A DNA stretch of 64,000 nt from Octopus bimaculoides (lineage: Eukaryota). Both the position numbers and the translations under genes were made by a program. The stretch lies in the NCBI RefSeq assembly GCF_001194135.2, contig NC_068989.1, forward strand, positions 24,473,695-24,537,694. The letters are read 5' to 3'. This document shows, in pieces, positions 1 to 64,000 of the stretch (the stretch's first letter is position 1; every line of letters starts with the position of its first letter). A model generated the notes under the pieces. That model made no database searches and was not told where the DNA came from. It worked only from the letters and a program-made list of their open reading frames with translations.

Positions 1-460
1 TGATTATTATTATTGTTGTTATCAAACAAAAATGAATCCCTAAAGGAAAATTGTTTATGTCTAAATACAAGGTTATCACCATTTCACACATGCTTGGGGT
101 ATATTCAAATCCTTAAGAAAGCCATTCACTGTGTCTCGTCATGGAGAAAATTTCTTGCTGTAGACAAATGGTATAAATACACCAAAATCAGTTTGCAAAG
201 CCACCTACCCAGACTGTGAATTGCCTCTTCAGTCACAAAAACCTGACAGGATGTGCTGTGTGCTGATAGAAGAGATTGTCTCTCTTATGATATTCCTGTC
301 ATCAGACAATGACTGGTAGCCCTAACAGGCAGCTGACCGAAAACAAATTACAGGGTGGCAGTGCTAAGTAGGAATGTGTATAAATACAAAGTTATCTTGA
401 ACACAATTTGTTTTTGTCTGTCCTTGCACACAATCTGTGCTTGATGAATGTGTAGGGAAG

Positions 461-846
461 TGGTTATACACCATTAGGTGTACACCGCTTCCGTACATTA
501 AATTTCTAGAAGAAACAACGGAATGCAGATTCTGAACACCATAACAATATTTATTTACAGTGGAATTCAGTTCACGCTTGGAGGGAATTCGGTAGCTCGT
601 CGCCCCCGGTTACTGAGACGCCTTCTGAATGATTTCCGTGGTTATTTGTGAAGCTCTGGTGCTGACATGTGAGAGAGCTCTGTTGGACGTCTTGGCTCGA
701 CGGAGATCAGTCAACGAAGAGACTGAGAAAAGGCGCCAAAGCTGGGTGTCGAACTCTACGCATGCGCATGAGACTCTTCCTGTATTCCTTCCGGAACTAG
801 TCCCTGCGCATGCGTGGATAAAACTCCGGACATTGAACATATAACA
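461..846 (-). mobile_element. Probable solo LTR; CpG-rich island
   Basis: Minus strand reads TGTTATA...TATAACCA (TG..CA with imperfect terminal inverted repeat). AATAAA on the minus strand at 550-555, promoter-like motifs upstream of it, and an abrupt CpG-rich composition. No clean TSD seen. Confidence 0.45.
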
Positions 847-2726
847 GTCATCTGCTATAAGTTGTCACTACAAATGTCTCCCTTTCAACTCATCTTGCTA
901 ATCCCTTGCCCTTCACACATGTTTACCATCCACTGCATTCTCCTCTCCATTATTTCCAACTTGCCTTTCACACTCTTGTGAATTTACCTGCTCACTCACC
1001 CTATCCAATCCTCTTCACTTATATTCATCTCCCTGTAACTTGAGAGGATGCACCCAAAACATCCTCATCACTACTTTCTCTCACTCACTTTTCAAACAGG
1101 AGTGGACATGTTTCTCCTCTAGAGCAAGGCACTTGTTTCTCTCTCTCTATCATACTTTAAACTCTCGTTGACTGACACAAACCTACCTCCCTCAATACTG
1201 TTCCCTGCCATTCAGATGAATGGTCTTTGTCTTGCAAGTTATTCAATGACCTTGCTGGCGCTGGTACTGTGTAGAAAGCACTCAGCACACTCTATAAAGT
1301 GGTTGACATTAGGAAAGGCATCCAGCTAAAGAAACCATGCCAAAGTAGATAGTAGAGCTTGGTGCAGACCTGTAGCTCACCAGTTCTAGTCAAACTGTCC
1401 AATCCCTACCAGCTTGGAATATGGATGTTAGATGGTGATGATGATGGTGGTGGTGATGTAGACATTCTAGTAGGATACACGACCATTCTCTCAGTTCTTT
1501 TTTTCAAGGAAAGCATATCATGTACTACATTATACAACATGTACTTCCTTTTAAAGATGATAGTGTTAAATGAAGCAGATTTGGCTACTATTTCTAGCAG
1601 GTCAACTGAAAATGTAATTGCTGTAGCATATTTATTATATTTGTTGGAGTTTGGCAGCATTGGTAGAGCAGTAGATATTTAGTTACATAGAGTAGTATTT
1701 AGTTAGATCCTCTTGGGTTTCTGAGTTCAAATCTCACTGAAGCCAACTTTGTTATTCGTAATTTTGAGGGTTGATAAAATAAAGTTCTAGCTGTGGCATT
1801 GTGTCTATTTTAATATCAATATTTGTTATTCATACAAATTAAAGTTAGGCATACATGTTGGTCATATAAATTAGTTGTATATGTTACTCATATATGTTGG
1901 TCACATACATTAGCTATATATATATTGGTCATATGTTTGTCATATAAGTTGATCATATGCATGAGTCATAAAAACAGGTCATATATCAACAACATCATCA
2001 TCATCATCGTTTAACGTCCACTTTCCATGCTAGCATGGGTTGGATGGTTTGACTGAGGACTGGTGAACCAGATGGCTGCACCAGGGTCCAATCTGATCTG
2101 GCAGAATTTCTACAGCTGGATGCCCTTCCTAATGCCAACCACTCCGAGAGTGTAGTAGGTGCTTTTACGTGCCACCGGCACGAGGGCCAGTCAGGTGGTA
2201 CTGGCAACAGCCATGCTCAAATGGTGTTTTTCACGTGCCACCTGCACAGGAGCCAGTCCAGCGGCACTGGTAACGACCTTGCTCGAATGTTTTTTCACGT
2301 GAATCATATAATATATATGACTAACATAGACATGAATCATATAAATTGGTCACATACATTAGGTGTATATATTAATCATATGTTTGTCATATAAGTTGAT
2401 CATAGGTATGAATCATATGAACTGGTCAAATGTTTAAACATAATGGTTATATATGTTGTTCATGGAAATTGGCTACATATGTTAGTCACATAAGTTGGTC
2501 ACAAACACCATGCATATGTGTTGGTCATATATTACATAATACGTAAGTTGGTCATATATACATGCGCATACCATCATGTATGTGTGCATATGTACATACA
2601 TATATACACGTGTGCTTACATAATTACATATGTAATTATGTGTATGCATGCATGCATAAACATAGATGTGTGTACGTATGTAAATCATATATAAATTTAT
2701 AACATCATTTAATTTCTAATACTCAC

Positions 2727-2795
2727 AGAGTTATTAGCAAGTGAGATTTCTGTTAAGGATTCTAAGGATTTCAGATGTTCCAATTCTTGAACTTC
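2727..2795 (-). CDS. LRRC9: LRRC9 exon (EVQELEHLKSLESLTEISLANNS); last exon found, gene continues beyond the window
   Basis: tattttcag| acceptor, TCT|gtgagt donor; phase 0 to 0; LRR motif. Confidence 0.88.
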
Positions 2796-2843
2796 CTGAA
2801 AATAAAAAGGAAAGAAACAAAGTATATGTGTGTGCATGTATGT

Positions 2844-2902
<59 letters not shown>

Positions 2903-3082
2903 CATGCACACATTCAATTAGTGGTTAAATTAACCTCATTAAGGGATGGTATCATTCAATGAATTACTGGTTCAGTACCTAATATTTGTTGTGAATAATA
3001 ATATTCATAAAACAATAGATTTATATATAAATCATGTTTTATAATCACTCAAAAGAAAGTAAGAAAATGGAGATATCTATAC

Positions 3083-3586
3083 CCGTGATTCCCAAACTTT
3101 TTAGAGACGCGACTCACTATTTATGACACCAGTTTATGGCGACCCACTTAACTCTACTGGGTAAAAACATTAATGAAAGAAACAAATTTATTTCAGATTA
3201 CATTTTCATTGAGGCGTTTTTTTATAACTATTTCAACGTCTCCATACCCTATGGGCAGGTATTAACTCTAATACAAAACCTCGAAGTAGTAACTGTTATT
3301 GGCTAGATCAGTGTTGTACGGCGCCTAGTTAAAGTTCTCTATAAATAGGTAAAAACAGACTTTTCCTTTTTACAATTACGTATGAATAAATAACTTGAGA
3401 AAATGACCACCTCTGATTTGTTAAGTTCGTGAAAAAAGCCTACTGCTTGATAAAACAACCAGTCTGGTATTGAAAACATGAGTCTTGAACTATCTCGATA
3501 GACAGCAGTTAATCAAAGCTAATGCGTAATTTTATAACTTTTTGTGACCCATCAGTGGGTCGCGACTCATAGTTTGGGAACCACTG
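3083..3586. mobile_element. Non-autonomous hAT-type element (MITE)
   Basis: TIRs CCGTGATTCCCAAAC / GTTTGGGAACCACTG, flanked by a perfect 8-bp TSD ATCTATAC (3075-3082, 3587-3594). Confidence 0.88.
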
Positions 3587-6521
3587 ATCTATACTATAAT
3601 GGAGAAAGCTACTTATTAATTAGGTAAGTAACAATTACTAAAAGTAGTAAAAGAAAGCAATTATTAAAGGATTAACCGTCTGGAAACATTTTTATAAATT
3701 TATGTTCTAAGAAATTTCCTATAATTTCGATTTCTCAAGTTTATTGAATTATTTTAACTCTGATTTCTCACAGATTTAAATATTCATTGCATTCACTGCA
3801 AAGTGTTCCATTTTCATTTGCAAAGTCTCTCATTTTCTCTTTTAAGTCTTCATTTGCTATTTGGAAGACCGACTGTTTATTCTACTATTGATTGAAAATT
3901 TTTTTTAAATACCCGTATAATTTTTGAATGTGGGGTAGCTGTGAGAAGAGCCTAGAAAGTTGGGCAATTACTATTAGAAGACCAGGAGAAAAAATAGTTA
4001 CCGACAAGTACTCGAAACTTGCACCTTATTCACAGTTTCCAAACACTGTACCACTAAGCCAATAAATACACAAACAAATTGCACGAGCGACTTCAACAGT
4101 AACACACAACAAGACACACTCATGCACACACACAGATACACATACACACAAATGAAAGGCAATGAATGTGTGTGTGTGTGTGTGTGTGTGACAAAACTTT
4201 GTGCTGCATCACTTTTGTGAAGTTTTGTCAGTGAACAGGTTGTGGTTTCAAAGCGAAGAAAATATTTTGACACAAATGAAATTTTAATGTTGAAGTGAAA
4301 TTGGTACAACTTTAATACAAGTGTCATGTACAAAACATTTTGAATGTATGAACTTACACTAAAACTAACCCTTCCCTTCATATTGTTACGTAGATGCATC
4401 GGGACCTCTGTATTTAAGTAGTGCCATGAAACTAAGGGTTTTTGTGTGTTCTTGAATGGCTTACAAACATCTTCTATGCTGCAATTGTTTTTGTTTCAGC
4501 ACACAATCTCAGATCAAGTCACTTGCTGTGCAAGTACATCTCCATAATTTTTTTAAATCACTGGATAAATGCCAGCAATGACCTTCTCAGGCTCTCCAAT
4601 ATTTTAATTTCTAAACAAAGACAATCGGGGGCAAGGAGTGGGGTTACNNNNNNNNNNNNNNNNNNNNNNNNNNNNNNNNNNNNNNNNNNNNNNNNNNNNN
4701 NNNNNNNNNNNNNNNNNNNNNNNNNNNNNNNNNNNNNNNNNNNNNNNNNNNNNNNNNNNNNNNNNNNNNNNNNNNNNNNNNNNNNNNNNNNNNNNNNNNN
4801 NNNNNNNNNNNNNNNNNNNNNNNNNNNNNNNNNNNNNNNNNNNNNNNNNNNNNNNNNNNNNNNNNNNNNNNNNNNNNNNNNNNNNNNNNNNNNNNNNNNN
4901 NNNNNNNNNNNNNNNNNNNNNNNNNNNNNNNNNNNNNNNNNNNNNNNNNNNNNNNNNNNNNNNNNNNNNNNNNNNNNNNNNNNNNNNNTCTTCCCATAGT
5001 TTTGAAGCACCAAAAAAAATTGGCCAAAGTAAGTCTAGAGTGAGATGATGAGGGAGGGGGTGTAAAAAAATAGTTTTCAAAACATTTTTCATACAAAGAT
5101 GCCCTCTCCACAACCCCATCATTTCGAAGGCTGTGGTTTAAAAAAAGGGGAGGAAATCCCTGAAAAAATTTTCCTCACAAATTTCTTTATAATCATAATC
5201 TATGCCATTTGAAAAGGATTTGTATAAATTTTCATTAAAAGATACCCATCTTCCTGAAAGCAATGAGGGGAAAAAAGTCAGATCGTGTGAATTTTCTAAA
5301 ACTTCTCTCTACACCCCTCTAAAAAATTCTTTCTCATAAATCCCTATATACTCTAATGTCACAACATCTAAGCGGTATTTGTAGAAAGTTTTGTGAAGAA
5401 GTATTCGTTTTCTGGACATTTTGAGGCTAGAAAGTTGGGGGCATATACATCTGTAGTAATGCACTTTAATTTATATGATTTTTTTCATTTCATGTTTATT
5501 TCACTCATTGTTTGCAATGTTCTCTCCCACCCTCTCTCTCTCACACACACACTGCAAAGCTTACAGATGAGCTGCTGAATTGAAATCGCTATGTTGCTTT
5601 GAAGGGAAGGTAAAATTTGACAAACGGCTTCTCCCTCTGTTGTTGGACTACCGTGATGTTTGTTTAAAAAGGAGAGATGACTGTGATGAAATAATGAAAG
5701 CAATATTTACTAAGCAAGTGAGCACTATTATGCAAAGAAATAATTAGACATAAAATATAAAAATTATTATAATTGGGAATCAAATGTGAAAATATCAAGT
5801 GGCTAGCACACTATAACTTCATGACTGAAGATTTAAATAAAAAATTTCCAACATTTGTGGAGAATTCTCTAAGAATTTTGGAATTTTTGAAACCTTTTGG
5901 TATTTTCTGCATTGTCCCCAAAACTTACTCTTCAAGTATTTTGAGGTTTATGTAATCTATTAAAAACTCTCACCCTTTAACACTGTCTCATCTTTTCACT
6001 TTTTTTTTGTTTTCATTTTCTCAATTGTTACTTTTTCATTTTCTCCTGTCTTATATTCATTTTTATTAACTTATCTTAACTTGGCTTGGTGTCCCCTGTT
6101 TTTATTCAAATACAATATTTCATTCTCCTCTTTCATTTTCCCAACCTCTCTTACTGTTGTCTTTCTATACTAGAATGGGCCCTAAAGTTTTGAAAAGGAC
6201 AGGACACATTGGATAATGTAATCCTAAGTATGCAATGCTTGAGAGAAGAGAGAGTGGTTATAACTGGAATACCTTTGACAAGGTGCTTTTAACATGGCAC
6301 ACCAGCCCTGGCAGGGTAACCAAGTAACTCACAAGACAAAGAATTATGAGAGGGGTAGGGTATTTGTGCCAGAGGATGAAAGTTAGAGTGTGACAAAGAG
6401 ACAGAAGTAAGTGTCCTGCCACAACGGGGGGCATAAGAGGAAGTGATCCAGTATCAAATGATGAAAAGTTAGTATGTAACAGAGAAATAGGTGTCTTGCC
6501 ATAGAGGAGGTACATGGTTTT

Positions 6522-6552
<31 letters not shown>

Positions 6553-8984
6553 GAGAGAGAGAGATTATTTAAAAACAATGAATGCTGATGGTAGATGCCA
6601 GTTCTGCCTGACTGGTCCCATACTAGTGGCACATAAAATGCACCATTCGAGTGTGATCATTGCCAGTACTGCCTGACTGGCTCCTGTGCTAGTGGCACAT
6701 AGAAAGCACCAATTGAGCATGGTCATTGCCAATGCTGCCTGACTGGCTCCTGTGCAGGTGGCACGTAAAAAGCACCGTTCAAGAATGGCCAATGCCAGTA
6801 TCGCCTGACTGGCCCTCATGCTGGTGGAACGTAAAAAGCACCCACTACACTCTCAGAGTGGTTGGTGTCAGGAAGGGCATCCAGCTGTAGAAACTTTGCC
6901 AAATCAGATTGGAGCCTGGTGCAGCCTCCTGGCTTGCCAGCCCTCAGTCAAACCATCCAACCCATGCTAGCATGGAAAGTGGACGTTAAACGACAACGAT
7001 GATGATAATGTCTACATATACAAACACTACACAATATGTTATGAATCTCACCTATTCATATATACAAACTCACACACCCATACATCCACACATATATATA
7101 CATATCCATATATCCACACCCACACCTATGAACATGTAGTCCACATAAACTAAGATATAGACATATATACAGCTATATATCCTGATATACATACACACAT
7201 ATGAAAATTTAGTTCACACAATATACACATAGATGTAAATATATGCATATATACTCACAATCATATGCTTGGCTGAAATGCATAAATAAATAAAAATATA
7301 TACTCATAAACACATACACCCAGACTAACATATATACATAATGAGCTTCACATAAGTACATAGTGACACTTATATGGTAAGCTGACAGCCACATGCATTC
7401 AAAGTCATGTACATTTATAAGTAAACAGTGGGAGTGGGGGTAGGCATAACGTTTTTGAAAGATGGATACTGTGTATAACTTACATTAAGATTTAGAACAT
7501 TTACTATAATTATTATTATTAATATACCCTAAACCATATAAAATAATAGATTAACATTTCAAGCTATATATTATCATATAAACGTAGAAGCATATGAAAA
7601 ACCTTACTGTCCTACTCTAACACAAAACATAAGAGAATTAATTTAATCTAATTTGTATTTGTTTAACCTATATAATATACAGGATGGTGTAGAAGAGAGA
7701 AACATTAAACATTAAACTGCCTCAGAATTGCTCTGACACAGTCAGAAATTTCAGTTGTTGATTGGGAGAGGGAAGCATAAGACTGAGATGGGCTTCTTTC
7801 TGTCTGCTAAATCCACCCACAAAACTTTGGTTGGCCAGAGGCTACAGTAGAAGACATTTGCCTAGAACCCAGAACCATGTGGTTGAGAAGCAAGCTTCTT
7901 ACTACACAACCACACCTGTTCATTTAATGTCCATTTTTCCATGCTAGCATGAGTTGGATAGGTATTTAGTTGAAGTAAATTTTTACAGTTGGATGCTTTT
8001 GCCCTTTCCATCTCTTACATTTAAGGGAGTTTTTTTTTATGGTATGCAGGTATTTTGAAAATACCTCACAGAGTGAAGACTGTGCTCTGCATAGTTACAA
8101 GTTGCTTTTGGCAATGAGTAACATCCATTCAGTCACCTTACCAGGCAAAGTCATGGGACCACAGCATGGCAGATTGTGAAGAGGTTGCAGAAGAGATCAA
8201 CTGAGCCAACAGTGCTTCTTACATTGATGTTAAGTGGAGGAATCCCTGAAGATCAATAGTCAGACTCACCAAGCTCTATCAAGAGAGTAACTGTAATGCA
8301 ACCATAGGAGTGGTGTCCATGGTTGTGTAATCAGCTAATGAAAAATTCATAATAATGGAATTGGATGGTAACAGAGAGCCATGAGAATTTGCAAAAGCAG
8401 AGCAACGAGGAAGAAGAGAGTTTTAATTCTGCTAACCTTTGAAAGCACAGAGAAACCTGTCATAGCATCATCAATAAATGTTGACAATATGATATTTCCT
8501 GTTTCACTCATGCAAAGCTATACGATGTCAATACTTGTGAACACACAGACATGAATGGCTTCCTACAGTTTCCATGCACCAAATTAATTCACACACTATT
8601 GGTTGACCAGGGGCTATAATAGAAGACACTTATTTAAGAGGATGTTCAGTAGGATTGAACCTGAAACCACATGGTTGTGAAACAAACTTCTTAGCCAAAC
8701 AGCCATGCTGGTACTTATATAAATATGAATCATTTTGAACAATGAAAGACATCCATAGGAGAGTATTTTGTGGTACTTAGTTCAATGTGCTTATATTCTG
8801 AGTTCAAATCTTACCAAAGTTGATTTTACTATTCACACCAGCAGCATTGATAAAAATACATAGATAAAACAATATCAGTCATATGCTGGGGGTACTGATG
8901 GGTTTTATTCAGTTGATCTTATATGCTTTCGTAAAAAAACCCCGACCTTTTTCATTCCCCTCACCTTCTTAAAAATGAGGGAAT

Positions 8985-10280
8985 ATGAATTCAGTGTACA
9001 GGTAGGAGTTCACCAACGATCAGTTCTCAGCCCCTCTTGTTTATCTTAGTCATCCAGGCCTTAACAGAGGAATTCAAGACTTGCTGTTCCTGGGAGCTTC
9101 TCTACACTAATGACCTTGTTCTTATAGCTGAATCACTATCTGACCTAGAGAAGAAGTTTCAGATGTGGAAGCAAAGTCTGGAATCTAAGGGCCTTAGAGT
9201 TAATTTAGCAAAAACTAAAGTCCATGTAGGAAAGCAGACAAATCACAAGTCACTTTAGGGAGATGTCCCTGCTTGATTTGTAAGAAGGGTGTTGGTAGAA
9301 ACTCCATATGTTGTACCCAGTGCAAACTTTGGACATATAAGAGGTGCAGTGGTATCACAAGAAGGTTAATGGAGAAAATAGTCTTTGTGTGTGGCAAATG
9401 TGAAGGTACAATAAGCACTAAAAATGTACAGGTAACAGACTCCCTCAAATGCTTGGGGAGATTATTAGAAGATAGCTTCTGTTACCTAGGTGACCAAGTT
9501 AGCAGTGGAAGAAGTTCTGGAAGTTTTAGCTGCTAGAATAAGAACAGACTGGGTAAAGTTCAGAGAGCTTCTACCTTTGTTGGTAACAAAGGGCCTCTCC
9601 CTCAAAGTGAAAGATAGATTGTATGATGCCTGTGCATATACAGCTATGCTACATGACAGTGAAAAATGGGCTTTGACTATAGAGAAGTTGCGAAGGCTTG
9701 GAAGAAATGAAGCTAGCATGCTCTGCTGGATGGGTAATGTCAGTGTGAACATATGACAGAGTGTAAATAATTTAAGAAGACTGGGTATAAGAGGATTGTG
9801 TGCAAGGGAGAAGACTGTGCTGGTTTGGTCATGTGATGTGTATGGATAAGGACAGCTGAGCTCTAATGGTGGAGGGGAACATGTGGAAGGGATAGACCCA
9901 GAAAGATATAGGATGAAGTGGTGGGAAAGGATCCTTTGACACTGGATTTCACTGAGGAAATGACAAGGGACCAGGAGTTGTGGCAATTTGTGATACTTGG
10001 GAAGACGCATCAAGCTAAGTAAAATCATTATCATCCATACAGGGGCTGATGCCACATAAATTGCACTTGTACCGGTGCTGCATAAATACACTTGTGCCCA
10101 TGACACATAAAAAGCACCTAGTATACTCTGTAAAGTGGTTGGCATTATAGGAAGGGCATCCAGCTGTAGAAACCACAGACAACTGGAGTCTGGACCCATC
10201 CCACCAGCTGACCAGTTCCTGTCAAACCATCCAACTTATGCCAGCATGGAAAACGGACATTAGACAATCATGATGATTAA
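8985..10280 (+). mobile_element. 5'-truncated decayed RTE-clade LINE (RT C-terminal half plus 3' UTR)
   Basis: Broken frames give 'GVHQRSVLSP..', 'LLYTNDLVL' (YADD-like), 'NSICCTQCKLW..KRCSG', 'FCYLGD' and 'LY.ACA...MLH.SE.W'. The 3' UTR ends in a gatgat-type tail. Confidence 0.88.
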
Positions 10281-10357
10281 ATGTATAAAAAAAATTATCC
10301 CAGCTGGGAAAGAAACAGAAGAAGAAGGAGGAGGAGAAGAAAAGGACTACTAGTTAC

Positions 10358-10575
10358 CTGTATTTTATTACTGCCGACATAGAGGCGTTGCAACTTGGTC
10401 AGTTGGCCCAATGCAGCCAGACTGACCAGACGATTTTCTTCCAAGTGCAGCTCCAGAAGATTCAGTTGACCAGAGAAGGACTGTGGACTCAATGTTCGAA
10501 TTTTGTTAGCATCCAGAATTAACTCAGAGAGGTTCGTTAACTGTTCAATGCCATCAACTTTCATAATCTCGTTAC
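10358..10575 (-). CDS. LRRC9: LRRC9 exon (NEIMKVDGIEQLTNLSELILDANKIR...LHLEENRL...YVGSNKIQ)
   Basis: acacag| acceptor, CAG|gtaact donor; phase 1 to 0; three LRRs with conserved 'LHLEENRL'. Confidence 0.94.
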
Positions 10576-11043
10576 CTGTGTTTTTTTTTTTGTTTTTGTG
10601 CAAGAATAGCATAAAAAAAACAGGGATTTTCAAAATGGTCATATATTACGGATTTAAGAGACTCAATAATTAACAAGTTATTTTTAGCAATAGCTAATTA
10701 GCTGCAAAGTTGAGCGGAGCTGTTTACTTTACCTTGACATTGTGTTATTCCACAATATTTGATATTTATCCACAGGGCAATCAAAATACACACACACATG
10801 TGCACACTAACACATGCACACATACATACACTTTCTCTCTCTCTCTCCCTCTCATGTTGACACACACATACTCTCCCATACATTCATACATACACATACA
10901 TGTAAACTCCCTCCCTCACTCTGTCAGTCTCTCTCTCTCTCTCACACACACACACCACTCCCCACTACACAAATGTACACATGCATCACATACATATATG
11001 CATTTTCACTTGAAATGAGAAATCTGAAAAGTGTAAGACTGAC

Positions 11044-11117
11044 CTTGTAAGAAAAGTGCTCGGAGAGATGGAAGACGGAACAGCTGCAGCTGGGCCAAAC
11101 TTTTTATCTCATTGTAC
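11044..11117 (-). CDS. LRRC9: LRRC9 exon (YNEIKSLAQLQLFRLPSLRALFLQ-G)
   Basis: caccacag| acceptor, G|gtcagt donor; phase 2 to 1. Matches recalled 'YNGI..L.QLQL.RL..LK.LFLQG'. Confidence 0.94.
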
Positions 11118-12320
11118 CTGTGGTGAAATAGTAAGTAAAGTAATGGGTTTAGGTGAGTACTGCCACATTACTCAAGATTTGTGTTTGAATGAATCATATT
11201 GTAATTGACTTCTGTTGGTTTTTCAAAGATATCTTAATCTGCACTGGATAAACCTTATCCATCATCTAAACCTTTCTAAGACGATCTATGCCCAAGTTTA
11301 TTTGCCCTCCTCTGGTGCTCTTAACATGCTTACTGTTTCACAAAACCTTACACCACTAAAATTTTATCCTTTGCCTCAAAGCTACTGCACACCAACACAT
11401 ATTACGGTCCATGTTTTCCTTGTAGGCAGCAACCTGCTGAAATGAAATTCAAGCTGAACATCAATTGTATTGATCTCAGGTATCTGGAATTGGCTTGAGA
11501 AAGCTAACGGCAATGGACACTGCTAAAATATGAAAGCGACATATTTATTCACAGTTAACCAACCAATCAGCTTGTTCAGTGCTTAGATGTAAAAGAGACA
11601 AAATCTGGTTTTGTAGATTCATAACACGATGTAACACGATTCTTGTCCTTGGGTAACAACTGTTATTTCCTATTTGCTTACCCCTAAAAAGTATGAAAAA
11701 TGGCTAATATTTCCTTCAAACTTTGCTTTTGTTACATTTATTCAAACCCCAAAGAATCCCTCTCAACATATGGCTATGGTGCTCCCCCACTACTCCTGCT
11801 CATGATCAGAGATGCACATATTGTCAGCCACTAAGGGACATGCTCAAGTGGTTAAAGTCAAGCAACTGACAAGCAAATCTATGGTACTGAAGAGAATATT
11901 TGTAATAATGATATTTCTGCTTCAGCATCTCATCACTGACTCTGTCTGAAATGTAATGGAGAGTAGGTCAGTTTCAAAATATTGATGTTCAGGTTACAAA
12001 AGCAAAGCTGGAAGAGAATAGTTGTCATTTCCTTTGATTTCTAGTTAGAAACAAACAGGAAATAACACTTACTGACCAAAGAAAAATAAATTGTTACACA
12101 GCGTAATTCACAGTTTTAATTCAAATAAGCAACAATCACGTCCCAGAACCAATAAGAAGGTTGATTCCCAGCAATTAGATTACATTAAATTATCACTGGT
12201 CGTACAGACTCATAGTACATAAGTAACCATGAAAAATCTGTGATATACATTTAGCAAAGCAGAATTGATTACAATAACTAGTGGCTAATATGCTTGTTAT
12301 AAATGCTCTTGTTGTCCAAT

Positions 12321-12702
12321 TGTTGGCACTCCGTCGCCTACGACGTCGAGGGTTCCAGTTGATTCGATCAACGGAACAGCCTGCTCGTGAAATTAACGTG
12401 CAAGTGGCTGAGCACTCCACTGACACGTGTACCCTTAACATAGTTCTTGGGGATATTCAGCGTGACACAGTGTGACAAGGCTGACCCTTTGAATTACAGG
12501 CACAACAGAAACAGGAAGTAAGAGTGAGAGAAAGTTGTGGTGAAAGAGTACAGCAGGGTTTGCCACCATCCCCTGCCGGAGCCTCGTGGAGCTTTAGGTG
12601 TTTTCGCTCAATAAACACTCACAACGCCCGGTCTGAGAATCGAAACTGCGATCCTATGACCGCGAGTCTGCTGCTCTAACCACTGGGCCATTGCGCTTCC
12701 AC
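12321..12702 (-). mobile_element. tRNA-derived SINE (about 380 bp family, copy 1)
   Basis: Pol III A box (TGGCCCAGTGG) and B-box-like GTTTCGATTC at the 5' end; CAA-type tail; 11-bp TSD TGTTGTCCAAT. Confidence 0.9.
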
Positions 12703-13176
12703 TGTTGTCCAATATATAAATATAAAGTGTAAAAAAAAAACAAAAGAAATCCATTCTCCAGTCACTATAATTTTTTGCATAGTTTTATTTTCCCTAATGA
12801 TCCTTAATTTGTTAAAACTCATTTTTGACTTTTGTTTAGCCACAGTCCATTGGTAAAGCAGGGCTGTTCCATTTTATAAAAAGTAACTTTCAAGGCAAAT
12901 ATCATGTGGTGATTGTTAATGAGCATCACCATCATACTTTTGCTGTTGTTCCTTTCCAATCTTGAAAATCATGTCTTGCCAAGAGGAAATATTACCTTGT
13001 TTAAAAACAGGTGAAGGTTGGCAGCAGGAGGGGTATCCAGCCGTAGAAAATCAACCTCAACAAATTCTGCTCAACACATGTAAGCATGGTAAAGTGAATG
13101 TTAAAATGATGTTCATGATGATATATGTATGCATGAGAGAGTGAGAAAGAGTGATAAATTATCAAAGAAAGCTCAC

Positions 13177-13349
13177 CCAAGATGTAAAATTTCTAATTTC
13201 TTCAGATATGTACTTTCTTCTTCAGAACTACATGAGAGATTTCCATAAGTATCTTCAGTACTGTCAGTCTTTTGTTTATTTTTATTTGGATTGAATTTGG
13301 GTGAAGGGGATACAATACACTCCACCCTGTTGTTGTTTAAACACAATAC
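13177..13349 (-). CDS. LRRC9: LRRC9 exon (VLCLNNNRVECIVSPSPK...TYLKKLEILHL-G)
   Basis: cccacag| acceptor, GG|gtgagc donor; phase 0 to 2. Conserved 'VLCLN.N.IE.I' and 'LE.LHLG' ends. Confidence 0.92.
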
Positions 13350-13688
13350 CTGTGGGTTAATTAAATAGAATATAACACAGAACATAACAAGTGATAGGTA
13401 AACTGAGCCAAAGGTGGGGGCAAACTCTATACCAGTAATTACTATTCTTTTATTCTTTGACTTGTTTTCGTCATTTTAACTGTGGCCATGTTGGAGCACC
13501 ACCTTTAGTCAAACAAACCGACTCCAGGACTTATTCTTTATAAGCCTAGAACTTATTCTATTGGTCTCTTTTGCCAAACTGCTAAGTCACAGGGACATAA
13601 ACATACCAACACTGGTTGTCAAGCGATGGTGGGAGGACAAACACAAATACATACATACACACACACATACATACATATATATACACAT

Positions 13689-13722
<34 letters not shown>

Positions 13723-14855
13723 CCTATTTTTATCCTATTTTGAATTTATTAATTATATATATCTACGTCGGGCTTCTTTCAGTTTCCATCTACCAAATCC
13801 ACTGACAAGCTTCGGTTGGCCTGAGGCTATAGTAGAAGACACTAGCCCAAGGTACAATGCAGTGGGACTGAACCCGGAATTATGTGGTTGGGAAGGAAGC
13901 TTCTTACCACTCCTCTGCCTAAAGAATTGTTTAAAAAATCATGGCAGACTTTAACCCTTTAATTGTGAAATTAACTTTCATGGTTATTCTTTTAATGATG
14001 TTAAATATCTATCAAAAACTAGAATTGATATTTTCTGCATTTGCTTCAATAAACTTGACACTAAATGACAATAAGAAAAACACAACAATAAAATATGTAT
14101 AACAATAAACAAAAAGACACAAAGCTAAACAGTTCCACAATTATTAAGAAAAAAAAAAAACTATAAGAAATGATATTCTTTAGCCCCAGGTTAATCCTAC
14201 CTGGGCATATCTTTGGTCAAAGGCATTTGATCATAATTCATTTAGTTTTGTTCATTGGAGTTATTGTTTTCAGACACAGTATATCTAGGATTGCGATAGT
14301 CAATGTGCTCTCATCTGTTTTGTCACCAGCTGATCCTTTTGTGCCTGAGTACGGAATATTTTGGCTCAGCTGCTTTGGCCCTGTCTATTTGGCATCACTG
14401 TTTCAATACTGTGCTTTCCAGAACCTTGGTACTGTGAAAATTTTGTCTTCATGCTAGTTGACTTCTAACTTGTTATCACAACTACTAAACTACTTGACTA
14501 CTAAAATTCTCTTTATGTATATGATAGCTGCTCAGATATTGATAAAATGGGGACAAGAAAAATTTTCTCTCAATGGATTTTTTGTATATCTTTGACAAAG
14601 CAGACCAGATTGTGAATTTAAATTTTGGTGCTGTGAACAGAAAAACCTGAGATAGAAAGCAAGAAAGAGGGAGGAAGGGAGAGAAAAAGAGGGAGGAAAG
14701 AATAGAGAGGGGGAGAAAAACAGTAAAATATATTACATGACCCCAATTGCAACAAATGCATCTCTCTCTCTCTCTCTCTCCTCACTCTCTCTCTCCCCAC
14801 TCTCTCTCTCTCCCCACTCTCTCGGTTTATGTGTTGTATTTTCTTTATGTGCATA

Positions 14856-15238
14856 GGCGCAGGAGTGGCTGTGTGGTAAGTAGCTTGCTTACCAACCACA
14901 TGGTTCCAGGTTCGTTCCCATTACGTGGCACCTTGGGCAAATGTTTCTACTATAGCCTCGGGGCGACCAAAGCCTTGTGAGTGGATTTGGTAGGCGGAAA
15001 CTGAAAGAAGCCCGTCATATATATGTATGTGTGTGTGTTTGTGTGTCTGTGTTTGTCCCCACCAACATCGCTTGACAACTGATGCTGGTGTGTTTACGTC
15101 CCTGTAACTTAGCAGTTTGGCAAAAGAGACCGATAGAATAAGTACTATGCTTACAAAGAATAAGTTCTGGGGTCGATTTGCTCGACTAAAGGCGGTGCTC
15201 CAGCATGGCCACAGTCAAATGACTGAAACAAGTAAAAG
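14856..15238 (+). mobile_element. Second tRNA-derived SINE family
   Basis: A/B-box-like head (GGCTGTGTGGTAAG...GGTTCGTTCCC). Further copies or fragments near 7780-7920, 8540-8710, 13440-13910, 32520-32690, 34750-34930, 43140-43315, 48800-48965 and 55820-55975. Confidence 0.8.
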
Positions 15239-15511
15239 NNNNNNNNNNNNNNNNNNNNNNNNNNNNNNNNNNNNNNNNNNNNNNNNNNNNNNNNNNNNNN
15301 NNNNNNNNNNNNNNNNNNNNNNNNNNNNNNNNNNNNNNNNNNNNNNNNNNNNNNNNNNNNNNNNNNNNNNNNNNNNNNNNNNNNNNNNNNNNNNNNNNNN
15401 NNNNNNNNNNNNNNNNNNNNNNNNNNNNNNNNNNNNNNNNNNNNNNNNNNNNNNNNNNNNNNNNNNNNNNNNNNNNNNNNNNNNNNNNNNNNNNNNNNNN
15501 NNNNNNNNNNN

Positions 15512-15650
15512 AGCAATCTTGCTCTTTCTCTTTCAATTTTTCTGAGTGAGCATATATGTAGCAATCTTGCTCTTTCTCTTTCAATTTTTCTGAGTGAGCA
15601 TATATGTAGCAATCTTGCACTTTCTCTTTCAATTTTTCTGAGTGAGCATA
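15512..15650. repeat. 48-bp minisatellite, at least 2.9 copies, adjacent to an N-gap
   Basis: Unit AGCAATCTTGCTCTTTCTCTTTCAATTTTTCTGAGTGAGCATATATGT starts at 15512, 15560 and 15608. Confidence 0.9.
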
Positions 15651-16188
15651 TGTTTCTTTCTGTGTATAAGGAGAGAAGGAGTGTTTATATCAGTCAAGTA
15701 CAATTGATACACTGGAATGTCTGTTTGTTCGTCTGCGCATATTTTTCTGTGTGTGTGTGTGTGTGTGTTTGTCTCCAGTGTCAAAGAGTATTGTCACCAA
15801 AAAAGCCATTCCAAAACAGATTCAATGTCCAGTGAGCCATTCCAAATCACCACCATCCAAACAGCTGTACTCAATCATCCAATTTCGAGGGTATCTTTAG
15901 TAAAGTCCACCCTGCTATAAGTAGAGAGTCTCTGCTTTGATACCAGCTTCCTTCTTTCATTCCATCAAACTCAGAGGCCTTGAGCAAGGTCATATAAGCT
16001 ACTTTTCCTCATGTAAAACAAGAAGGGAAATAAATGGAAGGGTGTGATTTGTGGGACACTTGACTGCTGTTACTAACAGATCAAGTAACTATGTATTGAA
16101 TATCTTATTGCTGTTGTTATTATAATAACCACAGGATAACCTTGATAACATTCAATCTGTGATTATACTGTCCTATATTTATTTGGTG

Positions 16189-16727
16189 GAATTCTGGTTT
16201 TAGCACTCCATATAACCCCTCATAGCATTTTTTATTTTTGGAAATTTTCAGAAAGCTTTTATGAATTTGTCTTCTACACATGGGAATTCATACAATTATG
16301 AAACACAAAAAAAGTATTTTTTTGTCTGTGATTTAAGGGCGATTTAGTTGTTGTTTTTAGCACATCTCATGACCACCTGATACCTTTTTTTTGTCAATCT
16401 GACATGTATTGATGCTTTTTAATATTTTTTGCTCCATAAACACATTTAATGGAATGAAGATGTACCCAAGGATGATCCATTGCTGGGATTTAAGTAAAAA
16501 AATTGGACTATCTCTATTTTACACTCTGATTTAAAACAAAATTTGAAAAAAAGTGGAAACTTTAGGATTTAAGGTGGGGGTGGGGATTAATAAAAAAAAA
16601 ACACATTTTTTTTTCATAATTGTATGAATTCCCATGTATAGAACACAAATTCGCAAAAAAATTCTGAAAATTCCAAAAAATAAAAAAAGTTATGAGGGAT
16701 TATATAGTATGCTTAGACAAGAATTCT
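16189..16727. mobile_element. MITE-like element with ~115-bp terminal inverted repeats
   Basis: 16189-16303 is an imperfect reverse complement of 16612-16727. Confidence 0.6.
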
Positions 16728-17154
16728 GCATTTTTGTTTTTTGCAAGCAATGTGCATTAAGGACTGCATTATCCAGTGTAAACTTCTCCTTTTTGTAGGG
16801 TTTGACTTGAAAGAGTTTTGGCTGCTATTTCTTGAAGATTGATAGAAACTCTCCTTATGGCTTCAATTTGTGCATGTTCCCAGGTCATGTCTACTTGAAG
16901 AGATATATATAATTGAAGACATTCCAGCCATGCCCTTTCTGGTTTAGTTTTATTAGAGTGTATCTAGGACCATATTATTTAATGCATTCTTTGTTTTTAA
17001 AATGGTAAGGAGTGACTGGTGATAGATTTGGCTGCTTTTTCTAGAAGCTTGTGGGACTGCATAGAAGATCCAGGCTCCCTTGTTGACTTTTGGGGCTAGC
17101 ACAAACAAGAAAAGAATTTACTGTTGCTAATAAACAAATTTACTGTTGTCTTAC

Positions 17155-17218
17155 CTTCAGGTTATCTAAATATATTAGACCGCAGAAAGAAGTCAAGCAA
17201 TTGTTTTCAAGGTTGATA
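17155..17218 (-). CDS. LRRC9: LRRC9 exon (INLENNCLTSFCGLIYLDNLK)
   Basis: ttcttcaacag| acceptor, AAG|gtaaga donor; phase 2 to 0. Near-identical to recalled '[21 protein letters not shown]'. Confidence 0.94.
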
Positions 17219-17287
17219 CTGTTGAAGAAAGAAACAATGATATATAACTATGTTTATCAGTATCAGTATATATTGTAAAGCTGAGTT

Positions 17288-17327
<40 letters not shown>

Positions 17328-18627
17328 GCATCTATAGAAATCCACACCTTACAAGATAGCAATCTGGGAGTCGCACCAATGGATTTCTCATGGTTGAAAA
17401 TGCCTGTAATCAGCCATTTATTATTTTTTTATTTGCTTCCAAAGAGGTGAATTTTTGCATTAAAAATAATTTTAAACCATAACTTCTAACAATTTTCAGG
17501 TCGGAGAAATACACCAGCATTCGCAAACATGAGTTAAGTCCCCTTCTAGTGACAGTGTAAAGAGAGAGAGAGAGAGAGAGATAACAGATTTTTAAAATTT
17601 CGTCTTTTTAGTGAGCTTTACACAATATAAATGATATTCTCCGTTTCTCCACAACTAATTTCCAAATTTGCTGAATCCATTGCTCTACTCATAGCGGCAT
17701 ATAGCTGGTCGTGTGTGAACATGGGGTAGAGCAGAAGTTACCAGAGCAAAGATCCTAAGTGTTGACTNNNNNNNNNNNNNNNNNNNNNNNNNNNNNNNNN
17801 NNNNNNNNNNNNNNNNNNNNNNNNNNNNNNNNNNNNNNNNNNNNNNNNNNNNNNNNNNNNNNNNNNNNNNNNNNNNNNNNNNNNNNNNNNNNNNNNNNNN
17901 NNNNNNNNNNNNNNNNNNNNNNNNNNNNNNNNNNNNNNNNNNNNNNNNNNNNNNNNNNNNNNNNNNNNNNNNNNNNNNNNNNNNNNNNNNNNNNNNNNNN
18001 NNNNNNNNNNNNNNNNNNNNNNNNNNNNNNNNNNNNNNNNNNNNNNNNNNNNNNNNNNNNNNNNNNNNNNNNNNNNNNNNNNNNNNNNNNNNNNNNNNNN
18101 NNNNNNNNNNNNNNNNNNNNNNNNNNNNNNNNNNNNNNNNNNNNNNNNNNNNNNNNNNNNNNNNNNNNNNNNNNNNNNNNNNNNNNNNNNNNNNNNNNNN
18201 NNNNNNNNNNNNNNNNNNNNNNNNNNNNNNNNNNNNNNNNNNNNNNNNNNNNNNNNNNNNNNNNNNNNNNNNNNNNNNNNNNNNNNNNNNNNNNNNNNNN
18301 NNNNNNNNNNNNNNNNNNNNNNNNNNNNNNNNNNNNNNNNNNNNNNNNNNNNNNNNNNNNNNNNNNNNNNNNNNNNNNNNNNNNNNNNNNNNNNNNNNNN
18401 NNNNNNNNNNNNNNNNNNNNNNNNNNNNNNNNNNNNNNNNNNNNNNNNNNTATATATATATATATATGTATGTATGTGTGTGTGTGTGTGTGTGTGTAAG
18501 TGTGATTACAATATCTGTAACTTAGTACTAGTCTTACAAAGAATAAATGCCAGGGTTGATTTGTTCAACTAAAGGTGGTGCTCCAGCATGGCTGTAGTCA
18601 AATGACTGAAACAAGAATATATATATA

Positions 18628-18937
18628 TCCAAATTGAGGGAGTAGAACAGCTAAAGTTCAGGCTACGTATGTTTCCTAGCAAGTAGATCCCCTGATGCAA
18701 TAATTCTTCAATGAGGGGTACTCAGCTAGCTCCTCATCAGGCCAAAGGTACCTTAATTATATGAAGGTTACAACTTATGATCCCTTAATGACAGTGTAAC
18801 CTTCATATAATTAAGGTATCTTCAGTCTGATGAGCAGCTAGCTGAGTACCCCTATTTGGGTAATTAATACATCAGAGGATCTGCTAGCTTAGAAACATGT
18901 AGGCTGGATTTTACTTGCTCCACTCCTTTAATTTGGA
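18628..18937. repeat. Foldback element (two ~144-bp arms, 22-nt spacer) with a hammerhead-like motif on each arm
   Basis: 18628-18772 is an imperfect reverse complement of 18795-18937. CTGATGAG at 18827 and GAAACATGTA at 18892 on plus; the reverse-complement core lies at 18733-18740 and 18672-18675. Confidence 0.85.
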
Positions 18938-18999
18938 TTTTTATTTGCATTTGTAGCAGCTCAAGTTGCTAATGATAAGCTATAAAAAATTTTTTCAGC

Positions 19000-19500
19000 T
19001 TATCGAACTTCGATATGGGAAAAGCCTAAAACCTTCGATGCCAATAAATTATTATTGTTCCTGAACATCGTTTTTTATACCTACCACAGACTGTAAGGGT
19101 ATAACAATTTCTTGTACAATCTGATTAACACTATGATTAGACCTTATCCTACTCTGCCAGATATTTTAAGCATTCCAACAGTAATTCCTGATGGAGCAGG
19201 GACTTTCTCTGCCTTCATATCCTTAATTGCTTTATCTAACATACTGCTGTCTACTACAATGGCTGGTTCTTCTGTTGGGTTCACATTGGGAAAACTGTTT
19301 TGCGCCCATACATACCTTTCATAGTACCACGTCCATGCCTCTTTCTTTTACAGAATTACTAAGTGCAAGCCTACCTTTATTCATTCGTTCACACTTCTTC
19401 TCTCCCACAACATCTTGGTTCTCTGATTCTCTGTCCTGTCATGCAATCCTGAACATGGCATATCTCTGATCATCATGCTTCACATTAACAAACCTCTTAC
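19000..19500 (-). mobile_element. Decayed RTE-like LINE fragment (region upstream of RT)
   Basis: The minus frame yields a 'AIKDMK.EK.PAPSGI..GMLK'-like segment typical of the KAPGPSGI RT-proximal motif. Confidence 0.55.
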
Positions 19501-20975
19501 TTTCTGCTTTTCCCTTTGCTAAGTAAAACTGTCACCTATTTTCTCTCCTGGCAGCCTAATAGAATTCTCTGCTGCCCCATTTTTTCAGTATTTCCAAACT
19601 TGGCTCTTTGTTTTTATGACTCTGTCTACTTCACTGTTCCGTCACCAAGTCACATTTGGTCTGGCTGGAACTGCACCAGCCACAAATTTGATCTGTAGCC
19701 CTCAGTAGGCTGTCCCACAGGAACTTCAAGCTATTCACTATGTTATACGTCTGTTTCTCCTTATCAACCACTGTGTAGCAGAGACATGATTATCATTCAA
19801 CCGATTAGGCTTAGATACCCTCATTTTGGCTCATTACACTGGTTTTCTACAAGTGGTCACATGACCTGGTCATGTAATGTGTTATACATTGATTGAGTTC
19901 TTCTGGCTTTATATGGGCTCTCATCCCATAATGTGACAGACCAGTTGAGCACAGGCAACTCTATGTTAGTACACTGGAGCCTACCATCAGCTTTATAAGG
20001 AGGAACCTTTTCTGCTATTCTTCAGTGAGGTGGGATAGGTGGTTGAGTTCAGATCTCAGCAGAGAGGAAGTTTATTTCGTAGGTAGCCTCAGGTAACCTT
20101 GACGTGTTAAATCTGTTCCTGTCTTCTAGCAGAAGCCATGTTACATATTTGTTTTCTTGTTCTATCCAAGTAACAGCTGCATGAGAAACTAATATGTATA
20201 TTTTCTGACAGTATCAGTCAAAATGTATTTCAACAATTTTGTTGTGTTAATGCTCTTTAATAGGTCGAATAAATTGTTGCATTTAATCCTACCTGGTTTT
20301 CTCATTCTTCCTTTATCTACATACATACAGTATATTGGAACTCAAACCAGCTAAATTCTTCAACCAACCATCCTGTTAAAGATGTTTCAACAAGTAATTG
20401 TCTAAATTTCTCACTATTCACTGGATCTTTAAGCTCCCATAACTTCCTTTGTCTAGACTGGTTATTTTGTCTCTGAGTCCTTTTAGTTCTAAGTCTGAAG
20501 TTGCTAACCACTAACCTATTTTGGGGGTGTAAATTCTTCATGAGAGAAGGACTTTACATTTACAATTATCTGTCAATCCTGTTTACTACTGAGCATATTA
20601 TCAAGTTTGTGTGGCCACCAGATTGATAGGTGATCAGGCGACTGGTTGGTTTCTTGAAATCAGTGCAGTAAATCATCAAACCATTTGCATTGCAGAACTC
20701 CCAAGCCTTGTTCTCTCCTATTTCTAAGACTAAAACCAAGCCTTAGTTTCCATATACGCTACGGAATCCATCAGATGGAACAAAACCATAACCTCATGTG
20801 TGTGTGTGTGTGTGTGTGTGTTAGTATTGAAAGTGATGCTGTTTGTGATAGGGTGATGATGATTGTGGTGATAATGATGATAAATGTGAAGGCAATGATG
20901 GCAATTATGATGATGTTGATAATGGTAAACAGAATAGAATAAGATAAAAGAGTTTTAACATCAAGTGAAGAATTT

Positions 20976-21008
<33 letters not shown>

Positions 21009-21026
21009 GTATGGTGAAGAGGTCAC

Positions 21027-21199
21027 CTGGTCAAGTTACATAGGGTATCAGCAAAGCCAAGCACTACTGTACGTATACTAGAATTGGGTAAATTCAGTTC
21101 CTGTAATTCGTTGCTTATTGAACCAAAACGTTCAGTGATCAAATCCAGAGTGAGACATCCTCCAAAAATGTCCTTTGCAGCAGACACCTGGGATGAATC
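21027..21199 (-). CDS. LRRC9: LRRC9 exon (DSSQVSAAKDIFGGCLTLDLITERFGSISNELQELNLPNSSIRTVVLGFADTLCNLT)
   Basis: ttccttgttag| acceptor, AG|gtgacc donor; phase 0 to 2. Close to the recalled LRRC9 signature 'AKDLFGGRLTSDMIAER'. Confidence 0.93.
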
Positions 21200-21570
21200 C
21201 TAACAAGGAATAAGAAAGAAAAAAACGTTTAACAAAAGAAAAAAAAACCCAACAAATAAACAGTTAAATTATTGTGTGGTGTAACATTTACAGTGATATG
21301 ATTGGCTAATATTGTTTAGTAAACCACCATGACAACGATGACCACTACCACCACCACCACCACCACCACCACCACCAAATTTCATGAACGAAATTAGTGC
21401 TTCTATGTAGTTGCTGGAAATAGCAGTTAAATCTCTTTCACACACACACACACACACACATATAATATATATGTATATATATATACGCTATATCCAGTAA
21501 ATTATCCAGTAATTTTTTGCTAGTTTATTTTGTCTTCGTCTTCGAAAATGGGTGTTAAATGATAATAATG

Positions 21571-21613
<43 letters not shown>

Positions 21614-21736
21614 AACATAAACATACATACATACAGATATCATCATCATCATCATCATCATCGTTTAACGTCCGCTTTAAACGATGATGATGATGATGAT
21701 GATATCTGTATGTATGTATGTTTATGTTTGTGTGTG

Positions 21737-21810
<74 letters not shown>

Positions 21811-22452
21811 ATTATTATCATTTAACACCCATTTTCCATGCTGGCATGGGTTAAACAATTTGACTGGAACTGATTAGCTGGAGAGCCACACCAGGTTCTA
21901 ATGTGATTTGGCACTGTTTCTATGGCTGGATGCGCTTCCTAATGCCAACCACTCAGAGATGGCACCCATGCCACTGGCATGGTGCCAGTTGCGTGACACT
22001 AGTATCTGCCACAACTATGATTTCATTTGGCTCAATGAGTCTTCTACCCAAGCACAGCATATTGGTAAAGGTCTCAGTCGTTTGTCATTGCCTCCGCAAG
22101 GCCCAATGCTCAAAAGGTGCTTTTTATGAGCCACTGGTACAGGTGCTAGTTACGTGACACCAGCATCGGCCACAACTACAATTTCACTTGGGTTGATGGG
22201 TCCTCTCAAAACATATCGCCAAAGCATATGGTATGGCATATCACCAAAGGTCTCAGTCACTAGTCATTGCCTCTGTGAAGCCCAACGTTCAAAGATTATA
22301 TATCTTGGGGTAGACATTTACCTGGCTGGCTCCTGTCAACCGTTCTATTTATGCACACATGGAAGATAGGACATTAAAAGATTATGATGATGACACACAT
22401 ACACTCAGATATAATTATATATATATATATATATACACACACACATATATGT

Positions 22453-23235
22453 GTGGTCTGATCAATAAGTATCCAGACTGTTACCACAGTAACGAAGCTA
22501 ATGCATGCAGAGTGAAGCCACTTGGCACAGATTGACCTTGAACTCTGCTGTGTATGTGCTCTAAGTTTTAATATTCTAGCTCACTTCCACTGTTTACAGC
22601 AGTTCTTGGAAGGAAGGTGTGTAGTGTGTGATTGTTGCATTGACCACGACAAAGTTGAGCAGAGAATCTGCATCAAATTTTGGCTAAAGCTTGGCAATAC
22701 CTGCTCAGAGGCCTACGCAAAGTTTCCAAAAAGTTTTCATTCTCGACACAATCAAGGAGATCTTGTGCAACTGAAACACGAGTGTCTTTTTCATCAGCTG
22801 AATCTGCACATCCCCTGATAATTCATGGACGGTGATTTGGAGATTTCTCCTCCCAGCAGCACACACATCTGCTGGTTGCAGGTCTCCCAGAATGCTTGTC
22901 ACTATCAACATTTTTTCGGCCATCTTGGAAACATCTGAACCACTCGTACACTTGTGTGCGGCTCATACACTCCTCTCTATACACTTTTTGCAACTTTGCA
23001 TAGACCTTTGAGCAGGTATCACCATGACCACTTTCTCTGTCATGGTCAATGCGATGATCACATGCTACACACCTTCCTTCCAAGCACTGCTGTAAACAGC
23101 AAAAGTGAGCTAAAATGTTCAAACTTAGTGCGCATGCACAGCAGGGTTCAAGGTCAATCTTTGCCAAGCAGCTTCATTCTGTGTGCTTTAGCTTTGTTGC
23201 TATGGCAACAGTCCAGATATTTATTGATCAGATCT

Positions 23236-23236
<1 letters not shown>
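22453..23236. mobile_element. Mariner derivative made of two inverted 5' halves
   Basis: TIRs GGTCTGATCAATAAGTATCCAGACTG at both ends. Plus frame 'EQRICIKFWLKLGNTCSEAYAK'; minus frame 'TCSKVYAKLQKVYREECMSRTQVYEWFRCFQDGRKNVDSDKHSGRP' (mariner HTH). Confidence 0.85.
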
Positions 23237-23266
<30 letters not shown>

Positions 23267-25355
23267 CAGGGATGTGCCACGTAGGTAGGCAAGGTAGTCA
23301 GTGCCTTCCTTGAATAAAATAGATCGATAGCAACATTTTCCTTTTATGGCAAAATATGTACCTAATTCAATAAAATCATGAAGGTTATTCTGATTACTAT
23401 ACATAAAATGTAATATATTTGTTTTGTAGATTAGGTAGACATAATTCACACCTGCTTTTCAATCTCAGTATTTAAGCTACACATAGTACTGCTGTAGTAG
23501 ATATGCTGTGTACATTCCTACAACAATGTTTTCTTTACGTGCTATAAAGGCAGAAGTAAATCTGCCTTCAACTCAGTCACGGGCCTGTATTTCGCTTATT
23601 TTTTGTGTGTTTTCCTGCATAAAGGTTACCAACTGCCTACTGTGAGTAATTACAGACAGCACGTGCCTGATAATATAATGTATATAATATATATATATAT
23701 ANNNNNNNNNNNNNNNNNNNNNNNNNNNNNNNNNNNNNNNNNNNNNNNNNNNNNNNNNNNNNNNNNNNNNNNNNNNNNNNNNNNNNNNNNNNNNNNNNNN
23801 NNNNNNNNNNNNNNNNNNNNNNNNNNNNNNNNNNNNNNNNNNNNNNNNNNNNNNNNNNNNNNNNNNNNNNNNNNNNNNNNNNNNNNNNNNNNNNNNNNNN
23901 NNNNNNNNNNNNNNNNNNNNNNNNNNNNNNNNNNNNNNNNNNNNNNNNNNNNNNNNNNNNNNNNNNNNNNNNNNNNNNNNNNNNNNNNNNNNNNNNNNNN
24001 NNNNNNNNNNNNNNNNNNNNNNNNNNNNNNNNNNNNNNNNNNNNNNNNNNNNNNNNNNNNNNNNNNNNNNNNNNNNNNNNNNNNNNNNNNNNNNNNNNNN
24101 NNNNNNNNNNNNNNNNNNNNNNNNNNNNNNNNNNNNNNNNNNNNNNNNNNNNNNNNNNNNNNNNNNNNNNNNNNNNNNNNNNNNNNNNNNNNNNNNNNNN
24201 NNNNNNNNNNNNNNNNNNNNNNNNNNNNNNNNNNNNNNNNNNNNNNNNNNNNNNNNNNNNNNNNNNNNNNNNNNNATATATATACATTCTCATCTCTGCT
24301 TCTTCCTCCTTGTTATCTATTTAATTAAAGACATACCAGCGAAAACAACGAGTTTCCCATTGTTATTATATCCATTTTCTTCTCCTATACACACACACAC
24401 GCACACACACACATGCGCACTCACACATGCCCATATAGCCAGCCATACACACACACACACACAACCCCGCATCTTTATAGTTATATAAAATATAAAGATT
24501 ATATAAAATGCAAGAGATACAAATAATATGACATGAAGCAATAATATAAAGACAAAAAAAAAATTGAATTCTAAATTACCTAGAGCATAATAAAATATGC
24601 ATTATCATACTCAAATAATAGGTATGGGTGCACCTCTTGCTGCACAGAATAAGAGGAAATTCTTAAAAGTCCAGGTAATATCCTTTATAAGTTCCATGAA
24701 CTGATGAGAATGGAATGCTTATATAGCCTTAGAAACACATTTTTTAGGAAGACATTAGTTAATTAATTCCCTTCAGACAACTTTCTGTAACTTTTTTCAT
24801 CCATACCCTCTAATGTAGTTGGCATTGTAGTAGTCCACTACATCTTTATTCTATAAATAGTGAAATATATGATAGCCCAGTATATGGTTTCCAAACTCTA
24901 TGTCTGTGACTTATTAGGATCTTTGTCTTGCAAGTTACTTGGTGACCCTACTAGTGTTGGTGCCAAGCAAAAAACATCCAGTCCACACTGTAAAGTGTTT
25001 GGCATTTGGAAGGGCATCCAGCTGTAAAAACCATGCCAAAACTGACTTCACCTGTGTTGGTGCCACATAAAAAGCACTCTGTCCATGCTACTGGGTGGTT
25101 GGTGACAGGAAGGGCATCTAGCTGTAAAAACCATGCCAAACAGACACAGAAGACTAGTGCAGTCTTCTGCCTGACCAGCTTCTGTCACTCTCCAACCTGT
25201 GCCAGGTTGGATGGAAGGCAGACATTAAACAATGATGATGATGATTATTATCCTTGTGTTAATGCTTGATTTTATATCATTTGGATTATATCTCTCTATA
25301 TTTTAGATTATAAAGATGTGGGTGGCTATATAGGTGTATGTGTGTGTGTGTGCTT

Positions 25356-25387
<32 letters not shown>

Positions 25388-25554
25388 TGTGTGTGCATGT
25401 GTATGTGCATGTGTGCGCATGTTTGTGTGTGTATGTGTGCATGAGTGCGTGTGTGTGTGTGTGTGTGTGTGTATCGATAAGTAAGAATGTGGTGTAAATG
25501 CATAAGCATGATGTGTAAATATATGAATGCTTATATAGAGAAATATAAAAGTAA

Positions 25555-25597
<43 letters not shown>

Positions 25598-26205
25598 NNN
25601 NNNNNNNNNNNNNNNNNNNNNNNNNNNNNNNNNNNNNNNNNNNNNNNNNNNNNNNNNNNNNNNNNNNNNNNNNNNNNNNNNNNNNNNNNNNNNNNNNNNN
25701 NNNNNNNNNNNNNNNNNNNNNNNNNNNNNNNNNNNNNNNNNNNNNNNNNNNNNNNNNNNNNNNNNNNNNNNNNNNNNNNNNNNNNNNNNNNNNNNNNNNN
25801 NNNNNNNNNNNNNNNNNNNNNNNNNNNNNNNNNNNNNNNNNNNNNNNNNNNNNNNNNNNNNNNNNNNNNNNNNNNNNNNNNNNNNNNNNNNNNNNNNNNN
25901 NNNNNNNNNNNNNNNNNNNNNNNNNNNNNNNNNNNNNNNNNNNNNNNNNNNNNNNNNNNNNNNNNNNNNNNNNNNNNNNNNNNNNNNNNNNNNNNNNNNN
26001 NNNNNNNNNNNNNNNNNNNNNNNNNNNNNNNNNNNNNNNNNNNNNNNNNNNNNNNNNNNNNNNNNNNNNNNNNNNNNNNNNNNNNNNNNNNNNNNNNNNN
26101 NNNNNNNNNNNNNNNNNNNNNNNNNNNNNNNNNNNNNNNNNNNNNNNNNNNNNNNNNNNNNNNNNNNNNNNNNNNNNNNNNNNNNNNNNNNNNNNNNNNN
26201 NNNNN

Positions 26206-26261
<56 letters not shown>

Positions 26262-26262
<1 letters not shown>

Positions 26263-26630
26263 TATGGGTACAGGACATCACAAAATGTAAACAACACAAA
26301 ATACAAAAGCAACATGAATTATGAAATATGAAGGCAAACTTGGGTATGCAAACAAAGAGAAACAAATGGAAAACAAGACAAGTAACATAAAGAACGACCC
26401 TTCATCAGTTGTTAGCTGTTCTTCTAGTCCTGCTCGAAATGTAGAGTAGTTGAACAGCCAACAACTGATGAAGGGTTGTTCTTTATGTTACTTGTCTTGT
26501 TTTCCATTTTTTCTCTTGTTATTTGCATACCCAAGTTTGCTTTCGTATTTCATGTTGTTTCCGTATTTTGTAATTCATATCGTTTTCGTATTTCATGTTG
26601 TTTATGTGTTGTGACGTCCCGTACTCATAT
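26262..26630. repeat. Foldback element (~160-180-bp arms, 30-nt spacer) in (TA)n context
   Basis: 26262-26421 is an imperfect reverse complement of 26452-26630; CTGATGA on both arms. Confidence 0.85.
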
Positions 26631-27337
26631 ATGCATATATATATATATACATATATATGTAAGTATGTACATATATGTATGTATATATGCATATATAAAT
26701 ATATATGTATATATCATTTATATTATTATATGATTGAACGCCACACGACCATTTCCAAGTAAGTTTATCTATCTATTTATGTATGTATGTATGTATGTAT
26801 GTATGTATGTATGTATGTATGTATGTATGCTTGTGTGTGTGTGTTTATATGAGTGTAGGATTGTGTGGGTATATATATGAGAGCATGCTGAAAAGTTCCT
26901 GGCTTTAAGGGTATTGCAAAAGACCTGGTTGGAGGCCCAACCTTCCAAATTCTTTTACAGGGCTTACCAAAACTGAAGGGCCACTGCAATAAGTGAGTGA
27001 ATCAGAGAGGGGAATATCATCATCATCATCATCATCGTTTAACGTCCGCTTTCCATGCTAGCATGGGTTGGACAATTTGACTGAGGTCTGGTGCAACCGG
27101 ATGGCTACACCAGGCTCCAATCTAATTTGGCAGAGTTTCTACAGCTGGATGCCCTTCCTAACGCCAACCACTCACTGATCCTCCTGTCTTTTCATATACC
27201 TAAAGCCAGGAACTTTTCAGCACCCCTACTGTGTGTGTGTGTGTGTGTGTGTGTATGCATATGCATGTATATTATATATATAGACTGTGTCATATATCTG
27301 AAAAAAAAAGCATGCTCTAAAGCATAGAGAAGTAATG

Positions 27338-28597
27338 TATTAAAAGTAATTAAGTTTATGTCTGGTCATAGAGTGATCAATGGTTTCGCAGCCTTAAAGG
27401 CCTTAGTCTCATGCACATCTCGTCAGACTCTAAAGCTGAAGACAAATGTAATTCTTCACCTTTGGGAAGCAGGAATCCATTATGGTCATTTGGTCAATTG
27501 TCACCAAAGTATAAATAGTCTGGGGTCAGTGATGATGAGTTATCTCTATAAAATCAGATTTTTGTGGGTCAAAAGATGGGGACCAAGGTATTTATTCCTC
27601 GGGCAGCTTATGGATCATAAGGACCCTTCTGAGCTTAATTGGAGAACAGGGAATCCCATGCTTGCAGCGGGTAGTGCTTAAGATACATGCAAGGACAGTA
27701 AATTTCCTGGTGAGTTTTCAGTGATTCAGGTTTCAGAGAGTCTTTGAGTATCCTTCGTTTAACGTCCGCTTTGAATATGCAAAGCATGCTGCATTTGGTT
27801 CCATTAATGTGGGGGCCCAGCTGCTCTAAGATCCTCCACTCAATATTTTATGGGGTCCCTTCATCTTGGAGGCACCACACATGGCTAGCTAGGAGTGTGA
27901 CGAATTGTCTTTCTGGAATTCTGAAAGAAGACCTGTAGTTTTACAGACATCACTTGAAAGCTGTCCCAGGTGACCCAATGTATTTCCAGGCCTGGGTGTT
28001 GGTTGCACTCATTATTAGCACATCCTCAGTTGGCTTTGGGCCTAGAGATGTTGTTGTCACCAGTGTTGCCGGGGCTGCTATCAGTGCTGTTATCATTACA
28101 AGGTGTGGCTCCAGCAATATCATTGTGGGTGCTATGGCTGTTGTTGCGGTGGTCATTACTGGGCTGTGGCATTGTCACTACTGTCACTCATGGTGATGTG
28201 GGTGCTATTGTGAAACCTGGATCACCGAACACTCACTAGGAAATTTACACCTCTTGCATCCATTTCTAGCATGCAAGCATGGGAGTTCTCCAATTAAGCC
28301 TAGAAGGTTCATTACGATCCATAAGCCGCTCAAGGTATAAATAAATACCGTGTTCCCCACCTCTTTTAACCCACAAAAAACTGGTCTAAGGGAAATGACC
28401 CATCCTCACTGATCCCGGACTATTTATTCTTTGGTGACAACTGACCAAATGACTGTAACCATTCGTACACTCAGAGGTAAAGAATTCCATTTGTCTTCAA
28501 CTTTAGAGCCTGACACAATGTCTGTGAGGCTGAGGCCTTTGTGGATGCAAAACCATTGGTCACTATATGACAGACATAAACTTAATTACTTTTAATA
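27338..28597. mobile_element. Element with ~350-bp diverged terminal inverted repeats enclosing a GC-richer internal segment
   Basis: 27338-27693 aligns by eye to the reverse complement of 28253-28597; (TA)n at the right flank. Confidence 0.7.
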
Positions 28598-28842
28598 TAT
28601 ATATATATATGTAAGTGTATGCAGATGTGCCATATATGTATATATACAGATGTAAGTATATGTTTAGTGTATAATTATGTATAACAGTAAACAAATGTAT
28701 ATGTCTATACATGTGTGTGTGTGTGTGTTTATTAACATGGAATGATAATGGCAGTTTTACGTTTTTCAGCAACTCCATTGTCTGATGTTTTATCTTACTG
28801 ATCTTCTTAAAATTGTTTTAGATGGCCTGGCTGCTTCCTACT

Positions 28843-31560
28843 GGTGGGGTGGATATCCAGGAACCTGCGTACACATCTATGTTCGTTAGTATGTTTTCTT
28901 TCTTTTATGTTTTGGTTAAATTCTTGGAGTGTTTATGTATGCATGTGGTGTGTATGTAGGGGTACAATATGTGTGGGAGCTTATATTGGGGATGATGGAA
29001 AATGGTATCTTGGGTAGATATCCACCATGTTAAGGCATGTGTGTTTGTGAGTGCATTTGTGCATGATTGATCAAAGAACTGGTGGCCTTCGAGAATGACT
29101 TTTTGAACATTATACCACACCTGAAATTCCATAAGCCCTTTAATGCTTTCAATTGTAAACTTAGAGCAGACATCTGTTGACTGAGATGTTCTGATATGAC
29201 TCTTCTCTTCTCTGATAAAACTAAAAATCTGTACAGAATAAGTAATGATACATATGCACAGCTACTTAACAGCAACATCACACAAACGTACAGGAGGGCA
29301 GCCCTTCAAGCTTACGATGGCATTTTCTATGAGGCCAAAGATATTGTGGTTAAACTAGGTATAGAGGATAGGGTAGAGACATTAACAAAGAAAGAAGCCC
29401 TTATTATGATCAAGGACCATAAACCAAACTTTGTCTCTAACCCCAAGTACAGGCTGATGAACTCTGCGAAGTTTGAGATTGGACAGGGAAACAAACAGCT
29501 CATCAGGAAGATCAATAACAGTGTTCTGGCCTCACCCTATGGCATAACACCAATGAGGTCATAACATGGTTTAAAACCAATTGTGAAAGGGTAGAGCTAG
29601 GTTTAACCAATTCGATATAGTGGGCTTTTACCCATCTATGTTGCGGAAGCTCCTTTTTAAGGCATTAGATTTTGCTAGGTCCTATACTGAAGTTAGTGAT
29701 GAGGACATACACATTATCATGTACACCAGAAGAACCATACTCCTCAGTAAGGGGTTGGCCTGGGCCAAACGAACTGAACCAGAAGGCTCCTTTGACATAA
29801 CAGTGAGCACTTTTGACAGTGCTAATGGGTGTGACCTCATTGGTTTCTTCATCCTAGATTTACTCAAAAAGTAGTTCCCTTCCTTCTACAGGGATGATGT
29901 ACTGGCAATATCAGGAGGGGCAAATGACCACACACTGAATAAGCTTAGAAAAGACCTCACCAACACCATGAATTTCCTTGGAGTGAAGGTCATGATAGAA
30001 ACCAACCTGAAAATGGTGGATTTCCTTGATATGACCCTGGACTTGGAGTCTGGTGCCTATAAACCCTTTAGGAAGTCAAATGAAAAGCTATCATGTATTA
30101 ACACAGGTTCCTATAATCCAGCTATAGTTTTCAAGAACCTGGTAAAGGGTGTCAGCAGAAGTCTCTAACCTGTCTTCAAGCAAAGGGATTTTTGATGCTG
30201 CTGTCCCATACTATAATGAGGCTCTGGCTGCCAGCAGTTTCAAAGAAAGAATTAATTATACACCAGACTCTAATCCCTCCAAGATAAAATGCTATCAGAA
30301 AGTGTTGTGGGTTACACTGCCCTTCTTTTTAAGTGTTAAAACCTGAGCAGGTAAGATTTTCCTCAGTAGATAAACAGTTTCCTTGTATAAATAGGTTCAG
30401 TAAAATAATAGGCACACCCAGAGAGTTTCCTTTAGCTGTGCACCCATGTAAAAAAGACTTTTGTAGGTAGGCCCACACCTGAGACAGAGATAGGATGCTC
30501 ATGTACGCTAACAACATATGAGACAGAGGTAAAAGTAACAGACTCAGATGGGCAACCAAGTGTGTGAAAGTATATGAGAGCAACTGAAGGCCCCTTCAGA
30601 ACTGGCTATAACAACCACAATTCCTCCTTCAACATTCCGGAGAGATGTAATGCAACAATCCTGGCCAAGCACGTATGATCATTGAAAGAATGCATTGTCA
30701 AGAACAGCATAAAGTGGAGGATTCTAGAGAAATGTAAAGCATACTTTAATAACAGCAGGAGGTGCAGATTATGCCTGACTGAGAAAAGAGTAATATTGAA
30801 GAGGTTTCAGCACCCAGGTATCTACCTGAACAGCAGAACAACAGAAGTGACATTTTTATTCCTTGCCCACATGAAAGGAAGTACATCCTACCATACCTGC
30901 ATGCCCCATCATGACTATAATCCCCAGTACCCTAGCTTTGGCCCTCCTTCCATCAATACCTGGGGGTCAGGTGAAGAGTTTGACCAGAACATACACAAAT
31001 GCACAAACAAATACAACCACCTTAACATGGTGGACATCCAACCAATAGGCTATTTTCCACCATCCTCAATATGAGCCCCTACACATACTGCATGCATACA
31101 TCAGCACACCTCAAGAATTTACCCAAAACATAAAAGAAAGAAAGCACACTAACAAACACAGATGTGTATGCAGGTTTTTGGATATCCTCCACCCCACACC
31201 CCACAAAGGCTATACCACTACAAATATCCCATTTTTACAAGAGTTACCTTAAAGATACACACACTTCCAATAAACTCTTCCAGCAAACACTTGCCAACTT
31301 GCAACACCTCCAGAGATGGTGTTTTTGATACCAACAGATGTAACAACCCTTGCTTAGTTCGTTTCATCAGTCTTTTTCACAGCAAGCACAAACCAGATGT
31401 GTCTGTTCACCTCCAACAATAGAAAACAGTCACCGTATTTCATTCCATAATTGCCATCTCTGAAGAGTATAGAGTTACATAATCAGACTGTTACTTAACA
31501 CGACGTTGAACCCTTGATGTGAAACCGATTGGTAAGACTGGCTATAATGGATATATAATA
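28843..31560 (+). mobile_element. Decayed Penelope-like retroelement (RT plus GIY-YIG) with inverted 5' pseudo-LTR
   Basis: Fragmented frames: 'IKDHKPNFVSNPKYRLMNSAKFEIG', 'FDIVGFYPS', 'YRDDVLAI', 'VDFLDMTLDL', 'ATEGPFRTGYNNHNSSF' and 'IKWRILEKCKAY...CRLCLTEK'. 28843-29082 is an inverted copy of 30984-31200. Confidence 0.88.
31452..31543 (+). ncRNA. Degenerate type I hammerhead-ribozyme-like motif at the 3' end of the Penelope-like element
   Basis: GCCATCT-CTGAAGA-G...GAAA-CCGATTGG-TA-AGACTGGC. Stem I (GCCATCT/AGACTGGC), core, short stem III and a GUA triplet are present; stem II is poorly paired. Confidence 0.55.
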
Positions 31561-31801
31561 CTGTACACTGCAATTAATATATCCACTCTATTGACAGATA
31601 TAAAAGTGCATATTTTCCTGACCTATGGATTCTTAGATGGCTTACACACATATACATACGTGCGCACACGTGCACACAGACACACACACACACAAATAAG
31701 TATATGTGTGTATATCTTATACCTATATATGTATGTATATATGCATATATAAATATATATATGTATATATGTAAATGTATATATATATATGTGTGTGTGT
31801 G

Positions 31802-31890
<89 letters not shown>

Positions 31891-31903
31891 GTGTGTATAT
31901 ATA

Positions 31904-31953
<50 letters not shown>

Positions 31954-31977
31954 CTGAAACAAATGAATGAAACTTAC

Positions 31978-32100
31978 CACAGGGATGTCATCTAAGAGAT
32001 GCAATCCTCGTAAATGGAAAATAACATAGAAACGGTAATCCTCATGTTCCTCAATCATTGGATTTCCAGAGAAATGAGCAATAGTTAAGTTCTTCAAGTT
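31978..32100 (-). CDS. LRRC9: LRRC9 exon ([41 protein letters not shown]); LRR cap
   Basis: tctttag| acceptor, GTG|gtaagt donor. 'YR.YVIFHL..L..LD' U2A'-type LRR cap as in LRRC9. Confidence 0.94.
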
Positions 32101-33031
32101 CTAAAGAATAGTAAATAATAACAGTGATAATTCACATATAATAATTAACAAAGTGTATTTATTTGCTCTCATGGAAATGAAATGGAAAGGATGGAAGGAG
32201 ATGACTGTCAAATGATAAACAGAGAGTTGATGAGTGACAGTAAAAGTAAAATGAAAGTGAGTAAATGGATGAGGTTGTTTTTCATACTGCTCTTAATGGT
32301 GGACAAGCAAACAGTGTGTGAAGTGAGAGAATTAAAATGACAGTAAGTAGGACTAAGAGGTTTGAACTGTATTTTGTTTAAAGCTAGGACGAGAAATAAA
32401 AATATCCTTGATATACTGATAAATAACAACGGGAAACAAAAAAAAGTCTTTATGGAACTTAGTTTGATATGAATATTGTGATAAAAAAGCTTCTAGAGTA
32501 ATGTTGATTACAAATAAATCTTTCAGGATAGCTCTATGGTTAAGAAGTTTGTTTCTAGATTATGTTGCTTTGGATTCACTCTATTGCATGACATTGTCAG
32601 CAAGAGTCTTCTACAATGGCATTGGCTGACCAATGCCTTGTGAAAGAATTTGGTGAATGGAAACTGAAAGAAGCCCATGTTTGTGCATGCACGATTGTGT
32701 GAATGTTTACAAAACTATGCCCAACTGCAGGCACAGATGGGGAGGGACATCACTGTTTGCAACTCAGTTACAAATAGTGATGTCATTACTCATGGTTGGA
32801 TTCCAATCAGTGGAATTTGTTGACAATTTCTGTCAACAAGTCATCCACTAATTCTGTGCTTTCAATTTACTTTGGAATACAAATCCTTTACTCAAAAAAC
32901 ATGTAAGAGTTAATGATAGGAAGTGCATCTGGCTATAAAAAAAACTTGCCTCAAAATTTTCTACTGTCAAAGCCTTTTTGTAAATATAGTGTTTTTGTAA
33001 GTTTAGTATAATATAGTTTTGAATGGAGATG

Positions 33032-33943
33032 CTCTGAACTTTGCCCAGCCTATCTTAGCTGTGAGAATAAGATTAAGCTGGGTAAAGTTCAGAGAGCTCC
33101 TACCCTTGCTAGCAACAAAGGGCATCTCTCTTAGAGTAAAAGACAGATTGTTTGATGCCTGTGTGTGAACAGCTATGCTGCATGGCAGTGAAACATGGGC
33201 TATGACAGCCGAGGACATGTGTAGGCTTGAAAGAAATTAAGCTTGTATGCTTCCCTGGATGTGCAATGTCAGTGTGCATGTTTGACAGAGTGTAAGCATC
33301 TAGAGAGAAAAGTTAGGTATAAGAGGAATCAGATGTGGTGTGCAAGAGAGATGACTGCACTGGTATGGTCATGTGATGCATATGGATGTGGACAGCTGTG
33401 TAAAGAAGTGCCAATCTCTAACTGTGGAGGGAACCTGTGGTAGAGGTAGACATGGGACGAGGTGGTGAAACATGATCTTTGAACTTTGAGCCTCACAGAG
33501 GCAATGACTCGTGACTGAGATCTTTGGCAATGTGCTGTGCTTGAGAGGACCTGTCAAGTGCACCCATGCTGGTGGCATGTGTAGAACATATTTTGAATGT
33601 TGGGCCACACAGAGGCAAAGTGGCTGAGTTCCTTTCAAGTGCTGGGTCTCACGGAGGCAAAGATCAAGACCATTGGCATTATGTCATGCTTGAGAAGAAG
33701 ACCCATCAAACTGAGCAAAATCGCAGTCATAGCAGATACTGGTGTCATGCAAATTAACAGCTGTGTCAGTGGCACGTGTGTCGTGTAAAAGAACCCATTA
33801 CACTCTTGGAGTGGTTGGTGCGTTAGGAAGGGCATCCAGTTGTAGAAAACCATGCCAAATCAGACTGGAGTCGGGTGCAGCCTTCCATCGTGTCAGCCCA
33901 GTCAAACCGTCCAACCCATGCCAGCATGAACAACAGACATTAA

Positions 33944-33975
<32 letters not shown>
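33032..33975 (+). mobile_element. 5'-truncated RTE LINE 3' portion with (GAT)n tail
   Basis: 'W.KFRELLPLLATKG.SL.VK.RLFDACV.TAMLHGSETW'-like translation, homologous to 9540-10280. Confidence 0.85.
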
Positions 33976-34946
33976 ATACTTAATTTTTAAAAAATGTAAT
34001 TTTTGATGATACACAATAACAGTAATGATGATTTTTAATAGAGAGACAATAACACACACATTTTTAGAGAAGGATATAGTCAATTATATTAACAACAGTA
34101 CATTACTGGTGCTTGTTTAGCTGACCCCTTAAAGTCAACTCTGGTGGAATTTGAACTCACAATGTAAAGCAATGTAGTCAGATACTTACAGGAATTTTGT
34201 TTCCAATTCTGCTGTCCACCACTCTAATAAAAATGATTTCCAACATTCATACAAGGCCTCAAATTTGAAGGAAGTCTGCAGTCAATTAAAAACTGCACGA
34301 GGACTCCAAAAGCCACAATGAAAGTAATCCCATCTAGGTGATCAGTAACTTGGAATAAAAATTGACTTAGTGTAGAGGGGAGATTTTAGTCCTGTCTCAG
34401 ACAATCTCTCTAATGCTGGAAGCATGATAAAACCCCCAATCCATATCATAAAGTGGTTGGTGGAAGGAAGAGAAAGAGAATCCAACCAGTAAGGCCACTT
34501 TTAAGATCGTGACAGTCACAAATATAATAAAAAACACTAACTACATATACAGAGCTAACAGCTACTGTATTAGAATTATACATAGTAATGGGATAACTTG
34601 GTGGGGATATCTGGCCAAGTGCAAGAGCCTTTAATTCTCATCATGTGATTGCAAATTTGCAAATAATAACTGAAGAAACAACTGCAATAGCATTGCCTTT
34701 ATCTTGATGGACTTTGGCAAGGAAATGGATCATCTTTTAGCTTTCTTTTAACTTTTATTTGTTTCAGGCGTTAAACTGTGGCCATGCTGGAGTATCACTT
34801 TCAAGAACTTTTAGTCAAATGAATTGACTCTAGTACTTGTTGTTTTTTAAAGCCTGATACTTATTCAGTCGGTCTCTTTGCTGAACTGCTAAGTTATAGA
34901 CACTTAAGCACATCAAAACCAGTTGTCAAGAAGTGGTAGGAAACCC

Positions 34947-34977
<31 letters not shown>

Positions 34978-35334
34978 CTCTTCTGACTGGGTAACCATGT
35001 ATCTCCTCTACAGCAAGACACCTGTTTCTGTCTCTCTGTCACACTCTAACCTTTCATCATCTGACATAAGATAACCTTCTCCAATGTCCCCTCCTCTCTC
35101 AAAGGATCTTTGTCTTGCAAGTTACTTGGTGACCTTGCCAGTGTTGGTAACATGTAAAAATGCACCCAGTCCACACTATAAAGAGGTTGGCATTTGGAAG
35201 GGCATCCAGGTGTAAAAACCATGCCAAAACTGACCTTGCCTGTGCTCTTCCTAATGCCAACCACTCCACAAGGTGTACTGGGTGTCTTTTACATGTCACC
35301 GGTACTGGCCATGACTATGATTTCACTTAACTTG

Positions 35335-35365
<31 letters not shown>

Positions 35366-36966
35366 AATCTCTCTGTCTGTCTGTCTGTCTACACATACGG
35401 ATGCATATGATGTGTATGAGTAAAGACAGCTGTATACTGTACAGAAGTGCCTGTCACTGAAAGTGGATGGTACCTGTGGAAGAGGGAGACCCAGGAAATC
35501 ATGGGATGAAGTGGTGAGGACAGATCTCAGGATGTTAGGGTTCATGGAGGAAATGACAGTGGACTGAGATGTCTGGCAATGTGAGGTTCTAGAGAAGAAC
35601 TGCACATGTCAGTGAAACTGAATGCCAGAAGTGTTGTGTCCCACCTACAAGCAACAATAAACCTTTCACCCACACCCTACCTCAAGAAACCAAACTACAT
35701 CTCCTCTTCTAAACTGCATCCTTCTCTTCCTCGCATTTCCTCTTCATACACTATGATTGTCCCCACTGTCCTTTCCTGCCCTGCTCACTGTATTGCTGTT
35801 TCCTCCCACCCCATCTTTATACCCAGGTTTACGCCAGTCACTGCGATCCTCACTCCCTGCATGTGCCTTCTTGGCAATACCTGGCTACATATATTATGAC
35901 CTCCATACCATGAGGGTATTCCCTGGCAGTTGCCACCATTTATCTCTCTCTTCCTTACTCTACCATTCCATCTATGCTCTGATCCCTGTTACTTGTGAGC
36001 ATACCCTGACACTTCACCACCATCTCTCTCTTGCACTTTTTCTGTTTCCCACTCTCTCTCTTTTCCTTGCTCTTCTAGCTGGGTAGCCATGTATCTCCAC
36101 TACAGTAGCACACCTATTTCTGCCCCCATTCTTGATCACTTTCTCTTTCCTCTTGCTTTTCCCCTCTAGCTAGATAACCAAGTATCTCCTTTACATTAGC
36201 ACACCTGTTTCTGTCCTCTTTCTTGTATTACTCTCCCCTCTCTCTCTTTCCTCTCTCTGGTTGGGTAACCATGTACCTCCTCCATAGCAAGACACCTGTT
36301 TCTGTTTCTCTGTTTCTCTGTCACACTCTAATCTTTCATCATCTGACACAAGACCTCCTCCCCTTCTCATAATTCCTTGTCTTGCAAGTTACTTGGTGAT
36401 CCTGTTGGTGTTGGTGCCATGTAAAACGCATCCAGTCCACACTGCAAAGTGGTTGGCATTTGGAAGGGCATCCAGCAGTAAAAATCATGCCAAAACTGAC
36501 CTCGCCTGTACTGGTGCCACGTAAAAAGCACACAGTCCACTCTGCAGGGTGGTTGGTGTTAGGAAGGGCATCCAGCCATAAAAACCATGCCAAAACAGAC
36601 ACAGTAGCTTTGGTAGTCGTCTACCTGGCTGGCTCCTGTCAACTGTCTTACCCAAGCATGTATGCAAGATGGATGGTGTATATATATACATATACATACA
36701 TATATATANNNNNNNNNNNNNNNNNNNNNNNNNNNNNNNNNNNNNNNNNNNNNNNNNNNNNNNNNTATATATATATGTATGTATATGTATATGTATATAT
36801 GTATGCATCCACACACACACACACACTCTCCAATCTGAAGCTACAGTAGAACGCACCATTTGTCACTGCAACAACCAATCAGTTTATATTTAGTTTTAAA
36901 TTTGAAAATAAGTTGTCCAGTGTTAAATTTTATTTTAAAAACGGGAAAATTTTTTTTTTTTTTTAC

Positions 36967-37254
36967 CTTAACACTGATGATTTCTCTGGGATTAGCTATT
37001 TTGTTGTTGGTCAAATACAGATGTTGCAGATTAGTAAGTTTGTTGAAATTTTCCAGACTAGTAAACAGGTTATTTTCTAATGATAGATAGGACAGTTTGG
37101 CCAAATTTGTTAGGCAACTTGCATTTAGTTTGTCTAAATAGTTGTGTGATAGATGCAGCTTCTGTAATTTTACCAACTGTGAAATATCTCCAAGCTGATT
37201 GATGCAGTTGTTGGCAGCTGAGATTTCTTCAAGACAAAGGCACTGTTTCAGATT
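36967..37254 (-). CDS. LRRC9: LRRC9 exon (NLKQCLCLEEISAANNCINQLGDISQLVKLQKLHLSHN...NPREIISVK); four LRRs
   Basis: tttttag| acceptor, AAG|gtaaaa donor; 96 codons; SDS22-like LRRs. Confidence 0.93.
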
Positions 37255-38437
37255 CTAAAATTAAAATAAAAGAATCCCGCCAGTAAAAATCAAAAATTAA
37301 TATTTTTGCCAGTATGGAAAAGGAAACATTAAATGATGATGATGATGATCATCATCATCATCTCTCCTAGAAAATTACAGATGATATGTGATGAGTAATG
37401 ATGTTTTGATCAGAAGCATTTAAAGGACCTTAAACAATGATGTTGATAATGATTTCAAATATATTAATCTCTCCTCTAATCCTTAGAAAATTGCAGATGA
37501 TAGCATTCATAAAATACATTTGTATGTTGCGTGTGAGATGAGTTATGGTGTTTTGGTTAGGGTCCTGTATAAAAGAAGCTACAAATGGTCAAATAGACAT
37601 GGTACCTGCAGGTCAGTCGTTCATATTTGGATGTTGTCTCTGCATTAGGTCAGTAAACATGGATCTTATCTCCTAACAGCCTCCACTTCTTAGATGTGAA
37701 CTTGTGCTACTGATAGATGTAATTCATGGGAGTAAACAGTGGATAAATCTGTCTTGATTTTACAGATTCATTGGCAAGAGTTTATCCCAATTTCCATGGC
37801 ATTTAAGGATCTCAGAGTACAAGACCAACTCCACTGAACAGGACACCATTCCATCACAAAACTAAACCCACTTCCAGCTACTTCCAGAACTCATTGTTTA
37901 GCTAACTGTACTGCAACAACCTGCAATGAAGTGTTAACCCTTTCACTTACAGATTATTTTGTCAAATTTAATGGTTATTTATTCACATTGTTTTGAAATA
38001 ATCATGCCTTATCTTGTAGCTTTGAGATTTTGACGACCTCATTGGTTATTTTTAGACAGACATTGTAGCACAGGTGTGAGAGGTTGGCTCTCACCAATTT
38101 GAACATAAAACAGGTAGTATATTTTGGCCAAATATAGCAGGTTTAATCCTAAAGTATTTAAACTGGCTACATCCAGCCACAATATTCTGCCTGTTTCATG
38201 TTCAAATGGGCCTGATCCAACATCCTACACCTGTTATTCTAAAAATAAGTAATCACATCATCGAAATCGTGAAGCCACAAGATAATGCATGATTAATTGA
38301 AAACAATGCGAATAAATAAACATTACATTTGACAGAGTAATCTGAATGCTTAAAAGTTAAATGCTAAAATGTTAATCAAGGACTTAACATGTTATCTAGT
38401 CTAAGAATCGAATTCACAACCCTACAATTGTGAGCCC

Positions 38438-38620
38438 AGTAGTGGTAGTGGTAGTAGTGGTGGTGGTAGTAATGGTGCTGTTAGTAGTAGTAGTAGTAGT
38501 AGTAGTAGCAGCGGTAGTATTAGTGGCAATGATGATGGTGGTAGATGTGGTGGTAGTGGTGATGCTAGTAGTAGTAGTAGTGGTTGTGGTGGTGGTGGTG
38601 GTAGTAGTAGTAGTATTATG
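38438..38620. repeat. Compound (GTA/GTG)n microsatellite; one of many SSRs ((TA)n, (CA)n, (GA)n, (AAT)n, (GAT)n) in the window
   Basis: Directly visible. Confidence 0.95.
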
Positions 38621-38652
38621 GTCTCTGAAAAGAGGAGAGTTGTGCTACCTAC

Positions 38653-38763
38653 CTGCAAAGTGGTTAGTTGATTTCCATCCAAAGACAGCCACCTCAGTAA
38701 GAGTAGTTTGCCAACAATAGATAAGTCCTGCAGGTAGCAGTGATCAAGGCAGAGGGAGGTGAT
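38653..38763 (-). CDS. LRRC9: LRRC9 exon (ITSLCLDHCYLQDLSIVGKLLLLRWLSLDGNQLTTLQ)
   Basis: Long polypyrimidine tract then ctccag|; CAG|gtaggt donor; 37 codons; LRR motifs. Confidence 0.92.
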
Positions 38764-39295
38764 CTGGAGGGTAAGAGAGAGAGAGAGAGAGGAAATAGAG
38801 CATAAGAGAAAAGGTGATGGAGACAAAGAAGAGAGGAGGAAGAAGAAGAGAAGGGTAAGGAGAGAACGGGAGAAAGAGGGGGGTGGGTGAAGAGAGAAAG
38901 AGGAAGAAATGAGGAATGGGACAGAAAGAGGCAAGGGAAAGAGGTGAAAATATGGAAAAGGAGAAACAGAGAGGAAACACAATGAGAGACAGGGAGAAAA
39001 AGAGAAGTGAATTANNNNNNNNNNNNNNNNNNNNNNNNNNNNNNNNNNNNNNNNNNNNNNNNNNNNNNNNNNNNNNNNNNNNNNNNNNNNNNNNNNNNNN
39101 NNNNNNNNNNNNNNNNNNNNNNNNNNNNNNNNNNNNNNNNNNNNNNNNNNNNNNNNNNNNNNNNNNNNNNNNNNNNNNNNNNNNNNNNNNNNNNNNNNNN
39201 NNNNNNNNNNNNNNNNNNNNNNNNNNNNNNNNNNNNNNNNNNNNNNNNNNNNNNNNNNNNNNNNNNNNNNNNNNNNNNNNNNCATGTTATAATTG

Positions 39296-39394
39296 CATAC
39301 TTTATTCCTACATATGTTTCAAAGGATTACAACCTGTGTGATCCATAGGGATCTTTGATATTAAAGTTGTAACCTTCTCATCAGGGAAAGCATG
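39296..39394 (-). ncRNA. Type I hammerhead ribozyme motif (left arm; sense in LRRC9 pre-mRNA)
   Basis: Mirror copy of 39462-39560; the single difference lies in the stem II loop. Confidence 0.75.
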
Positions 39395-39461
39395 GGAATC
39401 ATCTTAAACGTAAGACATTATGACCGAATCAGTCATAATGTCTTACGTTTAAGATGATTCC

Positions 39462-39560
39462 CATGCTTTCCCTGATGAGAAGGTTACAATTTTAATATCA
39501 AAGATCCCTATGGATCACACAGGTTGTAATCCTTTGAAACATATGTAGGAATAAAGTATG
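39462..39560 (+). ncRNA. Type I hammerhead ribozyme motif (right arm)
   Basis: Stem I CATGCTTTCC/GGAA(TAA)AGTATG; core CTGATGA (39472-39478); stem II GAAGGTTACAA/TTGTAATCCTTT; GAAA (39536-39539); palindromic stem III ACATATGT; GUA cleavage triplet (39545-39547). Confidence 0.75.
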
Positions 39561-39597
39561 CAATTATAACATGCGTTTTCTCCATTCCTTAAATTCT

Positions 39598-39632
<35 letters not shown>

Positions 39633-39916
39633 GGAGAGAGAGAGGGAGAAGAGGAGAGTGAAGCAGATAGGAATTGAAAGAGAGCAAGTGAAAAGGAAAC
39701 TGCATGGAAGTAATGGAAAAGCAGAAAGGAAAGAAAGGAAGAGAAGCAAAGGAATGTGGAGAGGGAAGAAGAGAGTCAAAGAGAGTGAGAATAAGAGATG
39801 CAGGGATGGGGGAGGGGTAGAAGAGAGAAAGAAAGGAGGGAGAAAGAGTGAGAGAGAGAGAGACAGAGATAGACAGACAAATAGTAAGTGCGTTACAAGT
39901 GAGTTTCATTGACAAC

Positions 39917-40183
39917 CTTTAAAAACATTTGTTCCTCAGTGATATCCATGGTTTGAAACACACATTTGCTGGACTCCACTAAGACTTGGGCTTTATTGTG
40001 CAGACTCAATATTCTTGGAGTCCTGATATCCAGGCGAGACCGGCGCTTTAGCAGAGCCAATCGTGTCTGGTAGCGTTTGGTAAGAGCCGTCACACGCTGT
40101 CTCTCATCATTGCTTACTTCTATGCCGTTGATAGCTTCGAGATTTTTCAGGTAGAAAAGTAGCTGAATACGTAAATCAGAGGG
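39917..40183 (-). CDS. LRRC9: LRRC9 exon (PSDLRIQLLFYLKNLEAINGIEV...RTPRILSL...QMFLK); LRR cap
   Basis: catttcag| acceptor, AAG|gttgtc donor; 89 codons. Contains an LRR-cap motif and the conserved 'PRILS'. Confidence 0.92.
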
Positions 40184-41252
40184 CTGAAATGATGGTAAAG
40201 GAATCATGAGATGGTTTAGAAAGGAATAAAACTGAATATGTTGGCCCTGTATGGCTCACGTACATGTATGGGATTCCTTTTAGTGTGATAGTATGTGCAT
40301 GTGTGTGTGTTTATGTCTGTGTGTGTGTGTTTGAGTTTGTGTTTGTGTTTGTGTGTGCATGTGTGTGCGCATGTGTGTGTGTGTATGTATGTTGCATGTG
40401 TGTGTGCATGCATGTGTATATTACTAAATTGATATTCACTACTGACCATATCTCCACCCATGATTATAAATCACTGCAATCACCTCTGTTCCATCTTTAA
40501 TCATCTGTCACAGCAATCACCTCTGTTCCATCTTTAATCATCTGTCATTCAACTTTTGCATTCTCATGAACCGACACACTCACCCTACCTACTCCTCTGC
40601 TCCTATACTCCCTTATATTCACCTTCCGTACCTTGATGATAAGTCCTGACACCTCATCACTACTACCTTCTTTCCCTTTCACCTAGAGTAGCCGTTTATT
40701 TCCTCTATAGCAAGACACTGGTTCCTATCCCTCAATCAGGATTTTTAACCTCTCAATATCGAGCACAAAACCACCACCCACAGCACCACTTGTTTATGAC
40801 AACCCATCAAAGGTGACGACAGCATTGATTCAAGACATTCCTCCTCCTCCTCTGCCTCCAGCACATTGCTTCTCATGGGAGAAGACATGGCTGACAGGAC
40901 CGATATGAGATAGGCAGATCCTGTGGCATTGGGGGCACTGAAAATGACCCTGAACAACAGCTGCAGGGGGTTGATGTAAAGGTTAAATGCTAAAGTGTAA
41001 ATCAAGGACTTAACATGTTATCTAGTCTGCATTCAGTTTCAAAACGCTCTACTCCAGCATCACACACTGACCTCCATGCCTTCCAATTATCAGCCTGGTG
41101 CGCCACTCCCACTCAATCAAACAAACAAACATTGTACAAACAGTCGCACCTTCATATTTGTTTTGTTGGTTGGTTATGGGTGACAGGAGGGATGGATGTG
41201 GTGCATAGATAATGTAATTTTAAAAAAATGAAGAATTATATTTCATATATAC

Positions 41253-41384
41253 CTCATGCCAATGGTTGTAAGAGACATTCAGTTTGTGGAGATTAATGGC
41301 ATTCTGCTTCAGAACATTGAGAGAATAACTGAAATCTATCAGGCAATTCCAGCTTAAATCAAAATATTCCAAATTTGGTAGATT
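41253..41384 (-). CDS. LRRC9: LRRC9 exon (NLPNLEYFDLSWNCLIDFSYSLNVLKQNAINLHKLNVSYNHWHE)
   Basis: ctttcag| acceptor, GAG|gtatat donor; phase 0 to 0. Matches recalled 'LKHLDLSWNQL...LDIQHNPW'. Confidence 0.92.
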
Positions 41385-41477
41385 CTGAAAGACAGATGAT
41401 ATTTGTCATATTTGTCAGAGTAAGCATATATACAAATATATATATAATGTGTGTGTGTGCATGTTTGTACGTGTGTA

Positions 41478-41513
<36 letters not shown>

Positions 41514-41523
41514 TATATATATA

Positions 41524-42716
41524 CAGGGGTTGGACAAAATAATGGAAACACTTAGCATCATAATTTTGAAATATTTATAAAACCGTCAAAAGCTTGTTTA
41601 TTTTTATGTTTTTTGATTTATTATCAGTGTTGCTTAATATGTTTTGCTAAAATTGCTGTTTCTTTTCAGATATCATCAGAAAAAGGTAATTAAAATTCAT
41701 TAAAATCACAGATCTATCGGACTTCCAAAGAGGTCAAATTGTTGGTGCTCGTATGGCAGGCACTAACATAATGAAAACAGCTGAAATGTTTGGTGTATCA
41801 AGAAGTACTGTCTAGAAAGTAATGACAGCTTTGAGAAAGAGGGAAAAACTTCCTTGTCGAAACAAAACTCCGGAAGAAAACCCAAACTTTCAGATAGGGA
41901 CTGTCGGACTCTTATGCGAATTGTTAGAAAGGGTCACAAAAGTACAACTCCCAAAATTTCTGCAGAGCCTAATGACCACCTCGGGAACCCAGTTTCCACA
42001 AAACTGTTTGCCGGGAGCTTCACAAAGCCAGATTTCACGGGAGGGCTGCAATCAGAAAACCACTACTTTCAAGACAAACGTTGCAAAGTGTTTAGAGTGG
42101 AGTAAAAACCTACAGAATTGGTCCCTAAAGCTGTGGAAGAATGTTATTTTCTCAGATGAGTCATCCTTTACCTTATTTCTGACCACCAGCCAAAAGAAAC
42201 ATTTGACCCTGACTGCCTTCTTCCAACTGTTAAACATGGAAAAGGATCTGTGATGATCGGAGGGGGGGGGNNNNNNNNNNNNNNNNNNNNNNNNNNNNNN
42301 NNNNNNNNNNNNNNNNNNNNNNNNNNNNNNNNNNNNNNNNNNNNNNNNNNNNNNNNNNNNNNNNNNNNNNNNNNNNNNNNNNNNNNNNNNNNNNNNNNNN
42401 NNNNNNNNNNNNNNNNNNNNNNNNNNNNNNNNNNNNNNNNNNNNNNNNNNCCTAGATCTCAGTATTATTGAACATTTATAGTGCATTTTAGAAAAACAAG
42501 TAAGGAGTTGATATCCTCCACCATCATCACTACAAGAACTGGAGACTGTTTTAGCTGAAGAATGGGCAAAAATTCCTTTGAAAACAATTCAAAGTTTGTA
42601 TGATTCCATACCTCATAGAATTCAAGATGTAATTACTGCCAAAGGCAGTCCTACCCCATATTAAAATAAATTTGTTTTAAATTTTAAGATGTTTCCATTA
42701 TTTTGTCCAACCTCTG
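41524..42716 (+). mobile_element. Decayed Tc1-family transposon (contains gap 42271-42450)
   Basis: TIRs CAGGGGTTGGACAAAATAATGGAAAC with TA on both sides. Transposase remnants 'DFQRGQIVGARMAG', 'GRKPKLSDRD.RTLMRIV', 'VIFSDESSF' and 'PDL..IEHL'. Confidence 0.92.
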
Positions 42717-42730
42717 TATATACATATACA

Positions 42731-42836
<106 letters not shown>

Positions 42837-43410
42837 AATAAGGATTCAGATAGTATCAGGTAATTAAAAAGATATGTACCAAGTAAGGTTGGATAAACCT
42901 GTGGTTCCAGCCTATGGTTGGTAAGTATCAAATAGGATATTCCCAGTCCGGGTATTGAACTTACTACCTCATGATTGTGAGCCCAATGCTCTAACTAATG
43001 AGCCATGCGACACATTTTTTTAATTGATATTTAGTTGAAGCAACAGAGTAACTCAAGGGCTGAGAGTTTTGTGTGTTAGCACTTATTAAACTAGTTAACT
43101 GCTTATGCATGAAACACTTGGCCTTCAGTCACACATCTGCTAAATATTACACACACACACACATGACAGGCTTCTTTCAGTTCATATCCATTCACAAGGC
43201 TTTGGTCAGCCTGAAGCTATAGTAGAAGACACTTGCCCAAGGTGCCACACAGTGGGAGTGAACCCAGAACCACATGGTTGGGAAGCAAACTTCTTACCAC
43301 ACAACCATGTCTGTGCTTATATACCATTCATTCATTTATTTGTACATACGTATGTGCGTACATACATACATACATACATACATGTATACATACATACCTA
43401 CATGTATACA

Positions 43411-43443
<33 letters not shown>

Positions 43444-43652
43444 TAGTGATGATGGTGGTGATGTTAAACCAAATATAATCTGACAAATAATATACGACAT
43501 GAATTATTCATTTAGATAATAACATGTTCTCATCATTAATTGTTAATTTTAAATAAAATTTCTTGTTTTACTACATCAACTATGTTAGCATCTATTTTAC
43601 TATTTTAATAGACAGTATACTTAATATATATATTAATAGACAATATACTTAA

Positions 43653-43709
43653 CTTCAGTCCTTCCAGAGTTGAGATCTTATTGAAACTGACATCTACATA
43701 TTCCAAAGA
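43653..43709 (-). CDS. LRRC9: LRRC9 exon (SLEYVDVSFNKISTLEGLK); one LRR, non-canonical donor
   Basis: tgtttcag| acceptor; clear LRR matching recalled 'NLEYLDASHNHVITLEGFR'. The in-frame donor reads AAG|ttaagt (TT, not GT). Confidence 0.75.
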
Positions 43710-43758
43710 CTGAAACAGATTTCAATGGTAAATATATGAGTAAAGCTTTACCGTATTC

Positions 43759-44153
43759 CTGTTGTTGTTGTTGTTGGCACTCCGTCGCTTACGACGTCGA
43801 GGGTTCCAGCTGATCCGATCAACGGAACAGCCTGCTCGTGAAATTAACATGCAAGTGGCTGAGCACTCCACAGACACGTGTACCCTTAACGTAGTTCTCA
43901 GGGATATTCAGCCTGACACAGTGTGACAAGGCTGACCCTTTAAATTACAGGCACAACAGAAACAGGAAGTAAGAGTGAGATAAAGTTGTGGTGAAAGAGT
44001 ACAGCAGGGTTCGCCACCATCCCCTGCCGGAGCCTCGTGGAGCTTTCGGTGTTTTCGCTCAATAAACACTCACAATGCCCGGTCTGGGAATCGAAACTGT
44101 GATCCTATGACCACGAGTCCGCTGCCCTAACCACTGGGCCATTGCACCTCCAC
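43759..44153 (-). mobile_element. tRNA-derived SINE (same family, copy 2)
   Basis: Full-length match to 12321-12702; (CAA)n tail; ACCGTATT on both flanks. Confidence 0.88.
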
Positions 44154-44857
44154 AACCGTATTGCAGATAACACTGTATTGCAGATAACAATAATACCATG
44201 ATACTGTTCACTCCATTGCAAGTATTTATACACTCTCAGTTACTCTCACATGTATATTCTTACTACAGGCATTGACCTGCAGTTGTTCAGGTTTGATATT
44301 AGCTGCATCAATTGCCCTAGTGTGGAAGTGTCTTGAAAGGTCATGGGCAATGATTAACTTATAAAGAAAATAACAAGTAAAAGTCCCATGTAAATAATAT
44401 AGGGAAGAGTCTCACATATGTAATATAGGGCAGAGGTTTCCTATATACAGTAAAGGGTAGGGGTCTCAAAAATGTAATAAGGGTAGAGGCTTCATATATG
44501 TAATATATTGAATGAGTGTCTTATAAACGTAATGTAGATTAGGGTCTCATATATGTAAAATTGAAAAATCTTTATTACTTGAGATTGTTCATAGAATGAT
44601 CATCATCAACATTTTAATGTCCACTTATCCATGCTTGCATGGGTCAGATGGAATTCTTTGAGGCAAATTTTTTACAGCTGGATGCTCTTCCTATCACCAA
44701 CCCTCATCTGTTTCCAAGAAAGGTAATATTCCCCCAAGGTTTAACATGTTTTTCACAGAAGATTGGACACAGACAAACCTTTGTGTGATGGTGATGTTCA
44801 TTCACAATCATCATGTGGTGACGGGACATGGATACACACACACACACACATACACAC

Positions 44858-45240
44858 TGGTTGGCACTCCAACGGTTACGATGATGAGGGTTCCAGTTGA
44901 TCCGATCAAAGGAGTAGCCTGCTTGTGAAATTAACGTGCAAGTGGCTGAGCACTCCACAGGCACGTGTACCCTTAACGTAGTTCTCGGGGATATTCAGCG
45001 TGACACAGAGTGACAAAGCTGGCCCTTTGAAATACAGGTACAACAGAAACAGGAAGTAAGAGTGAGAGAAAGTTGTGGTGAAAGAGTACAGCAGTGTTCA
45101 CCACCATCCCCTGCCGGAGCCATGTGTAACTTAAGGTGTTTTCGCTCAATAAACACTCACAACACTCGGTCTGGGAATCGAAACCGTGATCCTACGACCG
45201 CGAGTCCGCTGCCCTAACCACTGGGCCATTGCGCCTCCAC
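44858..45240 (-). mobile_element. tRNA-derived SINE (same family, copy 3)
   Basis: Full-length match; inserted in a (CA)n tract 85 nt from an LRRC9 donor. Confidence 0.88.
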
Positions 45241-45324
45241 CACACACACACTAGTAAATAATAGTAGAACAATTGCAGGAGTATAAGACAAAATAAAAAA
45301 AAAACAACTGTTTATGTTACTCAC

Positions 45325-45511
45325 TGGATAAACCAAATCAAGGCTGGTGAAGTTGTTAAAACTGGCTTCAAGTTTAACCAACGAAGGAAGAAGCTTTGCA
45401 ATATTAAGTTTATTGAGGTTCTGACGACTCAGGTTGAGGTGAGTGATTGTGGAAGATAAATTTTGGTCAGATAGCAAGCTGGATTCAATGTTGCCATCAG
45501 TGTAGCTTTTA
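45325..45511 (-). CDS. LRRC9: LRRC9 exon (KSYTDGNIESSLLSDQNLSSTITHLNLSRQNLNKLNIAKLLPSLVKLEASFNNFTSLDLVYP); first LRRs
   Basis: aaacag| acceptor, CCA|gtgagt donor; phase 2 to 0; LxxLxLxxN motifs. Confidence 0.9.
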
Positions 45512-48032
45512 CTGTTTCAAGAGAATAGAGGTAAGAAACAATATATTGTAGAAATAATCATTGAAACATTGAATGTGGTCACAGCTTGGTTAAGTGTGTA
45601 GATATTTGTATATTTGTTTAGGTTAAGTGCAATTTCCCCATATAAAATCAAGTCTCAATAGTTAGTTGCCAATGAATCACATTTATTTACTTAACAACAT
45701 TACAAAAGTTAATTGCTGAAAGCTGTTATGCTGAATACCATTTTTCTGTATGTTTATTTGGCTAGAGGTGAGAATGTATGCTGGTAAGTGAGATTAACAT
45801 ATCTTTATGCTGAGCAAAAAGTGAGAATGTTTTGTGCTTGTGGTAGACAAAGCGATTCTTTGTAACCTGGGGTCAAGTGGTGTGGCTGACCAAAAATCCT
45901 ATGGGTAACATCTACGTACATCTGTCTTCTATCGAACCTCTGTGCTATTTGTCTTGTGTGTCTACATTTATGATCATATTTGAGCAGGAAACTGTGTGGG
46001 AATTTCCATTCATATCATGCAATCATATGAATACACCTGAAACATGATTGCTTAAAATATCAGGGTTTAAGTACTGCTACTTGGCAAACACAATAGTCTT
46101 AATTCAAGCAAGACAATATACCCATCACACATACACACACACACACACACCTGTGAAAGTGCATGGAGTAGTTTGCATGTTGGGCTCATGATCATTAGGC
46201 TGTGGGTTCAATTCTCTAACAGGGTGGCATATTGTGTTCTTGAGCAAGACTTTTAATTTCATGTTGCTTTAATTCACTTAGCTGAAAATGAATAACAGTA
46301 ATGGCTGGGAGTAGGGTTTAATCTTACAACAGATAGGTGCCCTATTCATGGAGGAGCTGCTTAAACACTATGAAAACCAAGGTAAGTACTGACTTAATGA
46401 GCATACTGGCTTGAGAGAGAATTTGGACTTTTAAATATGCACATACTGAAATGATGTAAGCATTGAATGATGCTTAAGACAATTGAACAAAGGAAAAAGA
46501 TATAAAAACAAAGATAAAAAAAAATAAAGACAATATTTTTTTTCATATTAAGTAGATGAACTAGAATCACATTTAAAACTAGAAATAGGTAATGCAATGA
46601 TGGTTGGAGCGGGGAGGGAATCAGATCTTTAGCAGATATAGGGGACTGCCTCCAACATATTCTAAATCTTATTAGACCACCTCAGTGAACCCTAATTACT
46701 TTTATACATGTTAAATAATGGCAAGTGTGGAGTAATAAAGCCCCCTCTAACTTAACCACTCTCCCACTTTGATTTTTCTGTCATCATGCATTTTGGGATA
46801 TTTCCTTGAGGATTTGTTTCCTTCTCATCTTGTGTCTCCTCCCTGTGTTACTCCAAATAAGAACTGACATTGTATCTGATGAACCCTCCAAACCTTGCAG
46901 GGATGACAAGCAGACCAGCCTATCCCATCACTTGGTCCAACCACTCAACCTACCCCATCACCATTACCATTTTGTCTCTCCTCTCTTTCACAATACTCTT
47001 CCCATTCCCTTCTCCCCTGTTTCCTCCATTTCTTAATGTAACTCAACACTGCTGTTATTCTTACCACCACCATACTCTCAGAACACTATAGGAATTCTCT
47101 TTCACCTTTTGAGCTACAAGGTGATCCCGCAAGTGCTGGCGCCACAAAATAGTACCCAGTACACTCTACAAGTGGTTGGTAAATTTAATTGAGCTGAGAC
47201 AATGCAGAGTTTGACAGGGCTCATAGTCTTGCCGATAACAAGGCAACCTCTAATGTATACAGGGTACACTCTGAAAAGGAGATAAAATTAGGAGGGGTAT
47301 TCAGCCATAGAAATCATGTCAGAACACAGACACTGGAGCAAGATGTCTTCTTTAGTATCTGTTGGATCTTGTTAAACCATCAAACCCATACCAGCATGGA
47401 AAACATATATGATGATGTTGATGATGATAGTGTTCTTCCAGTCACTTTTATACAGAGATGGACTTCTTCAAACATGTTGTTAATGTTGTTGTTGTTATTA
47501 TTATTATTCAAATTCTGCCAAGGTCATCGTTGTCTTTTATCCTTTCTGGGTTAATAAAATAACTACCAGTTGAGCACTGGGGTTGGGCAGCAGCAAGATG
47601 GTAGAACCATTAGCATGCTGGACAAAATGCTTAGCGGCATTTCACCCACTGTTACGTTCTGAGTTCAAATTCTGCGAGGGTTGACTTTGCCTTTCATTCT
47701 GTCAGGGCCAATGAATTAAGTAACAGTGAAACACTGGGGTCAATGTAATCGACTAGCCCACTCCCCAAAATTTCAGGCCTTGTGCTTCTAGGAGAAAGGA
47801 CGATTACTATTATTAGTATTAGTAGTAAGTGAGCTGGCAGAATCATTAGCACTGGACAAAATGCTGAGCCATTTCTTCTGACTTCATGTTCTGAGTTCAA
47901 ATTCTACTGAAATTGACTTTGCCTTTCATCCTTTTGGGATTGAGAAAATAAGTAGTAGTCAAGTACTAGAGTCAATGTAACTGACTTTCCCCTCATCTCG
48001 AAAACTGCTGGCTTGGTGCCAAAATTTGAAAC

Positions 48033-48098
<66 letters not shown>

Positions 48099-48747
48099 CA
48101 TCACTACTACAACTGCTGCTGCTCCACTGTTGTTGATGCTTGTCAACAGCGTGCATTTATTGCGCACAAATTAGAAGCTGATTTTTTTTCTCAGATTACT
48201 TGAGGATGAACAATTTTTTTTTTTATTATTACTGTTTTTTTAACAAAGGGGTTCAATATATTTAAATAATCACCACCATAATATTAGTTAAGAAGAAGGT
48301 TCATCTTTAAATGTTTTTATTCAGCACATACATTTCTGCAAGCATCCACATGACTTTGTTTATTTGTGATTCAATTGGGTCACTACTGTAGTAGCAGGAG
48401 GAAGTGAAGCCACAATGATGGTACCAATGAATATGCCCCACTCCACAACTTCTGCTCATTCAAAAAACAGAAGTATGATAATTTTGTCCTTGCCTTTTAT
48501 TTTGTAAATCTCTCAAGCTAATGCAGTTTATTGAGGCAGATATTCTATAGTTAGATACCTTTGCTATTGTCAACCCTCACCTGCACCAAAGCAAGGTAAC
48601 ATTTCTTCATGGTTAGGTATGTTTTTTTTAAAGAGTATTGAAAATGAATGACACTGCTTGTATGACAGTGAAATTCATTTACATATATCACACAAAATCA
48701 GAGACGGAAACACACACATAGATATATATATATAGAAAGGGAGAGAT

Positions 48748-48798
<51 letters not shown>

Positions 48799-49455
48799 TG
48801 ATGGGCCTCTTTCAGTTTCCATCCACCAAATTAAATCACAAGGCTTTGGTTAGCCTGAGCTATAACAGGTAACACTTACCCAAGGTGCTATGCAGAGAAA
48901 CTGAACCCAAAACTACATGGTTGTGAAGCAAATGTCTCAACTGCACAGCCACGCTTATGCCTATAGAAGGCTATGTGAAACTCAGACCACTAACACTGGA
49001 TGGTGTACTCTTTGAGATTTATTACTACATGCCAAACTTGTTCTCTTTTGTCATAACGGCTGACCCACAAAGCCAAGTGAAATTGTAGCTGTGACCAATG
49101 TCAGAGTCGTACATCTGGTATCCATGCCAGTGGCATGTAAAAAGCACTCTTTGAAATTTGGGCCCCATGGCCTATCAAGCCAAGTGAGATTGTAGTCATG
49201 GCTGATGCCAGTGTTTCATAACTGGCACCTGTGCTGGTGGCATGTAAAAAGCACCCACTACACTTTTGGAGTGGTTGGCATTAGGAAGGGCATCCAGCTG
49301 TAGAAACCATGCCAAATCAAACTGAAACCTGGTGCAGCTCTCCAGCTTACCAATTTTCAGTCAAACTGTCCAACCCACGCCAGCATGGAAAACAGACATT
49401 AAATGATGGTGATGATGATGATGATGATGATATTTACATACTTATTCATGCTTAC

Positions 49456-49616
49456 TTGTATGTTTCATAGACTTCTTCTGTGAGATTCTTTATCATTTCT
49501 TGGATATAAGTATTCTCGTTTAAAGATATCCACTGTGACAAGAATTTCCTCTCCACCTCCTCACTAACATCCTGATATGGTTCCTTTAGTTGTAAAAATG
49601 GGTTCATAATTTCATC
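49456..49616 (-). CDS. LRRC9: LRRC9 exon (DEIMNPFLQLKEPYQDVSEEVERKFLSQWISLNENTYIQEMIKNLTEEVYETY)
   Basis: ggtttcag| acceptor, AA|gtaagc donor; phase 0 to 2; 161-nt open frame that bridges the flanking exons. Sequence similarity is weak. Confidence 0.8.
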
Positions 49617-50819
49617 CTGAAACCATAACAAACAGAATAGAAATTAGAACATAGCTGGTTGATGTATAATTTGATTATATGAAATAAACACACATTTCTT
49701 TACCTTTCATCTGTTCAGGGTCAGTAAAATAAGTAACAGTTGAGTACTGGGGTCAATGTAATTGACTACCACCTCCTCCAAAAAGGCAGGCCTTGTGCTA
49801 AGATTTAAAATCAATGTGAATATAGTCTGTAAGCTGGCAGAAACTTTAGCATGCTGAACAAAATGCCTTGTGGCATTTCTTCCATGTTTACAATCTGAGT
49901 TCAAATTCTACTGAGGTCGATTTTGCCTTTCATACTCTTGGAGTCAATAAGTACTAGTTGATGTAATCAACTAGCCTCCCCTGCTCCCTCACCAAATTCA
50001 GGCCTTGTGCTTATAGTAGAAAGGATAGTACATACTTAATACATTACTCTAAAGCATGAATATATTCTTTTCTACACTAGGCACAAGATTTGAAATTTTT
50101 GGAGAGGGAGCCAGTCAATTAGATTGACCCCAGTATATAACTGGTACTTAATTTATTGACTCCAAAAGGATGATAGGCAAAGTCGACCTCGGTGGAATTT
50201 GAACTCAGAATGTAAAGACAAATGAAATACCACAAAGCATTTTGCTGGGCATGCTAACGATTCTGCCAGCTTGCTGTCTTAAAGCATAAATATATTGAGG
50301 CCTAACAGCTGATTATTAGTATTACTTTCTCAAAGTGAAATCATTAAATATAATTTTATTTATAATAATGAGCACTTGGGTCAACCATCCAGGAGAAGAA
50401 AACTGCAAATACCAAACAAATTGAATAAAGCATGTTACTATCGGATCAGGAAATAAAAGTCAGTTTCAGTTTATGATATTATTCTTCTGTAGTCAATGTT
50501 TGTCCTGTGTAAGACATTAAACTGCTTCTAGAAGTGATGCTCCAGCTGAAGAGTTCAGGAGTTTGGGAGACCATGGGGTTACCCACTAGTCACTACTACT
50601 CCCAGGTCTGCTCTTGCCTGGAGTGGTGGTTTCTGTCAAGGGCCCAGTTTAGGGTCAAATAAAAGATGGTACTGACACTAATGCATGCAGCACTTAGAGG
50701 ATGGTTGACCTCTGGACATGTGCCGCACAGGCCTACTAGAGTGTGGACATGCCCTGATATCACATAGATCAATCCTTGCTTCCACCTAAGGATTAAACAG
50801 GCTCTGTGTCCTAAGGGTA

Positions 50820-50976
50820 AGCTTGGGAGAGTAGAAAATTAGGTGAGTAAACTATCTAAAGTGGTAGAAGGCAGAAAACCACTGTTGTATTTTTTCCAAG
50901 GAAAATCCCTTAATTTCCAGGCTTTGGCAGTGGGGTCCATGATCATCAGCTTCTGTAAATCAGTTGTGGTGTATGA

Positions 50977-51035
<59 letters not shown>

Positions 51036-51130
51036 CAATGCTTTCATCTTCTTTCCCACAGATTCTATATTTGCTCTCTGACTGAGTTTTATCCATCCTT
51101 GCCTTTATGAAATTCATTCAAATAGCTCGT
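50820..51130 (-). mobile_element. Fragment of a non-LTR element C-terminus (R4/Dong-like Zn-finger region)
   Basis: 'IKARMDKTQSESKYRICGKEDESID' resembles the 'IKA.ID......CR.C....ET..H' motif; interrupted by (GA)n. Confidence 0.4.
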
Positions 51131-51772
51131 TCCTGAACAGCAATAATTAGTATTTTACTTTTTCATTTCGGGTTTCCAATTCTCAACCACAACTAATGTT
51201 CTTTACTCCCAACATTCTCAGTTGGTTGCATGAATTGGTTATGTAATTCCTTCTCTTTCCAGTTACTTGTCCTGTTGTTTTTCTACTTGTTCCTTTAATA
51301 GAAATGCTTATCATTATTATTATTATTAGTAATAGTAGTATTTAGTCTCAGGTTAGCTCTGAGTGAGCGAACCTATGAAGAAATGCTTAAAAGCTGTGAT
51401 CACCAGTCTTTGAATACATGAACTATCATCATATGTGTCCTTCCTTTTTTAAGATGGTGGTGAGTGATCTGAAGGAATTTGGCTGCTATTTCAACCACAT
51501 CAAGTTACCACACAGAAGCCCTTTCACTGGCTAAAACTAAACTCAGGGTAGTCAAGAAGAGTATGATAATTGTGTATATGCTCTGCAAAGCAGTTGGCAC
51601 GAGAAAGGGTATCTGTCGCAGAAACCATGCCAAGGCAGACATTATAGCTTGGTGCAGTCCTCTGGTTTGTTGGTTCCTGTCAAACTGTTCAACCCATGTC
51701 AGCATGAAAAACAAATGTTAAATGATGGTGATGATAGTTATGGTGGTGGTGGTGGTGGTGGTGGCAATGGCA

Positions 51773-52156
51773 GTGGAGGCGCAATGGCCCAGTGGTTAGG
51801 GCAGCGGACTCGCGGTCATAGGATTGCGGTTTCAATTCCCAGACCAGGCGTTGTGAGTGTTTATTGAGCGAAAACACCTAAAGCTCCACGAGGCTCCAGC
51901 AGGGGATGGTGGCGAACCCTGCTGTACTCTTCCACCACAACTTTCTCTCACTCTTACTTCCTGTTTCTGTTGTGCCTGTATTTCAAAGGGTCAGCCTTGT
52001 CACACTGTGTCACGCTGAATATCCTCGAGAACTACGCTAAGGGTACACGTGTCTGTGGAGTGCTCAGCCACTTGCACGTTAATTTCACGAGCAGGCTGTT
52101 CTGTTGATCGGATCAACTGGAACCCTCAATGTCGTAAGCGACGGAGTGTCAACAAC
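51773..52156 (+). mobile_element. tRNA-derived SINE (same family, copy 4, opposite orientation)
   Basis: Reverse complement of copies 1-3; 12-bp TSD GTGGCAATGGCA. Confidence 0.9.
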
Positions 52157-52250
52157 GTGGCAATGGCAATGACAAAGATAACTGTAAGAATTACGCTGGC
52201 AACAACTGAAACCAAAAGAGAATAAAAATTAAAAAAAAAAAAAAACTTAC

Positions 52251-52375
52251 AGTTAAGTTGTATTTGAATTTTACAACATATTCAGGAACAATGAGACCAG
52301 GATTGTAAATGTGCCACTCTCTCTGATTCTGAAGACATCTGCAGGCAGGATGGTCATTGACAGAGTATAAAAAAC
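52251..52375 (-). CDS. LRRC9: LRRC9 exon (FLYSVNDHPACRCLQNQREWHIYNPGLIVPEYVVKFKYNLT)
   Basis: tgtttcag| acceptor, |gtaagt donor; phase 1 to 0. Matches recalled 'CDC..RQ.KWFVFD.DLVLPEYVVEFEY'. Confidence 0.93.
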
Positions 52376-52854
52376 CTGAAACAATACAATGTCGAGAAAT
52401 AGATTACAATATTATTCTACTTCATGAGGCAGCAAACTGGTAGAATTGTTTGCATGCTGGGCAAAATGATGAGCAACATTTTGTCTGCCTTTAAATTCTG
52501 AGTCCAAATTCTGCTGAGGTTGACTTTGTCTTTATCCTTTCTGGGTCAATAAAATAAATACCAATTGAGCACTTGGATCAATGTAACTGACTTAACCCCA
52601 CCCTCTGAAGTGCTGGCCTTGTGTCAAAATTTGAAATTGATATTATACTACATCATTAAGGTGGCAAGTGACAAGCTAGCTGAATTGTTACCGTGCCAGA
52701 CAAAATGCTTAGTGGCATTTCCAACTTCAAATTCTGAGTTCAAATGCTGCTGGGGTTGGCGTTTCCTTTCATCCTTTTGAGGCCGATAAAATAAGTGTAG
52801 TGAGTCAAGGAAGTGCTATTTTGTTGTTGCCAATTAACATCTGCTATAGAGAGG

Positions 52855-55215
52855 TACAATTCACTCATCATTTTTGCAACTTTCAATAAACTCACTTGAG
52901 GACAGCACTTCCCTCTCCACTCTCAATTTCCTTTTCAAGTGAAACTTGAAGTCAATGAGAGCTCTACCAAAGAGGAATGTATCTGTTCTCATGCCTTTCA
53001 GCCTTGTCCACCAAACAATCTCTTTTGCCACAGCCACCAGGCAAAGGAAAGCTGCCTTGCCTGCCCGATTGAAGGAGGGCAGCAGTGCGATCATCACTAA
53101 GGACTTGGTCAACAGACAGATCTGTCCCACACATGACAGCAGTTGTTCAACATAACCCCACAAGTCAGCAATGCCTGGACAGTGAACAAAGGCATGCAGA
53201 ACAGTTTTGTCACTCTGTGTGCACCTCAGACAAGTCCATCTGACAGCACATCTGTGCCTATAGAGTTTATCTCGAACCAGTAGCACTGCCAGGACAAGGA
53301 CATCTGGAAACTAGCCATAATAGTTCCTGACCGGAAAGTCCTCCGGAACAGACTAGCCAGTTTGTTCTTGTTGGTACCCAAAGTCTCCCCAAGAACATCG
53401 TCGCACTTCTCCACCACAAATCTTCTATAAGTTTCTAAAGCAGAACATCCACCGATCCCATTGCCTGACAGATAGAGGGTTGTGAGTGCCTGATGACATT
53501 CTAGGTGCCAGGTGTTCAGTCTCGGTCTTTTCTTTACCCAGGACTGCAGCTCCGTCAAGGAGACAAGTGGTGGAAAGACAAGCCTCACAAGTGGAGCCCA
53601 CACACACTCACCATCCAGAAATCATTGCAGGTGGCGTAACCTAAGAGCGTGTCTGCACATTAGGAGCCATACCTAATCTGCCACTCGGAGGATGTTGGCA
53701 ACAGAGGATGTGGTCAAGCAATAACTGGGGCAAGGCACGACAGTCAGGTGATAAATAGTAATGGAGGTGATGTAAGCATTCACCAACTCTGTCTGATCTT
53801 TCAGGGACAGCTTTCTTCCAGTCCATTTCTGGGTGAGACTGGCCACCCTGTTTGCCACCTTGTCCCAGTTTCTTATCAACCTGGAAGTTTGGATTAAACC
53901 AGACCCCAAGCACTTTAACTAGTCCATCAGTCCAGCATCTGCTGCCGCTGTCTGATTGCATCGTCCTGCCTCTCCAGGAGCCCAACTACAAACCAACCAA
54001 TTTGTCAGTGTTGATTTTAGCCCTTGCAACTGACCCATATTCCTCTGGACTGATATTGATTTTCTCACACGAGGGTGACAATATGGTTCTGTGGAAGTGA
54101 GGTTCCTCACAGAGTTGCTGACCCCAAAATACTCAATGGTCCAGTGCAAACATGTGGGAAGGAGAAGAAGATTCTCATATTTGCACTGGACCATTGAGTG
54201 TTTTTGGGTCAACAACTCTGTGAGGAACCTCACTTGCACAGAACCATATTGTCTCCCTCATGTGAGAAAATCAATATCAGTCCAAATGCCTTTCAAATAT
54301 TGTTCTACTTGGATGTGTGGCGCAATGAAGATTTTCCTCCTCTTTAGTGACTCACATCTGTATATGATGGTCCTTCTGGCCATCTTCTCCATCAAATCTG
54401 AAGGATAGCAAGCTTGGTTTCCCTATTGAGGAGTTTTTCTGCTTCACTCAGGTGTGCATGTTTTCCTTCCAGGGAGATTTACTGGCGCAATTTTGTTACT
54501 CTTGCAAAGGAGTTGTTTTTATCATTACTGTTATTGTTGGTGTTGATTATATTGATTTTGCTGCTGGTGTTGTTCCCATCGTTGTTGGCGTTAGTCGGAG
54601 CCAAAGCGACGCTGTTGTTTGTGGTGATGTTCATATTGTTGACCGAAGTAACCAAGCTACTTGCTAATGGAGGGAAATCATTTACATCGTAGCTGCACTG
54701 CTTATTTGTCTCCCACGTCAAAGCTTTACTGTTGTTGCTGTTGCTGCTACAGTTGTTGTTGTTGTTTGTAGTGGTAGTGGCAGAGGTGATGATGGTAGTG
54801 GTGTCAGAGTTGTTGTTGTTTGTGATTGGGATGGTCATCTTGTTTTGCCTGCTTGCTTGTCTAATGGTCAAGCCAACAGATGAAGAACTGTTACCCTCTC
54901 TCATTTTTGTAGGAAAACATTCCTCTGTCTCTTCCCCTCTCACATCAACGACTGAAACCCCTTTGAAACTCTTTGTTGCTGCCATTGAGCAAAATTCTAA
55001 ATTTTACCATGTGGAATAAATGGAATAAATTTGATAAGTCCCCCAAGAAGTAGGGGGACTTTTAACAAAAAAGGAACTCATCAGCAGAAGAAGGATCCCC
55101 TATTCTCCACCCTGGTTGAAAATGACAGGAAAGCACCACTATTTTCCGGAGAAAACTGATGATTTTCGAAAACAAGATATGGCACCGAGATCCAGCGTGG
55201 CTTCGTCAGCTGATG
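52855..55215 (-). mobile_element. Internally deleted Tx1/L1-clade LINE
   Basis: ORF1-like low-complexity frame (54479-54985). ORF2 C-terminal remnants 'KVLGVWF', 'W..RKLSLK....VNAYI.S', and the CCHC-like 'CLRCTQSDKTVLHAFVHCP...LW.YV'. Endonuclease and most of the RT are absent. Confidence 0.8.
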
Positions 55216-55218
55216 GCC

Positions 55219-55261
<43 letters not shown>

Positions 55262-56335
55262 TGATAATAATAATAATGATTCTTTGAGGTTTGAATAATT
55301 CACCTCTGGAAACATGGGTGTTTCATTCAACGTCCTTAAACAACTCTTATTCTGGATGTGTTACTTGGTGTGAAGAAAATTCTAGCTGTGCCCCACCTGC
55401 AAGGTCATGCGCAGTTTATTGTGATATGAGATCACCATGTCATGCACATGTGGTTGTGATGCATGTGCCTGGTGTGCCCCTATCAGACAGGTAGTCATGA
55501 TGGGTATACTCCAGTATCACTTTGATGGCATGCACAGCTCACTCACTCAATAATAATAATAATGATAATTTTAATGACCACTTTTCCATGCTTGCATGTG
55601 TTGGATGGAATTTTTTGAGGTAGATTTTCAGTGGTTGGATGCTCTTACTGTCACCAAACCTTACCTATTTCTAAATAATGTAATATTTCTCTATGACAAG
55701 ATATGTTTTTGTGGGAGATTGGAAATGAAGGATACCCTTGGTATGACAGTGATGCTCATTTACAACTATCATGTGATGCCCAGAAAAGGAGACACTAATA
55801 CACACACACACACACATGTATAAATGTATTTGAGATGCTGTCTGCATAAATCCACTCACAAAGCTTTGGCTACTTGGCGCTATTGTAGAAGACACTTGCC
55901 CAAGGTGCCACTCAGAGGGACTGAACTTGAAACCATGTGGCTGGTACGTAAGCTTCATAATCACACAGCCACATCTATACCTCACACATTTGAAATTTCA
56001 GAGAGAGAGGAGGAAAGAGAAGGAAAGAGGGAGAAAAGGAGAAAGAAGGAGAGAGAGAGAGAAAAAAAGGAGAGGAAATTACATAGTCTTTTATTACATA
56101 CAATTCCTCCAGCAATAAAATATAATACTCTTAGAATCTATGATATTCTATCAGTTTATGCTCAGATCAACCAGATCCAGCATCTCACACCTATCCTACC
56201 ATGTCATTCTAAAAATAAACAATCATATCATTGAAATCGCAAAGCTATGAGTTAATGCATGATTAATTCAAAACAATGTGAATAAATAAGCAGAATATTC
56301 GACAGGGCTAAAGTGATCTTATGGTTTGGCCTTAC

Positions 56336-56406
56336 CTGACTGCTTTAACAACGTTTTCTTAGTTTTATAAAAGGAAGTGAATTGTGGGTAGTTAGCTGGG
56401 TTGATT
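56336..56406 (-). CDS. LRRC9: LRRC9 exon (INPANYPQFTSFYKTKKTLLKQS)
   Basis: ttttgcag| acceptor, G|gtaagg donor; phase 2 to 1. Matches the recalled 'SNYP..NSVF' segment. Confidence 0.88.
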
Positions 56407-57575
56407 CTGCAAAATAGAGGACGGAGAGATATGTTAGACACTAAATATATTGATGTAGAAGTTATAAACAAGTGGGAGGAGATCACTGAATCAGAAATGA
56501 GGATCTTCATATGTTGAGTCTCATGGGGGTAATGACAAGTGACTGAGACTTTTGGTGACTTGCTGTGCCTGAGAAGGCATGTGAAGCTAAATGAAGTCAT
56601 AGTTGTGGTCAGTACCAGTGACATGTAAAAGGGTTCCATGTTGGTGACACATGAAAGGCACCCATGTCAGTAACATGTTAAAGGCACCCATGCCGGTGAC
56701 ACGTAAAAGGCACCCAGTGCATTCTGTTGGGTGGATGGTGTTAGGAAGGCATCCAGCCATAGAAATCAAGCCAAAACAGACTGGAGCCTGGTGCAGCTCT
56801 CTGGTTTACCAGTTCCAGTCAAACCGGGTAATCCATGCCAGCATGGAAAATGGACGCTAAATGACGATGATGATGATGACAATGATGATGATGACAATGA
56901 TGATGATGATGGTGATGATGATAATGATGATGATCAGACAGGGGTTGGATTAGCTGAATACTCTAGCTCAGTGGTTACCAAATGAAGCACTGCAACATAG
57001 TGGTGTACTACAAGAGGTACCTAGGTGTACCATGAATTTTCAAAAATATAACTTAAGGCTATGAAAAATCCTTAGTAAGGCTTGGGATGCTGGAAACAAT
57101 TTTGTTGTACATAAGTCATAATCATTCCTGCTCCATCATCATTTAACATCCAGCTTCCGAGCTGACATGTGTTAGATGGTTTAACCCAGGTTCAATTGGT
57201 GATGTTAATGGAGTAGATTCTATTGCATGTATCCTGACTATGTCTTTGATCTGAGGATATTCTATGAGATGTGGTTTCTTTATACCATTACCTACAACAC
57301 TCTCAAAGATTCTGCAAAGTTAACAGAAGCTGCCATTTATCCTTGGGTTAATCTTTCTACTCAATTTCATTCACAAGATTTGGATAGAATACACTTATCC
57401 AAAGTACCACACAGTGGGGTTGAACCTGAAACATTGTGATTGCTATGTAAACTTCTTAAACTCCCAGCCAAAGCAGTACCATTGCTGTGAAATATATGGA
57501 ATGTTTTATAACTTCAGTCAACCCCACCACATACACACACACACCAGAGGCAGCAGCAAAATTGTCTTTACTCAC

Positions 57576-57636
57576 TTTTTATCGTCCTCAATCTCGACTG
57601 GATTTCCTGTAAACACACGACAAATAAGCAACTTCC
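57576..57636 (-). CDS. LRRC9: LRRC9 exon (G-KLLICRVFTGNPVEIEDDK)
   Basis: tttttttgacag| acceptor, |gtgagt donor; phase 1 to 2. Matches recalled LRRC9 'GILLITKVFLG'. Confidence 0.9.
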
Positions 57637-57994
57637 CTGTCAAAAAAATAAACAAATATGTTAATAAGAGATGACTGTCATCACAACAGCCACAACAATC
57701 TTGTTTTAATGTCCACTTTAAAGGCTTGCATGGTTTAGAAAGAATCTATTGAAGTAGATTTTCTATGGCTACATGCCCTTCCAGCAGGGCTTCCCTGTTT
57801 CTAAGCAAGGTAATATTTTGCCAAAGAAGGACATGTTTCGACAGAAGATTGCAAATGCAGGACACCACTTACATAATGGTGACACTTGTTTACAACAATT
57901 ATGTGATGACCAGTGTGCTAACGATTCTGACAGCTCACCATCTTTAAAAAAGGTAGAAAGCTAGATTAGTGGACACAATCCATCAGATCATTAT

Positions 57995-58250
57995 TTCACA
58001 AGCTTTTTATTTCTTATTTCTTTATTGCCCACAAGGGGCTAAATATAGAGGGGACAAACAAGGACAGACAAAGGGATTAAGTCGATTACATCGATCCCCA
58101 GTGCGTAACTGGTACTTAATTTATCGACCCCGAAAGGATGAAAGGCAAAGTTGACCTCGGTGGAATTTGAACTCAGAACGTAACGGCACAGGAAATACCG
58201 CTAAGCATTTTGACTGGCATGCTAACGTTTCAGCCACCTCGCTGCCTTTA
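57995..58250 (-). mobile_element. Third SINE family (GGCAGAA.CGTTAGCATG...TTCTGAGTTCAAATTCC...GTCGACTTTGCCTTTCATCC)
   Basis: Recurs in both orientations near 47580-47790, 47830-48035, 49700-50275, 52430-52800 and 62575-62780. Confidence 0.75.
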
Positions 58251-58944
58251 AGCTTTTTAATTCAAGCTTTTTATTTCTAAAGATCCCCTTTTATTTAAAT
58301 GAATTTTCCCAGTCTCCAGGGCAGTCTACTGGATAAGGCTAATTTTATTGACTAACAAAAATGTCATTTTCTGTGTTTCATCCCTCAATTGACAGATACG
58401 CGTATGTAACTGAATTTTGAAATTCGCTTGAAGCATTGTTGATGTGTAAATGACAAATATTTTTCAGAAGACATTAAAACAATGCAGGTGAGACAAAATA
58501 TTGTGTATCCTACATAGATTGTTTAATGCTTCTATTATATATCAGAAAATATTCCTTTTATCAAAATTAAGACAGAAAAATAATCCAGTTATCTACTGCT
58601 ATTAATACTATCTTATAGTTCAGCGACCTTTCCAACTACTCCCTTACACATTCACAAAACCTCTACTAACCAGGATACTTACTACTGTTATTTAAAGGTG
58701 TACCTCATTACTTGCTGCTACTGATGCAATCTATCTTTACCAACCACGAATACAAAAACTATAAATACATCAATGCTTTCTGTTACAACTCTCCAGAATT
58801 ACTTGCCAGTTTTAACACTTTCTGCTCCAACTCTTAGATTATTTTCTTATATTTGATTTGGGGAATCTTTCCCAAAATATAATTGAAGAATTTAACAACA
58901 TATGTAAAATAACATATCTTTCCTTTAATAACACCATTTGAGCG

Positions 58945-59290
58945 TGTTTGTTACCAGCGTCGCCTTACTAGCACGTGAAAAAACATTTGAGTGAGGTCAT
59001 TGCCAGTGCCACTGGATTGGTTCCTGTACAGGTGACATGTAAAAAACACCATTTGAGTGTGGCCGTTGCCAGTACCGCCTGACTGGTCCTCGTGCTGGTG
59101 GCACGTAAAAGCACCCAGTACACTCTCGGAGTGGTTGGAGTTAGGAAGGGCATCCAGCTGTAGAAACTCTGCCAAATCAGATTGGAGCCTGGCGCAGCCA
59201 TCTGGTTCACCAGTCCTCAGTCAAATCCTCCAACCCATGCTAGCATGGAAAGCGGATATTAAACGATGATGATGAAGATGATGATGACAT
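58945..59290 (+). mobile_element. RTE-type 3'-end short element with internal ~46-bp subrepeats and (GAT)n tail
   Basis: Shares the GAAGGGCATCCAGCTGTAGAAAC...CATGGAAA.CGGAC.TTAAACGATGAT end with the RTE copies. Many others near 1995-2320, 6590-7005, 21830-22150, 24920-25250, 27020-27175, 36380-36680, 49100-49430, 56600-56930, 61270-61550 and 63888-64000. Confidence 0.8.
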
Positions 59291-60080
59291 CACCTCACAT
59301 ATTTTACCAAACTTTTCACTTGCTTTACTTAAAGTTTCTTTTTTTAAATATTTACATCATCTGTACTGCAGCTTTTATAATTCTGAAAACAAGTGATGGA
59401 CCCCCATTAGTACTCTAGTAGACCCTTAATACTACCTCAGTGAACTCTTAGGACTCCTCAGTCTTAAGGTAGGGAACTGCAGCATAGATCAAGTGGTACT
59501 TTATCTATTCCAAAAAGACAGAAGGCAAAGTTAATCCTGATGTGATATGAATCTAGAAAAACTATAGTATGCAACAAATACCTCCAAAGTATTTCATTAT
59601 CTGATGCTCTACCAATTCTACTCTGTTGTAAAACAACAACACAATAAAAATGAATGTAACAGCACATATGTATTTTATAACTAATATAGTATAGTTGATA
59701 TATAACAAATGTGACTCACAAACATACAAAAACTGTTAGTTTCACTGCAATATTTAAATTTCATTTGTGTCAAAATATTTTCGTCACTTTGAAACTGTGA
59801 CCTGTTCACTGACAAAACTTCATACTTGTGCTAGCACAAAATTTTGTCAGTGAACAGAGAAACTAATGGTTTTTGTGTGTTCTTAAATGGCTTACAAACA
59901 TCTTTAATGCTGCAATTGTTTTTAATTCAGTACACAATCTCAGGTCAAGTCACTTGCTATGCAAATACATCTCCGTAATGTGACTCAACCTTTATGCAAT
60001 TGTGTTATAGCTTCAATATATGTTCTTATCAAATCTCTAATGGAATAACTACAGCAATGGAAATATAATTTTGTTTTTAC

Positions 60081-60204
60081 CATATTTGATTTGGAAAGAA
60101 TCTTCAGATTCAGTATGGTTTTGCATACCCAGATTTTTGAGTCTTTGGAGATCAGCAAAATATAGGCAGTTGTACAGTTTAATAGCGTTGTCTTCATTTT
60201 GTGC
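60081..60204 (-). CDS. LRRC9: LRRC9 exon (AQNEDNAIKLYNCLYFADLQRLKNLGMQNHTESEDSFQIKY-G)
   Basis: tctttccag| acceptor, G|gtaaaa donor; phase 0 to 1; open frame that fits both neighbouring exons. Confidence 0.85.
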
Positions 60205-61491
60205 CTGGAAAGATATGAAATTAAAACTGGCATTATATTTGTGTTATTATAGGAAATTATTACATAATCATAGGAAATTTTTATTATATACACTAAAGTT
60301 TCTGTGCCAGCATACAATGAAGAGATTAATAATGTAAAAATCAAATGGAATTACATGTTCACTGAGTGGAAGCTCTCTTTCAAAAGAGAGCTTCTATGTA
60401 ATCACTTGTTCTAGAAATAGTAACCAAATCTCCCTCAAATCATATCCTACTATCTTGAATTAGGAAAGGACACATTAGATAAGGTAGTCCTACATATCTT
60501 TAGTTGAAAGGGTAAAGACCCCCTTTGATCATGAATGACTGCAGGATTGTACCTAGAAGGTTCCTCTCCAGGGCACAAGTCCTGGCAAGGTTGTTTATGG
60601 AAGACCAGCAGTCACCCATGAATACAAGTCTCCTCTCTCCATGCCACCAATGTTATCCAAGGGAAAGGCAAAGGCTGATACAGCTTGGCACCTGTGACAT
60701 CGCAACTTATTTCTACAGCTGAGTGAACTGGAGCAATGTGAAATAAAGTGTCTTGCTCAAGAATACAACACACAGCTTGGTCCAGGAATCAAACTCACTA
60801 CCTCATGACTGTGAGCCCAATGCTCTAACCACTGAGCCATGCATACCTTTAGTAAATAAAACAAAACAAAACAAACAGCATAATCACTGTTGAGATATTT
60901 TTAATAAGTTTGTTTGATCAGAAGTGTCATGAAACTAAATAAGACCAGTCATTACAATAATATATGAGTATCATAGAGCAGAATTAAGATCTTGATTTGA
61001 TTTCTGGGTGTAACTATTTCATTTCTCACACATTGATAGTAAGCATTCAGAAAGACATAAACCACCTATAAATTAGGATTTCCTATCTTGATAGTTTACT
61101 CTGACACCCATCACCAACATTTTAATCTTCTTTCCAGCTCCTCCCAGACTTATGTAATGTAGGCTAACTACCAATCTCCTCTATTCCAAGACACCTGTGC
61201 CTGTCCCTCTACATCTGGCATAAAACCACTTCCTTTTCTACTGCAACCTCACTCAGTTGAGGGTTTTTTTCTTCTTTGTCTTGCAATTTACTTGGCAACC
61301 TCATTAGTGCTGGTGTCACAAGAAAAGTACCCAGTACACTCCGTAAAGTGGTTTAGTATGGGCATTAGTAAGGGCATCCAGCTGCAGAAATCATTCCAAA
61401 ACACAGTGGAACTTAATGCAGTTCTCCAGCTTGTTTGATCCTGTCAAACTATTCTATCTATGCCAGCATGGGAGATAGATGTTAAATGGTA

Positions 61492-61542
<51 letters not shown>

Positions 61543-61959
61543 GATGATGATGTCTTTGAAGACCACCTCCATCTCACACAACAGTTTTTGTATTACTGTG
61601 GCCATTTGGTGAGCATTTAGAGTTACCTTTGCATGAACAATGTGCCTCACTTTTAGATTTGGGTCTACTTGCTAATATTTCCTATATGTTAGGTGCACAG
61701 ATAAATGACATCCTCAATGTATGTCTGTATCTGTGTTTGGGTGACATGCTTATCATCTCAACTAAGGAATATCTTACCTACACAATTTCAGTAAAGAAAA
61801 ATGGCAGTGTTATCCATATAACCTTATGGAGGTATTTTCTCTTGATGGTGTGAGGGCTGAGCATATAACTAATCCTATCATTGAAACTATTGACAGCCAG
61901 AGTTTTGTTGCAATATATGACCATGGTGTTGAAGATCTTATATGAAGACAGGTTTCTGA

Positions 61960-62400
61960 AAAAGGTTATAGGTACCAGTGTCTATCTAGGTTTAATGTCA
62001 CATCCAAGAAATCACTCATTTTCATGTTGGTCTCTATCGTGGCTTTGAATCCAGGAGAATTAAGGGCATGGGATAGTTCTTTCCCTTGCCTTTCAAACAT
62101 GTGGCTGTTTGCCTCTCTTGATATCACCAAGGTATCATCCCCATACAGGCCAGAACTAGTTGAGGGGAATTTCCTACAAAGCTTAACTATATTAACTAGG
62201 TCTATAGGGTCACATACATGAGCATTGTTGAATGTTGCCATTGCAATGTCAAAGGAACTTTCCAGGTCAGTCTGCTTAACCCAGATCAGGGTTTTCCTGG
62301 TGTGCATGATGATGTTTATGTCCATATTGCTAATCACACACACACAAAATGAGCTCAGGGTGGTCAAAAACAAAAGGCAGTAACTATTTCTAGAGAGTTA
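61960..62400 (-). mobile_element. Penelope-like RT fragment (same family as 29600-30060)
   Basis: 'IIMHTRKTL..WVK......FDIAMATF..A.VCD', 'GLYGDD' and 'TNMKMSDFLDVTLNL'. Confidence 0.8.
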
Positions 62401-63343
62401 CTGCCTTCTATTACCTGGTGACCTAATCAATGTGTGAAGGATGTACGAAGGCTGTAAAAATGTTAACCCCTTCATTACCATATTTCTGTTGAAATGCACA
62501 GACTTTATTTTGGTCAATTTTTAAATTAATGGAGAATTTGGCAAAATAACTTTGTCACTATCAAACTGGTGTAGATTGGCAAGCTGGCAGAATAGTTAGC
62601 ATGTTGGGAAAAATGCCTAGCGACATTTGACCTGTCTTTATGTTCTGAGTTCGAATTCTGCTGAGTTTGACCGTGCCTATTTTATTGGGGGTCAATAAAC
62701 AGGTACCAGTTGAGCACTGGGGTCGATGTAATTGATTTCCCTCCTCCCCTGAAATTGCTGGTCATGTGCCAAAATTTGAAACCATTATTAAACTGGTGTT
62801 TTGAACATAAATTAGTATGAAATTTTGATGAAAGGTTTTTAAAGTAGATTACATTAAAACAGGAAGTTTGTATCATAGAAGTAAAACTAGTTTCAGGCAG
62901 GTTGGTATCAGAAGGGTTAAACGAACTGGTTTCACTGGATGAGTAATGTTACAGTGCATGAATGATGAAGTACTTGACACACCCATCTTTCCTCCTTTGA
63001 TCTTCTAAACTGTATTTGTTCCCACTGCCCACACTCTGCACAAATTAGTCCCTTTGAAATATGCTTCTTGTCAACACTTTTCTTGTAGAGGAGTTATCAG
63101 AGATGTTCAACTGAGCATCAGTGGTATCCATCTCACCAATCTCCTTGAGGTTATGGAGGCAACTAACTTCCCCTGACCAAACTGTATAAAAAAAAATTCA
63201 AAAATGATAAAGTTAGTAAAAAAGGAAGAAATCAGTCTTTAGTTGAAAGAAAAGAGGTTGACACAGCACGATATTTATAGATTAATATCTTGGCTAGTTC
63301 CCTCCAATGGCCAACATAAAGATACATAATTATTCTCACCTAC

Positions 63344-63461
63344 CTGTGCATATCTGGAAAATGAAAAGCCATCCTGCAATATTTTCTCCAATAAATAACC
63401 ATCAGAATTTTCATTTGGCATCCAAAACAGGTAATCTTGCTTGTTTTTAAACTCATGTAGT
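63344..63461 (-). CDS. LRRC9: LRRC9 internal coding exon (LHEFKNKQDYLFWMPNENSDGYLLEKILQDGFSFSRYAQ); start of ART-like domain
   Basis: TACTAAC branch point about 34 nt upstream of a cag acceptor; CAG|gtaggt donor; phase 2 to phase 0. Resembles the recalled LRRC9 'YLFY..LLQILE.GF' segment. Confidence 0.75.
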
Positions 63462-63688
63462 CTGTTTATGTCCAAATGTGGAAAGTGTTTTTGTTGTTAG
63501 TAATAAGCAATGGTGGTTACAAGAATATATATATATTTTAAAAATAATAGCAGAAATATAAATGTTGTTTTATCTCAGTAAAAAGATATAATGAATTTCT
63601 TCCCTTGCATTATGCATGAAAAAGTGGACACATATGAAAATTTTTATCACAGAATAAATGAGGATATTATTCAGAAAGCAAATAGCTA

Positions 63689-63737
<49 letters not shown>

Positions 63738-64000
63738 ATGCATGCACACATACATACCTATATATCTACATACTTAATAATAATATAGATTTAATCAAAA
63801 GATTAAATGTGATAATTAAAATGTTTGTGGCACCAGAATTTGGTAGGGTAAAAACCAAAAACAAAATCAAGAGATTTGGTGAATCATCATCATCGTCGTT
63901 TAACGTCCGCTTTCCATGCTAGCATGGGTTGGACGATTTGACTGAGGACTGGTGAAACCGGATGGCAACACCAGGCTCCAGTCTGATTTGGCAGAGTTTC

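What the first reader, a model, noticed from the sequence alone, without database searches (positions are those of the whole stretch)
39283..39573. Twin-hammerhead foldback element: a 290-bp palindrome carrying an apparently intact hammerhead ribozyme on each strand
Seen: 142-bp arms, one mismatch, 7-nt spacer. Each arm read outward from the centre has a full type I hammerhead layout: bulged stem I, CUGAUGA, stem II, GAAA, palindromic stem III ACAUAUGU and a GUA site. The only core-adjacent deviation is G10.1 pairing with U instead of C. Established: minimal type I hammerheads with palindromic stem III occur in Penelope-like pseudo-LTRs and non-autonomous retrozymes and often act as dimers. 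Inference: this is a small non-coding element that presents a ribozyme whichever strand is transcribed. In LRRC9 pre-mRNA the antisense arm is made first, so the long hairpin would compete with ribozyme folding. That could be a self-silencing switch that lets the element survive in introns, and it would also be a dsRNA substrate for ADAR or Dicer.
Basis: partly seen in the sequence, partly recalled or inferred. Interest (0 to 1): 0.9.

Follow-up and report, generated by a model that had tools for sequence, protein, structure and literature searches.

The report
Inverted pair of hammerhead retroelement copies
The palindrome and its two outward-facing hammerhead ribozyme motifs are real, but they look like the known head-to-head insertion product of a small Penelope-like (retrozyme-type) retroelement in a TA microsatellite, not a new ribozyme switch.

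Summary
The arms are 39283-39424 and 39432-39573, with one mismatch and a 7-nt spacer. Each arm, read outward from the centre, has a complete type I hammerhead layout with a G10.1-U11.1 wobble.

Three points change the picture:
- The left arm starts exactly at an assembly gap, so 290 bp is a lower bound. Homology with a second locus shows the arm runs to about 39597, directly against a (TA)10 array.
- No Rfam hammerhead model matches, even at E<=10. The 10.1-11.1 pair is non-canonical in all four arms examined, so "apparently intact" is overstated.
- A second, older twin-hammerhead palindrome lies at 18629-18936. Its arms are 79-84% identical, it is not at a gap, and it also abuts (TA)n. Its geometry is nearly the same: C3-to-C3 spacing is 87 vs 88 nt, and the C3-to-A17 span is 75-77 vs 76 nt.

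The architecture is therefore real and recurrent, which makes an assembly artefact unlikely (about 10%).

It fits published Penelope-like element (PLE) biology: hammerheads near the 3' end, adjacent inverted copies, (TA)n targeting, and a protein that cleaves and extends both DNA strands.

In any read-through transcript the antisense arm is made first. The ribozyme is then locked in a -247 kcal/mol hairpin, so the "switch" idea has no support. No relatives were found elsewhere. I rate it a new member of a known kind, of modest interest.

The parts
39015..39282 (.). Assembly gap (268 N). It hides the outer ~24 nt of the left arm and whatever flanks it.
   Evidence: The extent of the hidden arm is inferred from the right arm running to ~39597.
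39283..39424 (-). Left arm, a copy of the element on the minus strand. The hammerhead domain is ~39290-39401, with C3 at 39384 and A17 at 39309 (cleavage 3' of 39309 on the - strand). It has C where the right arm has U in helix II, giving G-C instead of G-U.
39425..39431 (.). Spacer CGAATCA at the head-to-head (5'-to-5') junction.
39432..39573 (+). Right arm, a copy on the plus strand. The hammerhead domain is 39455-39566: CUGAUGA 39472-39478, helix II domain 39479-39535 (57 nt), GAA 39536-39538, helix III ACAUAUGU 39539-39546, and A17 at 39547.
39574..39597 (+). 3'-terminal extension of the right copy, beyond the assembled palindrome. The motif CTCCATTCCTTAAATTCT (39580-39597) matches the termini of the 18.6-kb locus at 14 of 18 positions.
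   Evidence: plus a direct comparison of the sequences.
39598..39617 (.). (TA)10 microsatellite directly abutting the element's 3' end. This is the probable integration target. It is followed by (GA)n.
   Evidence: Only 3.1% of the window lies within 30 nt of a (TA)>=6 array.
18629..18936 (.). Second, older twin-hammerhead palindrome (308 bp). Its arms are 79-84% identical, with a 22-nt spacer. Hammerhead-like motifs run from C3 18827 to A17 18901 (+) and from C3 18740 to A17 18664 (-). (TA)6 at 18617-18628 abuts its left end. It is not at a gap edge.

Best explanation
The locus is a head-to-head (inverted) double insertion of a short hammerhead-bearing retroelement of about 145-165 nt. The element is non-coding and related to Penelope-like elements, that is, a retrozyme-type non-autonomous derivative of a PLE 3' end or pseudo-LTR. 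It integrated into a (TA)n microsatellite inside an intron.

Mechanism (inferred): the PLE reverse transcriptase/GIY-YIG endonuclease cuts both strands of the self-complementary TA target. Each 3' end primes cDNA synthesis from the 3' end of an element RNA, and the two cDNAs meet 5'-to-5' at the centre. A snap-back of one cDNA would give the same product. Each outer end is therefore an element 3' end next to TA repeats, and each arm carries the hammerhead pointing outward.

The hammerhead belongs to the element's own RNA life cycle. It probably acts in trans-dimers through the palindromic helix III, as described for PLE and retrozyme hammerheads. At this locus it has no function. In host pre-mRNA, or in any read-through transcript, it is sequestered in a >=142-bp perfect hairpin.

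Shown: the palindrome, the hammerhead layout, the TA adjacency, the second locus with the same geometry, and the intronic position. Inferred: the retro-origin, the PLE machinery, the twin-priming step, and the lack of local function.
For: - The hammerhead layout is complete on both arms and far beyond chance.
- The single-arm minimum-free-energy fold reproduces helices I and II.
- The one difference between the arms is U/C opposite G in helix II, so pairing is kept.
- A second palindrome at 18629-18936 has the same architecture. C3-to-C3 spacing is 87 vs 88 nt. The C3-to-A17 span is 75-77 vs 76 nt. The core blocks CUGAUGAG, GAAACAU and GUAG are invariant while overall identity is only 48-55%. 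The terminal motif is conserved. Its arms have diverged by about 20% and it sits away from any gap, so such palindromes are genuine genomic structures here.
- Conserved cores and spacing on a diverged background point to selection on an RNA function in the element family.
- Both loci abut (TA)n, at about 3% chance each.
- PMC8557442: PLE insertions are often accompanied by an adjacent inverted 5'-truncated copy and disturb short-read assemblies. Hammerheads sit in the pseudo-LTR near the 3' end. Hydra-clade, Naiad and Neptune PLEs target microsatellites such as (TA)n.
- PMC4209133: a short helix III with a palindromic loop is typical, and dual hammerheads on opposite strands 100-700 bp apart have been seen.
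- PMC11167929: a PLE protein cleaves and extends both DNA strands and is predicted to be a dimer.
- bioRxiv 10.64898/2026.07.22.740005: retrozymes derive from PLE pseudo-LTRs, and monomers are dispersed, many of them in introns.
Against: - No autonomous PLE (RT plus GIY-YIG ORF) with a matching 3' end was found in the window.
- No relatives were retrievable from any collection, so family-wide conservation rests on two loci.
- The centre falls at the same place in both loci, 43-44 nt upstream of C3. Random 5' truncation of a long PLE would not predict this. It requires a short unit with a defined 5' end, or an intrinsically palindromic element.
- No Rfam hammerhead hit.
- G10.1-C11.1, which is highly conserved in known PLE hammerheads, is G-U here and G/A or G/G at the second locus.
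- The unit folded as a circle is not unusually stable (z -0.6), and there is no tandem array. It is therefore not a typical retrozyme.
- The left flank is hidden by the gap, so target-site structure cannot be read.
Confidence: 0.6

Rival explanations
1. The ~310-340-bp palindrome is itself the mobile unit. It would be a foldback-type non-autonomous retroelement (a 'foldback retrozyme') whose conserved geometry is selected, for example because either strand yields a ribozyme-bearing RNA or because the hairpin RNA is the template.
For: Two of the two hammerhead loci in the window are palindromic, with almost identical C3-to-C3 spacing (87 vs 88 nt) and conserved termini. The core motifs are unchanged in both arms of the old locus despite ~20% arm divergence. 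That would be expected if the arms were already diverged when copied from functional masters. The chance of it otherwise is about 0.04, which is weak evidence.
Against: There are only two loci. A perfect long hairpin is a poor template and traps the ribozyme. The known PLE integration mechanism already yields inverted dimers, and a short unit with a fixed 5' end explains the constant centre.
Confidence: 0.14
2. It is a DNA-transposon MITE, a foldback element with arm-long terminal inverted repeats that targets TA and happens to carry a hammerhead-like sequence.
For: It has a palindromic structure, a size of ~310-340 bp, conserved termini and TA-rich insertion sites. Other foldback elements without hammerheads are present in the window at 26262-26630, 37934-38360 and 54046-54284. 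An AT/AT dinucleotide flanks the 18.6-kb copy, which is seen directly in the sequence but is weak evidence.
Against: A DNA transposon has no reason to keep the hammerhead core boxes and spacing invariant while the rest diverges to ~50% identity. The termini show no similarity to the mariner-like element or to the other foldbacks in the window.
Confidence: 0.13
3. The 39.4-kb palindrome is an assembly or gap-closing artefact. Only the right arm would exist, and the contig end was folded back on itself.
For: The left arm starts at the first base after a gap, and the arms are 99% identical. The assembly is a gappy short-read draft, with 8 N-runs in 64 kb.
Against: - None of the other seven gaps shows a comparable near-identical fold-back at its edge. 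The only other self-complementary edge, at 26206, is an (AT)n run leading into a 77%-identical foldback.
- The arms differ at one internal site, and the spacer is asymmetric.
- A genuine diverged palindrome of the same architecture lies 21 kb away, inside a contig.
- Real PLE inverted structures are documented to break short-read assemblies (PMC8557442).
Confidence: 0.1
4. The hammerhead resemblance is coincidental and the sequence is an ordinary inverted repeat.
For: No Rfam hammerhead match. The fold z-score of the single arm is only -1.27. The 10.1-11.1 pair is non-canonical.
Against: The expected number of chance hits is 0.013 per window. The looser core pattern gives 5 hits against 0.08 expected. 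The same core blocks and spacing recur at an independent locus. Control sequences with the same core strings lack the helices.
Confidence: 0.02

Closest known systems
Penelope-like element insertions with an adjacent inverted 5'-truncated copy and hammerheads in the pseudo-LTR (Craig et al. 2021, PMC8557442; Cervera & de la Pena 2014, PMC4209133)
   Same: A hammerhead sits close to the element's 3' end. The copies are arranged head-to-head as an inverted pair. Insertion is into (TA)n. The structure disturbs a short-read assembly. Dual hammerheads on opposite strands 100-700 bp apart have already been reported.
   Different: There is no RT/GIY-YIG ORF or longer PLE body at either locus. The junction lies at the same position in two diverged loci, rather than at a random truncation point. 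Helix II is a 57-nt domain, against 6-8 bp in PLE min-hammerheads. Helix III is present as 2 bp plus a tetraloop.
Metazoan non-LTR retrozymes (Cervera & de la Pena 2020, PMC7229834; Li et al. 2026 preprint)
   Same: It is a small (~150-170 nt), AT-rich non-coding unit with a type I hammerhead. Helix III has two base pairs and a palindromic tetraloop. It is probably PLE-dependent. Dispersed monomers occur in introns.
   Different: It is arranged as an inverted dimer, not as head-to-tail tandem repeats. The unit is not predicted to be a highly self-paired circle. The canonical 6-bp helix I and 4-bp helix II with loop-loop contacts are absent.
Canonical type I hammerhead ribozyme (Rfam Hammerhead_1 / HH9 clan)
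   Same: All invariant core nucleotides are present: C3 U4 G5 A6 N7 G8 A9, G12 A13 A14, A15.1-U16.1 and H17. The three helices are in type I order.
   Different: There is no match to any Rfam model. The pairing is G10.1-U11.1 instead of G-C. Helix II is very long and bulged. Self-cleavage has not been tested.
Foldback MITEs of DNA transposons
   Same: Near-complete palindrome, ~300 bp, TA-rich target, non-coding.
   Different: It carries a conserved ribozyme core on each arm. No clear target-site duplication or transposase-related termini were found.

Membership tests
Hammerhead ribozyme (structural definition) | Invariant core CUGANGA ... GAA, with A15.1-U16.1 and H17 | tested here: met
   All core positions are present on both arms of the 39.4-kb locus, and also on both arms of the 18.6-kb locus.
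Hammerhead ribozyme (structural definition) | Three helices flanking the core in type I order | tested here: met
   Helix I is 4+6(+5) bp with a bulge. Helix II is 5+9 bp with a bulge. Helix III is 2 bp plus AUAU. At the 18.6-kb locus the helices are partly degraded.
Hammerhead ribozyme (structural definition) | G10.1-C11.1 pair at the base of helix II | tested here: not met
   The pair is G-U at 39479/39535 and its mirror, and G/A and G/G at the 18.6-kb locus. U11.1-G12 could be a decayed CpG, since CpG o/e is 0.26, but that is inference.
Hammerhead ribozyme (structural definition) | Self-cleavage 3' of position 17 | not testable with these tools
   This needs in vitro transcription or mapping of 5'-OH ends.
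Rfam hammerhead families (Hammerhead_1, _3, _II, HH9, HH10) | Covariance-model score at or above the gathering threshold | tested here: not met
   There is no hit at the gathering threshold, and none at E<=10 on the palindrome, on a single arm, or on the second locus. The 57-nt helix II is the likely reason, but that was not tested.
Penelope-like element (autonomous) | ORF with a TERT-like RT and a GIY-YIG endonuclease | tested here: not met
   There is no such ORF at or near either locus. Pfam on the window's larger ORFs gave only LRR, zf-RVT (LINE) and mariner HTH.
PLE-type insertion architecture | Hammerhead near the 3' end, an adjacent inverted copy, and a microsatellite (TA)n target | tested here: met
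   compared with the descriptions in PMC8557442.
PLE-type insertion architecture | Sequence identity of the unit to the 3' end or pseudo-LTR of an autonomous PLE in the same genome | not testable with these tools
   The genome is not available here. There is no related sequence in the window or in the metagenome, viral or GTDB collections.
Metazoan non-LTR retrozyme | Head-to-tail tandem repeats, each unit with a type I hammerhead | tested here: not met
   TRF and the repeat finder show no direct repeats of the unit. The copies are inverted.
Metazoan non-LTR retrozyme | Expressed as a highly self-paired small circRNA | tested here: inconclusive
   The circular fold of the 166-nt unit is -22.5 kcal/mol with z -0.6, which is not rod-like. 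Expression cannot be tested here.
Foldback MITE (Tc1/mariner-type) | TA target-site duplication flanking terminal inverted repeats | tested here: inconclusive
   The flanks are (TA)n or AT-rich, and one flank of the 39.4-kb locus lies in the gap.

The most novel reading that the evidence does not exclude
The ~310-340-bp palindrome with one outward-facing long-helix-II hammerhead per arm is a distinct, self-propagating class of non-autonomous PLE parasite (a 'foldback retrozyme'). Its constant geometry would be selected, rather than being a by-product of integration.
Probability: 0.14. Interest if true: 0.6.

Novelty: new member of a known kind. Interest (0 to 1): 0.33.

Why it matters
The locus adds a clean example of two things. 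One is a hammerhead variant with an unusually long helix II (57 nt) that escapes all Rfam models. The other is the inverted-dimer insertion structure of PLE-type elements at TA microsatellites, with a geometry that recurs at two loci.

If a genome-wide census confirmed a fixed palindromic unit, it would bear on how PLE machinery generates inverted copies, for example by priming on both strands. It would also extend the forms known for retrozyme-like elements.

For annotation, it shows that gap-edge palindromes next to (TA)n can be genuine. Long intronic hairpins of this kind are candidate dsRNA substrates.

It does not provide evidence for a new regulatory ribozyme switch.

Tried and rejected
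- Rfam scans at the gathering threshold and at E<=10 on the palindrome, a single arm and the second locus gave no hammerhead. The microRNA and snoRNA hits on the whole palindrome are generic long-hairpin matches far below their thresholds.
- Searches for relatives found nothing real. The viral contigs gave 0 hits. The metagenome contigs gave 0 hits, then 5 chance hits with no CUGAUGA upstream. The GTDB genomes gave 13 chance hits with no helices.
- blastn and nhmmer found no other copy in the window beyond the two loci. A weak hit at 60476-60575 is not a hammerhead.
- Host gene identity could not be settled. The neighbouring exon alone found nothing, and five concatenated exons found only generic LRR proteins, so 'LRRC9' and the species stay unverified. 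A literature search for the SINE-like repeat string found nothing.
- I tested whether the decayed element at 29-31 kb, which has inverted terminal repeats, is the autonomous PLE partner. It has no hammerhead, no Pfam RT or GIY-YIG, and no similarity to the arms. Rejected.
- I tested whether gap edges in this assembly generally carry fold-back duplications. They do not.
- I tested the retrozyme-style circle by folding the unit as a circle. It is not unusually stable.
- No supplementary sequence tables of the key papers held matching sequences.

Full report
**Observation.** The sequence at 39283-39573 is a near-perfect palindrome. The arms are 39283-39424 and 39432-39573 (142 nt). There is one internal mismatch (39366 G against 39490 T) and a 7-nt spacer, CGAATCA. 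As RNA it folds into a single hairpin of -247 kcal/mol, 40 standard deviations beyond shuffles.

On the + strand:
- CUGAUGA at 39472-39478.
- A long bulged helix II: 39479-39483 with 39531-39535, and 39484-39492 with 39521-39529, closing a 57-nt domain.
- GAA at 39536-39538.
- Helix III ACAUAUGU (two pairs plus an AUAU loop) at 39539-39546.
- A17 at 39547.
- A bulged helix I: 39468-39471 with 39548-39551, and 39462-39467 with 39555-39560.
- The mirror copy on the - strand runs from 39384 to 39309.

G10.1 faces U11.1, as stated. A home-made descriptor finds only these two hits in the window, against 0.013 expected per shuffled window. Thirteen bacterial sequences that share the same core strings have no flanking helices. 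The motif is therefore not chance. The single-arm minimum-free-energy fold reproduces helices I and II. The full hammerhead layout lies about 4 kcal/mol above that minimum.

**Caveats to the observation.**
- The left arm begins at the first base after a 268-N gap (39015-39282). The window has eight such gaps, mostly at TA repeats. The 290-bp length is therefore a lower bound.
- No Rfam hammerhead model matches at the gathering threshold, or at E<=10 on the palindrome or on one arm. The many microRNA and snoRNA 'hits' on the palindrome are generic hairpin matches far below threshold.
- The G10.1-C11.1 pair, described as highly conserved in PLE hammerheads (PMC4209133), is a G-U wobble here. U11.1-G12 could be a decayed CpG, because CpG o/e in the window is 0.26. 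That is inference.

**A second locus changes the picture.** While checking other self-complementary stretches I found a second twin-hammerhead palindrome at 18629-18936.
- It lies inside a contig, 178 bp from the nearest gap.
- Its arms are only 79-84% identical and its spacer is 22 nt.
- Both arms carry CUGAUGAG ... GAAACAU(..)GUAG. On the + strand C3 is at 18827 and A17 at 18901. On the - strand C3 is at 18740 and A17 at 18664.

Its geometry is almost the same as at 39.4 kb. C3-to-C3 spacing is 87 vs 88 nt, and the C3-to-A17 span is 75 and 77 vs 76 nt. Overall identity between the two loci is only 48-55%, yet the core blocks are invariant.

Its termini (CTCCACTCCTTTAATTTGG and CTACTCCCTCAATTTGG) match 39580-39597 (CTCCATTCCTTAAATTCT) at 14 of 18 positions. 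The right arm of the 39.4-kb element therefore really ends at about 39597, and about 24 nt of the left arm are lost in the gap.

Both elements abut a TA array at an outer end: (TA)10 at 39598-39617 and (TA)6 at 18617-18628. Only 3.1% of the window lies that close to such an array.

The looser pattern CUGAUGA..GAAAC..GUA gives five hits against 0.08 expected. Four of them are these arms. The fifth, at 22797 (-), has no helices.

At the older locus the base of helix II and helix I are partly degraded, and Rfam is again silent.

**Artefact or real?** None of the other seven gaps has a comparable near-identical fold-back at its edge. The arms differ at one internal site. That change is U/C opposite G in helix II, so pairing is kept, and the C version is 2.4 kcal/mol more stable. 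A genuine, diverged palindrome of the same architecture exists nearby. PLE inverted structures are documented to cause problems for short-read assemblies (PMC8557442). I put the artefact reading at about 10%.

**What it is.** The features match published PLE biology.
- Hammerheads lie in the pseudo-LTR near the 3' end. Insertions are 5'-truncated and 'often' accompanied by an adjacent inverted copy. Several clades (Hydra, which always carries a hammerhead and occurs in aquatic invertebrates including molluscs, plus Naiad and Neptune) insert into microsatellites such as (TA)n (PMC8557442).
- Metazoan type I hammerheads typically have a 1-2-bp helix III with a palindromic loop and act as dimers. 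Dual hammerheads on opposite strands 100-700 bp apart were already noted and ascribed to truncated PLEs (PMC4209133).
- A purified PLE protein cleaves and extends both DNA strands and is predicted to dimerise (PMC11167929).
- Retrozymes are now argued to be non-autonomous derivatives of PLE pseudo-LTRs, with dispersed monomers that often lie in introns (bioRxiv 10.64898/2026.07.22.740005).

My best explanation (confidence 0.6) is a head-to-head double insertion of a short (~145-165 nt) hammerhead-bearing, PLE-dependent unit at a TA microsatellite. It would be made in one event by priming on both strands of the self-complementary target, or by snap-back of one cDNA. The integration step is inferred, not shown.

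**Where it does not fit neatly.**
- There is no PLE ORF, or any other copy, in the window.
- A decayed element with inverted terminal repeats at 29-31 kb is unrelated. It lacks a hammerhead and has no RT or GIY-YIG Pfam domains.
- The junction sits at the same place in both loci. That implies a short unit with a defined 5' end, or an intrinsically palindromic element, rather than random truncation.
- The copies are inverted, not tandem. The unit is not predicted to be a rod-like circle. It is therefore not a typical retrozyme.
- These points keep two rivals alive: a palindromic mobile unit (0.14) and a foldback DNA transposon (0.13). The conserved ribozyme core on a diverged background argues against the DNA transposon.

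LRR exons lie on the minus strand. The element sits in an intron of about 1.2 kb between an exon ending near 39928 and one starting near 38763. The name LRRC9 and the species could not be verified.

The two ribozymes point outward, so on either strand the antisense arm is transcribed before the sense arm. The emerging ribozyme strand can then zip onto its perfect complement from the loop outward. At -247 against roughly -19 to -23 kcal/mol, ribozyme folding cannot compete.

This is what any inverted duplication would do. Nothing indicates a selected 'self-silencing switch'. ADAR or Dicer processing is plausible for such a hairpin but was not tested.

**Searches for relatives.** Scans of the viral, metagenome and bacterial/archaeal collections returned nothing real. 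Family-level conservation therefore rests on the two loci in this window. No step needed referral.

**Verdict.** It is a new member of a known kind, and interest is 0.33.

Noticed in passing
window 18629-18936 (plus (TA)6 at 18617-18628): A second, older twin-hammerhead palindrome. Its arms are 79-84% identical and its geometry is almost the same as at the reported locus. Its helix II domain contains CAUCAG, which is complementary to the CUGAUG core, so an alternative pairing that masks the core is possible.
   Followed up: yes
window 26262-26630: A ~370-bp foldback with inner arms 91% complementary, flanked by TA repeats on both sides. Its left TA run starts at a gap edge. It has CUGAUGA on both arms but no GAAA, and no similarity to the hammerhead elements. 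It is probably a different foldback family.
   Followed up: partly
window 37934-38360; 54046-54284; 49824-50279: Three further diverged inverted-repeat structures (77-86% complementary). The one at 37.9 kb begins TTAA|CCCTTTCAC, which recalls piggyBac-type termini. This rests on my own recollection and was not tested.
   Followed up: no
window 28842-31197 (+); related fragment 61966-62373 (-): A decayed, frameshifted coding element flanked by ~230-bp inverted repeats (28842-29075 and 30979-31197, 75% identical). Its pseudo-protein has two homologues of 508-567 aa with no Pfam domain (P0039, P0040). It has no hammerhead and its type is unknown.
   Followed up: partly
window 12320-12704, 43770-44153, 44860-45240, 51771-52155; also 1981-2301, 6715-7019, 58972-59290 and others: Two abundant SINE-like repeat families (~385 bp at 91-94% identity, and ~300 bp at 78-89%). 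One copy's tail (…AAATGACTGAAACAAG) runs into the TA array where the 18.6-kb element sits.
   Followed up: no
window 52861-53286 (-) and 22823-23167 (-): A LINE fragment (zf-RVT, below the Pfam cut-off) and a mariner-type HTH_48 ORF lying between ~230-bp inverted repeats (22416-22654 and 23035-23265).
   Followed up: no
whole window: CpG is strongly depleted (o/e 0.26) and TpG/CpA is in excess (1.36), at 38% GC. This implies a heavily CpG-methylated animal genome. There are 26 (TA)>=6 arrays and 8 assembly gaps, most of them at TA repeats.
   Followed up: partly
window 38760-39014 and 39618-39885: The hammerhead element with its TA array interrupts a ~1.1-kb purine-rich (GA-rich) degenerate tract. 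On the pre-mRNA strand this is a long pyrimidine tract leading into the 3' splice site near 38763.
   Followed up: no
window 22714-22797 (-): A fifth CUGAUGA...GAAAC...GUA string with no helix I and a poor helix III. It is probably chance.
   Followed up: partly
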